Assembly (NCBI RefSeq): GCF_044324785.1
Contig: NZ_CP172127.1
Strand: one strand, 5' to 3'
Source of the DNA: Escherichia coli
GTDB lineage: Bacteria; Pseudomonadota; Gammaproteobacteria; Enterobacterales; Enterobacteriaceae
Length of the DNA stretch: 64,000 nt
Shown here: positions 1 to 64,000 of the stretch, piece after piece
Layout of the letters: the number at the start of each line of letters is the position of its first letter
Numbering within the stretch: the first letter of the stretch is position 1
Position numbers and translations under genes: made by a program
Notes under the pieces: model-generated
What the model saw: only the letters and a program-made list of their open reading frames with translations
What the model was told of the DNA's origin: nothing
Databases searched by the model: none

Positions 1-36
1 AGAAACATCTACCTTACCTGCACTGAGGCATTTACT

Positions 37-1395
37 ATGACTCAACGACGTGATTTACAAGCACTGATCGATGCTGCTCCGGTCGGCAAGATGCAGTGGC
101 GCGTTATCATCTGCTGTTTTCTGGTGGTAATGCTCGATGGTTTTGACACCGCGGCTATCGGCTTTATCGCCCCTGATATTCGCACTCACTGGCAACTCAC
201 CGCAGGCGATCTCGCCCCGCTTTTTGGCGCGGGTCTGCTGGGGTTAACCGCAGGCGCACTGCTTTGTGGTCCGTTGTCCGATCGCTTTGGCCGCAAACGT
301 GTGATTGAGCTGTGCGTCTTTTTGTTTGGCGCGTTAAGCCTCGCCTCGGCTTTCTCACCGGATCTGCAAACGCTGGTATTCCTGCGTTTCCTCACCGGCC
401 TTGGGCTGGGTGGCGCGATGCCAAACACAATTACCATGACCTCGGAATATCTGCCTGCCCGCCGCCGCGGCGCGCTGGTGACGCTGATGTTTTGCGGCTT
501 TACCCTGGGTTCGGCGTTTGGCGGGATTGTCAGCGCGCAGCTGGTGCCGGTGATTGGCTGGCACGGGATCCTGGTGTTGGGTGGCGTATTACCGCTGATG
601 CTGTTTGTTGCACTGCTGGTGGTTCTGCCGGAATCGCCACGCTGGCAGGTGCGCCGCCAGCTACCCCAGGCGGTGATTGCGAAAACCGTCAGCGCCATCA
701 CCCGCGAGCGTTATGTCGATACCCACTTTTATCTCATTGAATCAGCCTCCGTTACAAAAGGCAGCATTCGTCAACTGTTTATGGGGCGTCAGTTACCCAT
801 CACGTTGATGCTGTGGGTGGTGTTCTTTATGAGCTTGCTGATTATTTACCTGCTCTCAAGCTGGATGCCAACGCTGCTCAACCATCGCGGCATCGACCTG
901 CAACATGCCTCCTGGGTTACCGCCGCGTTCCAGATTGGCGGTACGTTGGGCGCGCTGGCGCTGGGCGTGCTGATGGATAAGTTCAATCCTTTCCGCGTAC
1001 TGGCGCTGAGCTATGCCATAGGCGCTGTATGCATCGTGATGATTGGCTTAAGCCAGGACGGATTATGGCTAATGGCGCTGGCGATTTTCGGCACCGGCAT
1101 TGGCATCAGCGGATCGCAGGTGGGGCTGAATGCGCTGACCGCAACACTTTATCCAACACAAAGTCGCGCCACGGGCGTGAGCTGGTCAAACGCCGTGGGC
1201 CGCTGCGGCGCGATTGTTGGCTCGCTGTCTGGCGGCGTGATGATGGCGATGAATTTCTCTTTCGACACCCTGTTTTTCATTATCGCTGTGCCCGCGGCGA
1301 TCAGTGCGGTGATGTTAACCCTGCTGATCACCGTGGTTCGCCAGTCGACCTCTGTCCCTGACTCACTGCCTCACGCAGGTGTTGTGAACGAATAA
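37..1395 (+). CDS. mhbT: MFS transporter, aromatic-acid uptake (3-hydroxybenzoate/gentisate transporter, MhbT-like)
   Basis: 452-aa ORF with MFS signature loop (LSDRFGRKR) and multiple hydrophobic spans; first gene of a T-D-H-I-M ordered gentisate cluster; ATG at 37. Confidence 0.75.
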
Positions 1396-1406
1396 GGAGC
1401 ATCCCA

Positions 1407-2435
1407 ATGACTGATAACAATCAAAATAGCCGCGAGCAATTTTATCAGCATATTTCCGGGCAAAACCTGACCCCGCTGTGGGAGTCACTGCACCATCTGG
1501 TGCCAAAAACGCCCAACGCTAACTGTGCGCCAGCGTACTGGAATTATCAGGAGATCCGCCCGCTGCTGCTGGAGAGCGGCAGCCTGATTGGCGCGAAAGA
1601 AGCCGTGCGCCGCGTGCTGGTGCTGGAAAACCCGGCGCTGCGCGGGCAGTCTTCCATCACCGCGACTTTATATGCCGGTTTGCAACTGATCATGCCGGGC
1701 GAAGTGGCACCGAGTCATCGCCATAACCAGTCGGCGCTGCGTTTTATTGTTGAAGGTAAAGGGGCATTCACCGCCGTTGATGGCGAACGCACGCCAATGA
1801 ATGAGGGCGATTTTATCCTGACCCCGCAGTGGCGCTGGCACGATCACGGTAACCCTGGCGACGAACCGGTTATCTGGCTCGATGGGCTGGATCTGCCATT
1901 AGTGAACACTCTGGGCTGCGGTTTTGCCGAAGATTACCCGGAGGAGCAACAACCAGTAACGCGTAAAGAGGGCGATTACCTGCCGCGTTACGCTGCCAAT
2001 ATGTTGCCGCTGTGCCATCAGACCGGGAACTCCTCGCCCATCTTTAACTACCGTTATGACCGTAGCCGCGAAGTGCTACACGATTTAACCCGCCTGGGCG
2101 ATGCCGATGAGTGGGATGGCTACAAAATGCGCTACGTCAACCCGGTCACCGGTGGCTATCCGATGCCGTCGATGGGCGCTTTCCTGCAACTGCTGCCGAA
2201 AGGGTTTGCCTCACGCGTGGCGCGTACCACTGACAGCACCATCTACCATGTGGTGGAAGGTAGCGGGCAGGTCACTATCGGCAATGAAACCTTCAGCTTT
2301 AGTGCAAAAGATATCTTCGTGGTGCCGACCTGGCACGGCGTGTCGTTCCAGACCACGCAAGATACCGTTTTATTTAGTTTTTCGGACAGACCGGTACAAG
2401 AAGCCCTGGGGCTGTTCCGCGAAGCGCGTTATTAA
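1407..2435 (+). CDS. mhbD: gentisate 1,2-dioxygenase (bicupin)
   Basis: 342-aa ORF, cupin His motifs (HRH, WRWHDH), AAGGAG SD 9 nt upstream of ATG; position in cluster. Confidence 0.8.
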
Positions 2436-2450
2436 TTTGGGAGAGAGAAA

Positions 2451-3152
2451 ATGACTCAATACGTATTCGAACCACAAGCGCCCGTTACCGTACCGGTTGT
2501 TGGCAGTGATGAACAATTCCCCGTACGCCGCGTTTACTGCGTCGGACGTAACTATGCCGCCCACGCCCGCGAAATGGGCTTTGATCCGGATCGTGAACCG
2601 CCATTCTTCTTCTGCAAACCGGCGGATGCCGTTGTTCCGGTTGCCGCTGGCGAAACGCTGGCGCTGCCGTATCCGGCGCAGACCGATAACTACCATTATG
2701 AAATTGAACTGGTGGTGGCGATTGGTAAAAAAGGCAGTGATATCCCGCTGGAAAACGCCCATGAATATGTCTGGGGTTATGCCACGGGTCTTGATATGAC
2801 TCGCCGTGACCGTCAAATGGAAATGCGCCAGATGGGCCGCCCGTGGGAAATCGGCAAAGCGTTCGATCTCTCGGCCCCCATCGCGCCGCTGCACAAAGCC
2901 AGCGAAACTGGCGGTATTGATAACGCACCTATCTGGTTACAGGTTAACGGCGAAGATCATCAGCGCAGCGATATTCGTCATCTCATCTGGTCAGTGAATG
3001 AAACCATCAGCTACCTGTCAGGCTTCTTTGAGCTGCAACCGGGCGATCTAATCTTTACCGGTACGCCGGAAGGGGTTGGCCCAGTAGTCAAAGGTGATGT
3101 GATCACGGGCAACGTCGAGGGCTTAACGCCTATCGCGGTGAAGATTGTCTGA
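2451..3152 (+). CDS. mhbH: fumarylpyruvate hydrolase (FAH family)
   Basis: 233-aa ORF typical of fumarylacetoacetate-hydrolase family; follows dioxygenase. Confidence 0.75.
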
Positions 3153-3156
3153 GGTG

Positions 3157-3804
3157 ATGATGAAGCTGTACAGTTTTTTTAATAGTTCAGCGTCTTACCG
3201 GGTGCGCATTGCGCTGGCGCTGAAGGGTATCGATTACCAGACCGAAGGGGTGAATATCCGCATTGGTCAGCAAAACGAACTGGCCTACCGGCGGATGAAT
3301 CCGGTCGGGCTGGTGCCGACGCTGCTGACCGACGAGGGCGAATCACTCGGACAATCGCTGGCGATTATTGACTGGCTGGAGAGTCACTACCCGCAAGTTC
3401 CGCTGATGCCGCAGGAAGAACCGGCCCGCAACAAGGTGCTGGAAATTGTCTATGCCATCGCCTGCGATATTCATCCATTGAATAACCTACGCGTGCTGCG
3501 CTACCTGACCGAAGAGCTGAACGTCAGTGAAGAAGATAAAAAACGCTGGTATGCGCACTGGATCCAGCAAGGGTTAAGCGCGGTGGAACAGCTACTGCGC
3601 CAGAGCCAGTCGGGGCAATTTTGTGTGGGCGAGACGCCGACGCTGGCAGATTGCTGCCTTGTTCCACAGTGGGCGAACGCGCTACGTATGAACTGCGATC
3701 TGAGCGGGTATCCGCGCTGCAAAGCGGTGTACGACGCCTGCACGCAGCTGCCAGCGTTCATTGCCGCAGCGCCAGAAAATCAACAAGATAAAATTTCAGC
3801 CTGA
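3157..3804 (+). CDS. mhbI: maleylpyruvate isomerase (glutathione S-transferase zeta class)
   Basis: GST-fold ORF; ORF-track start at 3145 is TTG, first ATG at 3157 preceded by GAGGTG; overlaps upstream stop. Confidence 0.7.
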   Translation: MMKLYSFFNSSASYRVRIALALKGIDYQTEGVNIRIGQQNELAYRRMNPVGLVPTLLTDEGESLGQSLAIIDWLESHYPQVPLMPQEEPARNKVLEIVYAIACDIHPLNNLRVLRYLTEELNVSEEDKKRWYAHWIQQGLSAVEQLLRQSQSGQFCVGETPTLADCCLVPQWANALRMNCDLSGYPRCKAVYDACTQLPAFIAAAPENQQDKISA

Positions 3805-3818
3805 CCAGGAGAACCATA

Positions 3819-5012
3819 ATGACTAAAGTGACACGCGCAGTAATTGTGGGAGGCGGGATCGGCGGTGCGGCAACTGCGTTGTCACTGGCCCGCCAGGGGA
3901 TCAAAGTGGTGCTGCTGGAAAAGGCGCATGAGATCGGTGAGATTGGCGCAGGTATCCAGTTGGGGCCAAATGCGTTTTCGGCGTTGGATAGCCTCGGCGT
4001 CGGCGAAATCGCCCGCCAGCGCGCGGTATTCACCGATCACATCACCATGATGGATGCGGTAAACGCCGAAGAAGTGGTGCGCATTGAAACCGGTCAGGCC
4101 TTTCGCGATCATTTCGGCGGCCCTTACGCGGTGATCCACCGGGTTGATATTCACGCCTCGGTGTGGGAAGCGGTACTGACGCATCCGGACGTGGAATATC
4201 ACACCTCCACCAACGTCGTGGATATTCGCGAGACAGAAGACGATGTCACCGTTTTCGACGATCGCGGCAATAGTTGGATCGGCGATATTCTGATTGGCTG
4301 TGACGGCGTGAAGTCAGTGGTGCGCCAGAGCTTATTGGGCGATGCGCCGCGTGTCACCGGGCATGTGGTCTACCGTGCGGTTATCGATTGTGCCGATATG
4401 CCGGAAGATTTGCGCATTAACGCACCAGTACTGTGGGCGGGGCCGTGCTGTCACTTGGTGCATTACCCTTTACGCGGCGGCAAGCAGTATAACCTGGTGG
4501 TGACATTCCACAGCCGCCAGCAGGAAGAGTGGGGCGTGAAGGATGGCAGTAAAGAGGAAGTGCTCTCTTACTTTGAAGGGATTCACCCCCGTCCGCGCCA
4601 GATGCTGGATAAACCGACCTCCTGGCGACGCTGGTCAACCGCCGACCGTGAACCGGTAGCGAAGTGGGGAACGAAGCGCATTACGCTGGTGGGCGATGCG
4701 GCCCATCCGGTGGCGCAGTATATGGCGCAGGGTGCCTGTATGGCGCTGGAAGACGCGGTAACACTGGGTAAGGCGCTGGCGCAGTGTGAGGGTGATGCGG
4801 CACAAGCCTTTGCGCTGTATGAGTCGGTACGTATTCCGCGCACCGCGCGCATCGTCTGGTCGACCCGTGAAATGGGGCGGGTTTATCATGCCGCAGGAGT
4901 AGAGCGCCAGGTACGTAACCTGTTGTGGAAAGGGAAATCGCAGGCAGAGTTTTACCGCGGCATGGAGTGGCTGTACGGCTGGAAAGAAGATAACTGTTTG
5001 CAACCACGCTGA
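3819..5012 (+). CDS. mhbM: 3-hydroxybenzoate 6-hydroxylase (FAD-dependent monooxygenase, salicylate hydroxylase family)
   Basis: 397-aa ORF with N-terminal FAD fingerprint [11 protein letters not shown] and DAAH motif; last gene of cluster. Confidence 0.75.
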
Positions 5013-5073
5013 GTACTTTAATCCGTTGACCATAGGCGCTAACATAGCGCCTCATTTTTTTGCGGGTGATGAT

Positions 5074-6021
5074 ATGCGTGTGTTACTGGCTCCGATGGAG
5101 GGTGTGCTTGACTCTCTGGTGCGTGAATTGCTGACCGAAGTTAACGACTACGATCTGTGCATCACCGAGTTTGTCCGCGTGGTGGATCAACTGCTGCCGG
5201 TAAAAGTCTTTCATCGCATTTGCCCTGAGCTACAAAACGCCAGCCGGACACCATCCGGTACGCTGGTGCGCGTGCAGTTGTTAGGTCAGTTCCCACAATG
5301 GCTGGCAGAGAATGCCGCCCGTGCGGTCGAGTTAGGTTCCTGGGGCGTGGATCTCAATTGCGGCTGCCCGTCGAAAACGGTTAACGGTAGCGGCGGTGGG
5401 GCGACGTTACTCAAAGATCCTGAACTCATCTATCAGGGTGCAAAAGCGATGCGCGAAGCTGTACCGGCGCATTTGCCCGTAAGCGTAAAAGTGCGTCTGG
5501 GCTGGGACAGCGGTGAGAAGAAATTTGAAATCGCCGATGCGGTGCAACAGGCTGGCGCTACGGAGCTGGTGGTGCATGGGCGGACAAAAGAGCAGGGTTA
5601 CCGCGCGGAGCATATTGACTGGCAGGCGATTGGCGAGATTCGCCAGCGGCTGAATATTCCGGTGATTGCCAACGGTGAAATCTGGGACTGGCAGAGTGCG
5701 CAACAATGCATGGCGATCAGCGGCTGTGACGCAGTGATGATTGGTCGCGGGGCGCTCAATATTCCCAACCTGAGCCGGGTGGTAAAATATAACGAACCGC
5801 GAATGCCGTGGCCGGAGGTGGTTGCTTTGCTGCAAAAATATACCCGTCTGGAAAAGCAGGGCGATACCGGGTTATATCACGTTGCGCGGATTAAACAGTG
5901 GTTGAGTTATTTGCGTAAAGAATACGATGAAGCAACGGAATTATTTCAGCATGTTCGGGTGTTGAATAATTCCCCTGATATTGCAAGGGCTATTCAGGCA
6001 ATTGATATCGAGAAACTCTAA
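5074..6021 (+). CDS. dusC: tRNA-dihydrouridine(16) synthase DusC
   Basis: 315 aa from internal ATG ([13 protein letters not shown]...) matches K-12 DusC N-terminus; ORF track extends 16 codons upstream. Confidence 0.9.
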
Positions 6022-6252
6022 AAAACCATAGTGATGTTTTTTGACAATGTGTTAGCTCTTTATCAATAGGCCGCACGGTTGTTTGGTGGCGTCAAAATCG
6101 CCGAGGCGTTCCCTGAAGGCCGGGGCAGCCCACATGGATGTGGGCTGAGGGCGCGTTTTACAGGGATAATGAGATGGACGCTCCAGATTTTACGGTATCA
6201 AAGTACCAGACTGGATCGTTGCAATACGTCCTGAAAAATTAGGAGCGTCCAC

Positions 6253-7278
6253 ATGAAAGTATCAACTCTTGGTATCGACCTGGCAAAGAACGTTTTTCAG
6301 CTTCATGGTGTCGATCATGAAGGCCATACTATTTTGCGTAAAAAACTCACCCGGGCTAAGTTTGTTCAGTTTGTGATTCAACTGGAACCTTGTCTGATTG
6401 GCATGGAAGCCTGCTCATCCAGTCATTATTTTGCGCGATTATTCACCCGCTATGGTCATGAGGTAAAACTCATACCTCCGCAGTATGTGAAGCCTTATGT
6501 GAAAACGAACAAGACGGATGCAGCAGATGCTGAAGCAATCTGCGAAGCGGTAACCCGTCCGAATATGCGTTTTGTTCAGATAAAAACCGAAGAGCAGCAG
6601 GCCGTTTTAGCGTTACACACTGAACGGGGAATACTTATCCGTGAGCGGATTGCCTGTGCCAATAGTTTAAGAGCCACACTTGCTGAGTTTGGTATTACGA
6701 TTGCGGCCGGACAAAGCCATTTAACCCGTGAGCTGCCAGCCATTCTGGAGGATGGCGAAAATGGTTTATCTCCCTTTGTCAGAACCAGCATCTACAGACA
6801 GTCTAAACATATCCGGGAACTTGAAGAACAAGTTAAACAGGTAGAAGAAGCTCTGGCCTCCTGGTATAGAACGCAGGAAGCCTGCCAGAGAATGGCCAAA
6901 ATCCCGGGGGTTGGCATGCTAACGGCCACTTATGTGGTAGCAGCAGTGGGTAATGCCCGACAATTCAGTACCGCAAAGCAGTTCGCTTCATGGCTGGGGC
7001 TGACACCAAAGGAACATTCCAGCGGCGGGAAACAGCAACTGGGAGGGATCAGCAAACGTGGAGATGGATATTTCCGATACCTGCTGGTTCACGGCGCACG
7101 CGCACTTACCGCCTGGGTCAACCGAAACGGCGCGGTTGAGGAGAATTCCTGGCTTCAGGGACTCCTTGAGCGGAAGCACTACAATGTAGCTGTTGTCGCC
7201 ATGGCGGCAAAAACAGCGAGGATCATGTGGTCAATGTTGTCACACAATACTGAATATCAACCTCGGCAGCTCGCCTGA
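6253..7278 (+). CDS. IS110-family DEDD transposase/recombinase
   Basis: 341-aa ORF, N-terminal LGIDLAK RuvC-like motif, strong similarity in pattern to IS4321/IS5075-type transposases. Confidence 0.9.
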   Translation: MKVSTLGIDLAKNVFQLHGVDHEGHTILRKKLTRAKFVQFVIQLEPCLIGMEACSSSHYFARLFTRYGHEVKLIPPQYVKPYVKTNKTDAADAEAICEAVTRPNMRFVQIKTEEQQAVLALHTERGILIRERIACANSLRATLAEFGITIAAGQSHLTRELPAILEDGENGLSPFVRTSIYRQSKHIRELEEQVKQVEEALASWYRTQEACQRMAKIPGVGMLTATYVVAAVGNARQFSTAKQFASWLGLTPKEHSSGGKQQLGGISKRGDGYFRYLLVHGARALTAWVNRNGAVEENSWLQGLLERKHYNVAVVAMAAKTARIMWSMLSHNTEYQPRQLA

Positions 7279-7538
7279 CACAAGGTCAGTCAATCTGACG
7301 AGGTGCTGAAAAAAAGTTAACGTCCTGGTAGGTGCAGGTGACTTCAGAAGATGGCAAAACAGGTAAGACCGCAGGCAGGATACACCGAGAGGTAACAAGG
7401 GCAAGTTAGCCCGTAGAGGATGATTGGTACCTGCCTGGCGGATTTCATCATGGTTCGGGATAAAAATCCCATCAGAAACCGGATATATGGCTGCACCTAC
7501 CCGTTTTATTACATAACTGAAGAAAGCATTGCATTCCG
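7279..7538 (+). ncRNA. candidate IS-encoded structured ncRNA (bridge/seek-RNA-like) in 3' non-coding end of the IS
   Basis: 260-nt non-coding stretch between transposase stop and right IR containing 11-bp long-range inverted repeat GGTAGGTGCAG (7327-7337) / CTGCACCTACC (7491-7501). Confidence 0.3.
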
Positions 7539-7779
7539 GGAGCGTCCATATATGTTACCTCGCGCCCGACCCGGTAGCCGTAAGGGATAAGCCGAGGGCA
7601 CCGCGCAGCGGCGATTTTGTTCGCCAGAGCCCGGGGGTGCAGGGGGCGGCGGCGATTGGCCGCCCCCTGCGCGCTCCTTGCGCCAGTGATTATATGAAGC
7701 AATGCACATGACAGGAGCGCAACAGGATGAGAGACTGAAATATTCTCGTTATTTTCGGATCTGATGACATTAATTAATT

Positions 7780-7863
7780 TTAAAATATCATCTTAAATAC
7801 GCCAGTCACCACCAGTAGCCCAATCAGGAAAATAATCAATACAGCCCAGAGTATAATTTTCAT
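7780..7863 (-). CDS. yohP: small membrane protein YohP (27 aa)
   Basis: Manual translation of minus strand gives MKIILWAVLIIFLIGLLVVTGVFKMIF; below ORF-track length cut-off. Confidence 0.85.
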   Translation of the reverse strand: MKIILWAVLIIFLIGLLVVTGVFKMIF

Positions 7864-8086
7864 TGGCGTTCCTTTATTTGTGAGTGCTGAATAAGTATAG
7901 GAAAAAACGAAGTCCTTTGCCGTTATCCATAAACGATTAAGATAAATCGGAAGATATCATTCACTTAGTGTATATTTTTCTGGATATGTCATATTATTGC
8001 CACTGATGTTTTGCCACGCGAAACTAAAAAATATATCGCAACACACGGTAATCTCCGCGCACCTTTTCTTACCTGATTATTCCCCC

Positions 8087-9523
8087 ATGAATCGTGATTC
8101 CTTTTATCCCGCCATCGCCTGTTTTCCGCTGTTACTGATGCTGGCCGGGTGTGCGCCTATGCATGAAACCCGCCAGGCGTTAAGCCAGCAAACGCCTGCT
8201 GCACAAGTTGACACCGCATTACCCACGGCGCTGAAAAATGGTTGGCCAGACAGCCAATGGTGGCTGGAGTATCACGATAATCAGCTCACTTCCTTAATTA
8301 ACAATGCACTACAGAACGCACCGGATATGCAGGTGGCTGAACAGCGCATTCAGCTAGCTGAAGCCCAGGCGAAGGCAGTTGCTACTCAGGATGGTCCGCA
8401 GATCGACTTTTCTGCGGATATGGAGCGGCAAAAAATGTCGGCAGAAGGGTTAATGGGGCCGTTTGCTCTGAACGATCCTGCCGCAGGTACGACCGGTCCG
8501 TGGTACACCAACGGTACTTTTGGCTTAACGGCGGGCTGGCATCTCGATATCTGGGGAAAGAATCGGGCGGAGGTAACTGCTCGCCTGGGTACGGTTAAAG
8601 CACGAGCGGCGGAACGCGAGCAAACCCGCCAATTGCTGGCTGGCAGCGTAGCCCGCCTGTACTGGGAGTGGCAAACCCAGGCGGCGTTAAACACTGTCTT
8701 ACAGCAAATCGAAAAAGAGCAGAACACCATTATCGCCACCGATCGCCAGCTATATCAGAACGGGATTACTTCTTCAGTTGAAGGTGTGGAAACCGATATT
8801 AATGCCAGCAAAACCCGGCAGCAGCTCAACGATGTCGCGGGGAAAATGAAAATTATTGAGGCACGGTTAAGCGCACTTACAAATCACCAGACAAAGTCAC
8901 TGAAGCTTAAACCGGTCGCGTTGCCGAAAGTGGCAAGCCAGCTTCCTGATGAACTGGGGTACTCCTTACTGGCGCGGCGGGCAGATTTGCAGGCGGCGCA
9001 CTGGTACGTTGAGTCATCGTTAAGCACCATTGATGCGGCAAAAGCGGCATTTTATCCTGACATCAACCTGATGGCCTTCCTGCAACAGGATGCGTTGCAC
9101 TTAAGCGATCTGTTCCGTCATTCCGCGCAGCAAATGGGCGTTACGGCAGGCCTGACGCTACCCATTTTCGATAGTGGTCGTCTTAACGCCAATCTCGATA
9201 TCGCAAAAGCCGAAAGCAACTTGTCTATCGCCAGCTACAACAAAGCGGTGGTTGAAGCGGTGAATGACGTGGCGCGGGCAGCCAGTCAGGTTCAGACACT
9301 GGCGGAGAAAAACCAGCATCAGGCGCAAATTGAGCGCGATGCCTTGCGTGTAGTTGGTCTTGCGCAGGCGCGCTTTAACGCGGGCATCATTGCCGGTTCC
9401 CGCGTCAGCGAAGCCAGAATCCCGGCGCTTCGCGAGCGGGCCAATGGCCTGTTATTGCAAGGGCAGTGGCTGGATGCCTCCATTCAACTCACTGGTGCGT
9501 TGGGCGGGGGTTACAAACGCTGA
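8087..9523 (+). CDS. mdtQ: outer-membrane efflux channel (TolC/OprM family) MdtQ, intact
   Basis: 478 aa from ATG at 8087 (MNRDSFYPAIACFPLLLMLAGC lipobox); uninterrupted reading frame. Confidence 0.85.
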   Translation: MNRDSFYPAIACFPLLLMLAGCAPMHETRQALSQQTPAAQVDTALPTALKNGWPDSQWWLEYHDNQLTSLINNALQNAPDMQVAEQRIQLAEAQAKAVATQDGPQIDFSADMERQKMSAEGLMGPFALNDPAAGTTGPWYTNGTFGLTAGWHLDIWGKNRAEVTARLGTVKARAAEREQTRQLLAGSVARLYWEWQTQAALNTVLQQIEKEQNTIIATDRQLYQNGITSSVEGVETDINASKTRQQLNDVAGKMKIIEARLSALTNHQTKSLKLKPVALPKVASQLPDELGYSLLARRADLQAAHWYVESSLSTIDAAKAAFYPDINLMAFLQQDALHLSDLFRHSAQQMGVTAGLTLPIFDSGRLNANLDIAKAESNLSIASYNKAVVEAVNDVARAASQVQTLAEKNQHQAQIERDALRVVGLAQARFNAGIIAGSRVSEARIPALRERANGLLLQGQWLDASIQLTGALGGGYKR

Positions 9524-9575
9524 TGATATGCGCCTTCTATACTTAACGTTTATTCAGCGTTAAGTGGAGAACTCG

Positions 9576-10337
9576 ATGGCACAGGTTGCGATTATTACCG
9601 CCTCCGATTCGGGGATCGGCAAAGAGTGCGCGTTATTACTGGCGCAGCAGGGGTTTGATATTGGTATTACCTGGCACTCAGATGAAGAAGGGGCAAAAGA
9701 TACCGCGCGTGAGGTAGTTAGCCACGGCGTACGTGCGGAGATCGTGCAACTGGATCTCGGCAATCTACCAGAAGGTGCGCAGGCGCTGGAGAAACTGATT
9801 CAACGGCTGGGGCGTATTGATGTGCTGGTGAATAATGCGGGTGCAATGACCAAAGCGCCGTTTCTTGATATGGCTTTTGATGAGTGGCGCAAGATTTTTA
9901 CCGTTGATGTCGACGGTGCATTCTTATGCTCGCAAATTGCGGCCCGCCAGATGGTGAAACAAGGGCAGGGCGGTCGCATCATCAACATTACGTCGGTACA
10001 TGAACATACGCCGCTGCCGGATGCCAGCGCCTACACAGCCGCTAAACATGCGCTCGGCGGGTTAACCAAAGCGATGGCGCTGGAGCTGGTCAGGCATAAG
10101 ATTTTGGTGAATGCGGTTGCACCTGGGGCGATCGCCACGCCAATGAACGGCATGGATGATGGCGACGTGAAGCCCGGCGCGGAGCCTTCGATTCCTCTGA
10201 GGCGTTTTGGCGCAACGCATGAGATTGCCAGCCTGGTAGCGTGGCTGTGCTCAGAGGGCGCAAATTACACCACCGGGCAGTCGTTGATAGTGGATGGCGG
10301 CTTTATGTTGGCGAATCCGCAGTTCAACCCAGAATAG
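9576..10337 (+). CDS. yohF: short-chain dehydrogenase/reductase YohF
   Basis: 253 aa from first ATG (MAQVAIITASDSGIGK Rossmann motif); ORF-track start is GTG 12 nt upstream. Confidence 0.85.
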   Translation: MAQVAIITASDSGIGKECALLLAQQGFDIGITWHSDEEGAKDTAREVVSHGVRAEIVQLDLGNLPEGAQALEKLIQRLGRIDVLVNNAGAMTKAPFLDMAFDEWRKIFTVDVDGAFLCSQIAARQMVKQGQGGRIINITSVHEHTPLPDASAYTAAKHALGGLTKAMALELVRHKILVNAVAPGAIATPMNGMDDGDVKPGAEPSIPLRRFGATHEIASLVAWLCSEGANYTTGQSLIVDGGFMLANPQFNPE

Positions 10338-10367
10338 CGCAGTGAGGTGCGTGGTTATTTCAATGGG

Positions 10368-10448
10368 TTAGGCCAGATAAGACACGCCAGCGTCGCATCA
10401 GGCATGGAACACTCGGTGCCGGATGTGGCGTGAATGCTTATCTGTGGC
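10368..10448. repeat. REP/BIME element (two inverted REP units)
   Basis: TTAGGCCAGATAAGACACGCCAGCGTCGCATCAGGCA is reverse complement of REP consensus; second degenerate REP GCCGGATGTGGCGTGAATGCTTATCTG in opposite orientation; between convergent yohF and yohD. Confidence 0.55.
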
Positions 10449-10455
10449 AACTGCT

Positions 10456-11034
10456 TTACGCTTGATTATCCGGCTTTTTCTTCCCGCGCCGTTTCAGCCA
10501 CCAGCGCACGCCTACCACCAGAACCACGACCAGAATCAACCAGACCCAGTGCTTCAAATGCTGGTCGAGATTGTGCAACCATGGCGCAATCACCTGACCA
10601 CCAGCGTAACCGATAGTGGTAAAAATCAACGCCCAGGCAAATGCGCCGAGGATATTCAGTGGCAGAAAGATTTTCGGCGGCAGCTGGCTGGCACCAATCA
10701 GCGTCGGGCCAATCACCCGAAAGCCATACATAAAACGCGTACCAATGACAAACAGATACGGATGGCGCTGGATAAGTTTCTGCGCCCGCTCAATTTTATC
10801 CTGATGTTTCGAGAAACGGCGTAACAGCTTGCCGCCAAACCGCCGCCCGCACAGATAGAGCACCTGGTCGCCAATCATGCCGCCAAGCGCCACAGAAAGT
10901 ACCACCAGCGGGAACTTTAATAGCCCCTGATGTGCCGCAACGCCTCCCAGCAAAGTCACGGTTTCACCTTCCGCCAGGCTACCGATCACCAGCGCGGCAT
11001 AACCATATTGTGAGATGAGTGTATTGAGATCCAT
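10456..11034 (-). CDS. yohD: DedA-family inner membrane protein YohD
   Basis: 192 aa from internal ATG (MDLNTLISQYGYAALVIGSLAEG). Confidence 0.85.
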   Translation of the reverse strand: MDLNTLISQYGYAALVIGSLAEGETVTLLGGVAAHQGLLKFPLVVLSVALGGMIGDQVLYLCGRRFGGKLLRRFSKHQDKIERAQKLIQRHPYLFVIGTRFMYGFRVIGPTLIGASQLPPKIFLPLNILGAFAWALIFTTIGYAGGQVIAPWLHNLDQHLKHWVWLILVVVLVVGVRWWLKRRGKKKPDNQA

Positions 11035-11203
11035 AGGCCAGTCTGTCTCCCTTTGGTTGCCTGTAAGCATACACCCTGTGAATCATTCACGCTGAAAAAG
11101 GACGTACATCAGACGGTGCAAATTACATGGGCGAACAAAAAATAATCACAAGCTGGCTTATACTTGAACTGTCAGGTTCATGAACTCACAACAAGGGGGC
11201 GGT

Positions 11204-11791
11204 ATGAGCCATGTCTGGGGACTGTTTTCCCATCCCGATCGTGAAATGCAGGTGATTAATCGCGAAAACGAAACGATTTCTCACCATTACACCCACCACG
11301 TTTTGCTGATGGCGGCGATTCCGGTGATTTGCGCCTTCATTGGCACCACACAAATTGGCTGGAATTTTGGCGATGGCACTATCCTGAAGTTATCCTGGTT
11401 TACCGGACTGGCGCTGGCTGTCTTGTTTTATGGCGTTATGCTGGCTGGGGTCGCGGTGATGGGGCGGGTCATCTGGTGGATGGCGCGCAATTATCCGCAA
11501 CGTCCATCACTTGCGCACTGCATGGTCTTCGCGGGCTACGTTGCAACTCCGCTGTTTTTAAGCGGTCTGGTGGCGCTTTATCCGCTGGTCTGGTTGTGTG
11601 CGCTGGTCGGCACGGTGGCGCTGTTTTACACCGGCTACCTGCTTTACCTCGGTATTCCGAGCTTCCTGAATATCAACAAAGAGGAAGGCCTTAGCTTCTC
11701 CAGTTCGACGTTGGCGATAGGCGTGCTGGTGCTGGAAGTGCTGCTCGCCCTTACCGTTATACTATGGGGTTACGGTTATCGTTTGTTCTAG
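11204..11791 (+). CDS. yohC: Yip1-family inner membrane protein YohC
   Basis: 195 aa from ATG at 11204 (MSHVWGLFSHPDREMQ). Confidence 0.85.
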   Translation: MSHVWGLFSHPDREMQVINRENETISHHYTHHVLLMAAIPVICAFIGTTQIGWNFGDGTILKLSWFTGLALAVLFYGVMLAGVAVMGRVIWWMARNYPQRPSLAHCMVFAGYVATPLFLSGLVALYPLVWLCALVGTVALFYTGYLLYLGIPSFLNINKEEGLSFSSSTLAIGVLVLEVLLALTVILWGYGYRLF

Positions 11792-11964
11792 AAAGTTCTT
11801 TTGTGTTGCATTGCTGGCGTAAATGTCAGCAATGCAGCATTTCCTCACGATTCTCCTTTGACGATCGCACTTTTTGCTCGTTATGATGGCGTCGCTAGCC
11901 TCAGTAAATCCTTACTCCGGCGGTGCGCAACCTGTGCGCGTGAACCACTATCTGAATGCTCATC

Positions 11965-12897
11965 ATGCCGAAATTTCGAGTTTCTTTATTTAGCCTGGCC
12001 CTGATGCTGGCTGTGCCTTTTGCACCGCAGGCCGTTGCGAAAACGGCAGCCGCTACCACCGCTTCACAGCCGGAAATTGCCTCCGGTAGCGCGATGATTG
12101 TTGATCTGAATACCAACAAAGTGATCTATTCGAACCACCCGGATCTGGTGCGTCCGATTGCGTCTATCAGCAAATTAATGACCGCGATGGTCGTGCTGGA
12201 TGCGCGACTGCCGCTGGATGAAAAACTAAAAGTGGATATCAGCCAGACGCCGGAGATGAAAGGGGTCTATTCGCGCGTACGACTGAATAGCGAAATCAGC
12301 CGTAAAGATATGCTGTTGCTGGCGCTGATGTCTTCAGAAAACCGCGCGGCGGCAAGCCTTGCGCACCATTATCCCGGTGGTTACAAAGCCTTTATTAAGG
12401 CGATGAATGCGAAAGCGAAATCGCTCGGAATGAACAACACGCGCTTTGTTGAACCGACCGGATTGTCGGTGCATAACGTTTCAACCGCCCGTGACTTAAC
12501 CAAACTGCTCATTGCCAGCAAACAATATCCGTTGATCGGGCAGTTAAGTACTACCCGGGAAGATATGGCAACCTTCTCTAACCCGACGTATACGCTGCCG
12601 TTCCGCAATACTAATCATCTGGTGTATCGCGATAACTGGAATATCCAGCTAACCAAAACCGGCTTTACCAATGCGGCGGGCCATTGTCTGGTGATGCGTA
12701 CGGTTATCAATAATAAACCGGTGGCGCTGGTAGTGATGGATGCGTTTGGCAAATATACCCATTTTGCCGATGCCAGCCGCCTGCGTACCTGGATTGAGAC
12801 CGGTAAAGTGATGCCTGTTCCGGCAGCAGCGTTGAGCTATAAAAAACAAAAAGCCGCCCAGATGGCGGCGGCGGGGCAGACGGCGCAGAACGATTAA
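11965..12897 (+). CDS. pbpG: D-alanyl-D-alanine endopeptidase PBP7
   Basis: 310 aa, signal peptide [25 protein letters not shown], SxxK motif SISKLMT. Confidence 0.9.
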
Positions 12898-12904
12898 GTG
12901 AAGT

Positions 12905-12937
12905 ACGGATGGCGATACTCTGCCATCCGTAATTTTT
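12905..12937. terminator. bidirectional rho-independent terminator between convergent pbpG and dld
   Basis: Perfect 9-bp inverted repeat ACGGATGGC...GCCATCCGT followed by AATTTTT. Confidence 0.6.
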
Positions 12938-14651
12938 ACTCCACTTCCTGCCAGTTTTTCCGCTTACTGGTTTTACCGATCCCCGGATTCATACTGTTGG
13001 TCGGATCGTTCTCGCGATAAAACTTCTGCAACGTCTCCGGTGCTTTATACAAATGACCGACGTTATGCTCGGCAGGGTATTGCGCGCCGCGCTGCTGTAG
13101 CAGTTCCAGCATCTGTTCTTTCAACGCATGCACATCCACGCCTTTTTTAACGATGTAATCCTGATGGAAGACATAGCACATAAAATGGCCGTAATAGAGC
13201 TTGTGCACCAGTTGGCTGTCGATCTCCGGCGGTAAATGCTCATACCACTCGGTGTCGTTACGCCGCAGAGCGATATCCAGTGCCAGAATGTCTTCGACTT
13301 CATCGGAATGCACCGCCTGATAACGAATTGCTGCGCCCGCAGCGGCGAAACGGTGTAAAAACGCTTTGCTACCTTCCTCCGGCGTACAGACAAAGAAATC
13401 GCCTTCGGCCTGTTTGAAATAATCCACCAGCCACGATTTGGCTTCACCGACGCCATCGCCCGCCATTTTTAACAGCAGATGATGTTCGTATTTATCGCGC
13501 CAGTTTTTCATGCGCGGCGGTAAATGGCTGGGGAACAGGTGACCGAATTTTTGCATCGCACGGTCGGTAAAATGCGGACGGAAGAATTTCACTTTCTCCA
13601 GCATCGCATCGGTGCGCCCCTTGAGATTAAAGAAGAACGGCATCTTGTCGGTGCCTAACTTATCAATCATCAGGAAGGTGTCTTTGCCGTATTTTTCCGC
13701 AATATCGTAGATATCCCGGTGCATATATTCCCCGGCAACCGGCAGATTTTCGAAATTAGCCAGAATATGACGGCGGATTTCTGTCAGTACTTCCGGCTGG
13801 TTGGTGCCGATATAAAACACCTGCTGATTTTTTTCCGCTTCGAAGGTATCAAGACGTACCGCAAAGACGGCCAGCTTCCCGGCGCAACCAGAAGATTCAA
13901 ATAACCGATCCGGATCGGCGTTATAACGTGCGGGCGTGTCGGCTTCAATATCACGAACGCGGTGGACATAGTCATAATCGTGGGCGTGACGACCATCGTG
14001 GCGCACATCGTCATCTTTGATGCGATCGTCATCCAGCTTGCTAAGGATCTGCTCCGGCGTTTCGCCCAGATCAATCCCCAGATGGTTCACCAGCGTCAGT
14101 TTGCCGTCTTCATTTATACGCGCGAATAACGACATTTCGGTATACGCCGGGCCACGCTGCACCAGCGAGCCGCCGGAGTTGTTACAAATACCGCCGATGA
14201 CCGATGCGCCTATACACGATGATCCAATCACCGAGTGCGGTTCGCGTCCCAGCGGTTTGAGGGCTTTTTCCAGCGAATAAAGCGTGGTGCCCGGGTAGGC
14301 CAGCACCTGTTCGCCCTTGCCGAGAACGTGCAGCTTGTCGAGACGCAGGGTGCTGATGATCACGATATCGCGATCATAGTCGTTACCGTTTGGCGTCGAT
14401 CCTTCGGTCAGGCCTGTATTGGCAGCCTGCATCAGAATAATTTTGTCGGCGGTGACGCAGGCTTTCAGCACCCGCCACAATTCCAGTAGTGAGCCAGGGA
14501 AAACGACAGCCAGCGCGTCGCCCTGACCAGAACGGAAGCCCTTGCGATAGCGGGCCGTTTTTGCGGGATCGGTGAGCAGGTGTGAATGACCGACCAGACG
14601 GGCAAGTTCATTCAAAAAGGCTTTATTATCAGTTGTTGTCATGGAAGACAT
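12936..14651 (-). CDS. dld: FAD-dependent D-lactate dehydrogenase
   Basis: 571 aa from internal ATG (MSSMTTTDNKAFLNELARLVG). Confidence 0.9.
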   Translation of the reverse strand: MSSMTTTDNKAFLNELARLVGHSHLLTDPAKTARYRKGFRSGQGDALAVVFPGSLLELWRVLKACVTADKIILMQAANTGLTEGSTPNGNDYDRDIVIISTLRLDKLHVLGKGEQVLAYPGTTLYSLEKALKPLGREPHSVIGSSCIGASVIGGICNNSGGSLVQRGPAYTEMSLFARINEDGKLTLVNHLGIDLGETPEQILSKLDDDRIKDDDVRHDGRHAHDYDYVHRVRDIEADTPARYNADPDRLFESSGCAGKLAVFAVRLDTFEAEKNQQVFYIGTNQPEVLTEIRRHILANFENLPVAGEYMHRDIYDIAEKYGKDTFLMIDKLGTDKMPFFFNLKGRTDAMLEKVKFFRPHFTDRAMQKFGHLFPSHLPPRMKNWRDKYEHHLLLKMAGDGVGEAKSWLVDYFKQAEGDFFVCTPEEGSKAFLHRFAAAGAAIRYQAVHSDEVEDILALDIALRRNDTEWYEHLPPEIDSQLVHKLYYGHFMCYVFHQDYIVKKGVDVHALKEQMLELLQQRGAQYPAEHNVGHLYKAPETLQKFYRENDPTNSMNPGIGKTSKRKNWQEVE

Positions 14652-14846
14652 TTTCCACTCCTTGTGGTGGCGAAAAAATATCACAAACTAGAATAGCGCC
14701 TTGTATGACAATTCAGCGAGTGAATATTTTGAAAATTCAGACAATAAACTGAGCATTCTTTTTCTCTCTCCACCATGCTTATGGCAAACTACGGTTTTTG
14801 CACCATTTTCGCTGCCACGTCGGGCAACAAAGGAAGAAAAATCCAT

Positions 14847-17144
14847 ATGAAATGGCTATGTTCAGTAGGAATCGCGGTGAGTCTGGCCCTGCAGCCAGCA
14901 CTGGCGGATGATTTATTCGGTAACCATCCATTAACGCCTGAAGCGCGGGATGCGTTCGTCACCGAACTGCTTAAGAAAATGACAGTTGATGAGAAAATTG
15001 GTCAGCTGCGCTTAATCAGCGTCGGCCCGGATAACCCGAAAGAGGCGATCCGCGAGATGATCAAAGACGGTCAGGTTGGGGCGATTTTCAACACCGTAAC
15101 CCGTCAGGATATCCGCGCCATGCAGGATCAGGTGATGGAATTAAGCCGCCTGAAAATTCCTCTTTTCTTTGCTTACGACGTGCTGCACGGTCAGCGCACG
15201 GTGTTCCCGATTAGCCTCGGTCTGGCCTCGTCTTTTAACCTCGATGCGGTGAAAACGGTCGGACGTGTCTCTGCTTATGAAGCGGCAGATGATGGCCTGA
15301 ATATGACCTGGGCACCAATGGTCGATGTTTCGCGCGATCCGCGCTGGGGACGTGCTTCCGAAGGTTTTGGCGAAGATACGTATCTCACCTCAATAATGGG
15401 TAAAACCATGGTGGAAGCGATGCAGGGTAAAAGCCCGGCAGATCGCTACTCAGTGATGACCAGCGTCAAACACTTTGCCGCTTACGGCGCGGTAGAAGGC
15501 GGTAAAGAGTACAACACCGTCGATATGAGTCCGCAGCGCCTGTTTAATGATTATATGCCGCCGTACAAAGCGGGGCTGGACGCAGGCAGCGGCGCGGTGA
15601 TGGTGGCGCTGAACTCGCTGAACGGCACGCCAGCCACCTCCGACTCCTGGCTGCTGAAAGATGTTCTGCGCGACCAGTGGGGCTTTAAAGGCATCACCGT
15701 TTCCGATCACGGCGCAATCAAAGAGCTGATTAAACATGGCACGGCGGCAGACCCGGAAGATGCGGTGCGCGTGGCGCTGAAATCCGGCATCAACATGAGT
15801 ATGAGCGACGAGTATTACTCGAAGTATCTGCCTGGGTTGATCAAATCCGGCAAAGTGACGATGGCAGAGCTGGACGACGCTGCCCGCCATGTACTGAACG
15901 TTAAATATGATATGGGGTTGTTTAACGACCCATACAGCCATTTGGGGCCGAAAGAGTCTGACCCGGTTGACACCAATGCCGAAAGCCGCTTGCACCGCAA
16001 AGAAGCACGTGAAGTGGCGCGTGAAAGCCTGGTGTTGCTGAAAAACCGTCTCGAAACGCTGCCGCTGAAAAAATCTGCAACCATTGCGGTGGTTGGCCCG
16101 CTGGCAGACAGCAAGCGTGACGTGATGGGTAGCTGGTCCGCAGCCGGTGTCGCCGATCAATCTGTTACTGTGCTAACAGGGATTAAAAATGCCGTCGGTG
16201 AAAACGGTAAAGTGCTGTATGCCAAAGGGGCGAACGTTACCAGTGACAAAGGCATTATCGATTTCCTGAATCAGTATGAAGAAGCGGTCAAAGTCGATCC
16301 GCGTTCGCCGCAAGAGATGATTGATGAAGCGGTGCAGACCGCGAAACAATCTGATGTGGTGGTGGCTGTGGTCGGTGAAGCTCAGGGGATGGCGCACGAG
16401 GCTTCCAGCCGTACCGATATTACTATTCCGCAAAGCCAACGTGACTTGATTGCGGCGCTGAAAGCCACTGGTAAACCGCTGGTTCTGGTGCTGATGAATG
16501 GGCGTCCGCTGGCGCTGGTGAAAGAAGATCAGCAGGCTGATGCGATTCTGGAAACCTGGTTTGCGGGTACGGAAGGGGGTAATGCGATTGCCGATGTATT
16601 GTTTGGCGATTACAACCCGTCCGGCAAGCTGCCGATGTCCTTCCCGCGTTCTGTCGGGCAGATCCCGGTGTACTACAGTCATCTGAATACCGGTCGCCCG
16701 TATAATGCCGACAAGCCGAACAAATACACTTCGCGTTATTTTGATGAAGCTAACGGGGCGCTTTATCCGTTCGGCTATGGTCTGAGCTATACCACTTTCA
16801 CCGTCTCTGATGTGAAACTTTCTGCGCCGACCATGAAGCGTGACGGCAAAGTGACCGCCAGCGTGCAGGTGACGAACACCGGTAAGCGCGAAGGGGCGAC
16901 GGTAGTGCAGATGTACCTGCAGGATGTGACGGCTTCTATGAGTCGCCCGGTGAAACAACTGAAAGGTTTTGAGAAAATCACCCTGAAACCGGGCGAAACT
17001 CAGACCGTCAGCTTCCCGATTGATATCGAGGCGCTGAAGTTCTGGAATCAACAGATGAAATATGACGCCGAGCCTGGCAAGTTCAATGTCTTTATCGGCA
17101 CTGATTCCGCACGCGTTAAGAAAGGCGAGTTTGAGTTGCTGTAA
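14847..17144 (+). CDS. bglX: periplasmic beta-glucosidase (GH3)
   Basis: 765 aa from ATG at 14847 (MKWLCSVGIAVSLALQPALA signal peptide). Confidence 0.9.
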   Translation: MKWLCSVGIAVSLALQPALADDLFGNHPLTPEARDAFVTELLKKMTVDEKIGQLRLISVGPDNPKEAIREMIKDGQVGAIFNTVTRQDIRAMQDQVMELSRLKIPLFFAYDVLHGQRTVFPISLGLASSFNLDAVKTVGRVSAYEAADDGLNMTWAPMVDVSRDPRWGRASEGFGEDTYLTSIMGKTMVEAMQGKSPADRYSVMTSVKHFAAYGAVEGGKEYNTVDMSPQRLFNDYMPPYKAGLDAGSGAVMVALNSLNGTPATSDSWLLKDVLRDQWGFKGITVSDHGAIKELIKHGTAADPEDAVRVALKSGINMSMSDEYYSKYLPGLIKSGKVTMAELDDAARHVLNVKYDMGLFNDPYSHLGPKESDPVDTNAESRLHRKEAREVARESLVLLKNRLETLPLKKSATIAVVGPLADSKRDVMGSWSAAGVADQSVTVLTGIKNAVGENGKVLYAKGANVTSDKGIIDFLNQYEEAVKVDPRSPQEMIDEAVQTAKQSDVVVAVVGEAQGMAHEASSRTDITIPQSQRDLIAALKATGKPLVLVLMNGRPLALVKEDQQADAILETWFAGTEGGNAIADVLFGDYNPSGKLPMSFPRSVGQIPVYYSHLNTGRPYNADKPNKYTSRYFDEANGALYPFGYGLSYTTFTVSDVKLSAPTMKRDGKVTASVQVTNTGKREGATVVQMYLQDVTASMSRPVKQLKGFEKITLKPGETQTVSFPIDIEALKFWNQQMKYDAEPGKFNVFIGTDSARVKKGEFELL

Positions 17145-17153
17145 TGCTTTAGT

Positions 17154-17177
17154 AAGGGCGCGACGTCTGCGCCCTTT
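17154..17177 (+). terminator. rho-independent terminator downstream of bglX
   Basis: GGGCGC...GCGCCC stem followed by TTT. Confidence 0.5.
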
Positions 17178-17292
17178 AAGTATTTATCTGATTCTGCAAC
17201 TGAATCCGCCCAGACAGGCTAACCCTGTCATTATCAACTATGCTTTTCTCTTAATTCGCTGAAAACAACAGTAAAAGAATGAGGAAAGCATC

Positions 17293-18210
17293 ATGCCACT
17301 CTCAAAGCTCTGGGCAGGTTCATTGGTTTTGTTGGCAGCCGTGAGCCTGCCGCTACAGGCGGCTTCCCCCGTTAAGGTCGGTTCAAAAATCGATACCGAA
17401 GGCGCGCTGCTCGGCAACATTATTTTGCAAGTGCTGGAAAGCCACGGCGTACCAACGGTCAATAAAGTGCAACTTGGAACGACTCCTGTGGTGCGCGGGG
17501 CGATCACTTCCGGTGAACTGGATATCTATCCGGAATATACCGGCAATGGGGCGTTCTTCTTTAAAGATGAAAACGATGCTGCGTGGAAAAATGCCGGGCA
17601 AGGCTACGAGAAAGTCAAAAAGCTCGATGCAGAGCAAAACAAGTTAATCTGGCTGACGCCTGCGCCTGCAAATAACACCTGGACCATCGCCGTGCGTCAG
17701 GATGTGGCAGAGAAAAACAAACTCACTTCGCTTGCTGACCTGAGTCGTTATCTGAAAGACGGTGGCACCTTCAAACTGGCTGCCTCAGCAGAATTTATTG
17801 AACGCGCCGATGCGTTACCCGCGTTTGAAAAAGCCTATGGCTTTAAGCTCGGTCAGGATCAGTTGCTGTCACTGGCTGGTGGCGATACGGCAGTGACGAT
17901 CAAAGCCGCTGCTCAGCAAACCTCTGGCGTTAATGCCGCAATGGCTTACGGTACCGACGGTCCGGTCGCGGCGCTGGGGCTGCAAACTTTAAGCGATCCG
18001 CAAGGCGTGCAACCTATCTACGCGCCTGCACCAGTGGTGCGTGAGTCGGTGTTGAAGGAGTATCCGCAAATGGCACAGTGGCTACAGCCAGTCTTCGCCA
18101 GCCTCGATGAAAAAACATTGCAGCAACTGAATGCCAGCATTGCTGTGGAAGGACTGTATGCCAAAAAAGTGGCTGCCGACTACCTGAAACAAAAAGGGTG
18201 GACGAAGTAA
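17293..18210 (+). CDS. osmF: glycine-betaine/osmoprotectant ABC transporter periplasmic binding protein
   Basis: 305-aa ORF with signal peptide; first gene of yehZYXW ABC operon. Confidence 0.85.
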   Translation: MPLSKLWAGSLVLLAAVSLPLQAASPVKVGSKIDTEGALLGNIILQVLESHGVPTVNKVQLGTTPVVRGAITSGELDIYPEYTGNGAFFFKDENDAAWKNAGQGYEKVKKLDAEQNKLIWLTPAPANNTWTIAVRQDVAEKNKLTSLADLSRYLKDGGTFKLAASAEFIERADALPAFEKAYGFKLGQDQLLSLAGGDTAVTIKAAAQQTSGVNAAMAYGTDGPVAALGLQTLSDPQGVQPIYAPAPVVRESVLKEYPQMAQWLQPVFASLDEKTLQQLNASIAVEGLYAKKVAADYLKQKGWTK

Positions 18211-18216
18211 TTTCCC

Positions 18217-19374
18217 GTGACTTATTTCCGTATTAATCCTGTTCTGGCGCTGCTGCTGTTGCTGACGGCAATCGCAGCGGCGCTGCCGTTTATCAGTTAC
18301 GCGCCTAATCGTTTAGTTTCGGGTGAGGGGCGTCATCTCTGGCAGCTGTGGCCGCAAACGATCTGGATGCTGGTGGGCGTTGGTTGCGCCTGGATGACAG
18401 CCTGTTTTATTCCCGCTAAAAAAGGCAGCATTTTTGCACTCATTCTGGCGCAATTCGTCTTCGTATTGCTGGTGTGGGGAGCAGGAAAGGCGGCGACACA
18501 ACTGGCACAAAATGGCAGTGCGCTGGCGCGTACCAGCCTCGGCAGTGGTTTCTGGCTGGCTGCGGCGCTGGCATTGCTGGCCTGTAGCGATGCCATCCGC
18601 CGAATCTCCACGCATCCGCTGTGGCGCTGGTTGTTGCATATGCAGATTGCCATCATTCCGCTGTGGTTGCTGTACTCCGGCACGCTTAACGATCTCTCGC
18701 TAATGAAAGAATACGCCAACCGTCAGGATGTGTTTGACGACGCGCTGGCACAACATCTGACGTTGCTGTTTGGTGCGGTGCTGCCTGCGTTAGTGATTGG
18801 TGTGCCGTTGGGCATCTGGTGCTACTTTTCCACCGCGCGGCAGGGGGCGATTTTTTCTCTGCTCAATGTCATTCAGACCGTGCCTTCGGTGGCGCTCTTT
18901 GGCCTGTTGATTGCGCCGCTTGCCTCGCTGGTTACGGCCTTTCCGTGGCTGGGTAAGCTCGGCATAGCAGGAACCGGAATGACACCCGCACTGATTGCGC
19001 TGGTGCTCTATGCCTTGCTGCCGCTGGTGCGCGGCGTGGTAGTCGGCTTGAACCAGATCCCGCGCGATGTGCTGGAGAGCGCCAGAGCGATGGGCATGAG
19101 CGGGGCGCAGCGATTCCTGCATGTTCAGTTACCGCTGGCGTTACCGGTATTTCTGCGTAGCCTGCGGGTAGTGATGGTGCAAACCGTCGGCATGGCGGTG
19201 ATTGCGGCGTTAATCGGTGCAGGCGGTTTTGGGGCGCTGGTTTTCCAGGGGCTGCTAAGCAGCGCCATTGATTTAGTATTGCTGGGGGTGATCCCGGTAA
19301 TTGTTCTGGCGGTGCTGATCGATGCGCTGTTCGATTTGCTTATCGCACTGCTGAAGGTGAAACGTAATGATTGA
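18217..19374 (+). CDS. yehY: osmoprotectant ABC transporter permease
   Basis: 385-aa polytopic membrane ORF; gene order. Confidence 0.85.
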
Positions 19375-20293
19375 ATTTAGCCATGTCAGCAAACTGTTCG
19401 GCGCACAAAAAGCCGTTAACGATCTCAATCTCAATTTTCAGGAAGGGAGTTTTTCGGTGCTGATTGGTACATCAGGCTCCGGTAAATCCACCACTCTGAA
19501 AATGATTAACCGCCTGGTGGAGCATGACAGTGGCGTGATCCGCTTTGCCGGAGAAGAAATTCGCTCGCTGCCAGTGCTGGAGTTGCGCCGCCGGATGGGC
19601 TATGCCATTCAATCTATTGGCCTGTTTCCCCACTGGAGCGTGGCGCAAAATATTGCCACCGTGCCGCAATTACAAAAATGGTCACGGGCGCGGATCGACG
19701 ATCGTATCGACGAATTAATGGCGCTACTGGGGTTGGAGCCAAATTTGCGTGAGCGTTATCCGCATCAGCTTTCCGGTGGTCAGCAGCAACGTGTGGGAGT
19801 GGCGCGCGCACTGGCTGCCGATCCGCAAGTCTTACTGATGGATGAACCTTTTGGCGCACTGGACCCGGTAACGCGCGGCGCGTTGCAACAAGAGATGACG
19901 CGCATTCACCGTTTGCTGGGGCGCACTATTGTGCTGGTCACTCATGATATTGATGAGGCGCTACGGCTGGCAGAACATCTGGTATTGATGGATCACGGTG
20001 AAGTGGTGCAGCAGGGCAATCCGCTGACGATGCTGACTCGTCCGGCGAATGATTTTGTCCGCCAGTTTTTTGGGCATAGTGAACTGGGTGTCCGCCTGCT
20101 TTCGTTACGTAGTGTGGCGGATTACGTGCGTCGCGAAGAACGGGCAGAAGGTGAGGCACTGGCAGAAGAGATGACGCTACGCGATGCGCTCTCCCTGTTT
20201 GTCGCGCGGGGATGCGAGGTGCTGCCGGTGGTGAACACGCAGGGCCAGCCTTGCGGCACGCTGCATTTTCAGGATCTACTGGTGGAGGCGTAA
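19367..20293 (+). CDS. yehX: osmoprotectant ABC transporter ATP-binding protein
   Basis: Walker [13 protein letters not shown] signature LSGGQQQR, Walker B LLMDEP; overlaps yehY stop by 8 nt. Confidence 0.9.
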
Positions 20294-20297
20294 GCGT

Positions 20298-21029
20298 ATG
20301 AAGATGTTGCGCGATCCGCTGTTCTGGCTCATTGCTTTGTTTGTGGCACTGATTTTCTGGCTGCCTTACAGCCAGCCGCTGTTTGCTGCCTTGTTCCCAC
20401 AACTGCCACGACCCGTTTATCAGCAGGAAAGCTTTGCAGCTCTGGCACTGGCTCATTTCTGGCTGGTGGGAATTTCGAGTTTGTTTGCGGTGATCATTGG
20501 CACTGGTGCAGGAATTATTGTTACTCGCCCGTGGGGCGCGGAATTTCGCCCACTGGTGGAAACTATTGCCGCCGTTGGGCAGACTTTTCCGCCCGTCGCG
20601 GTGCTGGCGATTGCCGTTCCGGTGATTGGGTTTGGTCTGCAACCCGCGATTATCGCCTTGATCCTTTACGGTGTGCTGCCCGTCCTACAGGCGACACTTG
20701 CCGGGCTGGGAGCGATTGATGCCAGCGTGACAGAAGTTGCGAAAGGTATGGGAATGAGTCGAGGTCAGCGACTGCGTAAGGTCGAGCTACCGCTGGCGGC
20801 TCCGGTGATTCTGGCGGGCGTGCGAACTTCGGTGATTATCAACATTGGTACGGCGACGATCGCCTCAACGGTAGGGGCCAGCACGCTGGGTATGCCCATC
20901 ATCATCGGGCTTAGCGGATTTAATACCGCGTATGTGATCCAGGGGGCGTTACTGGTGGCACTGGCGGCGATCATTGCAGACCGCCTGTTTGAAAGGCTGG
21001 TGCAGGCGCTTAGCCAGCACGCAAAATAA
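20298..21029 (+). CDS. yehW: osmoprotectant ABC transporter permease
   Basis: 243-aa membrane ORF directly after yehX. Confidence 0.85.
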
Positions 21030-21117
21030 AGGTATAACCTGCGAGCATGACGCCACCAATTCCGCCTAACGCCATAAACAGGAACAGGGCGATGACCCCA
21101 ATTTTAGCTATGCGCAT
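21010..21117 (-). CDS. yohO: small membrane protein YohO (35 aa)
   Basis: Manual translation of minus strand: [35 protein letters not shown]; 3' end overlaps yehW 3' end by 20 nt. Confidence 0.8.
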
Positions 21118-21176
21118 AATGCACTCCTTATGTTAACGAAAGGATTGTACAGTAAAGCGCATTTGTTAACGAATCA

Positions 21177-21908
21177 TTAAATGCCGAGTGGGAAAATATC
21201 ATGGCCTTGTTCCTGCCAACTGGTAAGTTGCTGCTGTTGGGCAGAGGTTCGATTTTCACCGCACCACACCAGCAATGTACGGCCTTCGAACAGTTCAGGG
21301 CGTAGTTGATTGAGCGAGTGGGCGAGGACATCAATGCGCCATCCTTGTTGACTGGCAATCCAGCCCTCCAGCCACAGACGGGTGGTATCCTGAATATTCC
21401 AGCCAACTACCAGCGCATCTTTACCCTGTTTTTTACGCGCCGAAGCCAGACAAATGGCGATGTAGTTGATCAGTACGCCGTCGAGGATCGCCAGCAGCGC
21501 CTGGAGAGTCGGTTGTTGGCACTGAAGTCGTCGGCGCAGAGGAATAAACAGATGTGTGGTGAGCGTCTGGGCGGGGTAATCCTGACCGCGCTCTTTGATC
21601 CACGTTCGCAGGCTATGCAGATTGCCGCTTTGCAGGTAAGTCAGTAATGTTTCTTGCTGATCGCGCCAGCCGTTCTGCACATCAACATTTTCATTACTGA
21701 GCAGCATTTTAACTTTGCTAACCTGCACGCCGTTGTCGATCCAGCGTTTGATCTCGCGGATCCGGTCAATATCGGCATCATTGAACAGCCGATGACCGCC
21801 GTCTGTCCGTTGCGGTTTCAGCAATCCGTAACGCCTCTGCCACGCGCGTAACGTGACAGGGTTAATATCACAAAGCAACGCCACTTCACCAATTGTGTAA
21901 AGCGCCAT
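21177..21908 (-). CDS. mlrA: MerR-family transcriptional regulator MlrA (curli/csgD activator)
   Basis: 243-aa ORF with N-terminal MerR HTH (YTIGEVALLCDINPVTLRAWQRRYGLL). Confidence 0.9.
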   Translation of the reverse strand: MALYTIGEVALLCDINPVTLRAWQRRYGLLKPQRTDGGHRLFNDADIDRIREIKRWIDNGVQVSKVKMLLSNENVDVQNGWRDQQETLLTYLQSGNLHSLRTWIKERGQDYPAQTLTTHLFIPLRRRLQCQQPTLQALLAILDGVLINYIAICLASARKKQGKDALVVGWNIQDTTRLWLEGWIASQQGWRIDVLAHSLNQLRPELFEGRTLLVWCGENRTSAQQQQLTSWQEQGHDIFPLGI

Positions 21909-22129
21909 CGTCTCACCCTTGCTCGCGAGGTCCCGGTTTAACTTTAGACGCAGTTTTGCGAACCAGGTAGTTTTGCCCGTTTTTTGTGCATCTATAGGGT
22001 GATTTTATTTTTGCCAGGCGATTTTGAGTGATCGTACTCACGAATTCTCATTTTTCTGCAAGAGTTCAAAGAAAGTTAAACGCAGGCAATGTATGTTACG
22101 CGTTTTAAAGGGAAGTGTGGTTTGCGGGT

Positions 22130-23815
22130 ATGTACGATTTTAATCTGGTGTTGCTGCTGCTTCAGCAGATGTGCGTTTTTTTAGTCATTGCGTGGTTAAT
22201 GAGTAAAACGCCATTATTCATACCGTTAATGCAGGTCACGGTTCGTCTGCCGCATAAATTTCTCTGCTACATCGTCTTTTCCATCTTCTGCATCATGGGC
22301 ACCTGGTTTGGGTTGCACATTGACGATTCTATTGCCAATACCCGTGCGATAGGCGCGGTAATGGGCGGCTTGCTCGGCGGTCCGGTCGTCGGTGGGCTGG
22401 TTGGTCTGACCGGCGGGTTACATCGATATTCGATGGGGGGCATGACCGCGCTAAGTTGCATGATCTCGACCATCGTTGAAGGATTGCTCGGCGGCCTGGT
22501 ACACAGCATCCTGATTCGTCGCGGGCGCACTGATAAAGTCTTTAACCCCATTACCGCCGGTGCCGTCACGTTCGTCGCTGAAATGGTGCAAATGTTGATC
22601 ATCCTGGCGATCGCCCGACCTTATGAAGATGCGGTGCGTCTGGTGAGTAATATTGCTGCGCCAATGATGGTCACCAATACCGTCGGCGCGGCGCTGTTTA
22701 TGCGTATATTGCTCGATAAACGCGCGATGTTTGAAAAATACACTTCGGCTTTTTCTGCTACTGCGCTGAAAGTGGCTGCCTCGACGGAAGGCATTTTGCG
22801 CCAGGGGTTTAACGAAGTGAACAGCATGAAAGTGGCACAGGTGCTGTATCAGGAGCTGGATATTGGTGCAGTCGCGATTACCGATCGAGAGAAATTGCTG
22901 GCCTTTACCGGAATTGGTGACGACCACCATTTACCCGGCAAACCGATTTCTTCGACTTATACCTTAAAAGCAATTGAAACCGGTGAAGTGGTCTACGCTG
23001 ATGGCAACGAAGTACCTTATCGTTGCTCTTTGCATCCGCAATGCAAACTGGGGTCGACGCTGGTAATTCCGTTGCGTGGCGAAAATCAGCGGGTGATGGG
23101 CACCATCAAATTGTATGAAGCCAAAAACCGTTTATTCAGTTCAATCAACCGCACGTTGGGTGAGGGGATTGCGCAACTGCTTTCGGCGCAGATCCTCGCC
23201 GGGCAATATGAGCGGCAAAAAGCGATGCTCACCCAGTCAGAGATCAAACTGCTTCACGCTCAGGTGAACCCCCATTTTTTGTTTAATGCGCTTAACACCA
23301 TTAAAGCGGTGATCCGTCGCGACAGCGAACAGGCCAGCCAGCTGGTGCAGTATCTTTCCACTTTTTTCCGCAAAAACTTAAAGCGGCCTTCGGAGTTTGT
23401 TACTCTCGCCGACGAAATTGAACATGTGAACGCTTATCTGCAAATTGAAAAGGCGCGCTTCCAGTCGCGGTTGCAGGTCAACATTGCTATTCCGCAAGAA
23501 TTATCCCAGCAGCAATTGCCCGCGTTTACCCTGCAACCGATAGTGGAAAACGCTATTAAACATGGGACATCACAACTGCTCGATACAGGGCGAGTGGCAA
23601 TCAGCGCCCGACGTGAGGGGCAACATTTGATGCTGGAGATCGAAGACAATGCCGGTTTGTATCAACCGGTAACCAATGCCAGTGGGCTGGGGATGAATCT
23701 GGTGGATAAGCGTTTACGTGAACGGTTTGGCGATGACTATGGGATAAGCGTCGCCTGTGAGCCTGATAGTTACACCCGAATAACGTTACGACTACCATGG
23801 AGGGACGAGGCATGA
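22130..23815 (+). CDS. btsS: pyruvate-sensing sensor histidine kinase (LytS family)
   Basis: 561 aa from ATG at 22130; 5TM-LytS N-terminus, GAF, His-kinase HATPase C-terminus. Confidence 0.9.
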
Positions 23816-24531
23816 TTAAAGTCTTAATTGTCGATGATGAACCGTTAGCACGGGAGAACCTGCGCGTATTTTTGCAGGAGCAGAGCGATATTGAAATCGT
23901 TGGTGAGTGTTCAAACGCCGTGGAAGGGATCGGCGCGGTGCATAAACTGCGCCCGGATGTGCTGTTTCTTGATATCCAGATGCCGCGCATCAGTGGTCTG
24001 GAAATGGTGGGAATGCTCGACCCGGAACATCGTCCGTATATCGTTTTTCTCACCGCGTTTGATGAATACGCCATTAAAGCCTTTGAAGAACATGCCTTTG
24101 ATTATCTGCTGAAGCCAATTGATGAAGCGCGACTGGAGAAAACGCTGGCGCGATTGCGTCTGGAGCGCAGCAAGCAGGATGTTTCGCTGTTACCGGAAAA
24201 TCAACAGGCGCTGAAATTTATCCCTTGTACGGGGCATAGTCGGATTTATTTGCTGCAAATGAAAGATGTAGCATTTGTCAGCAGTCGGATGAGCGGTGTC
24301 TACGTTACCAGTCACGAAGGGAAAGAGGGCTTTACCGAACTGACATTACGTACCCTGGAGAGTCGTACACCACTACTACGCTGCCATCGTCAGTATCTGG
24401 TTAACCTCGCGCATTTACAGGAGATTCGTCTGGAAGATAACGGTCAGGCCGAGTTGATTTTGCGTAATGGCTTAACCGTGCCGGTCAGCCGTCGTTATCT
24501 GAAAAGCTTAAAAGAGGCGATTGGCCTGTAA
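23812..24531 (+). CDS. btsR: LytTR-family response regulator
   Basis: 239 aa from ATG at 23812 ([17 protein letters not shown]); ATGA overlap with btsS stop. Confidence 0.9.
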
Positions 24532-24577
24532 AAGACTGCTAAAATGGCTTTTTGCCTCATCAACACCTGAAGGCCTC

Positions 24578-25048
24578 ATGCTAAGTAACGATATTCTGCG
24601 CAGCGTGCGCTACATTTTGAAAGCCAATAATAATGACCTGGTGCGTATTCTGGCGCTGGGTAATGTCGAAGCCACCGCGGAACAGATCGCCGTCTGGCTA
24701 CGTAAAGAAGACGAAGAGGGTTTTCAGCGTTGTCCGGACATTGTTTTGTCTTCCTTCCTCAATGGCCTAATTTATGAAAAACGCGGCAAGGATGAGTCTG
24801 CTCCGGCACTGGAGCCGGAACGTCGCATTAATAACAACATCGTGCTGAAAAAATTACGCATCGCGTTTTCGCTGAAAACCGATGACATTCTGGCGATCCT
24901 CACCGAACAGCAGTTCCGCGTTTCGATGCCGGAAATTACGGCGATGATGCGTGCACCGGATCATAAAAACTTCCGCGAATGCGGCGATCAATTTTTACGT
25001 TATTTTCTGCGTGGACTGGCAGCGCGCCAGCATGTGAAGAAAAGCTAA
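24578..25048 (+). CDS. yehS: DUF1456-family protein YehS
   Basis: 156 aa from ATG at 24578 (MLSNDILRSVRYILK). Confidence 0.8.
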   Translation: MLSNDILRSVRYILKANNNDLVRILALGNVEATAEQIAVWLRKEDEEGFQRCPDIVLSSFLNGLIYEKRGKDESAPALEPERRINNNIVLKKLRIAFSLKTDDILAILTEQQFRVSMPEITAMMRAPDHKNFRECGDQFLRYFLRGLAARQHVKKS

Positions 25049-25057
25049 GACGGGTAT

Positions 25058-25082
25058 GGCGGCCATGCGGAACATGGCCGCC
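25058..25082. terminator. bidirectional terminator between convergent yehS and yehR
   Basis: 10-bp inverted repeat GGCGGCCATG-CGGAA-CATGGCCGCC. Confidence 0.5.
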
Positions 25083-25088
25083 GACAGA

Positions 25089-25550
25089 TTATTTCACTTC
25101 TTTAAAACCAGCGGCTTTCATCACCAGTTCCATTTGCGCCATAGTGATACCTTTTTTGGCATCTTCAGCAGAAACGTTGATTCCTGAAATACCCTGCAGG
25201 GCTTTAAAATCCACTTTTTCCATATCGATAGTCACGTTTTCCTGCGCGTAGGTATCGGTATAGGTTAATTTTTCTTCAACACCCGCGATGTTTTTGTATT
25301 TGGCGCTTAACGGCTCAAGTGTCTTGGCAGCGTCTTCTTTGGTGGTTGCACCAATGGAGGCAAATTGAATTTTGGTTTCAGAAGATTGCTTAAGCACCTT
25401 GTCACCTTTGTAGACATAGGTAATGGCAATTTCAGTACCGTTCAGATTGGCGCTGAATTTTTTCGATTCTTCTTTGTCACCGCAGCCAGCAAGAGAGAAA
25501 ACCAGAACAGATGCAACAACGAGGGAAAACAGCTTATTGAAAGCCTTCAT
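25089..25550 (-). CDS. yehR: lipoprotein YehR (DUF1307)
   Basis: 153 aa from ATG at 25550; lipobox LAGC. Confidence 0.8.
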   Translation of the reverse strand: MKAFNKLFSLVVASVLVFSLAGCGDKEESKKFSANLNGTEIAITYVYKGDKVLKQSSETKIQFASIGATTKEDAAKTLEPLSAKYKNIAGVEEKLTYTDTYAQENVTIDMEKVDFKALQGISGINVSAEDAKKGITMAQMELVMKAAGFKEVK

Positions 25551-25674
25551 GTAAAACTCCATTTTATTTAATCAAGGAACTGGTGACTCTCACCAGGGGC
25601 TATATAGGATATGCCTAATACTGTGGCGTGAGCAGTCCGGAACTGGAGTAGAACTCTTAGTAAAAAGCACTATT

Positions 25675-27675
25675 TCATCCTTGTTGCTGAAGCATGGGGA
25701 ATAATTGTTCGCAAAGTAAAACACCGTTATTCATTGCTTCTACCCGTGCCTCGCTTTCTGTATTACGAAATTGTGCCAACACATGTGCCAGCCGATAAAA
25801 ACCCACCGCGGAGAGGTCATTCGCCAGCAACTCTGCCTGACCAATAGCACTCTGTTCCTGATAGCGCCAGCCGTTATGGAGCAGTTGAATAAGTAACGCC
25901 TGGCAGCGCATCAGCAACTGATGAGCGGTAGACGGCACAGGCAAAACGCTGGCAGAAGGTAGCGGTGCCACAGGCGCAGTTTCTGCGTCCAGCGCCCAGG
26001 CGCGAGTTTTTGTCATCATCACCCGTGGTTCCAGTGTCAATTGCCCCTCTACAAAGCTGACAAAGCCAGAAACCAGACTCACGGGGTCGTCTGTTTGTTG
26101 CAAAAGCGCCGCCATGCGTTCAACGGCAAAAGGAGAACAGGCAGATGCCGGAAGGGATAACGTCAGCACATTATCTTCCCCTTCGCCGCTAATGACCTGC
26201 GCATCCAGTGTCTGGCGGCTGCTATCCCAACCAAGCGAAATACACTCCGCTACCGGCAGAATAAATAAGTTATCGACCTGGTTGAGTGGTCGTATGCAGG
26301 CGGGGGGACGCTGGCGTAAATATTCCCGCAAAGCCACAATGCCCGGCTGGCGCAACGGCGCACTCAACATTTGCCAGGCGTCTGGCGACAGTGGAACAAC
26401 ACTACTCAAGCGGTTGCGGGTAGCTAACAGCAGCTCGCCATCGGCACTGCGTTTTGCTGCTTGTGAAACAATTTGCCCACCCGCCAGTGCGCCAGCCTGA
26501 AAACTAAACAGCCGACGCGTCGCTGCCGGTGAGTTTTCCTGTTCGCTTCTCGGCCAACTACGCGAAAGGTGCAAAATACTGCCGGTGTCGGGATCGGTAA
26601 ACCAGATGCGTAAACCATACTGCTCAATATCCTGCCAGCAACGCATACCTAAAGACACCAGCCGCAGATGATCAAGCTTTGCTTCTCCGGCAATGCCAGC
26701 GCCAACGACCGTGCGCCACGGCATGGGAGGAACTTCACCAACACTGTCGCGCCGGGCCATCTCTTGTGCACAATTTAATCGATTGTTTAATGCCGCAAGC
26801 TGACATAAGCATTCTCCGGCATGATAGTGGCTGGCGCGGGCGTGGAAGGCATCAACGCTGGCGCGCAGTTGCCGTAGCGATTCACTCACCCAGCGCCAGT
26901 TGCAGCGTTCCGCCGCTTGCTGCGCGCGGCTGAAAGCAGCCTCGTAATGAATAAGCGGCTGGCTGATGCCGCCAAGCCATAACGCCTGGCTTAATTGCTG
27001 AACATATTGACGACACGCGTCGCCCTCATCGTTGGCAAACGGATCGTCAGATGATGTGACGTGTTCGCTGCGCATCTGCCAGATTAAATGAGTAAATTCC
27101 GCTTGCTGCGCTTTGGCCTGGGCAAAGGCCTGTACTGCCAGTACGACATGTTCGCAAAGTGTGCCGTCAATACAATCACAGCGTGCGAAACGAATGCTGC
27201 TGCGGGAATAAAAACGTACATCGCTCATCGGTAAGCGGGCAGAGGGAATTTCGCCAGGCGTACAGAACAACTCAATGGTGATGCCTTTAGCGACCAGTGT
27301 CTGTGCGCGTTTGCGGGTGGCATCGGGCAGGGTAGCCAGTTCTTCCAGCCAGATTGCCGGATCCCACTCTTCTTCTTTTTCCGTAGGCTGGGTGGTGGCG
27401 CAAAGTCGCTGATAACTTAAAACCAGCATCACGCGATGGCGGCACATGCCGCTGGCCCCGCAGCTGCATTGAGCCTCTTTCAGTGCCTGACCGTTCGCCA
27501 GCTGGGTGCGGACACCGTCACTGAAGGTGGCGATTAAAGCGCCGTTCTCATGGCTGATTTCCGGGACGTTGCCATTTTCCAGTTCTTTAAGGCTGCGCTT
27601 AACAAAACCGGCATTGCTTAACGCCGTCAAAGCTTGTGGTGTCAGTTCTAATAATTCCGGCCGTAGTGAATTCAT
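25675..27675 (-). CDS. yehQ: SWIM zinc-finger protein YehQ
   Basis: 666-aa ORF with two CxC..CxH SWIM-like motifs (CSCGASGMCRH, CDCIDGTLCEH); ATGA overlap with yehP stop. Confidence 0.8.
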   Translation of the reverse strand: MNSLRPELLELTPQALTALSNAGFVKRSLKELENGNVPEISHENGALIATFSDGVRTQLANGQALKEAQCSCGASGMCRHRVMLVLSYQRLCATTQPTEKEEEWDPAIWLEELATLPDATRKRAQTLVAKGITIELFCTPGEIPSARLPMSDVRFYSRSSIRFARCDCIDGTLCEHVVLAVQAFAQAKAQQAEFTHLIWQMRSEHVTSSDDPFANDEGDACRQYVQQLSQALWLGGISQPLIHYEAAFSRAQQAAERCNWRWVSESLRQLRASVDAFHARASHYHAGECLCQLAALNNRLNCAQEMARRDSVGEVPPMPWRTVVGAGIAGEAKLDHLRLVSLGMRCWQDIEQYGLRIWFTDPDTGSILHLSRSWPRSEQENSPAATRRLFSFQAGALAGGQIVSQAAKRSADGELLLATRNRLSSVVPLSPDAWQMLSAPLRQPGIVALREYLRQRPPACIRPLNQVDNLFILPVAECISLGWDSSRQTLDAQVISGEGEDNVLTLSLPASACSPFAVERMAALLQQTDDPVSLVSGFVSFVEGQLTLEPRVMMTKTRAWALDAETAPVAPLPSASVLPVPSTAHQLLMRCQALLIQLLHNGWRYQEQSAIGQAELLANDLSAVGFYRLAHVLAQFRNTESEARVEAMNNGVLLCEQLFPMLQQQG

Positions 27676-28808
27676 GACTGAAGATTCTCCGCAAGCCAGG
27701 TCGCCAGTTCGCCCGGCGTCATGGCGGCTATTTGTGCGCCGACATTAACCAGCGCCTGGGCCGTATCGTGGTCATAGCAAGGTGTTGCGGTGCTATCGAG
27801 CGCCGCCAGTCCCAGCACTTTGACGCCGCTCTGGACACACGTTTTCACCTGATGCGTCAGCAATGATGATGAACCCCCTTCATAGAAATCGCTCACGAGG
27901 ATAATGACGCTTTTCGCTGGTTGTTCAATAAGTTGCCGACCATACTCCACGGCACTGGCGATATTGGTCCCGCCGCCCAGTTGTACTTTCATTAATAACT
28001 CTACTGGATCAGCAACGTCTGCCGTGAGATCAACGACGCTGGTGTCAAACGCCACCAGATGGGTACGAATGCCGGGTAACTGCCATAAACAGGCCGCCAT
28101 CACCGCAGAGTGGATCACCGAATCGACCATCGATCCGCTTTGATCAACCAGTAAGACCAGTTGCCATTGTTCGCTTTGGCGTTTAATGCGGCTGTTAAAG
28201 CGGGGGGATTCGATATACAACTTGCCGTGTTGCGGGTGCCAGTGTTGCAGGTTGGCGCGCAGAGTACTTTTGAAATCAAAGTTTCGCGCCAGTGGAATAA
28301 ATGAGCGGCGACGGCGATCGCGGACACCAGAAAAAGCCTGGCGAACTTCCTTTGCCAGTCGCGCCATAATTTCTTCAACAACCTGGCGCACTATCCGGCG
28401 GGCGGCAGCCAGCACTTCGGGATTCATCAGATGTTTGGTGTGCAAAACGGCGCGTAGCAGGCTTTCAGAAGGCTGCATACGTTCCAGCACGTCGAGATTC
28501 GTCACCACATCTTCAATGCCGTAGCGCAGTACGGCATCGCTTTCCAGCCGCTCGATCACCTGTTGCGGAAACAGCGTGTGAATACTGTTGATCCACTCAG
28601 GGGTGGTGAGATTTGAGTCACCTAATCCACCGGAGCGTTCACCACGCTGGAGCCGTTCAGGATCGCGCCCATACAGCCACTCCAGCGCGTGGTCTATCTG
28701 CCGGGCATTGTCATCCAGCCCACAAAGGGTCGTTTCTGCCGCTTCGCCAAGAATTAATCGCCAGCGTTGTAGCTCACGGGTGGTCAGAAGATCGTTCAGT
28801 TCAGACAT
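27672..28808 (-). CDS. yehP: von Willebrand factor A-domain protein YehP
   Basis: 378 aa from internal ATG (MSELNDLLTTRELQ); MIDAS motif DQSGSM; overlaps yehM stop (ATGTCTGA). Confidence 0.85.
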   Translation of the reverse strand: MSELNDLLTTRELQRWRLILGEAAETTLCGLDDNARQIDHALEWLYGRDPERLQRGERSGGLGDSNLTTPEWINSIHTLFPQQVIERLESDAVLRYGIEDVVTNLDVLERMQPSESLLRAVLHTKHLMNPEVLAAARRIVRQVVEEIMARLAKEVRQAFSGVRDRRRRSFIPLARNFDFKSTLRANLQHWHPQHGKLYIESPRFNSRIKRQSEQWQLVLLVDQSGSMVDSVIHSAVMAACLWQLPGIRTHLVAFDTSVVDLTADVADPVELLMKVQLGGGTNIASAVEYGRQLIEQPAKSVIILVSDFYEGGSSSLLTHQVKTCVQSGVKVLGLAALDSTATPCYDHDTAQALVNVGAQIAAMTPGELATWLAENLQS

Positions 28809-31080
28809 GGAAAACTCCCCAGTGTTGCAGCGATGCCAGTGCCTGCTGTTCGAGTTGTTGATGATGTGCAATGGCTTGCGGTGGACAATGCAACGGCATT
28901 TGCAGCGCTGAAACGGGAAGCTGTGCGAGCTGGTAATGCTCAAGCACCTGATGCGCCAGCGTCCCGCGTTCCCGTGGTGGTAGCCAGGCCATCGCCGCAC
29001 GTAAATCGGGCAGGGCGTTAATAAAATCGTCGTCACTCAGTTGATTTAAATGACTACTGAAACCGGCGATAAATGCCGGCTGACAGGCCAGTTGATGGCG
29101 GGCCAGCGCCAGCAAACCGTGCAGTGCCTCGCCGGATTGTGCCGGGGATAATTGCGCCAGCATCGTCAGCGCCGCTTCGGCACTGGCGTTGGGATGTTCC
29201 AGACGCATCAGTGCGCCAAGAGCCGCGCCGCGATCCAGCGCCGGGGCATGAATCGCCTGACTGCGGCGCTCCAGTAAGGCTACCGCCGCAGAAAGAGAAA
29301 CGCCGGGTAAATTAACGCCGCTATGTAGATCGCGCAGGATATGGCAAAGCGCCTGCCAGCTATGCAGGTGAGCGTGAAACTCCTTTTCCTCCGGTCTGCC
29401 GTTGGATTCACACAGCCAGAGTGTGCGATCGATAGCCGCGCATAACGTCGTCTGTAATATCTGCGCGCCTTGCATACCGCTAATTTCATCCAGCCGCCAT
29501 AAGGCGTATAGCACTTCCAGCGCCTGGCCCATTTCGGCAAACTGATTTTCCTGGGCGATTAATAATGTAAGTTGCTCCAGTAATTGTTGACTGAAGGACG
29601 CCAGACCCGCTAACGCCGCCTGGCTAAGACATGTGGTGATACTGCCGATTCCACCCGCGTCCAGCATATCGGCTTCTAATTTATTGCGTGCGGCTTCCTG
29701 GAGTGTGGCACCAAAGCAGGCGGCCTCAATTAATGCCGCATGTTGGCTAAGCGGGCGGGTTAATTTCCAGCGTTCTTCACCGTTGCCTGCAAGTGTCAGT
29801 GTGCTTCCCTGCTGGCGTACAATCCCTGGGATCTCCAGTATTGCCAGCCGATGTAACACCTGACTTTGCGCTAGTCTATTGGGGTTAAAGCGATTTAAGG
29901 TAAGCTCCGCCGGAAGAGAGATTGCGGTACGTTCCAGTTCGCAGGTGACATCTTTTGGCAGAGGCGGTTGTGGCGTAGAAGGGGCAAGTTTACCGAATCC
30001 GTCACCCGCTAATGTGTCTATCAACGTTAGCAGAATCGGATCGGTATCGGGATGAATAACGCCGCGATAGCTCCACGGCAACGGCGCGTTCAAGGCTTCT
30101 TTAATCAGCGAGCCTGCTATGGCATCCAGCCAGTCAGTGCGTAACGGTAGTATATGACCGCGCAACTGTGCCAGCGCCATCGCATGCAGATGAGCGGCAG
30201 CCATATCCGCTGTTGAAGCAGGCAAGTGGTGCTGGCGCAAACGGGTAAGAACCGTTTTCAGCAGTTGTTCACCTGCCTGCTGCAAGCCCCACCGCCAGCA
30301 CCAGTTTTGCCAGACCGGGGCAGGCATTCCTGAAAGGTATCCTGCCAGCACATCAAGGCGCTTTTCACTGTATGGCGTGAGATAGCAACCTGTAACGGCA
30401 TCATCCAGTGAGAGCAATTCTGGCGTGTTAATTTCTTGCGGGCATTCGCGCCACATTTTTGCCAGTGCCGGAGCGTGCCAGCCTCCGCAGACGACTAATA
30501 CGTCGCCATTATTTTGCTGCATCGCCCATCCAATCCAGCGGGCCATAAAGGCTTCGCGCTGACGATTGAGTGCATCGCCGGAGGCGTCGCCCCGCAGTTG
30601 TACAAAATAGTGCGCCAGTGCAGAGGGTAATATAGTTTGCTGGCTTTCATCTTCGAACAAGTGATCCCACAGGGTGTCGCTGTTATCCATGCGGGTGGCA
30701 CGCAGCAGCAAGGTCTGGCTTTCCTCTTGCGTATCAGGCGAATTGTCCTCTTCTTCACTCTGTGCCCAGCAAGGCAAATCGATGAAGTAAGTTTGTGCCT
30801 GAATACGACGTGCGGCTTGTAGCGCCTGCCACTCCGGCGAAAATTCAGCAAATGGCGTCCAGGCACCACGCCCGGGGGCCGCACCGTCCTGATACTGGCA
30901 ATAACTGTAAATAGCTACCGGAAGCTGGTGGGCTAACAACAGTTCGTCTACCCGGTCATTAAAATCAGCCGGGCCTTCAATCAACACGTATCGTGGCCGC
31001 TGGCTTTCGATTAACGATTTCACCAGCCGGGCGCAGGCCGGACTATGATGCCGGATGCCGACAATTAACGGCTCGCTCAT
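28801..31080 (-). CDS. yehM: uncharacterised large protein YehM
   Basis: 759 aa from internal ATG (MSEPLIVGIRHHSPACARL); ORF track extends 47 codons upstream into yehL. Confidence 0.85.
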   Translation of the reverse strand: MSEPLIVGIRHHSPACARLVKSLIESQRPRYVLIEGPADFNDRVDELLLAHQLPVAIYSYCQYQDGAAPGRGAWTPFAEFSPEWQALQAARRIQAQTYFIDLPCWAQSEEEDNSPDTQEESQTLLLRATRMDNSDTLWDHLFEDESQQTILPSALAHYFVQLRGDASGDALNRQREAFMARWIGWAMQQNNGDVLVVCGGWHAPALAKMWRECPQEINTPELLSLDDAVTGCYLTPYSEKRLDVLAGYLSGMPAPVWQNWCWRWGLQQAGEQLLKTVLTRLRQHHLPASTADMAAAHLHAMALAQLRGHILPLRTDWLDAIAGSLIKEALNAPLPWSYRGVIHPDTDPILLTLIDTLAGDGFGKLAPSTPQPPLPKDVTCELERTAISLPAELTLNRFNPNRLAQSQVLHRLAILEIPGIVRQQGSTLTLAGNGEERWKLTRPLSQHAALIEAACFGATLQEAARNKLEADMLDAGGIGSITTCLSQAALAGLASFSQQLLEQLTLLIAQENQFAEMGQALEVLYALWRLDEISGMQGAQILQTTLCAAIDRTLWLCESNGRPEEKEFHAHLHSWQALCHILRDLHSGVNLPGVSLSAAVALLERRSQAIHAPALDRGAALGALMRLEHPNASAEAALTMLAQLSPAQSGEALHGLLALARHQLACQPAFIAGFSSHLNQLSDDDFINALPDLRAAMAWLPPRERGTLAHQVLEHYQLAQLPVSALQMPLHCPPQAIAHHQQLEQQALASLQHWGVFHV

Positions 31081-31090
31081 GCATCTTTCC

Positions 31091-32179
31091 TCACGGCAGG
31101 CGGTGGCGAGCTTGATAATAAGCCTGCCAGTGAGCTTCTTTATGTGTAGCGACACGTTGTTCGAAGTAACGGCGCAGACGTGCGCGATCTTCTTCGTTAT
31201 CTTTGACGATGGTTCCGGCAATACAGTCCACCAGGTCGGCTGGCTCCCCCGCGCGATTCGCTAAAAACCAGGCGCGGACGCCCACAGCGTGGGCCACGTT
31301 CACGGCTTCAGCGGTGGACATAATCGCTGTCAGTGTATCCATTGACGTTTTCTTTTCGCCGTTGGCACGCAGATCGCGGAAGGTGCGTACCAGTAACTCC
31401 AGTACCGCGTCAGGCACTTTATGCGGAATACCGCTATGGGCCAACAAACGCGCCGAAGCACTGGCGACCAGTTCCAGCTCCTGGGCGAAATCCATAATCG
31501 GAAAGACAGTTTCAAAATCGAAGCGACGCTTTAGCGCAGCACTCATTTCATTGACGCCGCGATCGCGGGTATTGGCAGTGGCAATAATATTAAAGCCTTC
31601 CCGCGCATAGAGCTGACTGGCTTCACCAGTGAGTTCCGGCACCGTCATTACCCTGTCAGAAAGCATACCTAACAGACAGTCTTGTACTTCCAGCGGTGTA
31701 CGCGTTATCTCTTCAAAACGGACAATTTTGCCGTCGCGCATTCCCTGGTAAAGCGGGGCAGGGACCAGCGCTTCCGTTGACGGACCATGGTTGATAAGCA
31801 GGGCGTAGTTCCAGCCATACTTGATTTGATCTTCGGTGGTAGATGCGCCGCCCTGGATGGTTAACCCGGCATCGCCGCTAATAGCGGTTGCCAGTAATTC
31901 AGACAGGAGAGATTTTGCGGTGCCAGGTTCCCCCACCAACATCAAACCGCGCCCGGTAGCGAGAGTGACTAACATGCGTTCGACAGCGGAGGGACTGATC
32001 ACGACTTTACGGCTAATATTTTGCGCTTCGTCGCCAAGGATAAAAGCACGGGCCGCAGGCAAACTTAACTGCCAACCTGGCGGGCAAGGTGCGTTATCAT
32101 TTTGTTTTAATTTTGCCAGTTCATCGGCGTATAACACAGCGGCAGGCGGACGCTGCAGATGTTTATTCTGCGGTGACAT
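31091..32179 (-). CDS. yehL: MoxR-type AAA+ ATPase YehL
   Basis: 362 aa from internal ATG (MSPQNKHLQRP); Walker A GEPGTAKS. Confidence 0.85.
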   Translation of the reverse strand: MSPQNKHLQRPPAAVLYADELAKLKQNDNAPCPPGWQLSLPAARAFILGDEAQNISRKVVISPSAVERMLVTLATGRGLMLVGEPGTAKSLLSELLATAISGDAGLTIQGGASTTEDQIKYGWNYALLINHGPSTEALVPAPLYQGMRDGKIVRFEEITRTPLEVQDCLLGMLSDRVMTVPELTGEASQLYAREGFNIIATANTRDRGVNEMSAALKRRFDFETVFPIMDFAQELELVASASARLLAHSGIPHKVPDAVLELLVRTFRDLRANGEKKTSMDTLTAIMSTAEAVNVAHAVGVRAWFLANRAGEPADLVDCIAGTIVKDNEEDRARLRRYFEQRVATHKEAHWQAYYQARHRLP

Positions 32180-32290
32180 ATATTCATCCCTGAAATGTAT
32201 TAATGAAATAAACGATATTTTACGCGCAATAAATGTTTGGCGCATTAGTTGTTTGAGCGAAAAATATCTGGAAAGCAGATCACAGTAAAT

Positions 32291-32371
32291 AAAAAAACCT
32301 GCTGGTGAGGCAGGTTCTTTTATTTACTACAGTGACGCTAACTTGCTGATTGTGCAACATTTCGTACCAAC
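32291..32371 (-). ncRNA. orzO: OrzO-like antitoxin sRNA (copy 1), ~81 nt
   Basis: Minus-strand promoter (-10 TATAAT at 32383-32378, -35 TTGCAA at 32406-32401, 17-nt spacer); terminator hairpin AACCTGC-TGGTGAG-GCAGGTT 32296-32316 followed by U-tract on minus strand; 5' 18 nt complementary to toxin 5' UTR 32520-32537. Confidence 0.6.
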
Positions 32372-32377
32372 GAATAA

Positions 32378-32428
32378 ATTATAACCATATCCACACTCCA
32401 TTGCAATTCAGTGAATGAGATTTATAAT
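32378..32428. promoter_or_regulatory. divergent sigma70 promoters of zor copy 1 and its sRNA sharing one palindromic -35 hexamer TTGCAA
   Basis: Plus strand: TTGCAA (32401-32406)-16 nt-TATAAT (32423-32428); minus strand: same TTGCAA-17 nt-TATAAT (32383-32378). Confidence 0.55.
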
Positions 32429-32609
32429 CCTGCCCGTTGGGAGGTTGTGCCGGATCGGACCAATTTTAAGTCCTGGCTACCGGACGGGTGGTGCCGCAGG
32501 CGGTGCCCTGATCCGGAGAGCAACGTTTCGTACCAACATACGTAAACCAGTATCGACAGGCAGTGTAAGGGTAAGGTGCTGGTGTTGCGCTCCTTAATAA
32601 GGAGAGCGG

Positions 32610-32699
32610 ATGGACACGCTGACACAAAAGTTAACCGTGCTCATTGCTATACTGGAGCTATTAGTGGCTCTGTTACGGTTGATTGATTTGTTGAAGTAA
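32610..32699 (+). CDS. zorO: type I toxin, 29-aa hydrophobic peptide ZorO/ZorP family (copy 1)
   Basis: Manual translation: MDTLTQKLTVLIAILELLVALLRLIDLLK; AAGGAG SD 5 nt upstream; ~175-nt 5' UTR from predicted TSS ~32436; O versus P assignment between the two copies is uncertain. Confidence 0.8.
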   Translation: MDTLTQKLTVLIAILELLVALLRLIDLLK

Positions 32700-32720
32700 C
32701 GGGCAAATTGAAACGCATCT

Positions 32721-32745
32721 AAGGGGGAAAACCGCTTCCCCCTTT
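32721..32745 (+). terminator. rho-independent terminator of zor copy 1
   Basis: AAGGGGGAAAACCGCTTCCCCCTTT hairpin 22 nt after stop. Confidence 0.6.
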
Positions 32746-32897
32746 AATAAAATGATTACTGTTTTTATTAATTCATCATATAACTCATTTTTATTTATAA
32801 ATTCATCGATTTTATATTCAACGTACCATTTGACCGGGATGTGAATATTTATGGTGGGCTATTGGCAAAAAATATCTGGAAAGTAGATCGCAGAAAA

Positions 32898-32979
32898 TAA
32901 AAAAACCTGCTGGTGAGGCAGGTTCTTTTATTTACTACTTTGATGTTAAGTTACTGATAGTGCAACATGGCATCTCAAC
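32898..32979 (-). ncRNA. orzP: Orz-like antitoxin sRNA (copy 2), ~82 nt
   Basis: Minus-strand -10 at 32991-32986, -35 TTGCAA 33014-33009; terminator hairpin 32904-32924 with U-tract; 5' region complementary to copy-2 toxin UTR 33126-33146. Confidence 0.6.
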
Positions 32980-32985
32980 GAACGA

Positions 32986-33036
32986 ATTATAACCACCTCT
33001 GGACAGTGTTGCAATTAAGATAATGAGATTTATAAT
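32986..33036. promoter_or_regulatory. divergent promoters of zor copy 2 and its sRNA sharing palindromic TTGCAA
   Basis: TTGCAA 33009-33014; plus-strand TATAAT 33031-33036; minus-strand TATAAT 32991-32986. Confidence 0.55.
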
Positions 33037-33217
33037 CCTGACTGTTGGGAAGTTGCGCCGGATCGAACCCATTTCAAGTCCTGGCTACCGGACGGGTGGT
33101 GCCGCAGGTAGTGCTCTGATCCGGAGTGCAACATGGCGACTCAACAAACGTAAACCAGTGTCGACAGGCAGTGTAAGGGTAAGGTGCTGGTGTTGCGCTC
33201 CTTAATAAGGAGAGCGG

Positions 33218-33307
33218 ATGGACACGCTGACACAAAAGTTAACCGTGCTCATTGCTGTACTGGAGCTATTAGTGGCTCTGTTACGGTTGATTGATTTGTT
33301 GAAGTAA
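33218..33307 (+). CDS. zorP: type I toxin, 29-aa hydrophobic peptide ZorO/ZorP family (copy 2)
   Basis: Manual translation: MDTLTQKLTVLIAVLELLVALLRLIDLLK (one I-to-V difference from copy 1); same SD and UTR architecture. Confidence 0.8.
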   Translation: MDTLTQKLTVLIAVLELLVALLRLIDLLK

Positions 33308-33326
33308 CGGGCAAATTGAAACGCAT

Positions 33327-33734
33327 CTAAGGGGGAATACCGTTTCCCCCTTTAATAAAGCTATACTCGTCATACTTCAAGTTGCATGTGCTGCGACTTG
33401 AATTATCTAGAGTATATAATTCTATTTGTTGGTTGAATATATTCTGTAGTTCACAATTAAAAATTACTATTACAGGTTCAGGTGATTCGCCTCGTAATTT
33501 TTGCTCATCAATAAACTCATCTCTTATATAAATCAACGCATCATTTATTAGCGGGTCGACATCTTCTCGATCACGTTGATGAAATGTTGGACGTAGCCGG
33601 AATCGCTCCAGCCGGTAGACGGAGCCTGTAAATAATTCAGAGCGTTTATGGATCTCAAGCCTGAAGGAAAACGGCTCTTCAGGTACAGGGGCCTCATAGT
33701 CGTAAATAGTGACCAGCTCTTTTTGCACGATCAT
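33327..33734 (-). CDS. yehK: hypothetical protein (YehK-like), 135 aa
   Basis: ORF in the position of yehK downstream of yehI; identity by position only; 3' end overlaps zor copy-2 terminator. Confidence 0.45.
   Translation of the reverse strand: MIVQKELVTIYDYEAPVPEEPFSFRLEIHKRSELFTGSVYRLERFRLRPTFHQRDREDVDPLINDALIYIRDEFIDEQKLRGESPEPVIVIFNCELQNIFNQQIELYTLDNSSRSTCNLKYDEYSFIKGGNGIPP
33329..33353 (+). terminator. rho-independent terminator of zor copy 2
   Basis: AAGGGGGAATACCGTTTCCCCCTTT hairpin. Confidence 0.6.
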
Positions 33735-33794
33735 CGCTTTTCCCGGTGGCAGGTCGTGTTAATAACGGGCAGTCGCATCACTGCCCGCTGTGTT

Positions 33795-36700
33795 TTAATG
33801 GAAAATAACGTCGGGTGCGCTTAACGCTTCACTCAAATCAAACACATCAAGTTCGGCAAAAGTGACAGATTTATTCTCGCGGTATACATGAAGAGAACGG
33901 AAGCTCATTAGCGCTTTGCTATCAACATTGTAGTGGTTAAAACCGGATGAAAACTTAAGGACCAGCCGGTACTCGCCCAGGTCATAGACAAATGCGTTCT
34001 CATAGCCTGACTCCCAGCCTTTGTATCGCATTCCCATAAGTTGCCCAACGGTAGCAGATTTACCTTCCCAGCGATTCAAACTATTACTGGCTGACTCGTC
34101 AGGCGTGAGCAGCACTGTGCGCCGTGCCAATTGGCGAAAAGGCGGCATAATTTCGTAATCGGCAAAAAGCTGTGCAAACTCACTGCGCATTTCTGCTGCC
34201 ATTTCTAACGGGTGGGCAATGCCAATCAGAGCATCGGCAGGCAGGTCAATGGGCTCATCTTGCTCATTGCAGAACTCCCCCTCAGCGGCCACACGAAAGG
34301 CGTTGAGTAAACGACGCGGTTCATTTGCCGGATAAACACCCCATATTAATCGCTGAGTAACCAGACGGGTAAAGGGATGATTAACAAACAGAGAATGAAA
34401 ATCTGCCAGCGACCAGCGTCGGGTGGTGCGCAGGGCAGTTTCAAGACGCGGGAGCAGGTTTTTGCTCACCTGAGTGGCATCTTTTTTTAGCCCTTTTAGT
34501 CGGGCCAGTGCCTCGGGTGCTTTCAGTTGATCGTCATCGGCGCGCAACCGGGGAACGCTTTTCTGGCGAACGTTTTGCTGATCAAAGATAACCGGGTTAA
34601 GGTTTTCATCGAAGCGAACGGTAAATTGCCGTGGACCAAAATCAAAAATCAACGCCTGCGGATCATCAAGACCCAGTGTTGGGACTAATCTGTCCGCTAA
34701 CTGTTCCTGGCTTAGCCCGCGATTTTCTGCGACCACCTGAAGAAATTCCGCCGCGTTATCACGTAAGGGGCGGGATTTCGCCCGTTGCGATATATGATGC
34801 AGCTGTATCAGTGCCATATCATTATTCATCTGAGTAAGGATGTTCAGGCCGCTGACGGCACGGGCAGATTTGCCTTCCTGTGGCCAGGCAAGGATCTGTG
34901 TCGTCAGATCCCGTGCCGTGCTTTCGTCGCCAAAGAGACTTAACGCCAGAAATGCCCAGTTGTCTTTTGCGGGAGCACCAGCTTGTTGCCACGCGGTGAA
35001 AAGATCCCAGGCAAAAGCTGCCAGCGTTTGCGGCTGGCAGAAAGTTTTCAGTTGTTCCAGTCCGCTATAAAAACGTCCGCCCTGGGTAAAGCACAGCATT
35101 TCGCCGATAATTTCCAGAGCGTCATCGGTAACAGGCTGATTATTAGTGATAAGGCGCGGCCTGGACCACATTGCCGGCTGCCAGAAATCAGGGGCTTTTG
35201 GAATGCGTGTCGGGTAAATCTCTATTGGACTCTGTTTAAGTAATTGCTCCAGGGCAGGCCATACATCTTTACGCTGCCAGCGGTTTGCCACGGTTTGCAG
35301 TAACTCGCCATGTCCCTGTTCGTAAAGTAAACGCAGGGCAAGTAATGCAGCTTCGCTATTATCGCTGGATTTGGTGAAGACAAGAGGGATAAGTGCAGTA
35401 GCCGTATGTTCCGGCCAATGTAAAATCCACTGGCGAGCCAGATCACGCTGCGCCGCGAAACGTCGCCAGACGCGGGCAACGGGCAGTGCCAGTTCGGTTG
35501 CGCCGAAATTTAAAATTAACGGAAATGTTTCTTTTGGACGATGTGAAAAAGCCAACAGCAGACCTGGTAGAGCATCCAATCCGAAGATACTGAGAAAATA
35601 GTCCTCACCCGCAGACAGATGCTTTTTCTCATTGATACGTAGCCAGAAAGTCAAAGCCATCTCACGCGGCAACTGCGCCAATAAATACTGGTTCCAGATA
35701 CTCTTTTCCCGACGATAGCGTGAGTAGCTGTCATTTTCCCATATGTTAATTAACACTTCTACGTGACCGCTGCGAAGCGCCTGTTCTGCTAATTGAGCTT
35801 CCGGGGAGCTCCAGCCATTCATGATCTCTTCAACCCGCCCTGGGTAGTAATGCCACTGAACAATGAGTGAATTGCGTGCAGCATCCAGTTTTCCGGGGAG
35901 TATATAATTCAAAAACAGCCATACATCATCTCCAAAACCCAGCTCCTGTAGTACAACTCGTCCACTTTTATGTTCCATGCGTTCCGCAAGAGATTCCGTG
36001 CTGAAATAACGGGCAGACTCAGTGGCGGCAAGCCTCTCTCGTTCGCCCGGTTGCCAGTAAACTTGCGGCGTTAATTCGAACGGTGCCAAATCAAGACGTG
36101 GAACTGTCATTTTTTTCTTACTACGCCACGGTGGTGAAACGAGGATTTCAGGCATTTGGCTGTTATCGGTGCTATCAATAACCGTTTTGGGCGGTGCCGA
36201 TAAATAACTATTCAGCACTGCCTGGGCTTGAGTACTTAACCACGGCATCACCTCTTCTGCCAGTTGTGGCTGCGATGCCATCAGCGTTTGTAACAGCGTA
36301 CGCCAGAATTCATCACGTGCTTTTTGCTGTGCAGGCAGCTTTTTGTCTTCGATGATTGGATAACCTGGGCGGGCTGGTGGTTCTTTTAACGCCAGCAGTT
36401 CTGCCAGTGCGGTGAGTGTCGCATGGGGGAAGTTTTTACTGTATTTAGCCACACGTTGCAGGCTGGGTTTGTTTTTATCAGCAACTAACAGCAAGGTGCG
36501 GATGACTTGCGGATGGTTAATTTGTACCAGCAGACTGCCGCAATCTTCTTTATGAGCATACATTGCCAGGCGCGGAACGGCTGCCAGTCCTTGTTCGCGC
36601 AAAAGGGAGGCGCAGGCCGCGTAGCCGAAGCGGTTTTCTTGTGACATGTAGCTGGCTTCGCGATCGCTAAATACGTCCAGGCCCCAGTATCGTTCGAGTT

Positions 36701-37427
36701 TTTTTACCGCTCTGGGGTCATTAGCAACAACTTTTAACCACTCCTTAGAATGAAAATGAGTCCGCGGGCATTCAAGGCCTACCAACTCATTGGCGATTTC
36801 TGGTTTTTCCGGGAGGAGCAGCGCAATAAAAGGGCGGCGAACTTTGGTTATTCCTGGCAGTGCGGCAATGAGTTTGTCGGCGCAACGCTGCCAGCTGCTT
36901 TCCTCTGCCAGAGAGAGATGCTTACGCAGTCGGAGATCGAATTCGTTATAGGTTTCTGAGCGATAACCATAGCCATAATCCTCGTTCTGATACTGCAATG
37001 TCACTAGCAGAGGATCACTCTCATAACACCGTGCAATAAACTGGCGTGCAATCACCACCTCAGTCGCATATTCCAGTCCCTCTTGTTGGACGATTTCGTC
37101 GAGCAACTGTTGGCTATCATTTTGCGCGATACAGGTTAGCGCCGCCATTGTCCGGGCCGGAACTGAGGGTTTGTGTTCTCCGATCAAGTTGATGGCCTGC
37201 GTAATGGCCGACTGCCACTCCAGTGAAAAATTTTCATAACGCCAGACAATGTTTTTTTTCTTCTCAGCTTTTTGTAGCAATTCATCACCCAGTGTCTGGA
37301 TGAGGCTTTCAGTGATAACAGGCACCGGTTCGCCCGGCCAACTGCGATGGCTGAGCGGCGTTTTGCCTTTTTTATATTTCAGTTCCACTTGGGCGTTATC
37401 CGCCAGCCACGGTAATTCCTTGTCCAT
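33795..37427 (-). CDS. yehI: DUF4132-family large protein YehI
   Basis: 1210-aa ORF; paralogous to downstream molR over most of its length. Confidence 0.9.
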   Translation of the reverse strand: MDKELPWLADNAQVELKYKKGKTPLSHRSWPGEPVPVITESLIQTLGDELLQKAEKKKNIVWRYENFSLEWQSAITQAINLIGEHKPSVPARTMAALTCIAQNDSQQLLDEIVQQEGLEYATEVVIARQFIARCYESDPLLVTLQYQNEDYGYGYRSETYNEFDLRLRKHLSLAEESSWQRCADKLIAALPGITKVRRPFIALLLPEKPEIANELVGLECPRTHFHSKEWLKVVANDPRAVKKLERYWGLDVFSDREASYMSQENRFGYAACASLLREQGLAAVPRLAMYAHKEDCGSLLVQINHPQVIRTLLLVADKNKPSLQRVAKYSKNFPHATLTALAELLALKEPPARPGYPIIEDKKLPAQQKARDEFWRTLLQTLMASQPQLAEEVMPWLSTQAQAVLNSYLSAPPKTVIDSTDNSQMPEILVSPPWRSKKKMTVPRLDLAPFELTPQVYWQPGERERLAATESARYFSTESLAERMEHKSGRVVLQELGFGDDVWLFLNYILPGKLDAARNSLIVQWHYYPGRVEEIMNGWSSPEAQLAEQALRSGHVEVLINIWENDSYSRYRREKSIWNQYLLAQLPREMALTFWLRINEKKHLSAGEDYFLSIFGLDALPGLLLAFSHRPKETFPLILNFGATELALPVARVWRRFAAQRDLARQWILHWPEHTATALIPLVFTKSSDNSEAALLALRLLYEQGHGELLQTVANRWQRKDVWPALEQLLKQSPIEIYPTRIPKAPDFWQPAMWSRPRLITNNQPVTDDALEIIGEMLCFTQGGRFYSGLEQLKTFCQPQTLAAFAWDLFTAWQQAGAPAKDNWAFLALSLFGDESTARDLTTQILAWPQEGKSARAVSGLNILTQMNNDMALIQLHHISQRAKSRPLRDNAAEFLQVVAENRGLSQEQLADRLVPTLGLDDPQALIFDFGPRQFTVRFDENLNPVIFDQQNVRQKSVPRLRADDDQLKAPEALARLKGLKKDATQVSKNLLPRLETALRTTRRWSLADFHSLFVNHPFTRLVTQRLIWGVYPANEPRRLLNAFRVAAEGEFCNEQDEPIDLPADALIGIAHPLEMAAEMRSEFAQLFADYEIMPPFRQLARRTVLLTPDESASNSLNRWEGKSATVGQLMGMRYKGWESGYENAFVYDLGEYRLVLKFSSGFNHYNVDSKALMSFRSLHVYRENKSVTFAELDVFDLSEALSAPDVIFH

Positions 37428-37436
37428 GCTCTTTCC

Positions 37437-40400
37437 TTATTCAAACAGGGCTTCAATATCGTTAATTAGCTCGCTGGCGGTGATGGCATCGAGTACGGAG
37501 AACTGCGCTTCCTGTGTTGAATTACTCCCCCAGCCATAGCTTTCTGCTTTGCCTTCCCATAGCCACAGCTTGCTTAAGAGTTGCTCGGCACTGAGTTCGG
37601 CTGGCGACATGCCGACCGCAAAACCTTCATCGATTTCCATGATTAACGACCAGCGGCCCAGAGGTTTGATCATCCAGCCGATCCAGCCTCCATCCTGCGG
37701 GGTGCCCTTTATCCAGCCTTTATTCGCCAGCCCCATGACCCGACCGCTCGGGCATTTTCTGCCTGCCCAGTGGGTCAGTTCGCTGGCGTTGCGCTCGGCT
37801 TCTGTCAGGGCGTAACTGTTACGGTCAAGCTGACGGAACGGTGGTAGCAGTTCATAGTCGGCAAAAAGCTGACCAAAGGCGGCAGCATCCGTTGGTGATA
37901 TTTCCAGAACGTGAGGAATGCCGATAGAGATATCGCCTTCCGGCAGGGTGAAAAGATCATCGTCAGCGGTGCTGTAGCTGTTATCTTCCGCCACGCGAAA
38001 GCAAGCCAGTAGCTCGTTTTCGGTGCTATAAACGCCCCAAATCAGACGGCGGGTTAAGTGACGAACCAGCGGATGCTCAACCAGGAAGAGCTGGAAGTTT
38101 TCCGGCGACCAGCGGCGGCGCAGGCACATGGCGGATTCCAGCCTTGCTACCTGCTGGGCGGCGATGGTACGCGCATCTTTTTTCAGCAATTTGTAGCGGT
38201 TAACAGCATCGTTCGCCTGTGATTCATCATCGCTTTTGTTTGGTTTGGGTAAATCTTTCAGGCGGCTGCCGGAAGCGTCACGCACAAACGGTTTTAAGGT
38301 TTCATCAAAGCTGACGGTGAACTGGCGTGGGCCGAAATCCAGCAGCAACGAACCGTTATCATCCAGACCGAGATTCGGTGCTAACCGATCTTCAAGCTCC
38401 GCCACCGTGAGCTCGCGGCTTTCGGCAATGTCGGCAATTTTCTCTTTCGCCCGCTCCTGTAATGCTTTGAATTTCAGTTTCTGGGCGATGCCGTTAAGCT
38501 GCATCAGGGCGATATCACTACCGATAGCAGCGAGAATATCCAACCCAACGGTGGCGCGTTTATGCTGAGATTCGCCAGGCCAGGCGCGGATTAATGGCGT
38601 CAGTTTGCGGGCGGTGTCATCGTTGCCGAGAACACCTAACGCAATGAACGCCCAGCTTTCTTTCGATGGCGCGCCCGCAGTCAGCCAGGCGGTAAACAGA
38701 TCCCAGGCAAATTCAGCCAGAGAGTCAGAGGTACAGGCATCTTTCACCTGCAATAATCCCGGATACAGAGCCTCTTCCAGAGGGAAGCGGAGCATTTCAC
38801 CGAGGTGGAGGAGGGCGTTATCTGGCAGTGATTGGGCGTTTGCTTTTAATACCGGGCGCGTCCAGAGCGATGGCTGATAAAAGGCCGGAAGAGTGGGGAT
38901 TTTTGTCGGGTGATTATCTAAGGCATCGAGCGCAAGCAGAGCGTTCACCGCATCTGTTACTTCCGGCTGGTTATAACGCCGGGCGATTTCTTGCAGTAAT
39001 AGCTGATGACCGTTTTCGGTAAGCATACGCAAGGCAGCGCGGGCGTTATCCTGTGCTTCACCGGCTTTGCCGAGCGCCGAAGGTAGCAGGCCGGTAATGG
39101 CGTGTTCCGGGTATTTCAGCAGCCAGGTGCGGGCGTCTTGTCGTAGGGTTTTGAGTTTGTTGAAGGCGCGGGCGATCAGTGGCGCTAATTCGATAGCCGC
39201 AAAATATTGTGCTACAGGCAGAGCTTCTTGTGGATAGCGTGAAAAGGAGTGAATAAAACCCTGTAACCCAGCGAGTTGCAGGTGTGTCATGACAAACTCG
39301 ACACCGACGTGTGGCTCTTTACTAAGGACATTCCACGCCTGCGCTGTTTTTTCGATAGGCAGGGCGGCTAACATGTAAAGCTGCCATTCCCGTTGATAGG
39401 AGTGCCAGAAGGTTTTAAATTCGCTGATCAGCGCAGAATAATCTCCCCTCTGCCAGAGTTCTACAACAGCATCAGACGCTTTCATAGAGTGGCCATTATT
39501 CCAGCGATTGAAACCCAGACGTGTCAGGTAGTTCTGAATATCCTCTTTTTGGCCGATGTCTATTTGATGTGCGTGCCAGCGATGCCTTGCATGAATCTCT
39601 TTTTCTGCCGTCTCGGTCAATGTGCAGCATGACTCCAGCGGTAATGGCGTTAAATCCAATACCGGCATTACAGATTTTTTCTTTTTCGAAAGCCAGGGCG
39701 GTGAGACTAATACGGCAGGCAGCATATCGGCGCTGGCATGGTTTGAGGGCTGTGTCAGTTGTTGCTGGCATGATTTCAGTACGGCAACTGCGGGTGTTGA
39801 GAGCCAGGGAGTGACCTGTTCTGCTAGTGCCGGTTGCGAGATAAGCATCGTCATCAGCATAATGCGCCAACTATTCTCTTCTTTTTGCGCAAGAAGTTCC
39901 GCCAGTGCAGCCAGTGCTGCGTGTGGGAACGCAGCGCAAGCCTTAGTCATTCGTTCATGGCAGCGTTTAGTTTTGCCAGACACACGTATAAGTAGCATTA
40001 ATGCTTGTGGGTGATTGATCTCTTCGAGAATACTTCCACAAAGATCAGCATAAGCATAGGGGGCGAAGCGAGCGATTCCGGCAATCCCTTGCTCCTGCAA
40101 AACGGTGACATTCCAGATGCAACCATGGTAATAGTCATTAAAAAGGTCGTACGCGCAATAAGATTCCAGTGCTTTGAGCAAGGAAGATTCTTGAACAACA
40201 AGTTTCAGCCATTCAACAGTTTGGACATTTTTCTGCTTCAGTAACTGTCGTGCGACTTCTTCTGCAATCTCCGGGCGTTCCGGTAGCATTAGCGCTACCA
40301 TCGGTTGTTGAACGGGAGGAATATCAGGCAAAGCTGTAATGAATTTATCTACACAGCGTTGCCACAAAGTTTCTTCTGCTAGAGCCAAATGCTTACGCAG

Positions 40401-41186
40401 TCGAACGTCAAAGGGGGTAACACAATGTGCGTGGTTTAATAATGGCTGAAAAGTAATGTGTATGCTTGTTCTGTGATAAGTGCAATCGAACGAGATATAT
40501 TGCATGGCAATAAACATATCCACGGCAAATTCTAGTCCGTAGACATAGACAATTTCATCCATGAGTTCAGGGCATTCGCCCCAGAATTTACGCGAAACCA
40601 GACCAACCTGTACAGCCAACGCAGCAGGAGAAAGTGGACCATTAGCGAGAGCTTCATTGATATTCTGCTGCCAGTTAGCAGAACATGCACTGAAATCGTA
40701 TGTTGTTAATTTTCCTGATAGATTATGAATATCCTGACCTAAATTCATAAGGAGGCTGTCTTGTGGTTCGCTTACAGCATCCCCAGGAAAACGTCGGGAA
40801 GGTAAGGCCTCCTGAGACTTTTTCTCCGATAGATGGATAGTGGAATCATCTGTAAGCCACGGGCATGGTGTCTCAGCAGGTTCAGCAACCATACTTTGGT
40901 CAAATACGACAGTGGTTTCTGCCACGCCAGTTGTATCTACTTCGATCGTTTCTATTTTGATTGCGGGTTGGGATGGCGAAGATAATTCTTCCACATATCC
41001 CTTCTTCACCTTCTCCGCAATCAGCTTCAGTTCCGCTTTTTCCGCAGCCGCAGTATCAGCAAAGCTTTTTACCTGACTTTGCCCTTTGGTGCCAACTTTT
41101 CCCCAACTGATATGCAACTCGTTTCCCTGTTGCTCAACCGCCCAGAATTTATGTGATTTTTCGCCCTGAAAGATAAAGTGTCTCAT
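37437..41186 (-). CDS. molR: WGR-domain/DUF4132 protein MolR (intact)
   Basis: 1249-aa uninterrupted ORF; N-terminal WGR-like domain (FIFQGEKSHKFWAVEQQGNELHISWGKVGTKGQ); 9-nt gap to yehI start. Confidence 0.85.
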   Translation of the reverse strand: MRHFIFQGEKSHKFWAVEQQGNELHISWGKVGTKGQSQVKSFADTAAAEKAELKLIAEKVKKGYVEELSSPSQPAIKIETIEVDTTGVAETTVVFDQSMVAEPAETPCPWLTDDSTIHLSEKKSQEALPSRRFPGDAVSEPQDSLLMNLGQDIHNLSGKLTTYDFSACSANWQQNINEALANGPLSPAALAVQVGLVSRKFWGECPELMDEIVYVYGLEFAVDMFIAMQYISFDCTYHRTSIHITFQPLLNHAHCVTPFDVRLRKHLALAEETLWQRCVDKFITALPDIPPVQQPMVALMLPERPEIAEEVARQLLKQKNVQTVEWLKLVVQESSLLKALESYCAYDLFNDYYHGCIWNVTVLQEQGIAGIARFAPYAYADLCGSILEEINHPQALMLLIRVSGKTKRCHERMTKACAAFPHAALAALAELLAQKEENSWRIMLMTMLISQPALAEQVTPWLSTPAVAVLKSCQQQLTQPSNHASADMLPAVLVSPPWLSKKKKSVMPVLDLTPLPLESCCTLTETAEKEIHARHRWHAHQIDIGQKEDIQNYLTRLGFNRWNNGHSMKASDAVVELWQRGDYSALISEFKTFWHSYQREWQLYMLAALPIEKTAQAWNVLSKEPHVGVEFVMTHLQLAGLQGFIHSFSRYPQEALPVAQYFAAIELAPLIARAFNKLKTLRQDARTWLLKYPEHAITGLLPSALGKAGEAQDNARAALRMLTENGHQLLLQEIARRYNQPEVTDAVNALLALDALDNHPTKIPTLPAFYQPSLWTRPVLKANAQSLPDNALLHLGEMLRFPLEEALYPGLLQVKDACTSDSLAEFAWDLFTAWLTAGAPSKESWAFIALGVLGNDDTARKLTPLIRAWPGESQHKRATVGLDILAAIGSDIALMQLNGIAQKLKFKALQERAKEKIADIAESRELTVAELEDRLAPNLGLDDNGSLLLDFGPRQFTVSFDETLKPFVRDASGSRLKDLPKPNKSDDESQANDAVNRYKLLKKDARTIAAQQVARLESAMCLRRRWSPENFQLFLVEHPLVRHLTRRLIWGVYSTENELLACFRVAEDNSYSTADDDLFTLPEGDISIGIPHVLEISPTDAAAFGQLFADYELLPPFRQLDRNSYALTEAERNASELTHWAGRKCPSGRVMGLANKGWIKGTPQDGGWIGWMIKPLGRWSLIMEIDEGFAVGMSPAELSAEQLLSKLWLWEGKAESYGWGSNSTQEAQFSVLDAITASELINDIEALFE

Positions 41187-41293
41187 TCTGCATCCCTGTA
41201 ATTTTATCCAGTTGAATGCTGATGCTACCAGTATTTATGCGGGTTAGAGAGAGACAAAATCGCAAGAAAACAACTTTAGGAATTTATAAAGAA

Positions 41294-41317
41294 AAGGCGC
41301 TGTCGATGCAGCGCCTT
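41294..41317 (-). terminator. rho-independent terminator of metG
   Basis: AAGGCGCTG-TCGATG-CAGCGCCTT hairpin with U-tract on minus strand, 10 nt past metG stop. Confidence 0.6.
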
Positions 41318-41326
41318 GAAGGGGGA

Positions 41327-43360
41327 TTATTTCACCTGATGACCCGGTTTAGCACCGGCATCCGGGCTTAGCAGGAAAATATCTTTCCCGCCAGGACCGG
41401 CAGCCATCACCATGCCTTCAGAGATACCGAAGCGCATTTTACGTGGTGCCAGGTTAGCCACCATAATGGTGTGACGACCAATCAGTGCCTGCGGATCCGG
41501 GTAGGCAGAACGAATGCCGGAGAAGACATTGCGTTTTTCACCGCCGAGATCCAGCGTCAGGCGCAGCAGTTTGTCAGAACCTTCAACAAACTCTGCGTTT
41601 TCAATCAGCGCCACGCGCAGGTCAACTTTAGCAAAGTCGTCAAAGGTGATGGTTTCCTGAATCGGATCATCTGCCAGTGGGCCAGTAACTGGCGCGGCAG
41701 CTGCTTTCACTTCTTCTTTAGACGCTTCCACCAGTGCTTCAACCTGCTTCATATCGATGCGGTTATACAGCGCTTTGAACGGATTCACTTTGTGGCCCAG
41801 CAGCGGTTGCTGGATACCATCCCAGGTCAGTTCCGTATTGAGGAATGCTTCTGCGCGCTCGGTCAGTTTCGGCAGTACCGGCTTCAGGTAAGTCATCAGC
41901 ACGCGGAACAGGTTGATGCCCATCGAGCAAATTGCCTGCAGGTCGGCATCGCAGCCTTCCTGTTTCGCCACCACCCACGGAGCCTGTTCATCGACATAGC
42001 GGTTAGCCAGATCAGCCAGCGCCATGATTTCGCGGATCGCTTTACCAAATTCGCGGCTTTCCCATGCTTCACCAATCACTTCGGCGGCATCAGTGAAGGT
42101 TTTGTACAGTTGAGGGTCAGCCAGTTCGCTTGCCAGCACGCCGTCAAAACGCTTGTTGATAAAGCCAGCGTTACGGGATGCCAGGTTAACCACTTTATTC
42201 ACGATATCGGCATTCACACGCTGAACGAAATCTTCCAGGTTGAGATCGATATCATCAATGCGCGAAGAGAGTTTCGCAGTGTAGTAGTAACGCAGGCTGT
42301 CGGCGTCAAAATGATTCAGCCAGGTGCTGGCTTTAATAAAGGTACCGCGAGACTTAGACATCTTCGCGCCGTTCACCGTCACATAGCCATGAACAAATAG
42401 GTTGGTCGGCTTGCGGAAGTTGCTGCCTTCCAGCATGGCAGGCCAGAACAGGCTGTGGAAGTAAACGATATCTTTACCGATGAAGTGGTACAGCTCGGCG
42501 GTGGAATCTTTCTTCCAGTATTCATCGAAGCTGGTGGTGTCGCCGCGTTTGTCGCACAGATTCTTGAAGGAACCCATGTAGCCAATCGGCGCATCCAGCC
42601 AGACGTAGAAATATTTGCCCGGTGCGTTCGGAATTTCAAAACCGAAGTACGGCGCATCGCGGGAGATATCCCACTGTTGCAGGCCAGATTCAAACCACTC
42701 CTGCATTTTGTTTGCCACTTGCTCCTGCAACGCGCCGCTGCGGGTCCATGCCTGCAGCATTTCGCTGAAAGAGGGCAGATCAAAGAAGAAGTGTTCAGAA
42801 TCACGCATTACCGGCGTAGCACCAGAAACCACCGATTTCGGCTCGATCAATTCAGTCGGGCTGTAGGTCGCGCCGCAGACTTCGCAGTTATCGCCGTATT
42901 GATCCGGGGATTTACATTTCGGGCAGGTGCCTTTCACAAAACGGTCCGGCAGGAACATGCCTTTTTCCGGATCGTACAGCTGAGAAATAGTGCGGTTTTT
43001 AATAAAACCGTTTTCTTTCAGGCGAGAGTAGATAAGTTCTGACAACTGGCGGTTCTCTTCGCTGTGCGTCGAGTGATAGTTGTCATAGCTGATGTTAAAG
43101 CCTGCGAAATCAGTCTGATGCTCCTGACTCATTTCGCCAATCATCTGCTCCGGGGTGATACCAAGCTGCTGAGCTTTCAGCATGATCGGTGTACCGTGGG
43201 CATCGTCGGCGCAGATGAAGTTGACCTCGTGGCCGCGCATTCGCTGGTAACGGACCCAGACATCAGCCTGGATGTGCTCCAGCATATGGCCGAGGTGGAT
43301 TGAGCCGTTAGCGTACGGCAGTGCGCACGTCACCAGAATTTTCTTCGCGACTTGAGTCAT
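41327..43360 (-). CDS. metG: methionyl-tRNA synthetase
   Basis: 677 aa from ATG ([33 protein letters not shown] motif; KMSKS present). Confidence 0.95.
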
Positions 43361-43491
43361 AGTAGGCATTACTTCTTAATAGTGAAAAGGGGTTAGATAG
43401 TACCAAATGGGAAAATGTTAAGTAAGTACTTCTCTATATTCTTCAGGTAAACTATCAGCTGATGGTTTATCTATACAAAAAAGGAGTCGGG

Positions 43492-44601
43492 ATGAACGAA
43501 CAATCCCAGGCCAAATCACCAGAAGCCTTGCGCGCAATGGTCGCCGGGACACTGGCCAATTTTCAGCACCCAACCCTGAAGCATAACCTCACCACGCTGA
43601 AAGCGTTGCACCATGTCGCCTGGATGGACGACACGTTGCATGTGGAACTGGTTATGCCATTCGTCTGGCATAGCGCTTTCGAAGAGTTAAAAGAGCAATG
43701 TAGCGCCGAACTGCTGCGCATCACCGGGGCGAAAGCTATCGACTGGAAACTGTCGCACAATATCGCCACCTTAAAACGCGTGAAGAATCAGCCGGGAATT
43801 AACGGCGTGAAGAACATCATTGCGGTCAGCTCCGGTAAAGGCGGCGTGGGTAAATCCTCCACGGCGGTAAACCTGGCGCTGGCACTGGCGGCGGAAGGGG
43901 CGAAAGTCGGCATTCTGGATGCCGATATCTACGGCCCATCAATCCCCACCATGCTGGGCGCAGAAAATCAGCGTCCAACTTCGCCGGACGGTACCCATAT
44001 GGCACCGATTATGTCTCATGGACTGGCAACCAATTCAATTGGTTATCTGGTCACTGACGACAATGCGATGGTGTGGCGTGGTCCGATGGCGAGCAAGGCG
44101 TTAATGCAGATGTTGCAGGAAACCTTGTGGCCGGATCTCGACTATCTGGTGCTTGATATGCCGCCAGGTACCGGTGACATTCAATTGACACTGGCACAAA
44201 ACATTCCAGTAACTGGTGCGGTAGTGGTCACCACCCCACAAGACATTGCGTTGATCGATGCGAAAAAAGGCATTGTGATGTTCGAGAAAGTCGAGGTTCC
44301 GGTGCTCGGTATTGTCGAGAACATGAGTGTGCACATTTGCAGTAACTGTGGTCACCATGAACCAATTTTCGGTACCGGTGGTGCAGAGAAACTGGCCGAG
44401 AAATACCACACGCAGTTGCTGGGGCAGATGCCGTTACACATCTCCTTACGTGAAGATCTCGATAAAGGCACGCCAACGGTTATCAGCCGTCCGGAGAGCG
44501 AATTTACCGCTATCTACCGCCAGCTGGCTGACCGCGTTGCAGCCCAGCTTTATTGGCAGGGAGAAGTCATTCCTGGCGAGATTTCCTTCCGCGCGGTCTG
44601 A
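43492..44601 (+). CDS. mrp: Fe-S cluster carrier P-loop ATPase Mrp/ApbC
   Basis: 369 aa from ATG at 43492; Walker A SGKGGVGKSS; CxxC motif. Confidence 0.9.
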   Translation: MNEQSQAKSPEALRAMVAGTLANFQHPTLKHNLTTLKALHHVAWMDDTLHVELVMPFVWHSAFEELKEQCSAELLRITGAKAIDWKLSHNIATLKRVKNQPGINGVKNIIAVSSGKGGVGKSSTAVNLALALAAEGAKVGILDADIYGPSIPTMLGAENQRPTSPDGTHMAPIMSHGLATNSIGYLVTDDNAMVWRGPMASKALMQMLQETLWPDLDYLVLDMPPGTGDIQLTLAQNIPVTGAVVVTTPQDIALIDAKKGIVMFEKVEVPVLGIVENMSVHICSNCGHHEPIFGTGGAEKLAEKYHTQLLGQMPLHISLREDLDKGTPTVISRPESEFTAIYRQLADRVAAQLYWQGEVIPGEISFRAV

Positions 44602-44631
44602 CGCGTATTAACCTTTTTGGTTGTTTTTCAT

Positions 44632-44672
44632 ACACCGCAGAGATGTTACATTGATGCGGTGTATTTGTTTTT
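44632..44672 (+). terminator. rho-independent terminator of mrp
   Basis: ACACCGCA...TGCGGTGT stem followed by ATTTGTTTTT. Confidence 0.5.
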
Positions 44673-44863
44673 GCCGCATTAATGAACACTTATTTAATGC
44701 TGCGAATATTCTGCGGACCTTCGTCCGAAACTCTATAAAGTCGATTGATCGTACAGGCAATGCTTCATTATCATCCTTCGTGGCTGTGTAGTGGATGTAC
44801 AGCTATAGTTTGTTATGCACTCATTCTATCCAGGCATAACCTTTACTACAGGGATAACGTTCA

Positions 44864-45145
44864 ATGAATAAGTACTGGCTGTCAGGAATTATTTTTCTTG
44901 CCTATGGAATGGCTTCTCCCGCGTTCTCTTCACAGACTGCCACATTAACGATTAATGGCAGGATCAGTCCCCCAACATGCAGTATGGCTATGGTTAATGG
45001 TCAACCTCAACAGCATTGTGGTCAGTTAACGTATGATGTTGATACCCGTCATCAGGTTTCTTCGCCAGTCAAAGGTGTAACGACAGAAGTGGTTGTTGCA
45101 GGTAGCGATAGCAAACGTCGAATCGTGTTAAATCGCTACGATTAA
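44864..45145 (+). CDS. yehE: small secreted protein YehE
   Basis: 93-aa ORF with signal peptide. Confidence 0.7.
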   Translation: MNKYWLSGIIFLAYGMASPAFSSQTATLTINGRISPPTCSMAMVNGQPQQHCGQLTYDVDTRHQVSSPVKGVTTEVVVAGSDSKRRIVLNRYD

Positions 45146-45176
45146 TTTGCCACCCTGGTTTTTTAATCGGATTTAG

Positions 45177-45218
45177 AAAGCTGAAATCATTCGTGTGAAT
45201 GATTTCAGCTTTTTTATT
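45177..45218 (+). terminator. strong rho-independent terminator after yehE
   Basis: 15-bp perfect stem AAGCTGAAATCATTC-GTGT-GAATGATTTCAGCTT followed by TTTTTATT. Confidence 0.7.
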
Positions 45219-45440
45219 GATAGCAATAATGCCATTTACAAAAATCTGCATTAATTAATAGATGTGATAAATATTTAATATGCTTAAGTATTTGTTGTAT
45301 TTATATTGCAATAGTTAATTTGTTTTAAATCAATAAAACAATATGTTTACATTGCGGCAACTTTTTTGATGTGAGAAATTTGTTTCCAAGAGATACAGAC
45401 TCTTAACAACCAAAAAATAAATTTTATTAAGGAACATATT

Positions 45441-45983
45441 ATGAAACGTTCAATTATTGCTGCCGCTGTCTTTTCTTCTTTTTTTATGAGCGCCGGGGTA
45501 TTTGCCGCAGACGTTGATACCGGAACATTAACCATTAAAGGAAATATTGCAGAATCTCCGTGTAAATTCGAAGCGGGTGGCGATTCAGTAAGTATTAATA
45601 TGCCAACTGTACCAACCACTGTCTTTGAAGGTAAAGCTAAATACTCGACCTATGATGATGCAGTCGGTGTAACCAGCAGCATGTTAAAAATTAGCTGTCC
45701 GAAAGAAGTTGCTGGTGTAAAACTCTCGTTGATTACCAACGATAAAATAACCGGAAACGATAAGGCGATAGCCAGTAGCAACGATACCGTGGGGTACTAT
45801 CTCTATTTAGGTGATAACAGCGATGTCCTGGATGTTTCTGCACCTTTTAATATTGAGAGTTATAAAACAGCGGAAGGTCAATATGCTATTCCGTTTAAAG
45901 CAAAATACCTGAAGCTGACAGATAATTCAGTGCAATCAGGTGATGTGTTATCTTCTCTGGTTATGCGTGTGGCGCAGGATTAA
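45441..45983 (+). CDS. yehD: fimbrial major subunit (chaperone-usher pilus)
   Basis: 180-aa ORF with signal peptide and fimbrial subunit C-terminus; first gene of D-C-B-A operon. Confidence 0.8.
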   Translation: MKRSIIAAAVFSSFFMSAGVFAADVDTGTLTIKGNIAESPCKFEAGGDSVSINMPTVPTTVFEGKAKYSTYDDAVGVTSSMLKISCPKEVAGVKLSLITNDKITGNDKAIASSNDTVGYYLYLGDNSDVLDVSAPFNIESYKTAEGQYAIPFKAKYLKLTDNSVQSGDVLSSLVMRVAQD

Positions 45984-46019
45984 TAAATAAAACTTCAAGT
46001 TTCTCCAGGTAATAAACAT

Positions 46020-46046
46020 GGCCGCTATCCCCATGGCGGCCTTTTA
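46020..46046 (+). terminator. intra-operon attenuator hairpin between fimbrial subunit and chaperone genes
   Basis: GGCCGC...GCGGCC stem followed by TTTTAATTT. Confidence 0.4.
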
Positions 46047-46063
46047 ATTTAAGAGGCATTAAG

Positions 46064-46738
46064 ATGAAAGGATTATTTGCTTTACTCATTTCTTCTATGG
46101 TCCTTCCTGCACATGCCGGTATTGTTATCTACGGGACGCGTATTATTTACCCGGCAGAAAATAAAGAAGTGATGGTGCAGTTGATGAATCAGGGAAACCG
46201 TTCTTCGCTGCTGCAGGCGTGGATTGATGATGGTGATACGTCGTTACCACCAGAAAAAATTCAGGTTCCTTTCATGTTAACGCCACCAGTGGCAAAAATA
46301 GGGGCAAATTCCGGGCAGCAAGTAAAAATCAAAATTATGCCGAATAAACTGCCCACTAATAAAGAGAGCATTTTTTATCTGAATGTTCTGGATATTCCAC
46401 CAAATAGTCCAGAGCAAGAGGGCAAGAATGCACTGAAATTTGCAATGCAAAACAGAATCAAATTGTTTTACCGGCCTGCGGGTATTGCACCGGTAAATAA
46501 AGCGACATTTAAAAAATTACTGGTAAATCGCAGTGGCAATGGATTGGTGATAAAAAATGACTCAGCAAATTGGGTGACGATTTCGGATGTCAAAGCTAAT
46601 AATGTCAAAGTCAATTATGAAACTATTATGATTGCCCCCTTAGAAAGTCAGAGTATTAATGTCAAAAGTAATAATGCGAATAACTGGTATCTGACCATTA
46701 TCGATGACCATGGCAACTATATTAGTGACAAAATTTAA
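46064..46738 (+). CDS. yehC: periplasmic fimbrial chaperone (PapD-like)
   Basis: 224-aa ORF, signal peptide, Ig-like chaperone pattern. Confidence 0.8.
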   Translation: MKGLFALLISSMVLPAHAGIVIYGTRIIYPAENKEVMVQLMNQGNRSSLLQAWIDDGDTSLPPEKIQVPFMLTPPVAKIGANSGQQVKIKIMPNKLPTNKESIFYLNVLDIPPNSPEQEGKNALKFAMQNRIKLFYRPAGIAPVNKATFKKLLVNRSGNGLVIKNDSANWVTISDVKANNVKVNYETIMIAPLESQSINVKSNNANNWYLTIIDDHGNYISDKI

Positions 46739-46753
46739 TTGCAGGAGCTGCCT

Positions 46754-49234
46754 ATGTTGAGAATGACCCCACTTGCATCAGCAATCTTAGCGTTATTGCT
46801 CGGCATTGAAGCTTATGCAGCTGAAGAAACCTTTGATACCCATTTTATGATAGGTGGAATGAAAGACCAGCAGGTTGTAAATATTCGTCTTGATGATAAT
46901 CAACCCTTGCCGGGGCAGTATGACATCGATATTTATGTCAATAAGCAATGGCGCGGGAAATATGAGATTATTGTTAAAGACAACCCGCAAGAAACATGTT
47001 TATCAAGGGAAATTATCAAGCGGTTAGGCATTAATACCGATAACTTTGCCAGCGGTAAGCAATGTTTAACATTTGAGCAACTTGTTCAGGGTGGGAGCTA
47101 TACCTGGGATATCGGAGTTTTTCGTCTCGATTTCAGTGTCCCGCAGGCGTGGGTGGAAGAACTGGAAAGTGGCTATGTTCCACCGGAAAACTGGGAGCGG
47201 GGTATTAATGCGTTTTATACCTCTTATTATGTGAGTCAGTATTACAGCGACTATAAAGCGTCGGGTAATAGCAAGAGTACATATGTACGTTTTAACAGCG
47301 GGTTAAACTTACTGGGGTGGCAACTGCATTCTGATGCCAGTTTCAGTAAAACAAATAGCAATCCAGGGGTGTGGAAAAGCAATACCCTGTATCTGGAACG
47401 TGGATTTGCCCAACTTCTCGGCACGCTTCGCGTGGGTGATATGTACACATCAAGCGATATTTTTGATTCTGTTCGCTTCAGCGGTGTGCGGTTGTTTCGT
47501 GATATGCAGATGTTGCCTAACTCGAAACAAAATTTTACTCCACGGGTGCAGGGGATTGCTCAGAGTAACGCGCTGGTAACTATTGAACAGAATGGTTTTG
47601 TGGTTTATCAGAAAGAGGTTCCTCCTGGCCCGTTTGCGATTACAGATTTGCAGTTGGCCGGGGGGGGAGCGGATCTTGATGTCAGCGTGAAAGAGGCGGA
47701 CGGTTCGGTAACCACCTATCTGGTGCCTTATGCAGCGGTGCCAAATATGCTGCAACCCGGCGTGTCGAAATATGATTTTGCGGCGGGTCGTAGCCATATT
47801 GAAGGGGCGAGCAAACAAAGTGATTTTGTTCAGGCGGGTTATCAGTATGGTTTTAATAACTTATTGACGCTGTATGGCGGATCGATGGTCGCGAATAATT
47901 ATTACGCGTTCACTTTGGGGACTGGCTGGAATACACGCATTGGTGCCATTTCCGTCGATGCCACGAAGTCGCATAGTAAACAAGACAACGGCGATGTGTT
48001 TGACGGGCAAAGTTATCAAATTGCCTACAACAAATTTGTGAGCCAAACGTCGACGCGTTTTGGTCTGGCGGCCTGGCGTTATTCGTCGCGTGATTACCGG
48101 ACATTTAATGATCACGTTTGGGCAAACAATAAAGATAATTATCGCCGTGATGAAAACGATGTCTATGACATTGCCGATTATTACCAGAACGATTTTGGCC
48201 GTAAAAATAGCTTCTCTGCCAATATGAGCCAGTCATTGCCAGAAGGCTGGGGTTCTGTGTCCTTAAGTACGTTATGGCGAGATTACTGGGGGCGTAGCGG
48301 CAGCAGTAAGGATTATCAGTTGAGTTATTCCAACAACCTGCGACGGATAAGCTATACCCTCGCGGCAAGCCAGGCTTATGACGAGAATCATCATGAAGAG
48401 AAACGTTTTAATATTTTTATATCGATTCCCTTTGATTGGGGGGATGACGTTACGACGCCTCGTCGGCAAATATATATGTCTAACTCAACGACGTTTGATG
48501 ATCAGGGGGTTGCCTCAAATAATACGGGATTATCGGGAACCGTTGGAAGCCGGGATCAATTTAACTATGGGGTCAACCTGAGTCATCAGCATCAGGGAAA
48601 TGAAACGACAGCTGGAGCGAATTTAACCTGGAACGCGCCGGTGGCAACGGTGAATGGCAGTTATAGTCAGTCGAGTACTTATCGACAGGCTGGAGCCAGT
48701 GTTTCAGGGGGCATTGTCGCTTGGTCGGGTGGCGTTAATCTGGCGAACCGTCTTTCCGAAACGTTTGCTGTGATGAATGCGCCAGGAATTAAAGATGCTT
48801 ATGTCAATGGGCAAAAATATCGCACAACAAACCGTAATGGAGTGGTGGTATACGACGGAATGACACCTTATCGGGAAAATCACCTGATGCTGGATGTGTC
48901 GCAAAGCGATAGCGAAGCAGAATTACGTGGCAACCGGAAAATTGCCGCCCCTTATCGCGGCGCGGTTGTACTGGTTAATTTTGATACCGATCAGCGCAAG
49001 CCCTGGTTTATAAAAGCATTAAGAACGGATGGGCAACCATTAACGTTTGGTTATGAAGTCAATGATATCCATGGTCATAATATTGGCGTTGTCGGCCAGG
49101 GAAGCCAGTTATTTATTCGCACCAATGAAGTACCGCCATCGGTTAATGTAGCAATTGATAAGCAACAAGGACTTTCATGCACAATCACCTTCGGTAAAGA
49201 GATTGATGAAAGTAGAAATTATATTTGCCAGTAA
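46754..49234 (+). CDS. yehB: outer-membrane fimbrial usher
   Basis: 826 aa from ATG at 46754 (MLRMTPLASAILALLLGIEAYA). Confidence 0.85.
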   Translation: MLRMTPLASAILALLLGIEAYAAEETFDTHFMIGGMKDQQVVNIRLDDNQPLPGQYDIDIYVNKQWRGKYEIIVKDNPQETCLSREIIKRLGINTDNFASGKQCLTFEQLVQGGSYTWDIGVFRLDFSVPQAWVEELESGYVPPENWERGINAFYTSYYVSQYYSDYKASGNSKSTYVRFNSGLNLLGWQLHSDASFSKTNSNPGVWKSNTLYLERGFAQLLGTLRVGDMYTSSDIFDSVRFSGVRLFRDMQMLPNSKQNFTPRVQGIAQSNALVTIEQNGFVVYQKEVPPGPFAITDLQLAGGGADLDVSVKEADGSVTTYLVPYAAVPNMLQPGVSKYDFAAGRSHIEGASKQSDFVQAGYQYGFNNLLTLYGGSMVANNYYAFTLGTGWNTRIGAISVDATKSHSKQDNGDVFDGQSYQIAYNKFVSQTSTRFGLAAWRYSSRDYRTFNDHVWANNKDNYRRDENDVYDIADYYQNDFGRKNSFSANMSQSLPEGWGSVSLSTLWRDYWGRSGSSKDYQLSYSNNLRRISYTLAASQAYDENHHEEKRFNIFISIPFDWGDDVTTPRRQIYMSNSTTFDDQGVASNNTGLSGTVGSRDQFNYGVNLSHQHQGNETTAGANLTWNAPVATVNGSYSQSSTYRQAGASVSGGIVAWSGGVNLANRLSETFAVMNAPGIKDAYVNGQKYRTTNRNGVVVYDGMTPYRENHLMLDVSQSDSEAELRGNRKIAAPYRGAVVLVNFDTDQRKPWFIKALRTDGQPLTFGYEVNDIHGHNIGVVGQGSQLFIRTNEVPPSVNVAIDKQQGLSCTITFGKEIDESRNYICQ

Positions 49235-49249
49235 TAGTCAGGTGGTTCT

Positions 49250-50284
49250 ATGAAAATTCGCATAATGCTATTTATATTAATGATGATGGTTATGCCTGTG
49301 AGCTATGCGGCATGTTATAGTGAGTTATCTGTTCAGCACAATTTGGTTGTTCAGGGGGATTTTGCACTTAGTCAAACACAAATAGCGACATATGAGCATA
49401 ATTTTAATGATTCGTCATGCGTGAGTACAAATACTATCACCCCTATGAGCCCATCGGATATTATTGTTGGACTTTATAACGATACCATTAAATTAAATTT
49501 ACATTTTGAATGGACCAATAAAAACAACATCACGTTGTCAAATAATCAGACCAGTTTCACCAGTGGTTATTCGGTAACGGTGACACCTGCGGCCAGTAAT
49601 GCAAAAGTGAATGTTTCTGCGGGGGGCGGCGGTTCAGTGATGATTAATGGTGTTGCGACATTATCCAGTGCTTCATCATCGACACGCGGGAGTGCTGCAA
49701 TACAATTTTTACTGTGTTTATTCGGTGGCAAGTCATGGGATGCATGTGTAAATAGCTACAGAAATGCATTGGCACAAAATGCAGGTGTCTATTCCTTTAA
49801 TCTGACATTGTCATACAACCCGATAACCACAACCTGCAAACCGGACGATTTATTAATTACTTTAGAGAGTATTCCCGTTTCACAATTACCAGCCACAGGT
49901 AACAAAGCAACAATAAATAGTAACAAAGGGGATATTGTTCTGCGTTGTAAAAACTTATTAGGTCAACAAAATCAAACATCACGGAAAATGCAGGTGTATT
50001 TATCAAGTTCTGACTTGTTAAACAACAGCAACACGATACTTAAAGGTGCAAAAGATAATGGCGTAGGATTTGTTCTTGAAAGTAATGGTTCGTCAGTCAC
50101 ACTTTTAAATATCACTGACAGCAGTAAAGGATACACAAATTTAAAAGAAATTGCGGCGAAGTCAAAACTTACAGATACAACGGTTTCAATTCCGATAACA
50201 GCCAGTTACTACGTCTACGATACAAACAAAGTTAAATCTGGCGCACTGGAGGCAACCGCATTAATCAACGTGAAATACGACTAA
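49250..50284 (+). CDS. yehA: fimbrial adhesin-like protein
   Basis: 344-aa ORF, signal peptide, Ser/Thr/Asn-rich. Confidence 0.8.
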   Translation: MKIRIMLFILMMMVMPVSYAACYSELSVQHNLVVQGDFALSQTQIATYEHNFNDSSCVSTNTITPMSPSDIIVGLYNDTIKLNLHFEWTNKNNITLSNNQTSFTSGYSVTVTPAASNAKVNVSAGGGGSVMINGVATLSSASSSTRGSAAIQFLLCLFGGKSWDACVNSYRNALAQNAGVYSFNLTLSYNPITTTCKPDDLLITLESIPVSQLPATGNKATINSNKGDIVLRCKNLLGQQNQTSRKMQVYLSSSDLLNNSNTILKGAKDNGVGFVLESNGSSVTLLNITDSSKGYTNLKEIAAKSKLTDTTVSIPITASYYVYDTNKVKSGALEATALINVKYD

Positions 50285-50340
50285 TAACAAGCAAGACGAG
50301 CAAGTGGCTAATAATAAAAAATAATAAGGTGTCTGCATTT

Positions 50341-50359
50341 CCCCCTCATGATGAGGGGG
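50341..50359. terminator. terminator hairpin between convergent yehA and rcnB
   Basis: CCCCCTCATGATGAGGGGG palindrome followed by CTTTTCTT. Confidence 0.5.
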
Positions 50360-50365
50360 CTTTTC

Positions 50366-50704
50366 TTAGCGATGATAAAAAATCTCACCGTCGTAGGCTT
50401 TAATGATTTTACCGTCGGTGTCGCTGATCAACACGTATGCGCCACCCATATAGGTCCAGTGCGTTCCGGCATCAGGCGCGGGCAGATTACGTAACTGCCA
50501 CTGCTTAATGTTGTACTCATCGGTGCGGTACATCTCTGGGACGGTATCGCCTGGTTTGAAATGCTTAAAGTCAGCAATGAAACTGCTTAACTCATACTTA
50601 GAAATTCCCGAGGTATTGGTCGAACCCGCGGTGGCTGGTGCGGCCCAGGCGGCACTGGTAACCAGCAAAAGCACACCCAGCAACATCTTATTTTTAATGG
50701 TCAT
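50366..50704 (-). CDS. rcnB: periplasmic nickel/cobalt homeostasis protein RcnB
   Basis: 112 aa from internal ATG (MTIKNKMLLGVLLLVTSAAWA). Confidence 0.85.
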   Translation of the reverse strand: MTIKNKMLLGVLLLVTSAAWAAPATAGSTNTSGISKYELSSFIADFKHFKPGDTVPEMYRTDEYNIKQWQLRNLPAPDAGTHWTYMGGAYVLISDTDGKIIKAYDGEIFYHR

Positions 50705-50922
50705 AAACTCTCCACTTTGGGGATCTGTAATATCAGTCGCATATCTTTCCTGCCATACAATATAACTGACAAGCGATATTTTGTTAGTGATCCCATGATT
50801 TCGTAAAAAGTGTAAATGAAAGGATGCCCTAAAAGCATCCTTAGCGAGCAGAGAGTCAGCGGAAATAGCTGATTTAAGAATCATCCTGGGCTGAAGATAA
50901 CATGCAAGCCTAAAGGATTGAG

Positions 50923-51744
50923 TTATCGCATTATGCCCATAAAGCCATGCACACCCATATACACACCAACTAAGCCAATCAACAGACTGGAAAAATAGGG
51001 GGCGCGTTTAGCGAGAGTGTTAAATCCGCTCCAACGTTTTGCGACCTGCTGAACGCTGATTGCTGCGCCAACGCCTACGGTGACCAGCGTTAACGCCAGG
51101 CCGATGCTGAAACTGACGACCAGTGTTGCGCCCAGTGTCAGGGCTTTCAACTGAATGCAAATCAACAGCACGGTAATTGCTGCCGGGCAGGGGATAAGGC
51201 CACCGGTTAAGCCAAATAACAAAATTTGCCAGTTGGTGACCTCTCTACCATCAAAGCGTCGTTTAATGTCATTGGCATGGGCTCGTGCATGAGCATCCTG
51301 ATACTCCCCATGTTCGTGATGGTGATGATGTCCATGGTCGTGGTGATCTTCGTGATCGTGATGATGCTCATGATCATGCCCGTGCATATTCTCCAGCCAG
51401 TTGCGTTCGCCGCGCCAGGTACGCCAGAACATCCAGAACGCGGTGCCAATAATGATCACCGCGGAAATCAACTGGAGCCACGGTTCCGCCGACTGCGCAG
51501 TAAAGCGTTTGCTGATCACCATCCCGCCAAAGGCAATCAACCAGACCACTGCGGTATGCGAAATGGTTGCTGCCAGTCCGAGCATCACCGCCTGTTTAAT
51601 GGTGCCTTTGATGGCGATGATAAACGCCGCCATCATCGTTTTTGAGTGCCCTGGTTCCAGGCCATGAAGCGCACCAAGTAAGATGGCGCTGGGGATGAAG
51701 AACCAGGCGTTTCCTTGCTGAAGAAGAGTGGTAAATTCGGTCAT
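50923..51744 (-). CDS. rcnA: nickel/cobalt efflux protein RcnA
   Basis: 273-aa membrane ORF with His-rich loop HGHDHEHHHDHEDHHDHGHHHHHEHGE. Confidence 0.9.
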   Translation of the reverse strand: MTEFTTLLQQGNAWFFIPSAILLGALHGLEPGHSKTMMAAFIIAIKGTIKQAVMLGLAATISHTAVVWLIAFGGMVISKRFTAQSAEPWLQLISAVIIIGTAFWMFWRTWRGERNWLENMHGHDHEHHHDHEDHHDHGHHHHHEHGEYQDAHARAHANDIKRRFDGREVTNWQILLFGLTGGLIPCPAAITVLLICIQLKALTLGATLVVSFSIGLALTLVTVGVGAAISVQQVAKRWSGFNTLAKRAPYFSSLLIGLVGVYMGVHGFMGIMR

Positions 51745-51781
51745 GATAATAATTCTTAGTATTAATTCGGCAATCCGATTC

Positions 51782-51816
51782 TACTCCCCCCCAGTACCTG
51801 ATACTACCCCCCAGTA
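51782..51816. promoter_or_regulatory. RcnR operator: tandem TACT-C7/C6-AGTA sites in rcnA-rcnR divergent intergenic region
   Basis: TACTCCCCCCCAGTA (51782-51796) and TACTACCCCCCAGTA (51802-51816). Confidence 0.7.
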
Positions 51817-51864
51817 GATTAATAGTGCTATGATTTTTCATGTTCTTGTTAACCAGGTGTTGCC

Positions 51865-52137
51865 ATGTCTCATACCATCCGTGATAAACAGAAACTGAAA
51901 GCGCGTGCCAGTAAGATTCAGGGCCAGGTCGTGGCGCTCAAGAAAATGCTCGACGAGCCGCACGAATGCGCTGCAGTTTTACAACAGATTGCTGCTATCC
52001 GTGGCGCGGTAAACGGTCTGATGCGGGAAGTGATTAAAGGTCATCTGACGGAACACATCGTTCACCAGGGGGATGAGCTAAAACGTGAAGAAGATCTGGA
52101 TGTCGTTCTGAAGGTGCTGGATTCTTATATCAAATAA
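51865..52137 (+). CDS. rcnR: Ni/Co-responsive transcriptional repressor RcnR (CsoR/RcnR family)
   Basis: 90-aa [32 protein letters not shown]. Confidence 0.9.
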
Positions 52138-52227
52138 TTTATTAACGCGATTGTAAAACTGCGGTTTTTACTCGTTTACAACGCGTGCGCTGGACATTAC
52201 CATCCTCCTCTGCGATTTATCATCGCA

Positions 52228-52345
52228 ACCAAACGACTCGGGGTGCCCTTCTGCGTGAAGGCTGAGAAATACCCGTATCACCTGATCTGGATAATGCCAG
52301 CGTAGGGAAGTCACGGACCACCAGGTCATTGCTTCTTCACGTTAT
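52228..52345 (+). promoter_or_regulatory. TPP (thi-box) riboswitch in thiM leader
   Basis: Canonical thi-box CTGAGAAATACCCGTATCACCTGATCTGGATAATGCCAGCGTAGGGAA immediately upstream of thiM SD. Confidence 0.85.
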
Positions 52346-52359
52346 GGCAGGAGCAAACT

Positions 52360-53148
52360 ATGCAAGTCGACCTGCTGAGTTCCGCGCAATCTGCGCACGC
52401 GTTACACCTTTTTCACCAACATTCCCCTCTTGTGCACTGCATGACCAACGATGTGGTGCAAACCTTTACTGCCAATACCTTGCTGGCGCTCGGTGCATCG
52501 CCAGCGATGGTTATCGAAACCGAAGAGGCCAGTCAGTTTGCGGCTATCGCCAGTGCGTTGCTGATTAACGTTGGCACGCTGACGCAGCCACGCGCACAGG
52601 CGATGCGTGCCGCCGTTGAACAGGCAAAACGCTCTCAAACACCCTGGACGCTTGATCCAGTAGCGGTTGGTGCACTCGACTATCGCCGCCGTTTTTGTCT
52701 GGAACTTCTGTCTCATAAGCCAACCGCCATACGTGGTAATGCTTCGGAAATCATGGCATTAGCTGGCATTGCTAATGGCGGACGGGGAGTGGATACCACT
52801 GACGCCGCAGCTAATGCGATACCCGCTGCACAAACACTGGCACGGGAAACTGGCGCAATCGTCGTGGTCACAGGCGAGGTGGATTATGTTACCGATGGTC
52901 GTCGCACCGTTGTCATTCACGGTGGCGATCCGCTAATGACCAAAGTGGTAGGAACTGGCTGTGCATTATCGGCGGTTGTCGCTGCCTGTTGTACGCTACC
53001 AGGCGATACGCTGGAAAATATCGCATCTGCCTGTCACTGGATGAAACAAGCCGGAGAACGCGCAGTCGCCAGTAGCGAGGGGCCAGGCAGTTTTGTTCCA
53101 CATTTCCTTGATGCGCTCTGGCAATTGACGCCGGAGGTGCAGGCATGA
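52360..53148 (+). CDS. thiM: hydroxyethylthiazole kinase
   Basis: 262-aa ORF; riboswitch upstream; overlaps thiD start. Confidence 0.9.
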
Positions 53149-53945
53149 AACGAATTAACGCTCTGACGATTGCCGGTACTGATCCGAGTGGTGGTGCGGG
53201 GATTCAGGCCGATCTTAAAACCTTCTCGGCACTTGGCGCTTATGGTTGCTCAGTGATTACTGCACTGGTGGCGCAAAATACCCGTGGCGTACAGTCGGTG
53301 TATCGCATTGAGCCTGATTTTGTCGCCGCCCAGCTCGATTCGGTGTTCAGCGATGTGCGAATCGACACCACTAAAATCGGTATGTTGGCGGAAACCGATA
53401 TTGTTGAAGCGGTGGCAGAACGGTTGCAACGTTATCAGATCCAAAACGTGGTACTCGACACCGTTATGCTGGCAAAAAGCGGCGACCCACTGCTTTCACC
53501 TTCGGCAGTTGCCACGCTACGCAGTCGATTATTGCCACAGGTTTCATTAATAACGCCAAACTTGCCCGAAGCAGCCGCCTTGCTCGACGCGCCACACGCG
53601 CGCACCGAACAGGAAATGCTGGAACAAGGGCGATCGCTGTTGGCGATGGGCTGTGGAGCAGTGCTAATGAAAGGTGGTCATCTGGATGATGAGCAAAGCC
53701 CGGACTGGCTGTTTACCCGCGAGGGTGAACAACGGTTTACCGCACCGCGCATTATGACCCAAAACACCCACGGCACTGGTTGTACACTCTCTGCGGCGTT
53801 GGCTGCACTACGCCCGCGCCATACAAACTGGGCTGACACCGTACAGGAGGCAAAAAGCTGGCTTTCATCGGCGTTAGCCCAGGCCGACACGCTGGAAGTT
53901 GGTCACGGTATTGGTCCGGTTCACCACTTCCACGCGTGGTGGTGA
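53145..53945 (+). CDS. thiD: hydroxymethylpyrimidine/phosphomethylpyrimidine kinase
   Basis: 266-aa ORF, PfkB-like; ATGA overlap with thiM. Confidence 0.9.
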
Positions 53946-54009
53946 GCACCTTACTATAGCTGCTTTGGTTATTGTCAGTCTTTGGCGCTGACATTCAGGG
54001 ATGAAACCA

Positions 54010-54828
54010 ATGCAGCTTAGAATCACCAGTCGAAAAAAATTCACCGCTTTATTATGCGCTCTTGGGCTAATTTCCATCGTTGCAATTTATCCGCGTCAGA
54101 CGGTGAATTTTTTCTACTCGACAGCAATTCAGATTAAAGACTACATCCACTTCTACGGTTATCGCCCGGTTAAATCTTTCGCTATTCGCATTCCTGCCAG
54201 TTACACCATTCATGGTATTGATGTTTCACGCTGGCAGGAGCGAATCGACTGGCAGCGTGTGGCAAAAATGCGCGATAACGGTATTCGCTTGCAGTTTGCC
54301 TTTATCAAGGCGACGGAAGGCGAAAAGCTGGTGGACCCCTATTTTTCGCGTAACTGGCAACTAAGCCGCGAAAATGGCCTGCTGCGCGGGGCGTATCATT
54401 ATTTCTCCCCGTCGGTATCCGCTTCAGTTCAGGCGCGATTATTTCTGCAAACGGTGGATTTTGCCCACGGCGATCTCCCTGCCGTGCTGGACGTAGAAGA
54501 ACGGGGAAAATTATCGGCAAAAGAATTACGCAAGCGGGTAAGTCAGTGGCTAAAAATGGTCGAAAAACGCACGGGAAAAAAGCCGATTATTTACTCAGGA
54601 GCCGTTTTTTATCACACCAATCTGGCGGGCTATTTCAATGAATATCCGTGGTGGGTGGCTCACTACTATCAACGTCGTCCGGACAATGACGGCATGGCCT
54701 GGCGCTTCTGGCAGCATTCCGACCGTGGACAGGTAGATGGCATTAATGGTCCGGTGGATTTTAATGTGTTTAATGGCACGGTGGAGGAGTTGCAGGCATT
54801 CGTTGATGGGATTAAAGAAACGCCTTAA
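54010..54828 (+). CDS. yegX: GH25 lysozyme-like muramidase YegX
   Basis: 272 aa from ATG at 54010; signal/anchor then GH25 motifs (GIDVSRWQ). Confidence 0.75.
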   Translation: MQLRITSRKKFTALLCALGLISIVAIYPRQTVNFFYSTAIQIKDYIHFYGYRPVKSFAIRIPASYTIHGIDVSRWQERIDWQRVAKMRDNGIRLQFAFIKATEGEKLVDPYFSRNWQLSRENGLLRGAYHYFSPSVSASVQARLFLQTVDFAHGDLPAVLDVEERGKLSAKELRKRVSQWLKMVEKRTGKKPIIYSGAVFYHTNLAGYFNEYPWWVAHYYQRRPDNDGMAWRFWQHSDRGQVDGINGPVDFNVFNGTVEELQAFVDGIKETP

Positions 54829-54879
54829 ATAAGAAGCGGTGATATACTCCCACCAGACTCCCTGGCAGGAAAAAGACAA

Positions 54880-55626
54880 ATGGAACAAGCGCATACCCAG
54901 CTGATTGCCCAACTGAACGAGCGTATTTTAGCGGCGGATAACACGCCGCTTTATATTAAGTTTGCCGAAACGGTAAAAAATGCCGTGCGCAGCGGGGTGC
55001 TGGAGCATGGCAATATTTTGCCCGGTGAGCGTGATTTAAGTCAGTTAACCGGCGTTTCGCGCATTACGGTGCGCAAGGCGATGCAGGCGCTGGAAGAAGA
55101 GGGCGTGGTGACGCGTTCGCGTGGTTACGGCACGCAGATCAACAACATCTTCGAATACTCGTTGAAAGAAGCGCGAGGTTTCTCTCAGCAGGTGGTATTG
55201 CGCGGGAAAAAGCCCGATACGCTATGGGTTAACAAGCGTGTCGTGAAATGTCCCGAAGAAGTCGCGCAGCAGCTAGCGGTCGAAGCAGGAAGTAATGTCT
55301 TTTTGCTTAAGCGTATTCGCTATGTCGATGAAGAAGCGGTATCAATTGAGGAATCGTGGGTTCCTGCGCATTTAATTCATGATGTTGATGCCATCGGAAT
55401 TTCTCTTTATGACTACTTCCGCAGCCAGCACATTTACCCACAACGTACGCGTTCCCGCGTTAGCGCCCGGATGCCGGATGCCGAGTTTCAGTCACATATT
55501 CAGTTAGATAGCAAAATACCGGTGCTGGTGATCAAGCAAGTGGCGCTTGACCAACAGCAACGGCCTATTGAGTACAGCATCAGCCACTGTCGCAGCGATC
55601 TATACGTTTTTGTGTGCGAGGAGTAG
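54880..55626 (+). CDS. yegW: GntR-family (HutC subfamily) transcriptional regulator
   Basis: 248-aa ORF with N-terminal HTH and UTRA domain. Confidence 0.85.
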   Translation: MEQAHTQLIAQLNERILAADNTPLYIKFAETVKNAVRSGVLEHGNILPGERDLSQLTGVSRITVRKAMQALEEEGVVTRSRGYGTQINNIFEYSLKEARGFSQQVVLRGKKPDTLWVNKRVVKCPEEVAQQLAVEAGSNVFLLKRIRYVDEEAVSIEESWVPAHLIHDVDAIGISLYDYFRSQHIYPQRTRSRVSARMPDAEFQSHIQLDSKIPVLVIKQVALDQQQRPIEYSISHCRSDLYVFVCEE

Positions 55627-56565
55627 TTCCTCGCGCGTTGGCGCACAATCACCGCCCCGATGCCCGACAACCCACGACGCCACTGCATTGCCCAGTAATA
55701 CGGCATCCGCCAGTGGCAGACCAGAGGCTAGCCCGGCAAGTACGCCACCTGCATGACTGTCGCCCGCCCCAATGGTGTCTACAACTTGCGTTGGAAATGC
55801 CGGAATGCAGCCAGAAGCGTCGTTGCTGAAATACCATGCGCCCTCTTTATCGAGACGAATGATCAACGGCGCGGCAAATTTCTCCTGCCATTGCTTGCCA
55901 AGTGTTGTTATCTCTGCGGATAAAGCAAAACGTTCGGCGGCAATCTCAGCCTCCTGACGATTGAGTGATACTAAAGGTCGACAGGCCATGATCCGCGCCA
56001 GCAATGCATCCGGGATATCGCCAATACGTGGGCCAAAATCGATAAACGGCGTCACGTCTTGCAGCTCTTCCAGCCATTCCACTAACAATTCGCCGCAGGG
56101 CGAGGCCAGTTGATAACCTGAAAAATAGAGCAGGCTGCCAGGCACAACGGCTAATCGCGCCAGCCACTGGCGATTCCACTGATTTTCCACGCCGCTGAAC
56201 GACATAAAAGTGCGTTCGCCATCCGGCTCAACCAGCGCCAGACACCAGCCGTTATCACCTTCGGCGTTATCGATCAGGCTGATTAAGCCCTCTTTTGCCA
56301 TCCGGTTGCGAATAATCTCCGCCCACACCCCCTGACCGAGCGGCAAGGCGTTACCCGCTTCGATGCCGAGGCGCTTTAACGCCACGGCAATATTCAGTGC
56401 GCAGCCGCCAACGTTAACGCTCTGCTGTTTCAGTTCGATATCGCACCCACGCCAGGGGAGGGCATAAGCGTCGGCGATCACATCAATGACCGCCGCGCCA
56501 ATCACCATAACTGGCTGACGCGTGGTTAATTCAGGCAGCAGCGTGTGTAATCGAGCGCCGCTCAT
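55600..56565 (-). CDS. yegV: PfkB-family sugar/nucleoside kinase
   Basis: 321-aa ORF with GAGD motif (DTIGAGDSHAGG). Confidence 0.85.
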   Translation of the reverse strand: MSGARLHTLLPELTTRQPVMVIGAAVIDVIADAYALPWRGCDIELKQQSVNVGGCALNIAVALKRLGIEAGNALPLGQGVWAEIIRNRMAKEGLISLIDNAEGDNGWCLALVEPDGERTFMSFSGVENQWNRQWLARLAVVPGSLLYFSGYQLASPCGELLVEWLEELQDVTPFIDFGPRIGDIPDALLARIMACRPLVSLNRQEAEIAAERFALSAEITTLGKQWQEKFAAPLIIRLDKEGAWYFSNDASGCIPAFPTQVVDTIGAGDSHAGGVLAGLASGLPLADAVLLGNAVASWVVGHRGGDCAPTREELLLAHKNV

Positions 56566-57566
56566 ACCGCCTCCCGTTGTTGACGATATTTCGCCAGCGC
56601 CGTGGCATAGCGGTTGAAATCAAGCTGATTTACCGCATCCAGTTCCGTCTTTAACGCAGGATCGATTGCGTTAACGCCATGCAACGCGCCGCAAATTGCC
56701 GTCGCCATAGCACCGATGGTGTCTGTGTCGCCGCCAAGGTTAGCGCACAGGACGGCGCAACGGTTCGGGTCGGTTTGTGCCAGTTCAACCAGCGCAATGG
56801 CGCACGGAACGGACTCAATAGTGCTGGTACCTGCGCCAACGACCTGGTAAAGCTGTTCGCTGGCGGATTCGGTGCCGTCGGCATTGCGCACAATTTTCAG
56901 CGCAATCTCCAGGCGCGCCGCCAGTGAGGCGCTGAAGGTGGTGATGCGTTTTTGCTGTGCATGTCGCGCAATCGAGGGTAGAGAATCAACAATCGCTGAC
57001 CAGCTTTCTCCGTCAATGGCACGGGAAATCGCCCATGCGATGACTACCGCCCCCGCAACCGCCAGATCGGATTTATGTGTCGGGCTGGAGGCCAGCGCCA
57101 CATCATCAATAAAGGAATCAACATCACGCGCCGGAAGCAAACAACCTAATGGCGAGACGCGCATCGCTGCGCCGTTGGTCACGCCGTTATTTTCCAGTTC
57201 AGCAACGGGTTTACCGTCGCGAATGGCGTTAAGCGCAATCTTCGAGGTCGGACCTAGTACGTTTTTGTTAAAGGCGTCGAAACGCAGCGCCCAGTCGAGA
57301 ATATTACGCCCAATCAGATCTGGATCGATCTTGCCTTCACGTTCCAGTAACGCATCCGCCAGACACAGCGCCATCGAGGTATCGTCGGTGAATTCGGCGC
57401 GGTTAAAATAACAGGCTGCGTTATTCTCCTTTGGTCCAGGCAGAAAACGATCAATCCAGCCAAAGTGTGCTTTAACGCGGCTGCGTGGCCAAAGCTCGGA
57501 GGGCATCCCCATCGCATCCCCTAACGCCTGCCCATAAAGAGCACCGAGAATACGTTCTGTTTTCAT
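56562..57566 (-). CDS. yegU: ADP-ribosylglycohydrolase-family protein
   Basis: 334-aa ORF; 4-nt overlap with yegV. Confidence 0.85.
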   Translation of the reverse strand: MKTERILGALYGQALGDAMGMPSELWPRSRVKAHFGWIDRFLPGPKENNAACYFNRAEFTDDTSMALCLADALLEREGKIDPDLIGRNILDWALRFDAFNKNVLGPTSKIALNAIRDGKPVAELENNGVTNGAAMRVSPLGCLLPARDVDSFIDDVALASSPTHKSDLAVAGAVVIAWAISRAIDGESWSAIVDSLPSIARHAQQKRITTFSASLAARLEIALKIVRNADGTESASEQLYQVVGAGTSTIESVPCAIALVELAQTDPNRCAVLCANLGGDTDTIGAMATAICGALHGVNAIDPALKTELDAVNQLDFNRYATALAKYRQQREAV

Positions 57567-58840
57567 TTAACTTCCCCTTGTGTCAACGCAATATCGCGAT
57601 CATCGACCTTGATAGCCGTAATTTCGTTGTCGGATTCGCGGAAAAAAATCATGAACAGCACGGCGATAATGGCAATCATCACCGCGCCGAAAGTCCACAT
57701 CCCGGACCAGTTGAAAGTCAGTCCGTTTACCGGTTCCTGATAAGCGAACATCTTTTCCATCATCACACCGCCAAGACGATAGCCGAGCAAACTGCCGAAG
57801 CCCTGGCAGCAGAGCGTGATCAGCCCCTGCGCGGCGGTACGCATATGCACGGGGGCTTTTTTATCGACATAGATGTAAGCGGTAACGTAGTAAAAATCGT
57901 AACTTACGCCGTGCAGCAAAATGCCGAGGAACAATAACGCGTAGGTGAAATATTCATCCGCACTACCGTAAATAAAGAAGCCATAGCGGATCGCAGCGGT
58001 GACCAGACCAAGTAATAATACCTTTTTGATACCAAAGCGTTTGGTAAAAAACGGCAATGCCAGCATAAAGAAGATTTCAGAGAACTGGCCGAGCGTCATC
58101 CAGCCGGTGGCGTTTTTCATGCCGACTTCTGTCAGATAACCGTTGGCAAAGATGTAATAGAACGCCAGTGGCATCGCAAACAGGAATGAACAGAAGAAAA
58201 AGACGAGGAAGTTTTTATCGCGCAGCAGGATCAGCGCATCCAGGCCGAGCATGACTTTAATGTCCATTTTGCCGGTGCTTTTTGGCGGCGTGTCGGGCAG
58301 GAAAAACGCAAACACAGCGAGCAGAGCAGAACTTCCGGCGGTAATCAGCAGCGGGATGTTAGTCGGTGAGATATCGGCATACCCCAGCATTTGCGGCAAA
58401 AATCCACATGCCAGACCGGAGGCAATCCAGCCGATAGTGCCCATCACACGAATGCGTGGGAAATCACGCTCAACATCCGGCACGTTGGCAAAAGCGATAC
58501 TGTTAGTCAGCGCAATGGTCGGCATATAGGTTAGCGAGTAGGCCAGCAGTAACGGGAAGAACCCGGCAAAAGTGGTCTGTTGCGCAGCGAAATACATCAG
58601 CGCCGCACCAGCGAACATCAATACCGCCAGCACTTTCTGCGCCGAGAAAAAGCGGTCAGTGATGGAGCCAACCAGAATTGGCGACAGGATCGCCGCAATG
58701 GCGGTACAGGCATACGACCAGCCAATTTCTCCGGCACTAAAACCGCTTTTACTTAACCACAACCACAATGGCACAAACCACGCGCCCCAGATAAACCATT
58801 CAACAAACATCATGAACGACAGCTTTGCTGTTGTTTTCAT
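57563..58840 (-). CDS. yegT: MFS nucleoside:H+ symporter-family transporter
   Basis: 425-aa 12-TM ORF; 4-nt overlap with yegU. Confidence 0.85.
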   Translation of the reverse strand: MKTTAKLSFMMFVEWFIWGAWFVPLWLWLSKSGFSAGEIGWSYACTAIAAILSPILVGSITDRFFSAQKVLAVLMFAGAALMYFAAQQTTFAGFFPLLLAYSLTYMPTIALTNSIAFANVPDVERDFPRIRVMGTIGWIASGLACGFLPQMLGYADISPTNIPLLITAGSSALLAVFAFFLPDTPPKSTGKMDIKVMLGLDALILLRDKNFLVFFFCSFLFAMPLAFYYIFANGYLTEVGMKNATGWMTLGQFSEIFFMLALPFFTKRFGIKKVLLLGLVTAAIRYGFFIYGSADEYFTYALLFLGILLHGVSYDFYYVTAYIYVDKKAPVHMRTAAQGLITLCCQGFGSLLGYRLGGVMMEKMFAYQEPVNGLTFNWSGMWTFGAVMIAIIAVLFMIFFRESDNEITAIKVDDRDIALTQGEVK

Positions 58841-59096
58841 CTTTTAATTCCTTCATGACAGGTAATGTAAGGTACGCTATGACAATACCACTTAATAATA
58901 CCTTTTAAATACCTTTGCGGTGAAAACTTGACCGTGCTAACATTTTTTTTGATGAATCGAGCCAACAGAAAACGCTGAAAAAACATCCAAAAGATGGAAA
59001 AACTCGCCCGTAACGACCAGGATTATGATTGCCCGCAAAAGGCGGGCCAGGACAATCCATAGCCGATATCCAATCGGAATTTACGGGAGCATAGTA

Positions 59097-60149
59097 ATGA
59101 CAGATATTGCGCAGTTGCTTGGCAAAGACGCCGACAACCTTTTACAGCACCGTTGTATGACTATTCCTTCTGACCAGCTTTATCTCCCCGGACATGACTA
59201 CGTAGACCGCGTGATGATTGACAATAATCGCCCGCCTGCGGTGTTACGTAATATGCAGACGTTGTACAACACCGGGCGTCTGGCTGGCACAGGATATCTT
59301 TCTATTCTGCCCGTTGACCAGGGCGTTGAGCACTCTGCCGGAGCTTCATTTGCCGCTAACCCGCTCTACTTTGACCCGAAAAACATTGTTGAACTGGCGA
59401 TCGAAGCGGGCTGTAACTGTGTGGCGTCAACTTACGGCGTGCTGGCATCGGTATCGCGGCGTTACGCGCATCGCATTCCATTCCTCGTCAAACTTAATCA
59501 CAACGAGACGCTAAGTTACCCGAACACCTACGATCAAACGCTGTATGCCAGCGTGGAGCAGGCGTTTAACATGGGCGCGGTGGCAGTTGGTGCGACTATC
59601 TATTTTGGCTCGGAAGAGTCACGACGCCAGATTGAAGAAATTTCTGCGGCTTTTGAACGTGCGCACGAGCTGGGCATGGTGACAGTGCTGTGGGCCTATT
59701 TGCGTAACTCCGCCTTTAAGAAAGATGGCGTTGATTACCATGTTTCCGCCGACCTGACCGGTCAGGCGAACCATCTGGCGGCAACCATAGGTGCAGATAT
59801 CGTCAAACAAAAAATGGCGGAAAATAACGGCGGCTATAAAGCGATTAATTACGGTTATACCGACGATCGAGTCTACAGCAAACTGACCAGTGAAAACCCG
59901 ATTGACCTGGTGCGTTATCAGTTAGCTAACTGCTATATGGGCCGGGCCGGGTTGATAAACTCCGGCGGTGCTGCAGGCGGTGAAACTGACCTCAGCGATG
60001 CAGTGCGTACTGCGGTTATCAACAAACGCGCAGGCGGAATGGGGCTGATTCTTGGACGTAAGGCGTTTAAGAAATCGATGGCTGACGGCGTGAAACTGAT
60101 TAACGCCGTACAGGACGTTTATCTCGATAGTAAAATTACTATCGCCTGA
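59097..60149 (+). CDS. fbaB: fructose-bisphosphate aldolase class I
   Basis: 350 aa from ATG at 59097 ([20 protein letters not shown]). Confidence 0.9.
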
Positions 60150-60233
60150 TGCGCCTCATACGAACAGCACCACCCCGTAGGACGGAAAAGGCGTTTACGT
60201 TGCATCCGGCATAAAAACACGCGCACTTCGTTA

Positions 60234-60261
60234 CGGCTTCCCCCGGGAGGCCGTTTTTTTT
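60234..60261 (+). terminator. rho-independent terminator of fbaB
   Basis: GC-rich hairpin GGCTTCCCCCGGGAGGCC followed by T8. Confidence 0.55.
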
Positions 60262-60279
60262 GCCTGTCATTCTGATTAA

Positions 60280-62521
<2,242 letters not shown>

Positions 62522-62530
62522 GGACGGTAT

Positions 62531-62942
62531 ATGACTAACCTGTTTGTTCGTAGCGGAATTTCTTTTGTCGATCGTAGCGAAGTTTTAACCCATATCGGTA
62601 ATGAGATGCTCGCGAAAGGTGTGGTTCATGATACCTGGCCACAGGCATTAATTACCAGAGAAGCAGAATTCCCTACCGGGATAATGCTTGAGCAGCACGC
62701 CATTGCAATACCGCATTGTGAGGCGATTCATGCTAAGTCGTCAGCCATTTATCTGTTAAGGCCAACAAATAAAGTTCATTTTCAGCAAGCGGATGATGAT
62801 AACGACGTGGCGGTATCGTTGGTTATTGCGTTGATTGTGGAAAATCCGCAGCAGCAATTGAAACTTTTACGCTGTTTATTTGGCAAGTTACAACAGCCCG
62901 ATATCGTCGAGACACTAATCACTCTTCCTGAAACCCAGTTAA

Positions 62943-62965
<23 letters not shown>
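62531..62965 (+). pseudogene. gatA: galactitol PTS EIIA, 3' end replaced by IS5 sequence (truncated/fusion)
   Basis: Reading frame runs into IS5 left end at 62943; last 7 codons (RKVRTSS) are IS5-encoded. Confidence 0.75.

Positions 62966-64000
<1,035 letters not shown>

Follow-up and report, generated by a model that had tools for sequence, protein, structure and literature searches.

Zor-orz type I toxin-antitoxin systems were characterized earlier in Escherichia coli O157:H7 (Fozo 2010; Wen 2014, PMC3919570; Wen 2017, PMC5397157). For zorO-orzO of strain EDL933, toxicity of zorO, rescue by the small RNA (sRNA) OrzO and a requirement for RNase III have been shown (PMC3919570), and the leader mechanism of zorO was described together with its 174-nt 5′ UTR and the position of its ribosome-binding site (RBS) (Wen 2017, PMC5397157). 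Repression takes at least 15 continuous base pairs, or 17 or more if there is one internal mismatch, and since an OrzO with 6(1)11 pairing represses zorO, that geometry is sufficient (Wen 2014, PMC3919570). The V1 triplet reads GAA in OrzO and ACG in OrzP, and the specificity of V1 has been demonstrated (PMC3919570). Zor-orz resembles tisB-istR1 and shoB-ohsC: the genes diverge, the leader is long and structured, activation follows 5′ processing, and the sRNA pairs a long way upstream of the RBS, at what is probably a standby site (PMC5397157). Its toxin sequences and sRNA families are unlike theirs (the ohsC Rfam model matches orz weakly, at 33.6 bits versus a gathering score of 50), and full-length EDL933 zorO mRNA can still be translated, whereas tisB +1 cannot (PMC5397157). 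According to the accessible text of a 2024 survey (PMC11264685), two zor-orz copies occur in 42% of 2,212 genomes, the conserved zor and orz promoter hexamers are TTGCAA (−35) and TATAAT (−10) (Table 3), and the pairing region is variable.

We analyzed a window of 64,000 nt of E. coli DNA (contig NZ_CP172127.1) in which the space between yehL and yehK holds two tandem repeat units. These are very probably two intact zor-orz modules that work as in EDL933 and are insulated from each other. The family identity follows from the peptide, the sRNA of Rfam family RF02083, the promoters, the RBS position, the pairing site and the yehL-yehK location, which recur in both units. The system itself is already known and described, and the locus is an ordinary one. 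Its features are as follows (positions in the window).

31091-32245, minus strand: yehL, flanking gene
32258-32750: repeat unit 1, yehL side, zorO/orzO class; ends approximate
32291-32371, minus strand: orzO of unit 1, 81 nt (RF02083); its 3′ end is the terminator U-run
32378-32406, minus strand: orzO promoter of unit 1, TTGCAA-17-TATAAT (promoter scan; published hexamers)
32401-32428, plus strand: zorO promoter of unit 1, TTGCAA-16-TATAAT (promoter scan; published hexamers)
32436-32609, plus strand: predicted zorO 5′ UTR of unit 1, 174 nt; start placed from the published UTR length and RBS position, fits the −10
32508-32537, plus strand: EAP region (+73 to +102) of the unit 1 leader
32515-32520, plus strand: standby-like motif GGAGAG, unit 1 leader
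32520-32537, plus strand: OrzO pairing site of unit 1, leader +85 to +102
32599-32604, plus strand: RBS AAGGAG of unit 1, leader +164 to +169
32610-32699, plus strand: zorO ORF of unit 1, 29 codons plus stop, MDTLTQKLTVLIAILELLVALLRLIDLLK, ZorO with V14I
32721-32744, plus strand: zorO terminator hairpin of unit 1, AAGGGGGAA..TTCCCCCTT, short UUU tail
32751-32865: A+T-rich spacer between the units (alignments), conserved in O157 as well
32866-33356: repeat unit 2, yehK side, third class, most probably zorQ/orzQ; ends approximate
32899-32979, minus strand: orz of unit 2 (OrzQ-type), 81 nt (RF02083), 5′ end GUUGAGAUGCCAUGUUGC
32986-33014, minus strand: orz promoter of unit 2, TTGCAA-17-TATAAT (promoter scan)
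33009-33036, plus strand: zor promoter of unit 2, TTGCAA-16-TATAAT (promoter scan)
33044-33217, plus strand: predicted zor 5′ UTR of unit 2, 174 nt; start placed by homology with unit 1 and EDL933
33116-33145, plus strand: EAP-equivalent region of the unit 2 leader
33123-33128, plus strand: GGAGTG motif, unit 2 leader
33125-33145, plus strand: Orz pairing site of unit 2, leader +82 to +102
33207-33212, plus strand: RBS AAGGAG of unit 2, leader +164 to +169
33218-33307, plus strand: zor ORF of unit 2, 29 codons plus stop, MDTLTQKLTVLIAVLELLVALLRLIDLLK
33329-33352, plus strand: hairpin of the unit 2 zor terminator; on the opposite strand it overlaps the extended yehK ORF at that gene's 3′ end
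33327-33734, minus strand: yehK homologue (extended ORF), flanking gene

The repeat search returned a single direct-repeat family (32257-32556 and 32865-33164, spacing 608 nt), and global alignment of 32258-32750 with 32866-33356 gave 439 identical columns of 493 (89.0%), bearing out the two ~0.49-kb direct-repeat units proposed by an earlier reading of the window from its letters (the sequence-only reading). Gene order (yehM-yehL-zor/orz-yehK-yehI) is syntenic with O157:H7, and the yehL-yehK site is used in other genomes too. A short dispersed repeat with many short matches per genome lies directly downstream of the units (33358-33415). RefSeq carries zero features between yehL and yehK, both in this genome and in O157:H7, so the locus is really missed by standard ORF-based annotation, as had been claimed. 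An NCBIfam scan of the two peptides and the yehK-like ORF matched no family, which leaves ZorO outside the coverage of NCBI's naming models.

The EDL933 locus zorO-orzO/zorP-orzP (z3289/z3290) occupies the same yehL-yehK site with the same tandem two-unit layout and the same promoters, and the 174-nt leader, the RBS position, the 29-residue toxin and the divergent 81-nt sRNA are all as here. Both units place AAGGAG 5 nt before the ATG of a 29-residue ORF. Leader length was set by the start site as mapped in EDL933, which puts the RBS at +164 to +169, as published; the predicted 174 nt, behind TTGCAA-16-TATAAT in both units, match the ~175-nt 5′ UTR and near-consensus promoter suggested earlier, and the unit 1 zorO leader differs from that of O157 zorO at one of 177 bases. 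The GGAG(A/T)G element of the EAP region is likewise found in both units where it has been described. Exactly four sigma-70-like sites were found between 32100 and 33500, all at the positions expected for zor and orz; within each unit the orz and zor promoters have a palindromic −35 TTGCAA in common (32401-32406 in unit 1, 33009-33014 in unit 2). Downstream of the ORF, a strong 9-bp G+C stem is followed by just UUUAAUAAA (a 3-U tail), and the terminator scan of the region did not call the zor terminators; the hairpin of the "clean rho-independent terminator" described earlier is thus present, whereas "clean" does not hold. The predicted unit 1 transcript would run from 32436 to ~32747, ~312 nt, or ~284 nt without its first 28 nt, in agreement with published zorO bands of ~310 and 280 nt (PMC3919570).

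On the opposite strand, the divergent ~81-nt sRNA with its own promoter and terminator was found in both units, as the sequence-only reading had it. Full-length matches to the Rfam OrzO-P model (RF02083) scored 88.8 bits (32291-32364, minus strand) and 91.7 bits (32899-32972, minus strand) against a gathering score of 60, with E-values of ~1e-13 to 1e-15, and are far beyond chance. The orzO 5′ end was placed 7 nt past the −10 hexamer, and the unit 1 OrzO so delimited is identical to O157 OrzO (81/81 nt). It is predicted to fold into a small 5′ hairpin and a 12-bp terminator hairpin (−20.5 kcal/mol, z = −2.4); the unit 2 Orz folds at −20.8 kcal/mol (z = −3.5). Sub-threshold Rfam matches (ohsC, STnc370, Thr and Trp leaders, isrH) were discounted as the orz terminator hairpin or the dispersed repeat.

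It is scarcely credible that the repeat instead belongs to an unrelated repetitive or mobile element in which small ORFs and hairpins arise incidentally. The dispersed repeat next to the units, with its multiple copies per genome, would fit such an origin, but the units themselves correspond to a curated sRNA family and to a locus characterized by experiment, and come without a transposase or terminal repeats. Moreover, 26,354 of 26,376 places are chromosomal, nearly all genomes use one site, and the median for the unit 2 core is 1 place per genome.

The sequence-only reading had left the identities of the two copies open, and these can be assigned from locus alignments. In the accessible text of the 2024 survey, a locus belongs to a class when BLASTn exceeds 650 bits over the full locus (PMC11264685), which we took from the orz 3′ end to the zor stop; our O157:H7 reference loci came from strain F8492, not from EDL933 itself. 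Unit 1 (32291-32699) reached 716 bits at 98.8% identity with O157 zorO/orzO, confirming the expected match to O157:H7, and 509 bits with zorP/orzP, and its OrzO 5′ end (GUUGGUACGAAAUGUUGC) bears the V1 triplet GAA; it is assigned to zorO/orzO. Unit 2 (32899-33307) scored 517 bits with the O157 O locus and 563 with the P locus, both under the cut-off, and 725 bits (99.3%) with a unit of strain LD91-1 that encodes the A20S "ZorQ" peptide; the A20S unit is also present in strain CFSAN061769, again at 99.3% identity to unit 2. The unit 2 core recurs at ≥99% identity in 793 of 5,444 matching records and is therefore common. By these scores unit 2 is a third common class, neither O nor P, and most probably the published zorQ/orzQ, with the LD91-1 unit taken as a proxy for the authors' query. 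It differs in that its toxin has the ZorO sequence (A20), whereas the "ZorQ" peptide has A20S. The zorP/orzP class, present in O157, was detected in neither unit of the window (509 and 563 bits, no ACG V1 triplet, T3 in both peptides). The earlier match to the zorO-orzO/zorP-orzP pair therefore holds for the family and fails for the pairing of O with P: unit 1 is O and unit 2 the third class.

At the peptide level, unit 2 is identical to O157:H7 ZorO (UniProt ZORO_ECO57), and unit 1 differs from it by V14I alone; both peptides keep all six charged residues. Reading the I/V difference as the distinction between O and P was rejected: ZorP differs from ZorO by T3S, and strain A8 has V14I, a rare allele, on a P-type core too. 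Both alleles, A20S and V14I, were traced with short exact DNA queries. The exact 55-nt DNA context of V14I was found in 2 of 5,426 complete E. coli genomes, and the exact unit 1 peptide in one contig of a 15-billion-protein collection.

Most of the difference between the two units lies in the pairing segment, and each sRNA is therefore expected to silence its own toxin only. Cognate pairing falls in the EAP region (+73 to +102), with 18 contiguous pairs including one G.U in unit 1 and a 6(1)14 geometry with one A-A mismatch and one G.U in unit 2; both reach the published thresholds. The longest runs of the crossed sRNA-leader pairs, 9 and 7, lie below them, and duplex energies were −32.9 and −37.6 kcal/mol for the cognate versus −25.0 and −23.4 kcal/mol for the crossed combinations. 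A main role of the Orz sRNAs other than zor silencing, for instance on other mRNAs in trans, with the toxins secondary, is very improbable here. In K-12, where a zor toxin is missing, OrzP is nonetheless conserved and expressed, and multicopy zorO-orzO gives aminoglycoside protection independent of ZorO toxicity, as such a role would predict; yet no other target is known, OrzO repression of zorO has been demonstrated, and in the window each Orz has its intact cognate target beside it, complementary over 18 to 20 pairs.

Sequence identity, anatomy and pairing potential were seen directly in both units; transcript ends, processing, toxicity and repression are modeled on EDL933. Each module would be transcribed divergently from back-to-back promoters around the one −35 hexamer. 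The rightward transcript would be a ~310-nt toxin mRNA comprising the leader, the 29-codon ORF, which would encode a hydrophobic peptide of the inner membrane, and the terminator hairpin, and the leftward transcript the 81-nt Orz sRNA. As in EDL933 zorO, the 5′ end of the full-length leader would mask the EAP region and the RBS would lie in a stem. Loss of the first 28 nt may then uncover the EAP region, which is probably a standby site for ribosomes, and raise translation. Pairing of the cognate Orz 5′ end with the 3′ part of the EAP region would block standby loading and bring about RNase III-dependent decay, keeping the toxin off.

Thermodynamic folding agrees with parts of this scheme. In the predicted unit 1 mRNA fold, +1 to +21 pairs with +75 to +102 and the RBS is buried, with a probability of being unpaired, P(unpaired), of 0.06; across the predicted leader folds of both units this value is 0.06 to 0.16. 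On removal of 28 nt, P(unpaired) of the unit 1 Orz site rises from 0.36 to 0.50 in thermodynamic prediction only. The same opening of the EAP region was not reproduced for unit 2 by thermodynamic folding (P(unpaired) 0.37 to 0.24), leaving the processing step unsupported in silico for that unit.

The site also occurs in reduced form, which raises the question of decay. The orphan antitoxin of K-12 MG1655, orzPmg, shares its site, sRNA family and promoters with the window; K-12 has neither the toxin ORF nor the pairing site, whereas the window has two complete modules and zero P-type sRNA. K-12-type genomes retain orzP, both promoters and ~29 nt of the zor leader, so the statement that the pair is absent from K-12 is correct for the toxin genes and incorrect for the site. 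One or both units could likewise be decaying remnants with no working toxin-antitoxin pair: ~30% of E. coli genomes keep only orz at the site, having lost the toxin, and MG1655 showed no kanamycin phenotype when zorO-orzO was present as a single chromosomal copy. In a variant of this explanation, the V14I toxin, given the rarity of its allele, might be non-toxic, or unit 2 might be poorly repressed through the mismatch and G.U pair of its duplex. Against decay, promoters, RBS, the 29-codon ORF, the six charged residues and the terminators are intact in both units, V14I is a conservative change in a hydrophobic helix, and 6(1)14 exceeds the experimentally sufficient 6(1)11. The 6(1)14 geometry is moreover native to its class (the 793 records above), and O157 zorP/orzP has a similar native pairing, 6(1)13. 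We regard decay as improbable and retain two intact modules as the preferred reading.

The arrangement of the classes differs from that in O157, where the order is yehL-P-O-yehK; here the yehL-side slot has an O-type core and the yehK-side slot the third class. We define the specificity core as the orz 5′ end, both promoters and the sequence up to the zor leader pairing site. In unit 1, an O-type patch (~32330-32616) lies inside the backbone of the yehL-side "slot 1" (the P-position), where O157, K-12 and most other strains have P-type cores; the third class here takes up slot 2. This mosaic hints that the core may be an exchangeable cassette moved by gene conversion between two fixed chromosomal slots, which we offer as a tentative idea, possible rather than probable. 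No description of such slot-versus-core mosaicism was found in the accessible text of the 2024 survey (PMC11264685).

The locus is a textbook case of small toxin and sRNA genes missed by standard pipelines, and flagging it is useful for curation. Beyond the known system, it adds the assignment of its units to O and a third class, P being absent, together with the rare V14I allele and the evidence for core shuffling. Shuffling of cores between slots is relevant to the insulation of tandem type I modules; if the cassette idea is true, selection would favor mutually non-cross-reacting combinations of cores, not particular genes.

The region between yehL and the yehK homologue is a zor-orz type I toxin-antitoxin locus; this system is known and has been characterised well since its initial prediction as z3289/z3290 in E. 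coli O157:H7 EDL933. Experiments established a true type I pair in which overproduced ZorO is toxic and is countered by OrzO, whose 5' end supplies 18 nt of pairing; this rescue requires RNase III, and a 3-nt 'V1' segment keeps OrzP from acting on zorO (PMC3919570). The zorO leader of 174 nt hides its RBS (+164 to +169); loss of the first 28 nt opens the 'EAP' region (+73 to +102), a probable ribosome standby site that is also bound by OrzO, which blocks translation (PMC5397157).

A repeat search revealed one direct-repeat family only (32257-32556 and 32865-33164, spacing 608 nt), and global alignment of unit 1 (32258-32750, yehL side) with unit 2 (32866-33356, yehK side) gave 89.0% identity. 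The layout described in the sequence-only reading for 32258-33356 (direct repeats, 29-codon ORFs, RBS, promoters and divergent orz) was present in full, and its family identity is supported by the Rfam matches (gathering score 60) and by OrzO identity to O157. AAGGAG lies 5 nt ahead of the ATG in both units, and the four promoters listed below are the only sigma-70-like sites in 32100-33500. The locus neighbours yehM, yehL, the yehK homologue and yehI all lie on the minus strand.

Features in the window
11880-11960, plus strand: Peptidase-S11 RNA motif, Rfam 73.1 bits, above gathering score
32291-32364, minus strand: unit 1 orz, Rfam OrzO-P (RF02083), 88.8 bits
32610-32699, plus strand: unit 1 toxin ORF, 29 codons
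32752-32844, plus strand: 30-codon ORF (MITVFINSSYNSFLFINSSILYSTYHLTGM) in the A+T-rich spacer between units
32899-32972, minus strand: unit 2 orz, Rfam OrzO-P (RF02083), 91.7 bits
33218-33307, plus strand: unit 2 toxin ORF, 29 codons
33327-33734, minus strand: YehK with lost stop ('yehK-like' ORF), 93/105 identical to O157 YehK
33358-33415: palindromic element of ~55 bp (TATACTCGTCATACTTCAAGTTGCATGTGCTGCGACTTGAATTATCTAGAGTATA) between zor terminator and yehK
52229-52325, plus strand: TPP riboswitch, Rfam 71.2 bits, above gathering score
one per unit, rightward: zor promoter, TTGCAA-16-TATAAT
one per unit, leftward: orz promoter, TTGCAA-17-TATAAT

The palindromic -35 hexamer TTGCAA is common to the divergent zor and orz promoters (32401-32406 in unit 1, 33009-33014 in unit 2), so two RNA polymerases would compete for the same 6 bp; this might in itself couple transcription of the toxin to that of the antitoxin.

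The two units differ in class. Unit 1 Orz equals O157 OrzO across all 81 nt, including the V1 triplet GAA, and its leader is one base away from the O157 zorO leader. With the full locus delimited as in the 2024 survey, and against its class cut-off of 650 bits (PMC11264685), unit 1 scored 716 bits against O and 509 against P; it is therefore zorO/orzO. Unit 2 scored 517 bits against O and 563 against P, and is thus neither. Its sRNA 5' end is GUUGAGAUGCCAUGUUGC and its leader target GCAACAUGGCGACUCAAC. The survey also distinguishes zorQ/orzQ as a third class, with A20S as its common toxin variant (PMC11264685). Exact DNA queries for A20S alleles located this ORF in LD91-1 and CFSAN061769, within a unit carrying exactly the unit 2 pairing segment; unit 2, which encodes the canonical ZorO peptide, is 99.3% identical to the LD91-1 unit (725 bits). 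With that unit as proxy for the survey's query, unit 2 most probably belongs to zorQ/orzQ. Of the O plus P pair proposed earlier, the O half therefore stands and the P half does not. The unit 2 core is common (793 records at ≥99% identity). Another third-class variant occurs in the single-copy genome of E. coli Z0117EC0117 (L005, unit at 1182; 95.4% identity to unit 2), where the orz pairing segment GCAACATGGCGCCCCAAC and its own zor target GCAACATGGCGACTCAAC differ at three positions and yehK is frameshifted.

In-register alignment gave 18 contiguous pairs with one G.U for OrzO on the unit 1 leader, and 6(1)14 for the unit 2 sRNA on its own leader. Since 15 continuous pairs, or 17 with one internal mismatch, are enough for repression and an OrzO 6(1)11 construct represses (Wen 2014, PMC3919570), both cognate pairs qualify. 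In the crossed combinations the longest uninterrupted stretch was 9 pairs in one and 7 in the other; both contained five mismatches and formed weaker duplexes (-25.0 and -23.4 kcal/mol vs. -32.9 and -37.6 kcal/mol for cognates). The units should thus be insulated, each sRNA being predicted to control only its own toxin.

Start sites placed 174 nt upstream of each zor ATG, following the published leader length, fell 7 to 8 nt past the -10 hexamer and put AAGGAG exactly at +164 to +169. The predicted zor transcripts (312 nt, 284 nt once processed) match the published bands of ~310 and ~280 nt (PMC3919570). In the predicted unit 1 fold, +1 to +21 pairs with +75 to +102 and the RBS is buried; removal of 28 nt raises Orz-site accessibility, in agreement with published probing. 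The RBS is also buried in the predicted unit 2 fold, in which EAP opening after 28-nt removal was not reproduced. Both Orz RNAs are predicted to form a small 5' hairpin and a 12-bp terminator hairpin with a U-run. The zor terminators, which had been described as clean and rho-independent, have a strong 9-bp G+C stem with a UUU tail only, and neither was called by the terminator scan. On the plus strand, too, the orz hairpins (32296-32316 and 32904-32924) are followed by a T-rich stretch (CTTTTATTTA), and the scan called them as plus-strand terminators; the one at 32904-32924 could block unit 1 zor read-through before it enters unit 2 orz in antisense.

Around the units, yehK reads TTA for TAA where O157 YehK ends in ...EIE and a stop. 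The resulting 30-residue C-terminal extension runs across the repeat remnant further downstream and lies antisense to the unit 2 zor terminator, which it overlaps; RefSeq labels the product a hypothetical protein. The palindromic element, present in O157 but not in strain GN05505, accounts for the many short matches (a median of 5 places in each genome) and for a weak match to the Rfam isrH model; it presumably resembles ERIC/IRU repeat ends. The spacer ORF, open in O157 too with one substitution, is probably non-coding, because conservation there reflects close relatedness.

The zor ORF 3' end occurs in 3,391 of 5,426 complete E. coli genomes (median two copies where any), consistent with the 25% one-copy and 42% two-copy genomes given in the survey (PMC11264685). 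The usual two-copy arrangements among sampled genomes are P+O (O157) and P+Q (O111:H11, ST69, GN05505, LD91-1, CFSAN061769). The window's O+Q arrangement is found in at least about 55 and at most 78 records (≥99% identity over 97% of the query), and E. coli strain N3 (NZ_CP031609) matches the 1.2-kb region at 100% identity. K-12 was said to lack the locus. In K-12-type genomes orzP remains, with both promoters and ~29 nt of zor leader, before the sequence jumps to the yehK end; the toxin is missing, the locus is not, and the survey showed this orphan OrzP to be expressed (PMC11264685).

From yehL to yehK, O157:H7 carries zorP/orzP (peptide MDS...) and then zorO/orzO. ZorP differs from ZorO there by T3S, so the I/V difference noted earlier between the two peptides is not the O/P distinction. 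Informative sites identify unit 1 as a mosaic, with slot-1 (yehL-side, P-position) alleles at 32250-32286 and 32648-32758 and O-type alleles from 32330 to 32616. In O157, K-12 and strain A8 the same flanks, together with the 3' part of the ORF and the terminator, hold P-type cores. The V14I codon lies within the slot-1 backbone; strain A8 has it next to a P-type core, and with its exact 55-nt context it occurs in only 2 of 5,426 genomes. This pattern suggests that gene conversion has moved the specificity core from one slot to the other. A tentative proposal, which we judge slightly less likely than not, is that two fixed slots swap such cores as cassettes; if true, it would be a modest extension of published observations.

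Follow-up and report, generated by a model that had tools for sequence, protein, structure and literature searches.

The type I toxin-antitoxin modules closest to the locus reported here are zorO-orzO and zorP-orzP of E. coli O157:H7 EDL933. The zor/orz genes were discovered between yehL and yehK/yehI, with the starts of both the sRNAs and the mRNAs mapped by primer extension (Fozo 2010, PMC2887945). The EDL933 zorO gene is toxic if overproduced, and its rescue by OrzO is RNase III-dependent (Wen 2014, PMC3919570); the sRNA binds the 3' portion of a region of the zorO mRNA named 'exposed after processing' (EAP), blocks translation and triggers RNase III-dependent decay (PMC3919570, PMC5397157). 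[quoted passage not shown]

The question of how two such paralogous pairs are kept apart has also been addressed experimentally, and OrzO was found to repress zorO where OrzP does not. Swapping nucleotides +9..+11 of the sRNA (termed V1) switches this specificity, compensatory mutations in zorO restore repression, and +9 is the most critical single position (Wen 2014, PMC3919570), with repression following an empirical rule of at least 15 continuous base pairs, or at least 17 base pairs with one internal mismatch (PMC3919570). Toxicity, repression, the sufficiency of the sRNA 5' end, the need for RNase III, target specificity and the effect of the V1 swap have thus all been shown in EDL933 for the O/P pair. 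A survey published in 2024 described a third type, zorQ/orzQ, defined by a BLASTn bit score above 650 to the authors' query and with A20S as the common toxin variant; it reported that the pairing region 'was quite variable', that this 'may prevent crosstalk', and that 99.8% of Orz sRNAs are able to pair with their cognate zor (PMC11264685).

Here, we analyse a window of 64,000 nucleotides of E. coli DNA (the window being the whole stretch under study), in which the region between yehL and yehI consists of two tandem zor/orz modules, a 608-bp unit at 32257-32864 being followed directly by a second at 32865-33472. Each module contains an Orz sRNA gene on the minus strand and, on the plus strand, a gene for a 29-aa Zor toxin with a 174-nt 5' UTR (Table 1), and the yehL-yehI context is common to annotated E. 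coli genomes, among them N3, H19 and O157:H7 SS52. In sequence the window is 100% identical to E. coli strain N3. We are highly confident that the best explanation of this locus is an O-type module followed by a Q-type module, in which repression by either sRNA is predicted to be confined to its cognate mRNA. It resembles the EDL933 system in location, 608-bp architecture, promoters and UTR length, but where O157 and H19 carry P then O, this strain carries O then Q, with no P-type unit, and its O-type toxin has the substitution V14I.

Table 1. Features of the two zor/orz modules, in window coordinates.
Feature	Coordinates	Strand	Details
orz sRNA gene, copy 1 (OrzO type, ~81 nt)	32291..32371	-	Rfam RF02083 and 5' sequence; +1 = 32371
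orz terminator hairpin, copy 1	32296-32316	-	U-run next on the minus strand
OrzO 5' pairing segment, sRNA nt +1..+18	32354..32371	-	GCAACATTTCGTACCAAC (plus-strand letters)
OrzO target site in zor 5' UTR, +85..+102	32520..32537	+	GCAACGTTTCGTACCAAC; 73-90 nt 5' of ATG
Divergent promoter pair, copy 1	32378..32428	both	orz -10 32383-32378 (-); -35 TTGCAA 32401-32406; zor -10 TATAAT 32423-32428 (+)
zor mRNA 5' UTR, copy 1 (174 nt)	32436..32609	+	EAP/standby +73..+102 = 32508-32537; RBS AAGGAG +164..+169 = 32599-32604
Zor toxin ORF, copy 1	32610..32699	+	MDTLTQKLTVLIAILELLVALLRLIDLLK; ZorO with V14I
zor terminator hairpin, copy 1	32721..32744	+	AAGGGGGAAAACCGCTTCCCCCTT; self-complementary
orz sRNA gene, copy 2 (most likely Q type)	32899..32979	-	+1 = 32979; 5' sequence GUUGAGAUGCCAUGUUGCAC; RF02083 91.7 bits
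Copy-2 sRNA 5' pairing segment, nt +1..+20	32960..32979	-	GTGCAACATGGCATCTCAAC (plus-strand letters)
Copy-2 sRNA target site in 5' UTR, +83..+102	33126..33145	+	GTGCAACATGGCGACTCAAC
Divergent promoter pair, copy 2	32986..33036	both	orz -10 32991-32986 (-); -35 TTGCAA 33009-33014; zor -10 33031-33036 (+)
zor mRNA 5' UTR, copy 2 (174 nt)	33044..33217	+	By homology with copy 1, offset 608 bp
Zor toxin ORF, copy 2	33218..33307	+	MDTLTQKLTVLIAVLELLVALLRLIDLLK
zor terminator hairpin, copy 2	33329..33352	+	Self-complementary

The sRNA genes are recognized in both units by the Rfam model RF02083 (OrzO-P), which matches the minus strand at full model length with 88.8 bits (32291-32364) and 91.7 bits (32899-32972), both above the gathering score of 60. 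Weaker Rfam matches to ohsC, STnc370 and the Thr and Trp leaders on the same minus-strand segments fall below their gathering scores and were rejected, being attributable to a terminator hairpin held in common, and a plus-strand OrzO-P match at 32211-32321 (25.2 bits) was likewise discarded as the terminator hairpin read backwards. A promoter scan found exactly two promoter-like sites per unit, one on each strand (10/12 matches per strand in copy 1), which have in common a single palindromic -35 element, TTGCAA; this element and the -10 TATAAT are conserved at more than 99% in the 2024 survey (PMC11264685). A scan of both 29-aa peptides against NCBIfam returned no family, a result that is uninformative for toxins so short and without models in that collection.

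By its sequence, copy 1 is the published OrzO/zorO type. The 5' sequence of its sRNA, GUUGGUACGAAAUGUUGC, carries at +9..+11 the GAA published as V1 of OrzO, and both the sRNA end and the UTR site are identical to those of the O-type unit of O157:H7 SS52 (unit 2 of that strain), including the A/G difference that yields a U·G wobble. Once +1 of the mRNA is set at 32436, the published zor landmarks map exactly, that is, a UTR of 174 nt, the RBS at +164..+169 and the pairing site inside the EAP region, and in the predicted fold of this UTR the 5' end of the mRNA is paired with the EAP region. The minimum free energy fold of the copy-2 UTR lacks the corresponding 5'-end/EAP helix, which we take as a limit of single-sequence prediction.

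Copy 2 most likely represents orzQ/zorQ, the third type in print (PMC11264685), an indirect assignment made because its sRNA end and UTR site are identical to those found in O45:H2 FWSEC0003 beside a toxin with A20S, the variant that defines ZorQ. An identification as OrzP was rejected, since the V1 triplet is GCC and not the ACG found at +9..+11 of the OrzP 5' end (GUUGGAACACGAUGUUGC; present in H19, SS52, ST131 and MG1655), and 5 of 18 positions differ from P. The toxin of copy 2 nevertheless departs from the ZorQ type in having Ala20, as in toxins encoded beside O-type orz genes, rather than Ser20; it is in fact identical to the toxin next to the O-type orz of O157:H7 SS52, from which the copy-1 toxin is one residue off (V14I).

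The mechanism proposed for each module follows that of the published system. A strong sigma-70 promoter on the minus strand would produce the Orz sRNA of about 81 nt, and a second promoter, built on the same palindromic -35 element, the zor mRNA with its long 5' UTR and hydrophobic 29-aa toxin. The first 18-20 nt of the sRNA are predicted to pair with UTR positions +83/85..+102, the 3' part of an EAP region that lies some 60 nt 5' of the sequestered RBS and would act as a putative standby site for ribosomes, and this pairing would block translation and send the mRNA into RNase III-dependent decay. Nucleotides +5..+11 of the sRNA, at the centre of the duplex, would then serve as a specificity code. 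By homology, the Q-type unit probably works in the same way as the O-type unit.

The initial annotation of this DNA had started from this complementarity; with orz and zor divergent, it necessarily takes the form of a plus-strand direct repeat, as the annotation had rightly seen. The four repeat sequences lie exactly where it had placed them, and the copy-1 pair forms, as described, an 18-bp duplex with one G-U pair: the two repeats differ once (A 32359 versus G 32525), giving a U·G at sRNA +13, and the duplex of 32354-32371 with 32520-32537 has a predicted energy of -31.3 kcal/mol. The copy-2 repeats carry two adjacent differences (AT 32972-32973 versus GA 33138-33139), so that 19 of the 20 positions pair in the duplex with 33126-33145 (-31.9 kcal/mol predicted), with a U·G at +8 and an A·A mismatch at +7 that was absent from the earlier account. 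The placement of the sRNA 5' end inside the repeated segment also holds, in that the published V1 triplets (GAA for OrzO, ACG for OrzP) fit a +1 at 32371 and the starts had been primer-extension mapped in the original study (Fozo 2010).

Selectivity of each sRNA for its own mRNA, the central proposal of that annotation, agrees with the published O/P specificity (Wen 2014) and with the energies that RNAduplex predicts when the 20 nt at the 5' end of each sRNA are paired with the full UTRs, the check that had been suggested; for the O×Q combination it is a prediction. OrzO gives -31.3 kcal/mol with zorO, -23.1 with zorP and -22.1 with zorQ; OrzP gives -18.9, -32.7 and -20.0, and OrzQ -15.7, -20.1 and -31.9, respectively. 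Every sRNA 5' end therefore favours its own UTR (-31 to -33 versus -16 to -23 kcal/mol), the cognate duplexes being some 9-16 kcal/mol more stable than the non-cognate ones among O, P and Q. When the empirical repression rule is applied to this strain, both cognate duplexes pass and both non-cognate duplexes fail, because the latter contain two internal loops each, and we infer from these models that the O and Q units do not cross-repress.

Two other accounts of the repeats bear directly on this selectivity. That they arose by chance or were left over from the duplication, and serve no interaction between RNAs, has a negligible probability: a tandem duplication does by itself create repeats, and nothing further speaks for this account, but the repeats in question lie within each unit, between sRNA gene and UTR, and not between units. 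Each pattern occurs at its own two sites only in the whole 64-kb window, even with up to 3 mismatches allowed, against expected chance matches of 0.03 and 0.00, and two matches were reached in 0/100 shuffles. Function is indicated by the Rfam matches, by conservation of promoters and terminators and by the published genetics, and the O-type rescue and compensatory-mutation experiments had already refuted an account of this kind. Improbable, though much less so, is a leaky or one-way network in which OrzO also represses the Q-type zor mRNA, in place of two insulated pairs. The duplex of OrzO with the Q-type UTR has about 16-17 bp (sRNA nt 1-5, 8-9 and 12-20 paired) and keeps the critical G:C at +9, and at -22.1 kcal/mol it is somewhat stronger than the OrzP × zorO duplex (-18.9 in the same calculation), which is non-repressing in experiments, so that some one-way leakage is possible; the published outcome, moreover, varies with sRNA dose and toxin induction level (Wen 2014, PMC3919570). 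Against this, the two internal loops of the OrzO × Q duplex place it outside the repression rule, OrzP × zorO gave no rescue at a comparable predicted energy (PMC3919570), and the reverse pair, the Q sRNA with zorO, reaches only -15.7 kcal/mol. No experiment on O×Q cross-repression was found in Fozo 2010, Wen 2014, Wen 2017 or the 2024 survey.

A rival that accepts the selectivity and disputes its cause holds that old paralogues or alleles drifted in the whole of their regulatory half, that selection acted only within each pair and favoured compensatory change, and that insulation followed automatically as a non-adaptive by-product; we consider this rather unlikely, although several observations lend it weight. 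The initial annotation had contrasted diverged pairing sites with a conserved coding sequence, and the contrast itself is real: the toxin ORFs differ, as stated, by one codon (1/90 nt, Ile14 versus Val14), while between the copies the sRNA segments differ at 5/18 positions and the UTR target sites at 6/18, figures that replace its count of about 8 in a 12-nt core. What does not stand is that the divergence is specific to the pairing sites, since neighbouring non-coding DNA is as diverged between the copies (orz body, 7/25; promoter spacers, 16/64), and the idea of a local divergence hotspot was rejected on these grounds; high divergence alone is therefore no proof of selection for insulation. 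The by-product account also draws on the age of the types, which predate the split of E. coli and E. whittamii, on the many genomes that have a single unit or only an orphan orzP (seen also in PMC11264685), and on a fourth sRNA variant, 'R' (GUUGGGGCGCCAUGUUGCAU, in FDAARGOS_1303), whose UTR site is identical to the Q site and whose predicted energy with that site is -32.2 kcal/mol, so that the types are not all mutually orthogonal. It sits poorly, however, with the behaviour of the sites within a type, where the comparison of E. coli with E. whittamii finds 0/18 differences in both pairing sites, with flanking DNA about 86.5% identical and changes in the adjoining non-coding segments (for example, 14/65 in the O-type promoter spacers). 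Same-type duplicates, furthermore, are almost never found: across 5426 complete E. coli genomes, counted by type-specific 72-74-mers (a 72-mer for Q), the O type is present in 1261, Q in 855 and P in 4696, yet O never occurs twice and Q occurs at 2 places in 2/855. Incomplete repression of a toxin, or titration of an sRNA away to another target, would also carry an obvious cost.

[quoted passage not shown] Among O, P and Q, sRNA nucleotides 5, 6, 9, 10 and 11 vary together with their UTR partners in such a way that Watson-Crick pairing is kept; at positions 8 and 13 only one of the two partners has changed, which results in G·U pairs. A single true mismatch is present in the duplexes of P, Q and R alike, always at sRNA +7, where O has none. 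The earlier suggestion that duplication was followed by co-variation of each sRNA/UTR pair is thus borne out at five positions, but as an ancient event rather than a recent one in this strain: E. whittamii has a tandem of P and O units in the syntenic position, whose pairing sites match the E. coli ones exactly, and the duplication and the divergence of types are therefore older than the species split.

Between the units of this strain, UTR +103 through the zor terminator is nearly identical (2/72 for UTR +103..+174, 1/90 for the coding sequence and 2/52 beyond it), as is the orz terminator (0/38), and the polymorphisms from UTR +103 onward do not follow type, which hints at exchange between units. 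Together with distant loci, these patterns lead us to a tentative model, which we hold to be possible but on balance doubtful, in which the zor/orz module is two evolutionary units, a specificity cassette (orz body to UTR +102) and a toxin half (UTR +103 to terminator), and in which, once the Serratia and Pluralibacter loci are included, zor/orz and dinQ/agrB form one family with a reprogrammable sRNA/UTR address. Within such a model the cassette may exist as a few discrete orthogonal types (O, P and Q, plus the R variant), older than the E. coli/E. whittamii split and with sites frozen per type, and the toxin half appears to be kept nearly identical and shuffled between units. Neither the two-unit model nor the link to dinQ/agrB is stated in the zor/orz papers of 2010, 2014, 2017 and 2024.

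The distant loci comprise a second locus in E. whittamii, one in a Pluralibacter metagenome-assembled genome and one in Serratia oryzae, and each retains, at the corresponding UTR position, an intra-locus repeat, of 19-33 nt. The sequences that pair there bear no relation to those of O, P and Q, and differences within the matched core are only transitions, giving G·U pairs. The Serratia oryzae locus has both a 20-mer of the zor UTR and an intra-locus repeat of 33 nt, and its toxin presumably resembles DinQ. A Robiginitalea match in the 20-mer scan had no surrounding similarity and was rejected as chance. Homologues had been reported as absent outside Escherichia and Shigella (Wen 2014, PMC3919570), with E. 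fergusonii added as a carrier (Fozo 2010, PMC2887945). The family as seen here reaches beyond these two genera and its specificity types are trans-specific, neither extension being found in the zor/orz papers of 2010-2024 apart from the addition of E. fergusonii by Fozo 2010.

The main finding is correct but already known, having been published in 2010, 2014, 2017 and 2024, because that work shows, for the O/P pair, each sRNA to repress only its own toxin mRNA. The locus, the sRNAs, 5'-end pairing, specificity set by a handful of nucleotides in the middle of the duplex, and population-level variation in the pairing region are all in print, and the value of the present case is as a method check, in which reading of the sequence alone recovered the correct mechanism. 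The common +7 mismatch and the trans-species age of the types were not found in Fozo 2010, Wen 2014, Wen 2017 or the 2024 survey.

Beyond its immediate relatives, the system is like tisB/istR-1, shoB/ohsC and dinQ/agrB in having a divergent sRNA whose 5' end pairs in a long UTR, far upstream of a sequestered RBS, and in the logic of an mRNA that is activated by 5' processing and read through a standby site (PMC5397157). The toxins and pairing sequences are different, and those loci are usually single-copy, so that discrimination between paralogues is not an issue in them, agrA/agrB excepted. A second point of comparison is ibs/Sib, where the Sib RNAs discriminate their cognate mRNA through short variable recognition segments, but are cis-encoded, antisense over their whole length, and equipped with two recognition domains. 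The Orz sRNAs, unlike Sib, are divergently encoded and recognize their target through one domain, by complementarity over only 18-20 nt. What the two systems have in common is the presence of several paralogous toxin/sRNA pairs in one genome (cited in Wen 2014, PMC3919570).

Comparison of 13 zor/orz units shows different patterns of variation in the two halves of the module. In the regulatory half all variable sites track the O, P or Q specificity type of the unit, whereas the toxin half, running from UTR +103 to the terminator and compared with the same segment in loci L002-L009, contains few polymorphic sites, and these do not track type. Because type is followed in one half but not in the other, this pattern points to exchange among units, by recombination or gene conversion, with the boundary lying close to UTR +102, although the sample is of 13 units only. 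At the syntenic yehL-yehI site, E. whittamii carries a P-type and an O-type unit in tandem, whose pairing sites show 0/18 differences from those of E. coli, despite flanks of only ~86.5% identity, and the types would therefore either predate the split of the two species or have passed between them.

The occurrence of each type was surveyed in 5426 complete E. coli genomes using type-specific 72-74-mers of orz. P-type orz was found at 4701 places in 4696 genomes, O-type at 1261 places in 1261 genomes and Q-type at 857 places in 855 genomes, such that duplicates of the same type are almost absent from the collection. In the two-unit genomes examined the types differed, being O+Q in the window strain, P+O in O157 and H19, and P+Q in O45:H2. 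K-12 MG1655 has kept an orphan P-type orz without a zor toxin, which has already been published as OrzPmg (PMC11264685).

Among the cognate duplexes, those of P, Q and R each contain one unpaired position, which in all three is sRNA nt +7 (A·G in P, A·A in Q and G·A in R), while in the O duplex this nucleotide is paired and a U·G is found at +13 instead. R is a fourth orz sRNA variant, from E. coli FDAARGOS_1303, whose unit has exactly the Q sequence at its UTR site; pairing of the R sRNA with Q-type mRNA (-32.2 kcal/mol) is therefore predicted to be as good as that of the Q sRNA.

In each unit of the window the divergent zor and orz promoters have a common -35 element, the palindromic hexamer TTGCAA, separated from the zor -10 by a 16-nt spacer and from the orz -10 by one of 17 nt; since a single hexamer serves both, the two promoters may compete for RNA polymerase. 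The zor mRNA and the Orz sRNAs all start with GUUGG. When the full-length copy-1 mRNA is folded in silico, its first ~21 nt pair with the 'exposed after processing' (EAP) region, sRNA target included, which fits the published sequestration of this region before 5' processing. As the predicted helix covers the target, the sRNA and the mRNA's own 5' end would use one common site.

A short dispersed repeat, presumably akin to part of the ERIC/IRU intergenic repeat, lies just beyond the zor terminator of copy 2. Its match to Rfam isrH is below threshold (22.6 bits, E = 0.0012). A 34-nt stretch of it is 100% identical to unrelated E. coli records, and 30 nt of it recur unchanged in Serratia oryzae; the whole-locus query had a median of 5 matching places per genome. 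A 135-aa ORF, annotated as 'hypothetical protein' in N3, the E. coli strain to which the window is 100% identical, sits where other strains have the 105-aa yehK, its 3' end extending into the repeat and the zor terminator of copy 2. In several other genomes yehK is annotated as frameshifted.

Features of the zor/orz units and compared loci
Feature	Location	Strand	Detail
Shared -35	32401-32406 (copy 1); 33009-33014 (copy 2)		TTGCAA
sRNA nt +7	32365 (copy 1); 32973 (copy 2)		other units compared: L002-L008
zor mRNA 5' end	32436-32456 (copy 1)
EAP region	32508-32537 (copy 1)
Toxin half	32538-32751 (copy 1); 33146-33359 (copy 2)
Dispersed repeat	33362-33418		30-nt identity at L011 4010-4039
135-aa ORF	33327-33734	minus
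R unit, FDAARGOS_1303	L004 ~1500-1960		sRNA 5' end GUUGGGGCGCCAUGUUGCAU
Orphan orz, MG1655	L010 ~1500-1690
Tandem P+O units, E. whittamii	L016 ~11850-13000	minus (of locus)
Module, E. whittamii second locus	L015 ~1230-1790		toxin MDTLTHKLIVLIAVLELLLALLRLIDLLK
Module, Pluralibacter MAG	L014 ~440-1000		toxin MDTLTHKLVVLIAALELLLALLRLIDLLK
Module, Serratia oryzae	L011 ~7350-7900		toxin VKTLIDKVLIVLKALVALLELIRQFID

According to the 2024 survey, no relationship between zor and dinQ had been proposed (PMC11264685). Searching with a 20-mer conserved in the zor UTR retrieved zor/orz-like modules beyond E. coli and Shigella, from a second E. whittamii locus, a Pluralibacter MAG and Serratia oryzae, each with its own direct repeat of 19-33 nt between sRNA gene and UTR, the sequences of which bear no relation to the O, P or Q pairing sequences. 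The toxin of the S. oryzae module is one that we take to resemble DinQ.

What the first reader, a model, noticed from the sequence alone, without database searches (positions are those of the whole stretch)
32378..32428. One palindromic -35 hexamer (TTGCAA) serves both divergent promoters of each toxin/antitoxin unit
TTGCAA is its own reverse complement. In both copies it sits 16 nt upstream of a plus-strand TATAAT (toxin mRNA) and 17 nt upstream of a minus-strand TATAAT (sRNA). Two back-to-back promoters sharing one -35 element implies RNA polymerase cannot occupy both at once, which would couple toxin and antitoxin transcription initiation.
Basis: seen in the sequence. Interest (0 to 1): 0.6.

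Follow-up and report, generated by a model that had tools for sequence, protein, structure and literature searches.

The report
Shared -35 box of zor-orz promoters
The hexamers are real and sit exactly where published start sites require, but this is the already-described promoter core of the E. coli zor-orz toxin/antitoxin genes, and whether sharing one -35 box couples toxin and antitoxin transcription is still untested.

Summary
In both tandem units, TTGCAA lies 17 nt from a minus-strand TATAAT and 16 nt from a plus-strand TATAAT.

The locus is the known zorO-orzO / zorP-orzP type I toxin-antitoxin pair, between yehL and yehI.

The hexamers are already in print. Wen 2014 boxes them in a figure. 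Shore 2024 lists "-35 (TTGCAA)" for both genes, conserved in 99.4% of 2,439 loci. No paper I could search discusses the sharing.

My own alignment of 11 distinct cores shows 20 of 51 columns varying, none of them in the 18 hexamer positions, and no indels.

TTGCAA is the best possible hexamer for two-way use as a -35. The relatives dinQ-agrAB, tisB-istR and shoB-ohsC do not share a hexamer.

The same layout at 17/17 spacing is at least 10-fold enriched in phage contigs. It is conserved upstream of a family of Arc-like repressor genes.

Mutually exclusive RNA polymerase binding follows from the geometry. Functional coupling is only inferred, and work on promoters that share a -10 shows competition only at high promoter activity.

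The parts
32291..32371 (-). orzO antitoxin sRNA gene, 81 nt. +1 is the G at 32371; the terminator stem-loop is at 32296-32316, followed by a U run.
   Evidence: Rfam RF02083 OrzO-P scores 88.8 bits against a gathering score of 60, at 32291-32364. The 5' end comes from primer EF537 and the 18-nt pairing stretch in PMC3919570. Terminator.
32378..32383 (-). -10 hexamer TATAAT of the orzO promoter, preceded on the minus strand by an invariant TGGT.
   Evidence: Invariant in 14 aligned cores. 99.8% conserved in 2,439 loci (PMC11264685).
32401..32406 (.). Palindromic TTGCAA, the predicted -35 of both the orzO and the zorO promoter.
   Evidence: Invariant in my alignment. Tabulated as the -35 of both genes at 99.4%. 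It is the optimal hexamer for two-way use.
32423..32428 (+). -10 hexamer TATAAT of the zorO promoter, preceded by an invariant GAGATT.
   Evidence: 100% conserved.
32436..32609 (+). zorO 5' UTR, 174 nt, with +1 at the G at 32436. The OrzO target is 32520-32537.
   Evidence: UTR length and RBS position (+164..+169 = AAGGAG at 32599-32604) from PMC5397157. OrzO:zorO duplex -32.9 kcal/mol.
32610..32699 (+). zorO ORF, 29 aa: MDTLTQKLTVLIAILELLVALLRLIDLLK.
   Evidence: Translation.
32721..32744 (+). Hairpin after zorO, probably its terminator.
   Evidence: RNAfold gives a 9-bp GC-rich stem at -14.6 kcal/mol. The U run is short, so the terminator scan did not list it.
32899..32979 (-). orzP antitoxin sRNA gene. 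+1 (G at 32979) is placed by homology with orzO.
   Evidence: Rfam RF02083 scores 91.7 bits at 32899-32972. Layout identical to orzO.
32986..32991 (-). -10 hexamer TATAAT of the orzP promoter.
33009..33014 (.). Palindromic TTGCAA, the shared -35 of the orzP and zorP promoters.
33031..33036 (+). -10 hexamer TATAAT of the zorP promoter.
33044..33217 (+). zorP 5' UTR, 174 nt by homology. The OrzP target is 33128-33145.
   Evidence: Same -10-to-start and start-to-ATG distances as zorO. OrzP:zorP duplex -37.6 kcal/mol, against -25.0 (OrzO:zorP) and -23.4 (OrzP:zorO) for the cross pairs.
33218..33307 (+). zorP ORF, 29 aa: MDTLTQKLTVLIAVLELLVALLRLIDLLK.
   Evidence: Translation.
33329..33352 (+). Hairpin after zorP, probably its terminator.
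   Evidence: RNAfold -16.0 kcal/mol.

Best explanation
The 51-bp segment is the promoter core of one zor-orz type I toxin-antitoxin unit. It holds two sigma-70 promoters back to back. P_orz reads leftwards: TTGCAA, 17 nt, TATAAT, 6 nt, then +1 G at 32371. P_zor reads rightwards: TTGCAA, 16 nt, TATAAT, 7 nt, then +1 G at 32436. Both use the same six base pairs as their -35 element.

Shown:
- the hexamers and their spacings;
- the identity of the two genes;
- both start sites;
- strict conservation of the three hexamers and both spacer lengths while the spacers diverge.

Inferred:
- Sigma region 4 of only one polymerase can sit on the hexamer, and the two footprints would overlap by about 45 bp. 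Each initiation event is therefore a choice between toxin mRNA and antitoxin RNA.
- TTGCAA is the compromise that gives both directions 4 of 6 consensus matches and keeps the important TTG on each strand.
- The optimal 17-nt spacer and 6-nt discriminator on the orz side, against 16 and 7 on the zor side, should bias the choice towards the antitoxin.
- How much this exclusion changes expression depends on how heavily the promoters are occupied. With a consensus -10 on both sides I expect measurable but modest competition, so the toxin promoter cannot gain on the antitoxin promoter when polymerase is plentiful.

The main control of toxin synthesis remains post-transcriptional. OrzO pairs with the zorO 5' UTR, RNase III cleaves the duplex, and the UTR masks its own ribosome-binding site (published).
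For: - Geometry.
- Gene identity: Rfam; ORFs and cognate duplexes; yehL-yehI position; matches in 5,220 of 5,426 complete E. coli genomes.
- Start sites: with primer extension reported in PMC2887945.
- Constraint: in 14 cores (11 distinct) from E. coli, E. whittamii and two unnamed Escherichia species, 20 of 51 columns vary. None of the 18 hexamer columns varies and there are no indels. P = 7.4e-6 if variable columns fell at random.
- Published conservation is 99.4-100% in 2,439 loci.
- TTGCAA ranks first of 4,096 hexamers for simultaneous two-strand use as a -35.
- The architecture is not a one-off. It lies between divergent ORFs in 39 of 46 distinct cases, against 7 of 25 for a control centre. 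In a protein-selected sample it is kept upstream of Arc-like repressor genes: 44 of 50 have TTGCAA and 45 of 50 have 17/17 spacing.
- Steric competition at promoters that bind polymerase in two orientations has been demonstrated once activity is high (PMC12825309).
Against: - No mutagenesis, footprint or reporter data exist for these promoters. The -35 assignment is 'predicted' in every paper I read.
- With consensus -10 hexamers, one or both promoters may depend little on the -35.
- Five natural shared -10 promoters showed no competition at basal activity.
- OrzO abundance changes with growth phase, which a fixed-ratio device does not explain by itself.
- The two copies in the window are duplicates. 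Most E. coli loci are closely related, so conservation partly reflects shared ancestry.
- orz-only loci keep the toxin-side -10 at 100%. This may only mean that the deletion is recent.
Confidence: 0.6

Rival explanations
1. The hexamer is shared on paper only. Both promoters are occupied so rarely, or clear so fast, that the two initiations are statistically independent. The compact layout would then be a by-product of a small, duplicated module.
For: Five natural bidirectional promoters that share a -10 showed no polymerase competition at basal activity (PMC12825309). The zor promoter has a 16-nt spacer and a C-rich 7-nt discriminator. From my own knowledge of rrnB P1, these features are associated with short-lived open complexes.
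Against: Both promoters match 10 of 12 consensus positions with perfect -10 hexamers. That is closer to the 'up' variants that did compete. OrzO is described as abundant in exponential phase. Spacing and hexamers are conserved far better than the spacers. The same layout is strongly enriched at 17/17 spacing in phages.
Confidence: 0.25
2. The coupling is positive rather than competitive. Each departing polymerase leaves negative supercoils behind, or each A+T-rich -10 region acts as an upstream element for the other promoter. The two promoters would then stimulate each other and fire in alternation.
For: The Warman et al. preprint reports reciprocal stimulation at closely spaced divergent start sites (abstract). 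Each -10 lies at about -52 to -58 of the opposite promoter, where UP-element distal subsites sit (geometry).
Against: By my own comparison of the sequence with the UP-element consensus as I recall it, the match is only 6 of 11 positions. No data exist for this locus. A polymerase bound at one promoter still covers the other -35.
Confidence: 0.08
3. TTGCAA, with its invariant flanking TT, is conserved because an unidentified regulator binds it and controls both genes. It would not be conserved as a two-way -35.
For: TTGCAATT is invariant in all 14 cores. Unit 1 has a 16-of-20 imperfect palindrome, CACTCCATTGCAATTCAGTG, centred on the hexamer.
Against: The extended palindrome is absent from unit 2 and from the other loci. 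No regulator of zor-orz is known (PMC11951105). The hexamer sits at exactly the promoter spacing from two consensus -10 boxes whose start sites are mapped. The same hexamer at the same spacing recurs in unrelated phage loci and in the agrA and agrB promoters.
Confidence: 0.05

Closest known systems
zorO-orzO / zorP-orzP type I toxin-antitoxin locus of E. coli O157:H7 EDL933 (Fozo 2010 PMC2887945; Wen 2014 PMC3919570; Wen 2017 PMC5397157; Shore 2024 PMC11264685)
   Same: Same chromosomal position between yehL and yehI. Same tandem duplication, 29-aa toxins, roughly 81-nt divergent sRNAs, 174-nt UTR, start sites, and -35/-10 hexamers.
   Different: The window is a different strain: unit 1 is 100% identical to strain N3. 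ZorO carries I14, and ZorP lacks the T3S change reported for EDL933. The papers list the hexamers but, in the text I could search, never mention that one hexamer serves both promoters.
dinQ-agrAB and tisB-istR, the SOS-controlled divergent type I loci of E. coli K-12
   Same: The toxin 5' UTRs align with zor: AAGTCCTGG, ACGGGTGGTGCCG, ACAGGCAG. By my reading, the agrA and agrB promoters are TTGCAA-17-TAGCAT/TAGTAT-6-G, the same layout as orz. The sRNA is divergent from the toxin gene.
   Different: LexA operators lie between the sRNA -35 and the toxin -10. dinQ has about 23 extra nt there (PMC3567139). tisAB has no assigned -35, and its start lies about 80 bp from that of istR-2. In both loci the toxin and antitoxin promoters are adjacent and do not share a hexamer.
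shoB-ohsC divergent type I locus
   Same: A divergent sRNA pairs with a long toxin 5' UTR through its own 5' end.
   Different: The published -35 hexamers, GTGACC for shoB and TTGTAA for ohsC, lie about 70 bp apart, and the start sites about 143 bp apart.
Bidirectional promoters in the sense of Warman et al. and the Grainger laboratory (bioRxiv 10.1101/2020.01.31.928960; PMC12825309)
   Same: A symmetrical core promoter element is read in both orientations. Two polymerases cannot bind together. Competition has been shown when activity is high.
   Different: There the shared element is the -10 and the start sites are 7-25 bp apart, with a mode of 18. Here the -10 boxes are separate, the -35 is shared and the starts are 65 bp apart. 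Those authors explicitly exclude separate divergent promoters from their class.
Overlapping divergent promoters with documented or proposed polymerase competition: P22 Pant/Pmnt and N. gonorrhoeae mtrR/mtrCDE
   Same: Divergent transcription from overlapping polymerase binding sites. For mtr, the authors propose that a -35 point change shifts polymerase recognition from one promoter to the other (bioRxiv 10.1101/448712). Competition at P22 immI is from my memory of Vershon, Liao, McClure and Sauer, and was not checked here.
   Different: In P22 the -35 of each promoter overlaps the -10 of the other, and by my estimate from those positions the starts lie about 37 bp apart (X01916 annotation). 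In mtr the two -35 hexamers are adjacent, not identical.
Phage cassette found here: an Arc-like repressor gene divergent from a homing-endonuclease or TnpB gene
   Same: ATTATA-17-TTGCAA-17-TATAAT lies between divergent genes. In a protein-selected sample, TTGCAA is kept in 44 of 50 and 17/17 spacing in 45 of 50 distinct upstream regions.
   Different: The spacing is 17/17 rather than 17/16. Both products are proteins. Short palindromes that look like operators lie in the nuclease-side spacer. The cassette is unrelated in sequence to zor-orz.

Membership tests
zor-orz type I toxin-antitoxin family | An Orz sRNA that matches Rfam RF02083 (OrzO-P) above the gathering score | tested here: met
   88.8 and 91.7 bits against a gathering score of 60.
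zor-orz type I toxin-antitoxin family | A 29-aa hydrophobic Zor ORF downstream of a long 5' UTR, with the RBS AAGGAG | tested here: met
   ORFs at 32610-32699 and 33218-33307. AAGGAG at 32599-32604. Matches Table 3 of PMC11264685.
zor-orz type I toxin-antitoxin family | The 5' end of the sRNA is complementary to the cognate toxin 5' UTR, with cognate specificity | tested here: met
   An 18-nt stretch pairs 32354-32371 with 32520-32537. Cognate duplexes are -32.9 and -37.6 kcal/mol, against -25.0 and -23.4 for the cross pairs.
zor-orz type I toxin-antitoxin family | Chromosomal position between yehL and yehK/yehI | tested here: met
zor-orz type I toxin-antitoxin family | The toxin is toxic on overproduction and is repressed by the sRNA through RNase III | not testable with these tools
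   Published for EDL933 only (PMC3919570).
Sigma-70 promoter (each of the four) | -35-like and -10-like hexamers 16-18 nt apart, with a start site 6-8 nt after the -10 | tested here: met
   10 of 12 matches, spacers of 16 or 17 nt. Published start sites lie 7 and 8 nt after the -10.
Sigma-70 promoter (each of the four) | Transcription depends on the hexamers, shown by mutation or footprint | not testable with these tools
   The literature calls them 'predicted'. No mutagenesis found.
Bidirectional promoter in the sense of Warman et al. 2021 | Divergent start sites 7-25 bp apart on either side of, or within, one shared -10 element | tested here: not met
   The starts are 65 bp apart and the -10 hexamers are separate; the shared element is the -35.
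Overlapping divergent promoters with polymerase competition | The polymerase binding sites of two divergent promoters overlap physically | tested here: met
   The -35 hexamers are identical. With the standard -55..+20 footprint (established knowledge), the two footprints overlap from about 32381 to 32426 (geometry).
Overlapping divergent promoters with polymerase competition | Weakening one promoter strengthens the other | not testable with these tools
   No data for zor-orz. This is the decisive experiment.

The most novel reading that the evidence does not exclude
Back-to-back promoters that share one palindromic -35 hexamer, optimally TTGCAA, may form a distinct, selected class of two-way promoter, with start sites about 65 bp apart. 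This class would be separate from the shared -10 class described by Warman et al. It would be used where a harmful gene and its antagonist must be initiated in a mutually exclusive, hard-wired ratio. Two examples support the idea: toxin against antitoxin RNA in Escherichia zor-orz, and homing nuclease or TnpB against an Arc-like repressor in many phages. Within its own superfamily (dinQ-agrAB, tisB-istR), zor-orz would be the derived member that lost the LexA operators and placed the toxin -10 at working distance from the antitoxin's -35.
Probability: 0.3. Interest if true: 0.55.

Novelty: already known. Interest (0 to 1): 0.3.

Why it matters
For zor-orz itself the gain is small. The genes, the start sites and the hexamers are all published.

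The useful part is a cheap, well-defined experiment that has not been done on a locus whose transcriptional control is called undeciphered (PMC11951105). Does a shared -35 make toxin and antitoxin initiation mutually exclusive, and does that fix their ratio or shape cell-to-cell variation?

The phage survey run here suggests the same layout is common and conserved. A positive result would therefore add a second geometry to the recently recognised two-way bacterial promoters.

Tried and rejected
- More distant zor-orz relatives. A genome-contig scan with the orz terminator 21-mer found only E. whittamii and two unnamed Escherichia species. A sensitive BLAST against plasmids found only E. coli records. 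Conservation can therefore be judged only within Escherichia.
- UP-element idea. By my own comparison with the consensus as I recall it, the opposite -10 region matches the distal UP consensus at only 6 of 11 positions. Not supported.
- Operator idea. The 16-of-20 palindrome around the unit 1 hexamer is absent from unit 2 and from the other loci. Rejected as a conserved site.
- Sharing in other divergent type I loci. shoB-ohsC seemed at first to share a -35 (TTGTAA overlapping TTTACA). The published shoB promoter is a different site about 70 bp away, so this was rejected.
- AACGTT-centre control. It appeared to show a 17/17 excess (15 of 47), but those hits collapse to about four sequence families.
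- Literature. Searches for a described shared -35 class found none. This is absence within a limited library, not proof. Bogati 2021 (PMC8765423) and the supplement of Fozo 2010, which holds the primer-extension gels, are not held. The start sites were therefore reconstructed from UTR length, RBS position, a cloning primer and the deletion series.
- Counts. Counts for the 16-18 nt pattern in phage contigs are lower bounds, because the scans stopped at 120 rows.

Full report
**What is there.** The sequence at 32378-32428 reads ATTATA, 17 nt, TTGCAA, 16 nt, TATAAT. The same arrangement recurs at 32986-33036. The promoter scan returns exactly four sites in 32100-33500. They form two pairs on opposite strands that use the same TTGCAA, and each site scores 10 of 12.
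- TTGCAA alone is not remarkable: 18 copies in the window against 38 expected.
- The arrangement is remarkable. Among 48 promoter-like sites in the window, these are the only opposite-strand pairs that use the same six base pairs as -35. Random sequence of the same first-order composition gives 0.005 such pairs per window.

**What the locus is.**
- Rfam places the OrzO-P antitoxin family (RF02083) at 32291-32364 and 32899-32972 on the minus strand, well above its gathering score.
- Downstream of each plus-strand promoter lies a 174-nt leader and a 29-aa hydrophobic ORF.
- The segment lies between yehL and yehI. Similar sequence occurs in 5,220 of 5,426 complete E. coli genomes, and RefSeq annotates nothing under the listed matches.
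- This is the zorO-orzO / zorP-orzP type I toxin-antitoxin locus, first described in E. coli O157:H7 (PMC2887945, PMC3919570).
- Cognate sRNA-UTR duplexes are much more stable than cross pairs: -32.9 and -37.6 against -25.0 and -23.4 kcal/mol.

**Start sites.**
- Fozo et al. mapped the 5' ends of both mRNAs and both sRNAs by primer extension. The figure is not held, so I reconstructed the positions.
- Wen et al. 2017 give a 174-nt zorO 5' UTR with the ribosome-binding site at +164 to +169. AAGGAG is at 32599-32604 and the ATG at 32610. Both facts put +1 at the G at 32436.
- For OrzO, primer EF537 joins the vector's AatII site to GTTGGTACGAA. The paper states that the 5' end carries a continuous 18-nt pairing stretch, reduced to 15 and 12 nt by deleting 3 and 6 nt. 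The 18-nt match between 32354-32371 and 32520-32537 ends exactly at 32371.
The two start sites are 65 bp apart.

**Is it already known?**
- Figure 1A of Wen 2014 boxes the predicted -35 and -10 elements.
- Table 3 of Shore et al. 2024 lists "-35 (TTGCAA)" for both Zor and Orz with the same conservation (99.4%). It lists "-10 (TATAAT)" at 100% and 99.8% in 2,439 loci. It also shows that 656 orz-only loci keep all three elements.
- None of the zor-orz papers I could search uses the words shared, overlapping, palindrome or bidirectional for these promoters.
- A 2025 review remarks in general terms that divergent type I promoters may compete.

**Independent test of constraint.** I aligned 14 cores, 11 of them distinct. 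They come from the window, seven E. coli strains, E. whittamii and two unnamed Escherichia species.
- Twenty of the 51 columns vary: 12 of 17 in the orz-side spacer and 8 of 16 in the zor-side spacer.
- None of the 18 hexamer columns varies, and there is no indel. P = 7.4e-6 if variable columns fell at random.
- Also invariant are ACCA next to ATTATA (TGGTTATAAT on the minus strand), TT after TTGCAA, and GAGATT before TATAAT.
- The sequences are related, so this is a column-level argument, not a phylogenetically corrected one.

**Why TTGCAA.** For one hexamer to serve as -35 on both strands at the same position, no sequence can match TTGACA better than 4 of 6 in both directions. Six hexamers reach 4/4. 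Only TTGCAA keeps TTG on both strands, and it ranks first under an approximate log-odds score. The base frequencies in that score are recalled from memory, so the match-count result is the firm one.

**Comparison with relatives.**
- shoB-ohsC: the published promoters lie about 70 bp apart.
- tisAB and istR-2: a LexA box lies between them, tisAB has no assigned -35, and the starts are about 80 bp apart.
- dinQ-agrAB: by my reading, the agrA and agrB promoters are TTGCAA-17-TAGCAT/TAGTAT-6-G, the same layout as orz. The dinQ, tisB and zor leaders align over several blocks. dinQ carries about 23 extra nucleotides, its LexA operators, between TTGCAA and its -10.
- Within this apparent superfamily, only zor-orz places the toxin -10 at working distance from the antitoxin's -35.

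**Is the layout used elsewhere?** I tested this in phage contigs (IMG/VR).
In that sample 61 of 121 sites were 17/17, against one ninth expected.
- The exact 17/17 pattern alone also exceeded 120 rows.
- The same hexamers at 19-21 nt spacing gave 109 hits in total, about 12 per spacing pair.
- A control centre, AACGTT, gave 47 hits, and its apparent 17/17 excess collapsed to about four families.
- Distinct 17/17 sites lie between divergent ORFs in 39 of 46 cases, against 7 of 25 for the control. They carry extended -10 TG motifs in 57% (right) and 33% (left), against 0-8%.
- About half of the distinct cores belong to one cassette: a 52-59 aa Arc-like repressor gene (phrog_3180) divergent from an HNH or GIY-YIG homing endonuclease or a TnpB-type transposase.
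- In a sample chosen by the protein and not by the promoter, 44 of 50 distinct upstream regions have TTGCAA and 45 of 50 have 17/17 spacing.
- The layout is therefore a recurrent, conserved design and not an accident of one E. coli locus.

**Mechanism.**
- Shown: two mapped divergent transcripts whose promoters use the same six base pairs as their predicted -35.
- Inferred from established knowledge: sigma region 4 occupies the major groove of the -35 hexamer, and open complexes protect about -55 to +20. The two complexes would therefore overlap from roughly 32381 to 32426 and cannot coexist.
- Whether this matters depends on occupancy. In the Grainger laboratory's study of shared -10 promoters, five natural examples showed no competition at basal activity. 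Competition appeared after -35 up-mutations or activation.
- The zor and orz promoters have consensus -10 hexamers and 10 of 12 matches overall, so I expect some competition, biased towards orz. That is a prediction.
- Rival readings are practical independence, positive coupling through supercoiling, and an unknown regulator site.

**Verdict.**
- It concerns promoter elements already tabulated for a well-studied locus.
- The proposed coupling is plausible and untested.
- The broader point, a class of two-way promoters that share the -35, rests on the phage survey done here. I could not find it described in the library searched.

Noticed in passing
L014 1400-2100 (MG1655 dinQ-agrAB); L012 985-1260 (tisB); window 32395-32615: The zor, dinQ and tisB 5' UTRs align over several blocks: AAGTCCTGG, ACGGGTGGTGCCG, ACAGGCAG, and CTCC before the SD. 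The agrA and agrB promoters have the same TTGCAA-17-(-10)-6-G layout and roughly 81-nt product as orz. Shore 2024 states that no evolutionary relationship between zor/orz and dinQ/agrB had been proposed.
   Followed up: partly
viral loci L015-L134, L292-L430 (for example L021 3450-3501, L049 8917-8968, L033 2869-2920): A widespread phage cassette. A near-leaderless Arc-like ribbon-helix-helix gene (phrog_3180) lies divergent from an HNH or GIY-YIG homing endonuclease or a TnpB-type transposase gene. The two are separated by ATTATA-17-TTGCAA-17-TATAAT, with short palindromes (CTACAAGTAG, GTCCTTGGAC, CTGATATCAG) in the nuclease-side spacer.
   Followed up: partly
window 32436 (+), 32371 (-), 33044 (+), 32979 (-): Both transcripts of each unit begin with the same letters: zorO GTTGGGAGG and OrzO GTTGGTACG; zorP GTTGGGAAG and OrzP GTTGAGATG. 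The two-fold pseudo-symmetry of the core therefore reaches the start sites.
   Followed up: no
L002 1511-1710 (K-12 derivative ER2683); window about 33403-33420: The K-12 type orz-only allele keeps the whole 51-bp core plus about 40 nt of zor leader. It then joins sequence that in the window lies downstream of the zorP terminator. The orphan toxin-side promoter points antisense into yehK.
   Followed up: no
L011 1511-1550 and 2289-2468: In strain ET791 an IS1 element (1588-2284) splits the orz gene, separating its terminator from its 5' part and promoter.
   Followed up: no
window 32610-32699 and 33218-33307: ZorO here carries I14 (LIAILELL) and ZorP V14. Neither has the T3S change reported for EDL933 ZorP, so the window is not EDL933. 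Unit 1 is 100% identical to E. coli strain N3.
   Followed up: partly
window 32280-32700 and its matches in E. coli genomes: RefSeq lists no annotated feature under any of the 40 listed matches to this stretch, which has matches in 5,220 complete E. coli genomes. In the regions I fetched, neither the sRNAs nor the 29-aa ORFs are annotated.
   Followed up: no
window 33362-33418 (-): A weak partial match to Rfam isrH: 22.6 bits against a gathering score of 45, E = 0.0017, downstream of the zorP terminator. Probably chance.
   Followed up: no
window 32364 and 32972 (-): The Rfam OrzO-P model starts 7 nt inside the published or inferred 5' ends (32371 and 32979). It therefore omits part of the 5' seed that pairs with the toxin mRNA.
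   Followed up: no

Follow-up and report, generated by a model that had tools for sequence, protein, structure and literature searches.

How is a toxin mRNA translated when its Shine-Dalgarno (SD) sequence forms one arm of a hairpin? This question is raised by a locus in a 64,000-nt stretch of Escherichia coli DNA (contig NZ_CP172127.1), which we refer to as the window. An earlier note, made from the letters of the window, had described a perfect 6-bp inverted repeat, CTCCTT-AAT-AAGGAG, at 32590-32604, with its 3′ arm serving as the SD of a small toxin ORF, and direct reading of the sequence bears this out. The SD stands 5 nt before the start codon (spacer AGCGG between AAGGAG and the ATG at 32610-32612), and the second copy of the arrangement, which the note had placed at 33198-33212, is identical in sequence and is followed by an ATG at 33218. 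We find that the hairpin is real, that the earlier reading is essentially right, and that the element is already known as the stem in which zor toxin mRNA sequesters its RBS. We put the probability that it is a cis-acting lock on translation of a Zor type I toxin mRNA, as already described for zorO, at roughly 0.9.

The window carries a tandem zor-orz locus

[quoted passage not shown] The locus contains two Rfam OrzO-P sRNA genes and two Zor toxin ORFs of 29 aa. Each Orz sRNA gene is divergent from, and upstream of, one small toxin ORF, with −35/−10 elements present on the minus strand. The assignment of the ORF to a toxin in the earlier note was correct, as copy 2 encodes the published ZorO peptide and copy 1 encodes ZorO with a V14I substitution.

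Both copies have the small hydrophobic 29-aa ORF of the Zor family. The family's RBS, AAGGAG in a stem at +164 to +169, is found here by sequence, by coordinates and by predicted pairing, and the Orz complementarity to the 5′ UTR takes the family's form, with ~17-19 nt located ~60 nt upstream of the RBS. The cognate Orz-zor duplexes end at UTR position +102 and are stronger than the non-cognate pairings. Toxicity on overexpression, repression by Orz and RNase III dependence have been published for zorO of strain EDL933 only (PMC3919570).

The published zorO 5′ UTR is 174 nt long, with the RBS at +164 to +169 (Wen, Harp and Fozo, NAR 2017, PMC5397157). If 174 nt are counted back from the ATG at 32610, +1 falls on 32436 and the published RBS coincides exactly with the AAGGAG of 32599-32604. 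Upstream of copy 1 we find a −35 element TTGCAA at 32401-32406 and a −10 element TATAAT at 32423-32428, and the same hexamers are tabulated for zor and orz (PMC11264685). The −35 hexamer TTGCAA (32401-32406; 33009-33014) is palindromic and is used by zor and orz on opposite strands, such that the divergent promoters coincide fully at −35.

Table 1. Coordinates of zor-orz features in the window (positions given from its first letter; UTR positions in parentheses).
Feature	Position	Strand	Basis or remark
Orz antitoxin sRNA gene, partner of copy 1	32291-32370	−	RF02083 at 32291-32364, 88.8 bits (gathering score 60); cognate duplex
5′ UTR, copy 1	32436-32609	+	+1 inferred from the published 174-nt UTR; the published processed end, +29, would be 32464
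5′ segment 'sequence 1' (+9 to +22)	32444-32457	+	Predicted partner of the EAP in full-length mRNA; agrees with published EAP protection
EAP region (+73 to +102), copy 1	32508-32537	+	Holds the Orz site (32520-32536); GGAGAGCAACGU (32515-32526) within it is complementary to the anti-SD strand
'Sequence 3' GUGUUGCGCUCC, copy 1 (+147 to +158)	32582-32593	+	Common to the SD hairpin and the alternative EAP duplex
Anti-SD arm CUCCUU, copy 1 (+155 to +160)	32590-32595	+	Predicted to pair with 32599-32604 at p = 0.97-0.99
Hairpin loop AAT, copy 1	32596-32598	+	Direct reading
Shine-Dalgarno AAGGAG, copy 1	32599-32604	+	Published zorO RBS, +164 to +169
Zor toxin ORF, copy 1	32610-32699	+	29 aa, ZorO with V14I; zorO-type 5′ UTR
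Terminator hairpin of zor, copy 1	32721-32747	+	Predicted fold
Orz antitoxin sRNA gene, partner of copy 2	32899-32978	−	RF02083 at 32899-32972, 91.7 bits (gathering score 60); cognate duplex
GGAGUGCAACAU (element 2), copy 2	33123-33134	+	12 pairs possible with 33190-33201; isolated duplex −19.2 kcal/mol (predicted)
'Sequence 3' GUGUUGCGCUCC, copy 2	33190-33201	+	Complementary to copy 2 element 2
SD hairpin CUCCUU-AAU-AAGGAG, copy 2	33198-33212	+	CTCCTT 33198-33203, AAGGAG 33207-33212; predicted p = 0.72-0.89
Zor toxin ORF, copy 2	33218-33307	+	29 aa, same as the published ZorO peptide MDTLTQKLTVLIAVLELLVALLRLIDLLK

The two copies differ in the region that pairs with Orz. In copy 1, positions +73 to +102 (the EAP) are identical to those of O157:H7 zorO, which makes this copy zorO type by its Orz-pairing region. 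The corresponding region of copy 2 (GGAGTGCAACATGGCGACTCAAC, 33116-33145) matches neither zorO nor zorP of EDL933 (O157:H7) and represents a third type. Copy 2 may be the zorQ/orzQ type of PMC11264685. The copies are ordered yehL, zorO-type, third type, yehK in the window, whereas the order in O157:H7 is yehL, zorP, zorO, yehK. Beyond copy 2 lies a yehK homologue at 33327-33734 (−), with 89% identity to the 105-aa O157 YehK over those 105 aa; it is 30 codons longer than O157 YehK, and its 3′ end overlaps the copy 2 terminator hairpin (33329-33355).

The zor UTR and ORF were found in 3,399 of 5,426 complete E. coli genomes. A wider locus query was matched in 5,424 genomes, where a match stands for some part, whichever it may be, of the query; the surplus would fit the published orz-only loci. 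Neither zor ORFs nor orz sRNAs carry a RefSeq (PGAP) annotation in the genomes examined, and NCBIfam holds models for DinQ and DqlB and none for ZorO.

The Shine-Dalgarno is predicted to be paired in every transcript form of copy 1

The upstream arm of the hairpin, CUCCUU, matches the 3′ end of 16S rRNA, i.e., the anti-SD. The stem can be extended by GCG/CGC over one G·A mismatch, and the predicted stability is −4.9 kcal/mol for the core hairpin and −10.3 kcal/mol for the extended form. The hairpin lies in a 33-nt stretch that is repeated identically 608 nt further downstream, in copy 2. The RBS sequence AAGGAG is conserved in 99.8% of 2,439 loci (PMC11264685, Table 3). A second small hairpin is predicted right after the SD hairpin, formed by AGCG (32605-32608) and CGCU (32617-32620), with the start codon in its loop.

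The SD hairpin appears in both the MFE and the centroid structures of the full-length and Δ28 RNAs. For copy 1, the five outer pairs have predicted probabilities of 0.97-0.99 and the closing pair 0.67 in the full-length, Δ28 and Δ82 forms. For copy 2, the hairpin has p = 0.72-0.89 in the full-length and Δ28 transcripts, and in Δ82 its outermost pair falls to p = 0.19. No alternative partner of the SD exceeds a pair probability of 0.02. Once CUCCUU is replaced in silico, the SD is predicted to be mostly free, as in the published Δ82 RBS mutant. The full-length fold also pairs +1 to +22 with +74 to +102, reproducing the published protection of the EAP.

We estimated the cost of opening the SD at ~6.4 kcal/mol, which places the zor sites third and fourth among the 14 strong-SD sites in the window; this ranking does not single out zor. 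Higher predicted SD opening energies were seen at two AGGAG-ATG sites, at 6241 (+; 12.1 kcal/mol, 341-aa ORF) and at 21128 (−; 9.4 kcal/mol, 35-aa ORF).

Published zorO experiments place the RBS in a stem

The earlier note had proposed structure probing, stem mutations and a search for processed 5′ ends, and for zorO all of these have published counterparts, whose outcome is the one that the note had foreseen, with the refinement on processing given below. According to probing with RNase T1 and lead(II), the zorO RBS lies in a stem whether the mRNA is full-length or processed (Δ28), with no difference at the RBS between the two forms (PMC5397157). Both translation and toxicity of zorO rise strongly when the strand opposite the RBS is mutated, and a natural form lacking 28 nt is reported in the same work. 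Deleting 82 nt (Δ82) abolishes zorO translation and exposing the RBS rescues it, and OrzO pairs inside the EAP and inhibits translation (PMC5397157). The same account of zorO is repeated in reviews (PMC5668327, PMC8309996). The nucleotides opposite the RBS are not specified in PMC5397157 as consulted; from the coordinate match and the folding, we infer that the published stem corresponds to the local CUCCUU-AAU-AAGGAG hairpin.

The note had further suggested that translation may need UTR processing or unfolding. This holds in that the Δ28 mRNA is translated better than the full-length mRNA, but "need" is too strong, as some translation, at a lower level, is also obtained in vitro from full-length zorO mRNA (PMC5397157). 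The role given to UTR processing must likewise be narrowed: processing does raise zorO translation, but in vitro the RBS stem stays closed, and it is the upstream EAP (+73 to +102) that is exposed instead and is proposed as a ribosome standby site (PMC5397157). Binding of the 30S subunit to the zor EAP is stated as yet to be demonstrated (PMC11264685). With these corrections, the case illustrates that a translational lock on a toxin gene, real and confirmed by experiment, can be recognised by reading the sequence alone.

A probable cis-acting lock on zor translation

Published experiments on zorO show that the RBS is held in a stem, that processing enhances translation, that mutation of the stem partner rescues it, and that OrzO inhibits it. 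Based on these results and on the predicted folds, the following sequence of events can be proposed. Because the anti-SD arm sits only 3 nt upstream, the SD AAGGAG would pair at once on transcription, ahead of the start codon. The 5′ end (+9 to +22) of the primary transcript is also predicted to pair with the EAP (+73 to +102). Loss of the first 28 nt frees the EAP and raises translation, and Orz, by pairing with +85 to +101 in the EAP, blocks translation and leads to RNase III cleavage. For copy 1, the zorO-type copy, the published view is that the freed EAP may act as a standby site, from which the 30S subunit would capture the SD when the stem breathes, the stem being otherwise closed.

The mechanism of copy 1 is most likely the published one, with a constitutive SD lock, relief via the processed 5′ UTR, and antagonism by Orz. 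We infer that the hairpin acts co-transcriptionally and that the same lock operates in copy 2. Two facts stand against the lock: the core stem is weak (−4.9 kcal/mol), with an opening cost that ranks only third and fourth in the window, and full-length zorO mRNA is translated in vitro, i.e., the lock leaks. In addition, the EAP is complementary to the anti-SD strand in a conserved manner, which a pure standby model leaves unexplained.

The hairpin does not vary within zor

We searched for zor outside E. coli with a degenerate, CDS-anchored pattern scan of one genome per species, which found it in Escherichia whittamii and two other Escherichia species only. The most divergent E. coli BLAST match (H55, strain HS-02) was left out of the comparison, as its assembly is ridden with homopolymers. 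Across 8-9 zor units from E. coli and the three other Escherichia species, the SD hairpin is invariant; RNAalifold keeps it, and there is no covariation within zor, as none of the 6 pairs ever varies. This invariance is neutral on the structure, neither for nor against it.

The differences among the zor units fall mainly in two places, the 5′ half of the UTR and the Orz-pairing region. The segment 32539-32645 (UTR +104 to codon 12) is near-invariant across paralogous copies and four Escherichia species, and the first 12 zor codons show no synonymous changes, while later codons and the 5′ half of the UTR vary. The invariance from +104 to codon 12 suggests a constraint at the RNA level that extends beyond the 6-bp hairpin. 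A candidate explanation for this constraint is a fold, seen in the predictions, in which codons 4-10 pair with the end of the ORF on its 3′ side.

The zor mRNA resembles the dinQ and dql toxin mRNAs

Because zor alone is invariant, support from covariation has to come from an alignment that includes dinQ and dql. We built a profile HMM from dinQ and 12 plasmid dinQ/dql mRNAs (13 mRNAs in total, with zor excluded), and it matches both zor mRNAs in nhmmer searches (E = 1.7e-19 and 3e-18). The matches span model positions 4-297 and cover 32458-32739 and 33066-33347 of the window. In a pairwise comparison, the K-12 dinQ mRNA aligns with the zor mRNA end to end, and the dinQ hairpin CUCCAU-CGC-AUGGAG aligns with zor CUCCUU-AAU-AAGGAG. 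The peptides behave differently: ZorO matches no NCBIfam model, those for DinQ and DqlB included, and membership at the protein level is unsupported. A 113-nt piece of the zor UTR has been reported to match plasmid sequence upstream of dinQ ORFs, with a relationship of the families stated as not proposed (PMC11264685), and in the literature searched we found no paper proposing one.

The translation of dinQ is set by four elements (Kristiansen 2016, PMC5066626). In its primary transcript, elements 1 and 2 pair, and a 'closed SD hairpin' is made up of elements 3 and 4. Once 43 nt have been lost, element 2 takes element 3 as its partner, which opens the SD, and AgrB, by binding element 2, recloses the hairpin; this switch is backed by SHAPE, mutations and translation assays (PMC5066626). 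The comparisons indicate that the zor mRNA is a relative of the dinQ toxin mRNA in which all parts of the dinQ switch are kept, a relationship that is new relative to the literature searched.

In the family members compared, a local hairpin closely precedes the start codon and carries the SD in its 3′ arm, with loops of 3-6 nt and stems of 4-8 bp. In an alignment of 12 sequences, which was anchored on GGAG and CUCC and whose members are related to one another, 97.2% of the cells of this hairpin (3:4) are paired, compared to 35-64% in slid controls. Its four core pairs are invariant, and the other 2 of the 6 pairs, at positions 5 and 6, change in a compensatory way (U-A to A-U and U-A to G-C). 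Two members with a shifted register (UCCCUU/AAGGGA; L012 and L014) were excluded from the 3:4 count. A Providencia plasmid dql copy (L024, NZ_CP096347.1) was also excluded, as it has neither the SD hairpin nor the upstream elements. Its dinQ-like ORF, at 380-620, without SD hairpin and upstream UTR elements, looks decayed or truncated.

Does zor also contain a dinQ-type switch?

The EAP of zor contains a counterpart of dinQ element 2, GGAG(A/U)GCAAC(G/A)U at +80 to +91, which is complementary to element 3, and the Orz site (+85 to +101) overlaps its GCAAC. This raises the hypothesis that a dinQ-type four-element switch acts besides or instead of a standby site: once freed, the EAP segment GGAG(U/A)GCAAC(A/G)U would take the anti-SD strand and open the hairpin, and Orz would reclose it, as AgrB does for dinQ. 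We regard such a switch as possible, with the odds leaning somewhat against it; it is a rival or complement to standby that deserves to be taken seriously, above all for copy 2.

Several lines of evidence speak for it. The near full-length match of the dinQ/dql-only profile to both zor mRNAs links them to a system in which elements 1-4 are experimentally supported (PMC5066626), and mRNA homology, a closed SD hairpin, 2:3 pairing that is exclusive of 3:4, and predicted 1:2 pairing are all found in zor. The matching zor elements are predicted to form 2:3 duplexes. In isolation, the predicted energy is −19.2 kcal/mol for copy 2 and zorP, −13.9 kcal/mol for copy 1 and −15.4 kcal/mol for dinQ, and on average cognate 2:3 duplexes reach −16.2 kcal/mol and non-cognate ones −8.7 kcal/mol. 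Across the 12 family members, 88.2% of the 2:3 helix is paired, compared to 74.5 ± 2.8% in shuffled sets (0 of 500 reach the observed value) and 42-58% in slid controls, and 7 of its 12 pairs show compensatory changes. These covariation counts come from an alignment that we built ourselves from related members, anchored on the same GGAG and CUCC motifs, which weighs against giving them full credit.

The published genetics fit a switch as well as they fit standby. Δ82 cuts into the GGAG and RBS exposure rescues translation, a GAG-to-CTC change in the conserved GGAGTG/AG lowers toxicity (PMC11264685), and OrzO lies over the GCAAC. The structural data on zorO argue against it, as T1 and lead probing found the RBS to be the same in the full-length and Δ28 mRNAs (PMC5397157).

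We calculated the cost of forcing 2:3 over 3:4 in the whole-transcript ensemble. On processing, this cost changes from +1.7 to +0.5 kcal/mol for copy 2 and from +4.4 to +1.8 kcal/mol for zorP, both at an assumed processing site that is known only for zorO. For copy 1, it changes from +7.0 to +6.3 kcal/mol. With dinQ as the calibrator, the cost falls from +6.7 to +2.1 kcal/mol (dinQ +44), though dinQ switches experimentally. In copy 1, the 2:3 duplex carries an A·G mismatch at A84 (32519), and this mismatch, shared by zorO-type copies, together with the remaining cost of +6.3 kcal/mol counts against a switch there. The calculation, which rates the proven dinQ switch too low, makes copy 2 no less ready to switch than dinQ and copy 1 locked, and the latter prediction agrees with the published zorO probing. 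For copies with U84 (P or third type), the evidence for a switch consists of prediction. The balance of these calculations leans towards a dinQ-like switch in copy 2 and away from one in copy 1.

Tentatively, we propose that zor-orz may be a chromosomal branch of a dinQ/dql superfamily with the full four-element switch, a proposal to which we give somewhat less than even odds. The conserved, 'RBS-like' GGAG(U/A)G of the EAP would then serve as an anti-anti-SD and not (only) as a standby site, and Orz would recapture this segment. Copies with A84, such as copy 1, would be locked and rely on standby, and copies with U84, such as copy 2 and zorP, would open. If this is true, the two tandem copies differ in the tightness of their repression, and a single nucleotide (A84 vs U84) predicts a functional difference between them.

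Chance and a DNA operator are unlikely explanations of the arrangement

The cis-acting lock must also be weighed against the possibility that the inverted repeat arose by chance or hitch-hiking and has no regulatory role, given that any SD may find a nearby complement. The motif itself is ordinary: perfect 6-bp inverted repeats with a 3-nt loop occur 23 times in the window, compared to 17.9 ± 4.5 in dinucleotide shuffles. The weakness of the core stem and the lack of covariation in zor itself point in the same direction. The placement and the conservation of the repeat, however, are beyond chance. Among 14 AGGAG-N4-9-ATG sites in the window, 2 have the SD within the 3′ arm of a perfect 6-bp hairpin, and both are zor. 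The exact 15-mer occurs at the two zor sites only, with 0 expected. As the two copies are a tandem duplication, we count them as one observation rather than two independent ones. Every dinQ/dql/zor member examined (the decayed-looking L024 left out) retains the hairpin, by way of compensatory changes and with loops that vary, and published mutagenesis of the stem partner raises translation (PMC5397157). We consider a chance origin very unlikely.

Less likely still is the reading of the 15-bp DNA palindrome CTCCTTAATAAGGAG as the operator of a dimeric DNA-binding protein rather than an RNA element, which we rejected: it is a near-perfect DNA palindrome present in the window at the two zor sites only, but it lies ~155 nt downstream of the transcription start and adjoins the start codon, SD and anti-SD fully account for its sequence, no regulator is known or encoded nearby, and in homologues its arms covary as RNA pairs around a loop that goes from 3 to 6 nt, which would upset a fixed spacing of DNA half-sites.

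Comparison with known systems

The closest systems are zorO-orzO and zorP-orzP of O157:H7 EDL933 (Fozo 2010; Wen 2014, PMC3919570; Wen 2017, PMC5397157), which represent the same locus and the same element. In common are the 29-aa toxin, the divergent Orz (RF02083), the TTGCAA/TATAAT promoter elements, the 174-nt UTR, and an RBS in a stem at +164 to +169. The locus described here differs from EDL933 in its copy order, in V14I of copy 1, and in the pairing region of copy 2, which is neither O nor P.

As described in PMC5397157 and PMC5066626, a stable stem holds the RBS of tisB-istR1 (Darfeuille 2007) before as well as after the mRNA is processed, and processing exposes a single-stranded region upstream. 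On this description, tisB resembles zorO in that the sRNA competes at an exposed region far upstream of the RBS, and differs in that the two share no sequence homology and that tisB mRNA is inert in its full-length form, a form in which zorO mRNA retains translation. Our predictions for copy 1 agree with the tisB-type pattern published for zorO, i.e., an RBS that is closed in both forms and an upstream region that is exposed by processing.

In the aapA1-IsoA1 system of Helicobacter pylori, local anti-SD hairpins reportedly sequester the SD of the toxin, uncoupling translation from transcription. That family is unrelated to zor; its activation is said to occur by 3′ processing, and its antitoxin is said to overlap the 5′ UTR.

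With dinQ/dql, zor has in common a closed SD hairpin with a CUCC..GGAG core, an upstream GGAG segment complementary to the anti-SD strand, a 5′ end that pairs with this GGAG segment, an sRNA that targets the same segment, and a 5′-processed active form (PMC5066626). The peptides are not detectably related at the profile level. The zor genes have sigma-70 promoters, and the LexA control of dinQ is not reported for zor. When probed, the processed zorO mRNA still had its SD stem closed; that of dinQ +44 opens. The link to dinQ joins two type I toxin families that have been treated as unrelated and offers a testable alternative to the standby model for zor.

Follow-up and report, generated by a model that had tools for sequence, protein, structure and literature searches.

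The window analysed here is a stretch of 64,000 nucleotides of Escherichia coli (RefSeq assembly GCF_044324785.1, contig NZ_CP172127.1), in which the small gene yehK is located between yehI and yehL on the same strand, an order that is the same in the loci L001-L011, and in which two tandem zor/orz toxin-antitoxin units lie between yehK and yehL. The ATG of yehK is found at 33732-33734, leaving a spacer of 60 nt to yehI, and its reading frame continues for 135 codons into the 3' end of the nearer zor gene. The features of the locus, in the direction of yeh transcription, are the following:

33795-37427, minus strand: yehI (DUF4132, 1210 aa), the gene upstream of yehK, with its stop codon at 33795-33797.
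33766-33787, minus strand: stem-loop in the yehI-yehK spacer, CGGGCAGT/ACTGCCCG, with a 6-nt loop and a stem of 8-10 bp.
33327-33734, minus strand: extended yehK ORF, with an ATG start, 135 codons (135 aa) and a TAG stop at 33327-33329.
33420-33734, minus strand: conserved YehK core, codons 1-105, as delimited by homology, dN/dS and AlphaFold.
33417-33419, minus strand: codon 106, TTA (Leu), which is a TAA stop in K-12, O157:H7, E11 and an isolate labelled E. fergusonii.
33362-33416, no strand assigned: internally deleted ERIC (IRU/RU-1) remnant of 55 nt with the ends TATACTC...GAGTATA, which gives codons 107-124 and the first base of codon 125.
33327-33361, minus strand: last 11 codons of the extension (the remaining two bases of codon 125 and codons 126-135) plus TAG, lying on the 3' flank and terminator of zor copy 2.
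33329-33352, plus strand: terminator-like hairpin at the 3' end of zor copy 2, palindrome AAGGGGGAATACCGTTTCCCCCTT.
33218-33307, plus strand: zor toxin ORF copy 2, 29 aa, convergent with yehK (from the ORF list; PMC3919570, PMC2887945).
32899-32972, minus strand: Orz sRNA gene pairing with zor copy 2 (Rfam RF02083, OrzO-P, 91.7 bits against a gathering threshold of 60).
32610-32699, plus strand: zor toxin ORF copy 1, 29 aa (from the ORF list).
32291-32364, minus strand: Orz sRNA gene pairing with zor copy 1 (Rfam RF02083, OrzO-P, 88.8 bits against a gathering threshold of 60).
Ending at 31091, minus strand: yehL (AAA_5 ATPase), a member of the yeh cluster.

The composition that defines a zor-orz locus, namely a 29-aa hydrophobic toxin ORF with a divergent Orz sRNA gene, is present twice, with a start-to-start spacing of 608 nt and with paired divergent promoter-like sites (TTGCAA/TATAAT) accompanying the units. 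Comparison of copy 2 with copy 1, which carries a twin of the hairpin at 32721-32744, places the end of the repeat unit at approximately 33359. The copy-2 hairpin is predicted to fold with -16 kcal/mol (z = -3.1), and the T-run of its tail, TTTAATAAA, is interrupted and misses the 5 T in 8 bases of a simple terminator scan. The window shares two tandem units in the same place with the zorO-orzO/zorP-orzP locus of O157:H7 (PMC2887945, PMC3919570, PMC11264685), which was reported by Fozo et al. to lie "between yehI and yehL" (PMC2887945), and it has been published that zor/orz varies in copy number and that K-12 has orz only (PMC11264685). The distribution of zor/orz was stated to be confined to E. 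coli and Shigella (PMC3919570), to which only E. fergusonii was added elsewhere (PMC2887945). In the present comparison, a zor unit convergent to and immediately downstream of yehK was found in E. albertii, E. ruysiae, E. marmotae and the isolate labelled E. fergusonii as well as in E. coli, and the zor hairpin next to yehK is conserved in all Escherichia species aligned. As the two genes adjoin in every Escherichia species examined, their adjacency is judged to be old and not the result of an acquisition. The unit itself (hairpin, 29-aa ORF and 5' UTR) is located at 2875-2964 of the E. albertii locus L009 and at about 2820-3300 of the loci of E. ruysiae (L010) and E. marmotae (L011). The three zor/orz papers (PMC2887945, PMC3919570, PMC11264685) do not treat yehK as a neighbour, and neither an ERIC nor yehK variants overlapping the zor terminator are mentioned in them.

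In K-12 and O157:H7, as in other Escherichia species and in distant homologues, YehK has a length of about 105 aa, and a 105-aa "protein YehK" is annotated at the same position in K-12-like strains and in O157:H7. The 135-aa sequence of the window recurs unchanged in E. coli N3, where it bears the accession WP_042004186.1 and the annotation "hypothetical protein". An alignment with K-12 yehK, which had been proposed as a check in a preliminary description of this DNA, yields 90% identity over residues 1-105 of the window protein, with 11 core substitutions, a shared start codon and a TAA at codon 106 of K-12. An exhaustive phmmer search returned 42 relatives, including proteins of 100-134 aa with 30-48% identity outside Escherichia, and in the 29 homologues that were aligned (24-48% identity for the distant ones) the C-terminus invariably falls no more than a few residues from E. 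coli position 105. Hence, the window protein resembles its family in sequence over the whole core and in its position between yehI and yehL, and departs from it in the position of its C-terminus. dN/dS of the core is 0.13-0.30 both within E. coli and between Escherichia species (dS up to 0.97), and the core is, judging from these alignments, under purifying selection. In an AlphaFold model built from the homologue alignment, the core consists of four strands and a C-terminal helix, with pLDDT values of 79-96 per 10-residue block and a dip to about 63 over residues 51-60. Genus-wide conservation, the low dN/dS, the distant homologues and the confidently predicted fold lead us to regard yehK as a real small gene with a predicted translation product. 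The doubt raised earlier as to whether the frame encodes a real protein in this strain is thereby removed for the core, whereas the extra part is unconserved.

Scans of YehK against Pfam, NCBIfam and PADLOC gave no match, and neither did PADLOC for YehH-like, YehI, YehL, YehM, YehP or YehQ, so that the assignment of YehK and its yeh neighbours to a known defence system receives no support. The few papers found that do concern yehK hold no expression data for YehK. Of three distant homologues whose genomic surroundings were inspected, two are on contigs of insufficient length to be informative. A small ORF beside a distant homologue was considered as a YehK paralogue (immunity array) and rejected at an hhalign probability of 0.2%. 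Outside the window, P0129, a predicted protein of 2094 aa without a Pfam match, harbours 29 stretches that resemble YehK by phmmer and may be related to the YehK fold as a tandem-repeat or poly-domain protein.

The length difference between the two forms of YehK can be attributed to a single nucleotide. In the nucleotide alignment, the window and N3 read GAA TTA TAT, whereas K-12-like genomes and O157 read GAA TAA TAT, the sequences being otherwise collinear, and the causal base is position 33418 (TAA versus TTA). Loss of the stop at codon 106 adds 30 codons (LYTLDNSSRSTCNLKYDEYSFIKGGNGIPP), of which 19 comprise the codon 106 Leu and about 18 codons of the ERIC remnant, followed by 11 codons of zor 3' flank and TAG. 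The final eight codons (KGGNGIPP plus stop) overlie the zor copy-2 hairpin at 33329-33352, with the TAG at the hairpin base, which bears out the overlap with the zor terminator noted in the preliminary description. The tail is absent from all 29 aligned homologues and is predicted to be disordered, with pLDDT values of 32-39 and below 50 from residue 108 onwards. It is most likely a disordered appendage without a function of its own, either neutral, as we infer, or mildly harmful.

ERICs have been described as elements of 127 bp with 7-bp terminal inverted repeats, TA termini and a target-site duplication (PMC2229807). At the orthologous site, E. coli E11 carries a 127-nt element in which both ERIC-PCR primers match at 20/22 positions. 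This element occurs at 47,697 places in 5,425 of 5,426 complete E. coli genomes, with a median of nine places per genome and, among the matches listed, no annotated feature underneath, so that the full E11 element is dispersed, multi-copy and intergenic as is expected of an ERIC. The window copy has the 7-bp terminal inverted repeats, the TA termini and the TA target duplication (empty sites have one TA), but, being only 55 nt long and devoid of the core, it lacks the 127-bp length and the central ERIC1R/ERIC2 consensus. It is made up of the first 26 nt and the terminal 29 nt of the full element, with an 8-nt direct repeat, AGTCGCAG, at their junction, and is for this reason an internal-deletion derivative of an ERIC and not a canonical copy. 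Rfam returned a sub-threshold match to isrH on the remnant (33362-33418, minus strand; 22.6 versus 45 bits, E = 0.0019, model positions 159-216), which suggests that the isrH model contains ERIC-like sequence.

When several E. coli genomes and the other Escherichia species are aligned, three states of the yehK-zor junction can be distinguished. In the empty state, the distance between the yehK stop and the zor hairpin is 0-8 nt; this state was found in E. albertii, E. ruysiae and E. marmotae and in the E. coli strains F344 and STN0717-11, which read GAA AAA TAG CTTTATTAAAGGGGG (GAA AAA TAG CTTTATT). In the full state (E11 and the isolate labelled E. fergusonii), a 127-nt insert separates the TA of the stop from the zor flank, and in the short state (the window, N3 and O157) the insert measures 55 nt. 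In K-12, nothing but the left end of the ERIC has been retained, and a deletion reaches from there into the zor 5' region. In the K-12-like locus L002 (2985-3290, corresponding to window positions 33398 and about 33072), the left end TATACTCTAAATAATTCAA jumps into the zor 5' region and an orz remnant. The combination of an ERIC left end with a zor/orz remnant indicates that the ancestor of K-12 had both the ERIC and zor, and that the left endpoint of the deletion lay inside the ERIC.

From these states, a history of the frame can be proposed. In the ancestral arrangement, 0-8 nt would have separated the yehK stop from the hairpin at which the convergent zor gene ends. A 127-bp ERIC would then have been inserted at the TA of this stop in an ancestor of many E. 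coli, by which TAG would become TAT, and the protein would have stayed at 105 aa owing to a TAA at codon 106, one codon upstream, as present in nearly all ERIC-bearing genomes. Subsequently, the ERIC would have lost 72 internal bases between the two AGTCGCAG direct repeats and, in a rare haplotype, codon 106 would have changed from TAA to TTA. On this haplotype, any ribosome translating yehK mRNA would proceed for another 30 codons and halt at the TAG at the base of the zor hairpin. We consider it likely that yehK is a real small gene with a product of about 105 aa, that the C-terminal read-through is specific to a strain lineage, and that the read-through arose along these lines.

The direction of the change at codon 106 is inferred from the association of the alleles with the ERIC. 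Among 5,426 complete E. coli genomes, none combines TTA with a full-length ERIC, whereas full-length ERIC with TAA is found in about 878, and the ERIC is short in all TTA genomes inspected; since TTA never accompanies the full-length element, an order in which TAA came first needs no repeated events and is the simplest. The opposite order, in which TTA was in place at codon 106 before the ERIC arrived, would make the read-through of the window the original state after the insertion, and the TAA of K-12, O157 and phylogroup B2 a subsequent one-base "repair", which re-established the short protein before spreading. An ERIC at the TA of a stop codon necessarily destroys the old stop, and selection for a restored stop would explain the dominance of TAA. 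Moreover, E. ruysiae, which has no ERIC, reads GAA TTA TAA at its empty site, so that TTA could be the older state at codon 106, and parsimony over alleles is weak at a recombinogenic mosaic locus. However, the E. coli empty sites have AAA and not TTA at this codon, TTA occurs only with the derived short ERIC, and this order would call for the same deletion to happen twice, for two T-to-A mutations or for a crossover within some 25 nt. A TTA-first order is thus regarded as unlikely, and TAA to TTA remains the preferred direction.

The extended allele is rare. A 36-mer spanning codon 106 in its TTA form was found in 21 of the 5,426 complete genomes, compared with 916 for the TAA form, and only N3 among these complete genomes has the intact 135-aa frame of the window. 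Exactly 20 complete genomes, from diverse hosts, carry a 22-nt frameshifting deletion in yehK at codons ~41-48 (window equivalent ~33592-33613), which is flanked by the short direct repeats CCGTCTAC / CCGGCTAC (for example in L012:1216-1601), and a comparison of the accession lists showed that these are all of the TTA genomes except N3. In the four deletion genomes inspected, PGAP annotates yehK as a frameshifted pseudogene in each case (4/4). The exact 135-aa protein is present on 335 public contigs, whereas each of the 105-aa forms is present on at least 1,000, and a second intact 135-aa allele was found in Shigella flexneri (P0067). The 135-aa form is thus an ordinary, rare allele with an unconserved read-through tail, which persists and is not strongly counter-selected. 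The idea that the stop was lost inside an already dead gene, based on the frameshift in 20 of the 21 TTA genomes, was withdrawn as unproven, as the intact S. flexneri P0067 has the same 5' half.

The allele of the window is itself a mosaic. Compared with the frameshifted L012-type allele, it has eight mismatches in nt 1-138, two at nt 171 and 177 and none in nt 178-350, and compared with K-12 it has ten mismatches over nt 166-315; the locus is accordingly recombinogenic. Synonymous divergence between E. coli yehK alleles reaches 0.15-0.22, and the yeh region appears to be unusually polymorphic and mosaic. Over the 20 kb of window positions 24000-44000, none of the 5,426 complete E. coli genomes is more than ~97.3% identical.

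Loss of the yehK stop has occurred by other routes as well. In a 140-aa form (P0001), TAA has changed to CAA within a K-12-type flank, and forms of 154 and 158 aa also exist; the read-through tails (117, 140, 154 and 158 aa) are unrelated or only terminator-derived. A 117-aa form (WP_000636940.1, for example in GPEC389) is found in 227 of the 5,426 genomes. Like the window form, it reads the zor hairpin in the same frame and ends with FIKGGSGFPP at the same TAG, but it has no ERIC, owes its extension to a small indel and substitutions at the original stop, and is much commoner. The C-terminus of yehK is thus a recurrently unstable boundary, and the zor hairpin supplies the stop for variants that arrive in this frame.

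The recurrent entry into the shared hairpin could be given a regulatory meaning, in that yehK variants reaching it would act as natural zor switches: removal of the untranslated gap after yehK would alter antisense yeh transcription through zor and, with it, toxin expression. Separately, YehK shows weak structural similarity to an Rhs immunity protein and has one Rhs-linked homologue, and may be an immunity-like small protein. This reading is very improbable in our estimation. A related proposal is that the tail is a functional new C-terminus, or that the read-through is regulatory, with yeh-sense transcription antisense into zor tuning the toxin. Two independent routes lead to the same frame through the zor hairpin (the 135-aa form and the 117-aa form), the intact 135-aa form occurs on hundreds of contigs (335), and the convergent arrangement with the shared hairpin is conserved in the genus. 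Against this, the tail is predicted to be disordered and is missing from all homologues, and yehK is dead in 20 of the 21 complete TTA genomes, which makes the proposal hard to credit.

The preliminary description had suggested that acquisition or duplication of the zor unit, taken here as a tandem duplication, may have created or lengthened the yehK frame. The frame is indeed extended (135 versus about 105 aa), its last 11 codons and stop are zor-unit sequence, and K-12, which lacks the zor toxin, has the short YehK. However, the 19 other additional codons come from the ERIC remnant, which had gone unrecognised, and the causal change lies at codon 106, 57 nt ahead of the first zor sequence. 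In addition, zor abuts yehK in every Escherichia species examined, short and long forms of YehK are found in genomes with one zor copy as well as in those with two, and O157:H7 refutes the suggestion directly, having two zor copies, the same junction and a 105-aa YehK. The search for the 135-aa protein in genomes without zor, by which the suggestion was to be challenged, gave 105 aa in K-12-like genomes lacking the zor toxin and an unrelated tail in the 140-aa stop-loss form P0001, an outcome that favours the preliminary description as far as non-conservation is concerned. An origin of the extension from zor is scarcely tenable, and the loss of the stop at codon 106 in front of an ERIC remnant is retained as the likely explanation. 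That the 135-codon frame is a sequencing or assembly artefact can practically be dismissed, given the identical sequence in N3, the TTA 36-mer in 21 complete genomes and the exact protein on 335 contigs.

In-frame fusions by which an ERIC removes a stop codon were described by Delihas (2007; PMC2759123), for example in the amidase ECA3499 of E. carotovora, and the fusion of an ERIC to the 3' end of a gene is thus no novelty. As in these cases, an ERIC at the end of the gene removes the stop in the window and adds a non-conserved C-terminal tail. In contrast to them, the ERIC is a deleted remnant of 55 nt that is read in the opposite orientation (YTLDNSS... versus YTRHTSS...), the read-through needed a second event at codon 106, and the frame exits the ERIC into the terminator of a neighbouring gene. 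The papers searched make no mention of the yehK case, of an ERIC in this position or of an overlap between yehK and the zor hairpin. The locus offers a traced case of a small bacterial gene gaining a C-terminus through an ERIC on its stop, a nearby stop, a point mutation and the terminator of its neighbour. It is also of use for annotation, as the yehK alleles coding for 135 and 117 aa are labelled "hypothetical protein" by PGAP. The finding concerns yehK and not the zor-orz toxin-antitoxin system itself; it adds to the picture of a locus that was published as "yehI-yehL intergenic", with no ERIC and a narrower species range, and has little consequence for biology at large beyond providing this context.

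At the other end of yehK, the hairpin reported earlier between the yehI stop and the ORF start is real and is located at 33766-33787, one base below the 33767-33788 first given. Folded as minus-strand RNA, it reaches -18.3 kcal/mol (z = -4.66), and none of 200 shuffled sequences folds as well. The stem-loop is kept, with a varying loop, in 12 of 12 aligned Escherichia sequences, and this retention argues that it is more than a chance structure. In E. marmotae and E. ruysiae, the 5' arm has U in place of C, which leaves a G.U pair on yeh-sense RNA but produces a C-A mismatch on the opposite strand, and the E. marmotae stem is lengthened by further pairs. As pairing after the C-to-U change is retained only on yeh-sense RNA, a role in yeh mRNA is favoured. 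The minus-strand tail UUAUUAAC is not conserved (CUGUCUGA in E. marmotae), and in the absence of a conserved U-run on the yeh-sense strand the element is not a canonical intrinsic terminator. The stem-loop is unrelated to zor and most plausibly represents an old element of yeh-sense mRNA that protects the yehI 3' end or weakly attenuates between yehI and yehK. On the plus strand, where alone it scores as terminator-like (tail CTGTGTTTTA), it could stop transcripts coming from the zor promoter or its K-12 remnant. In a sigma-S run-off array of K-12, an antisense signal was recorded for the probe "intergenic region between yehI-yehK" (PMC3141248).

Upstream of yehI, the window contains an intact ORF of 1249 aa at 37437-41186 on the minus strand, which is annotated as DUF4132, or as WGR plus DUF4132, in matching genomes. 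Its counterpart in K-12 (molR/yehH) is annotated as a pseudogene.
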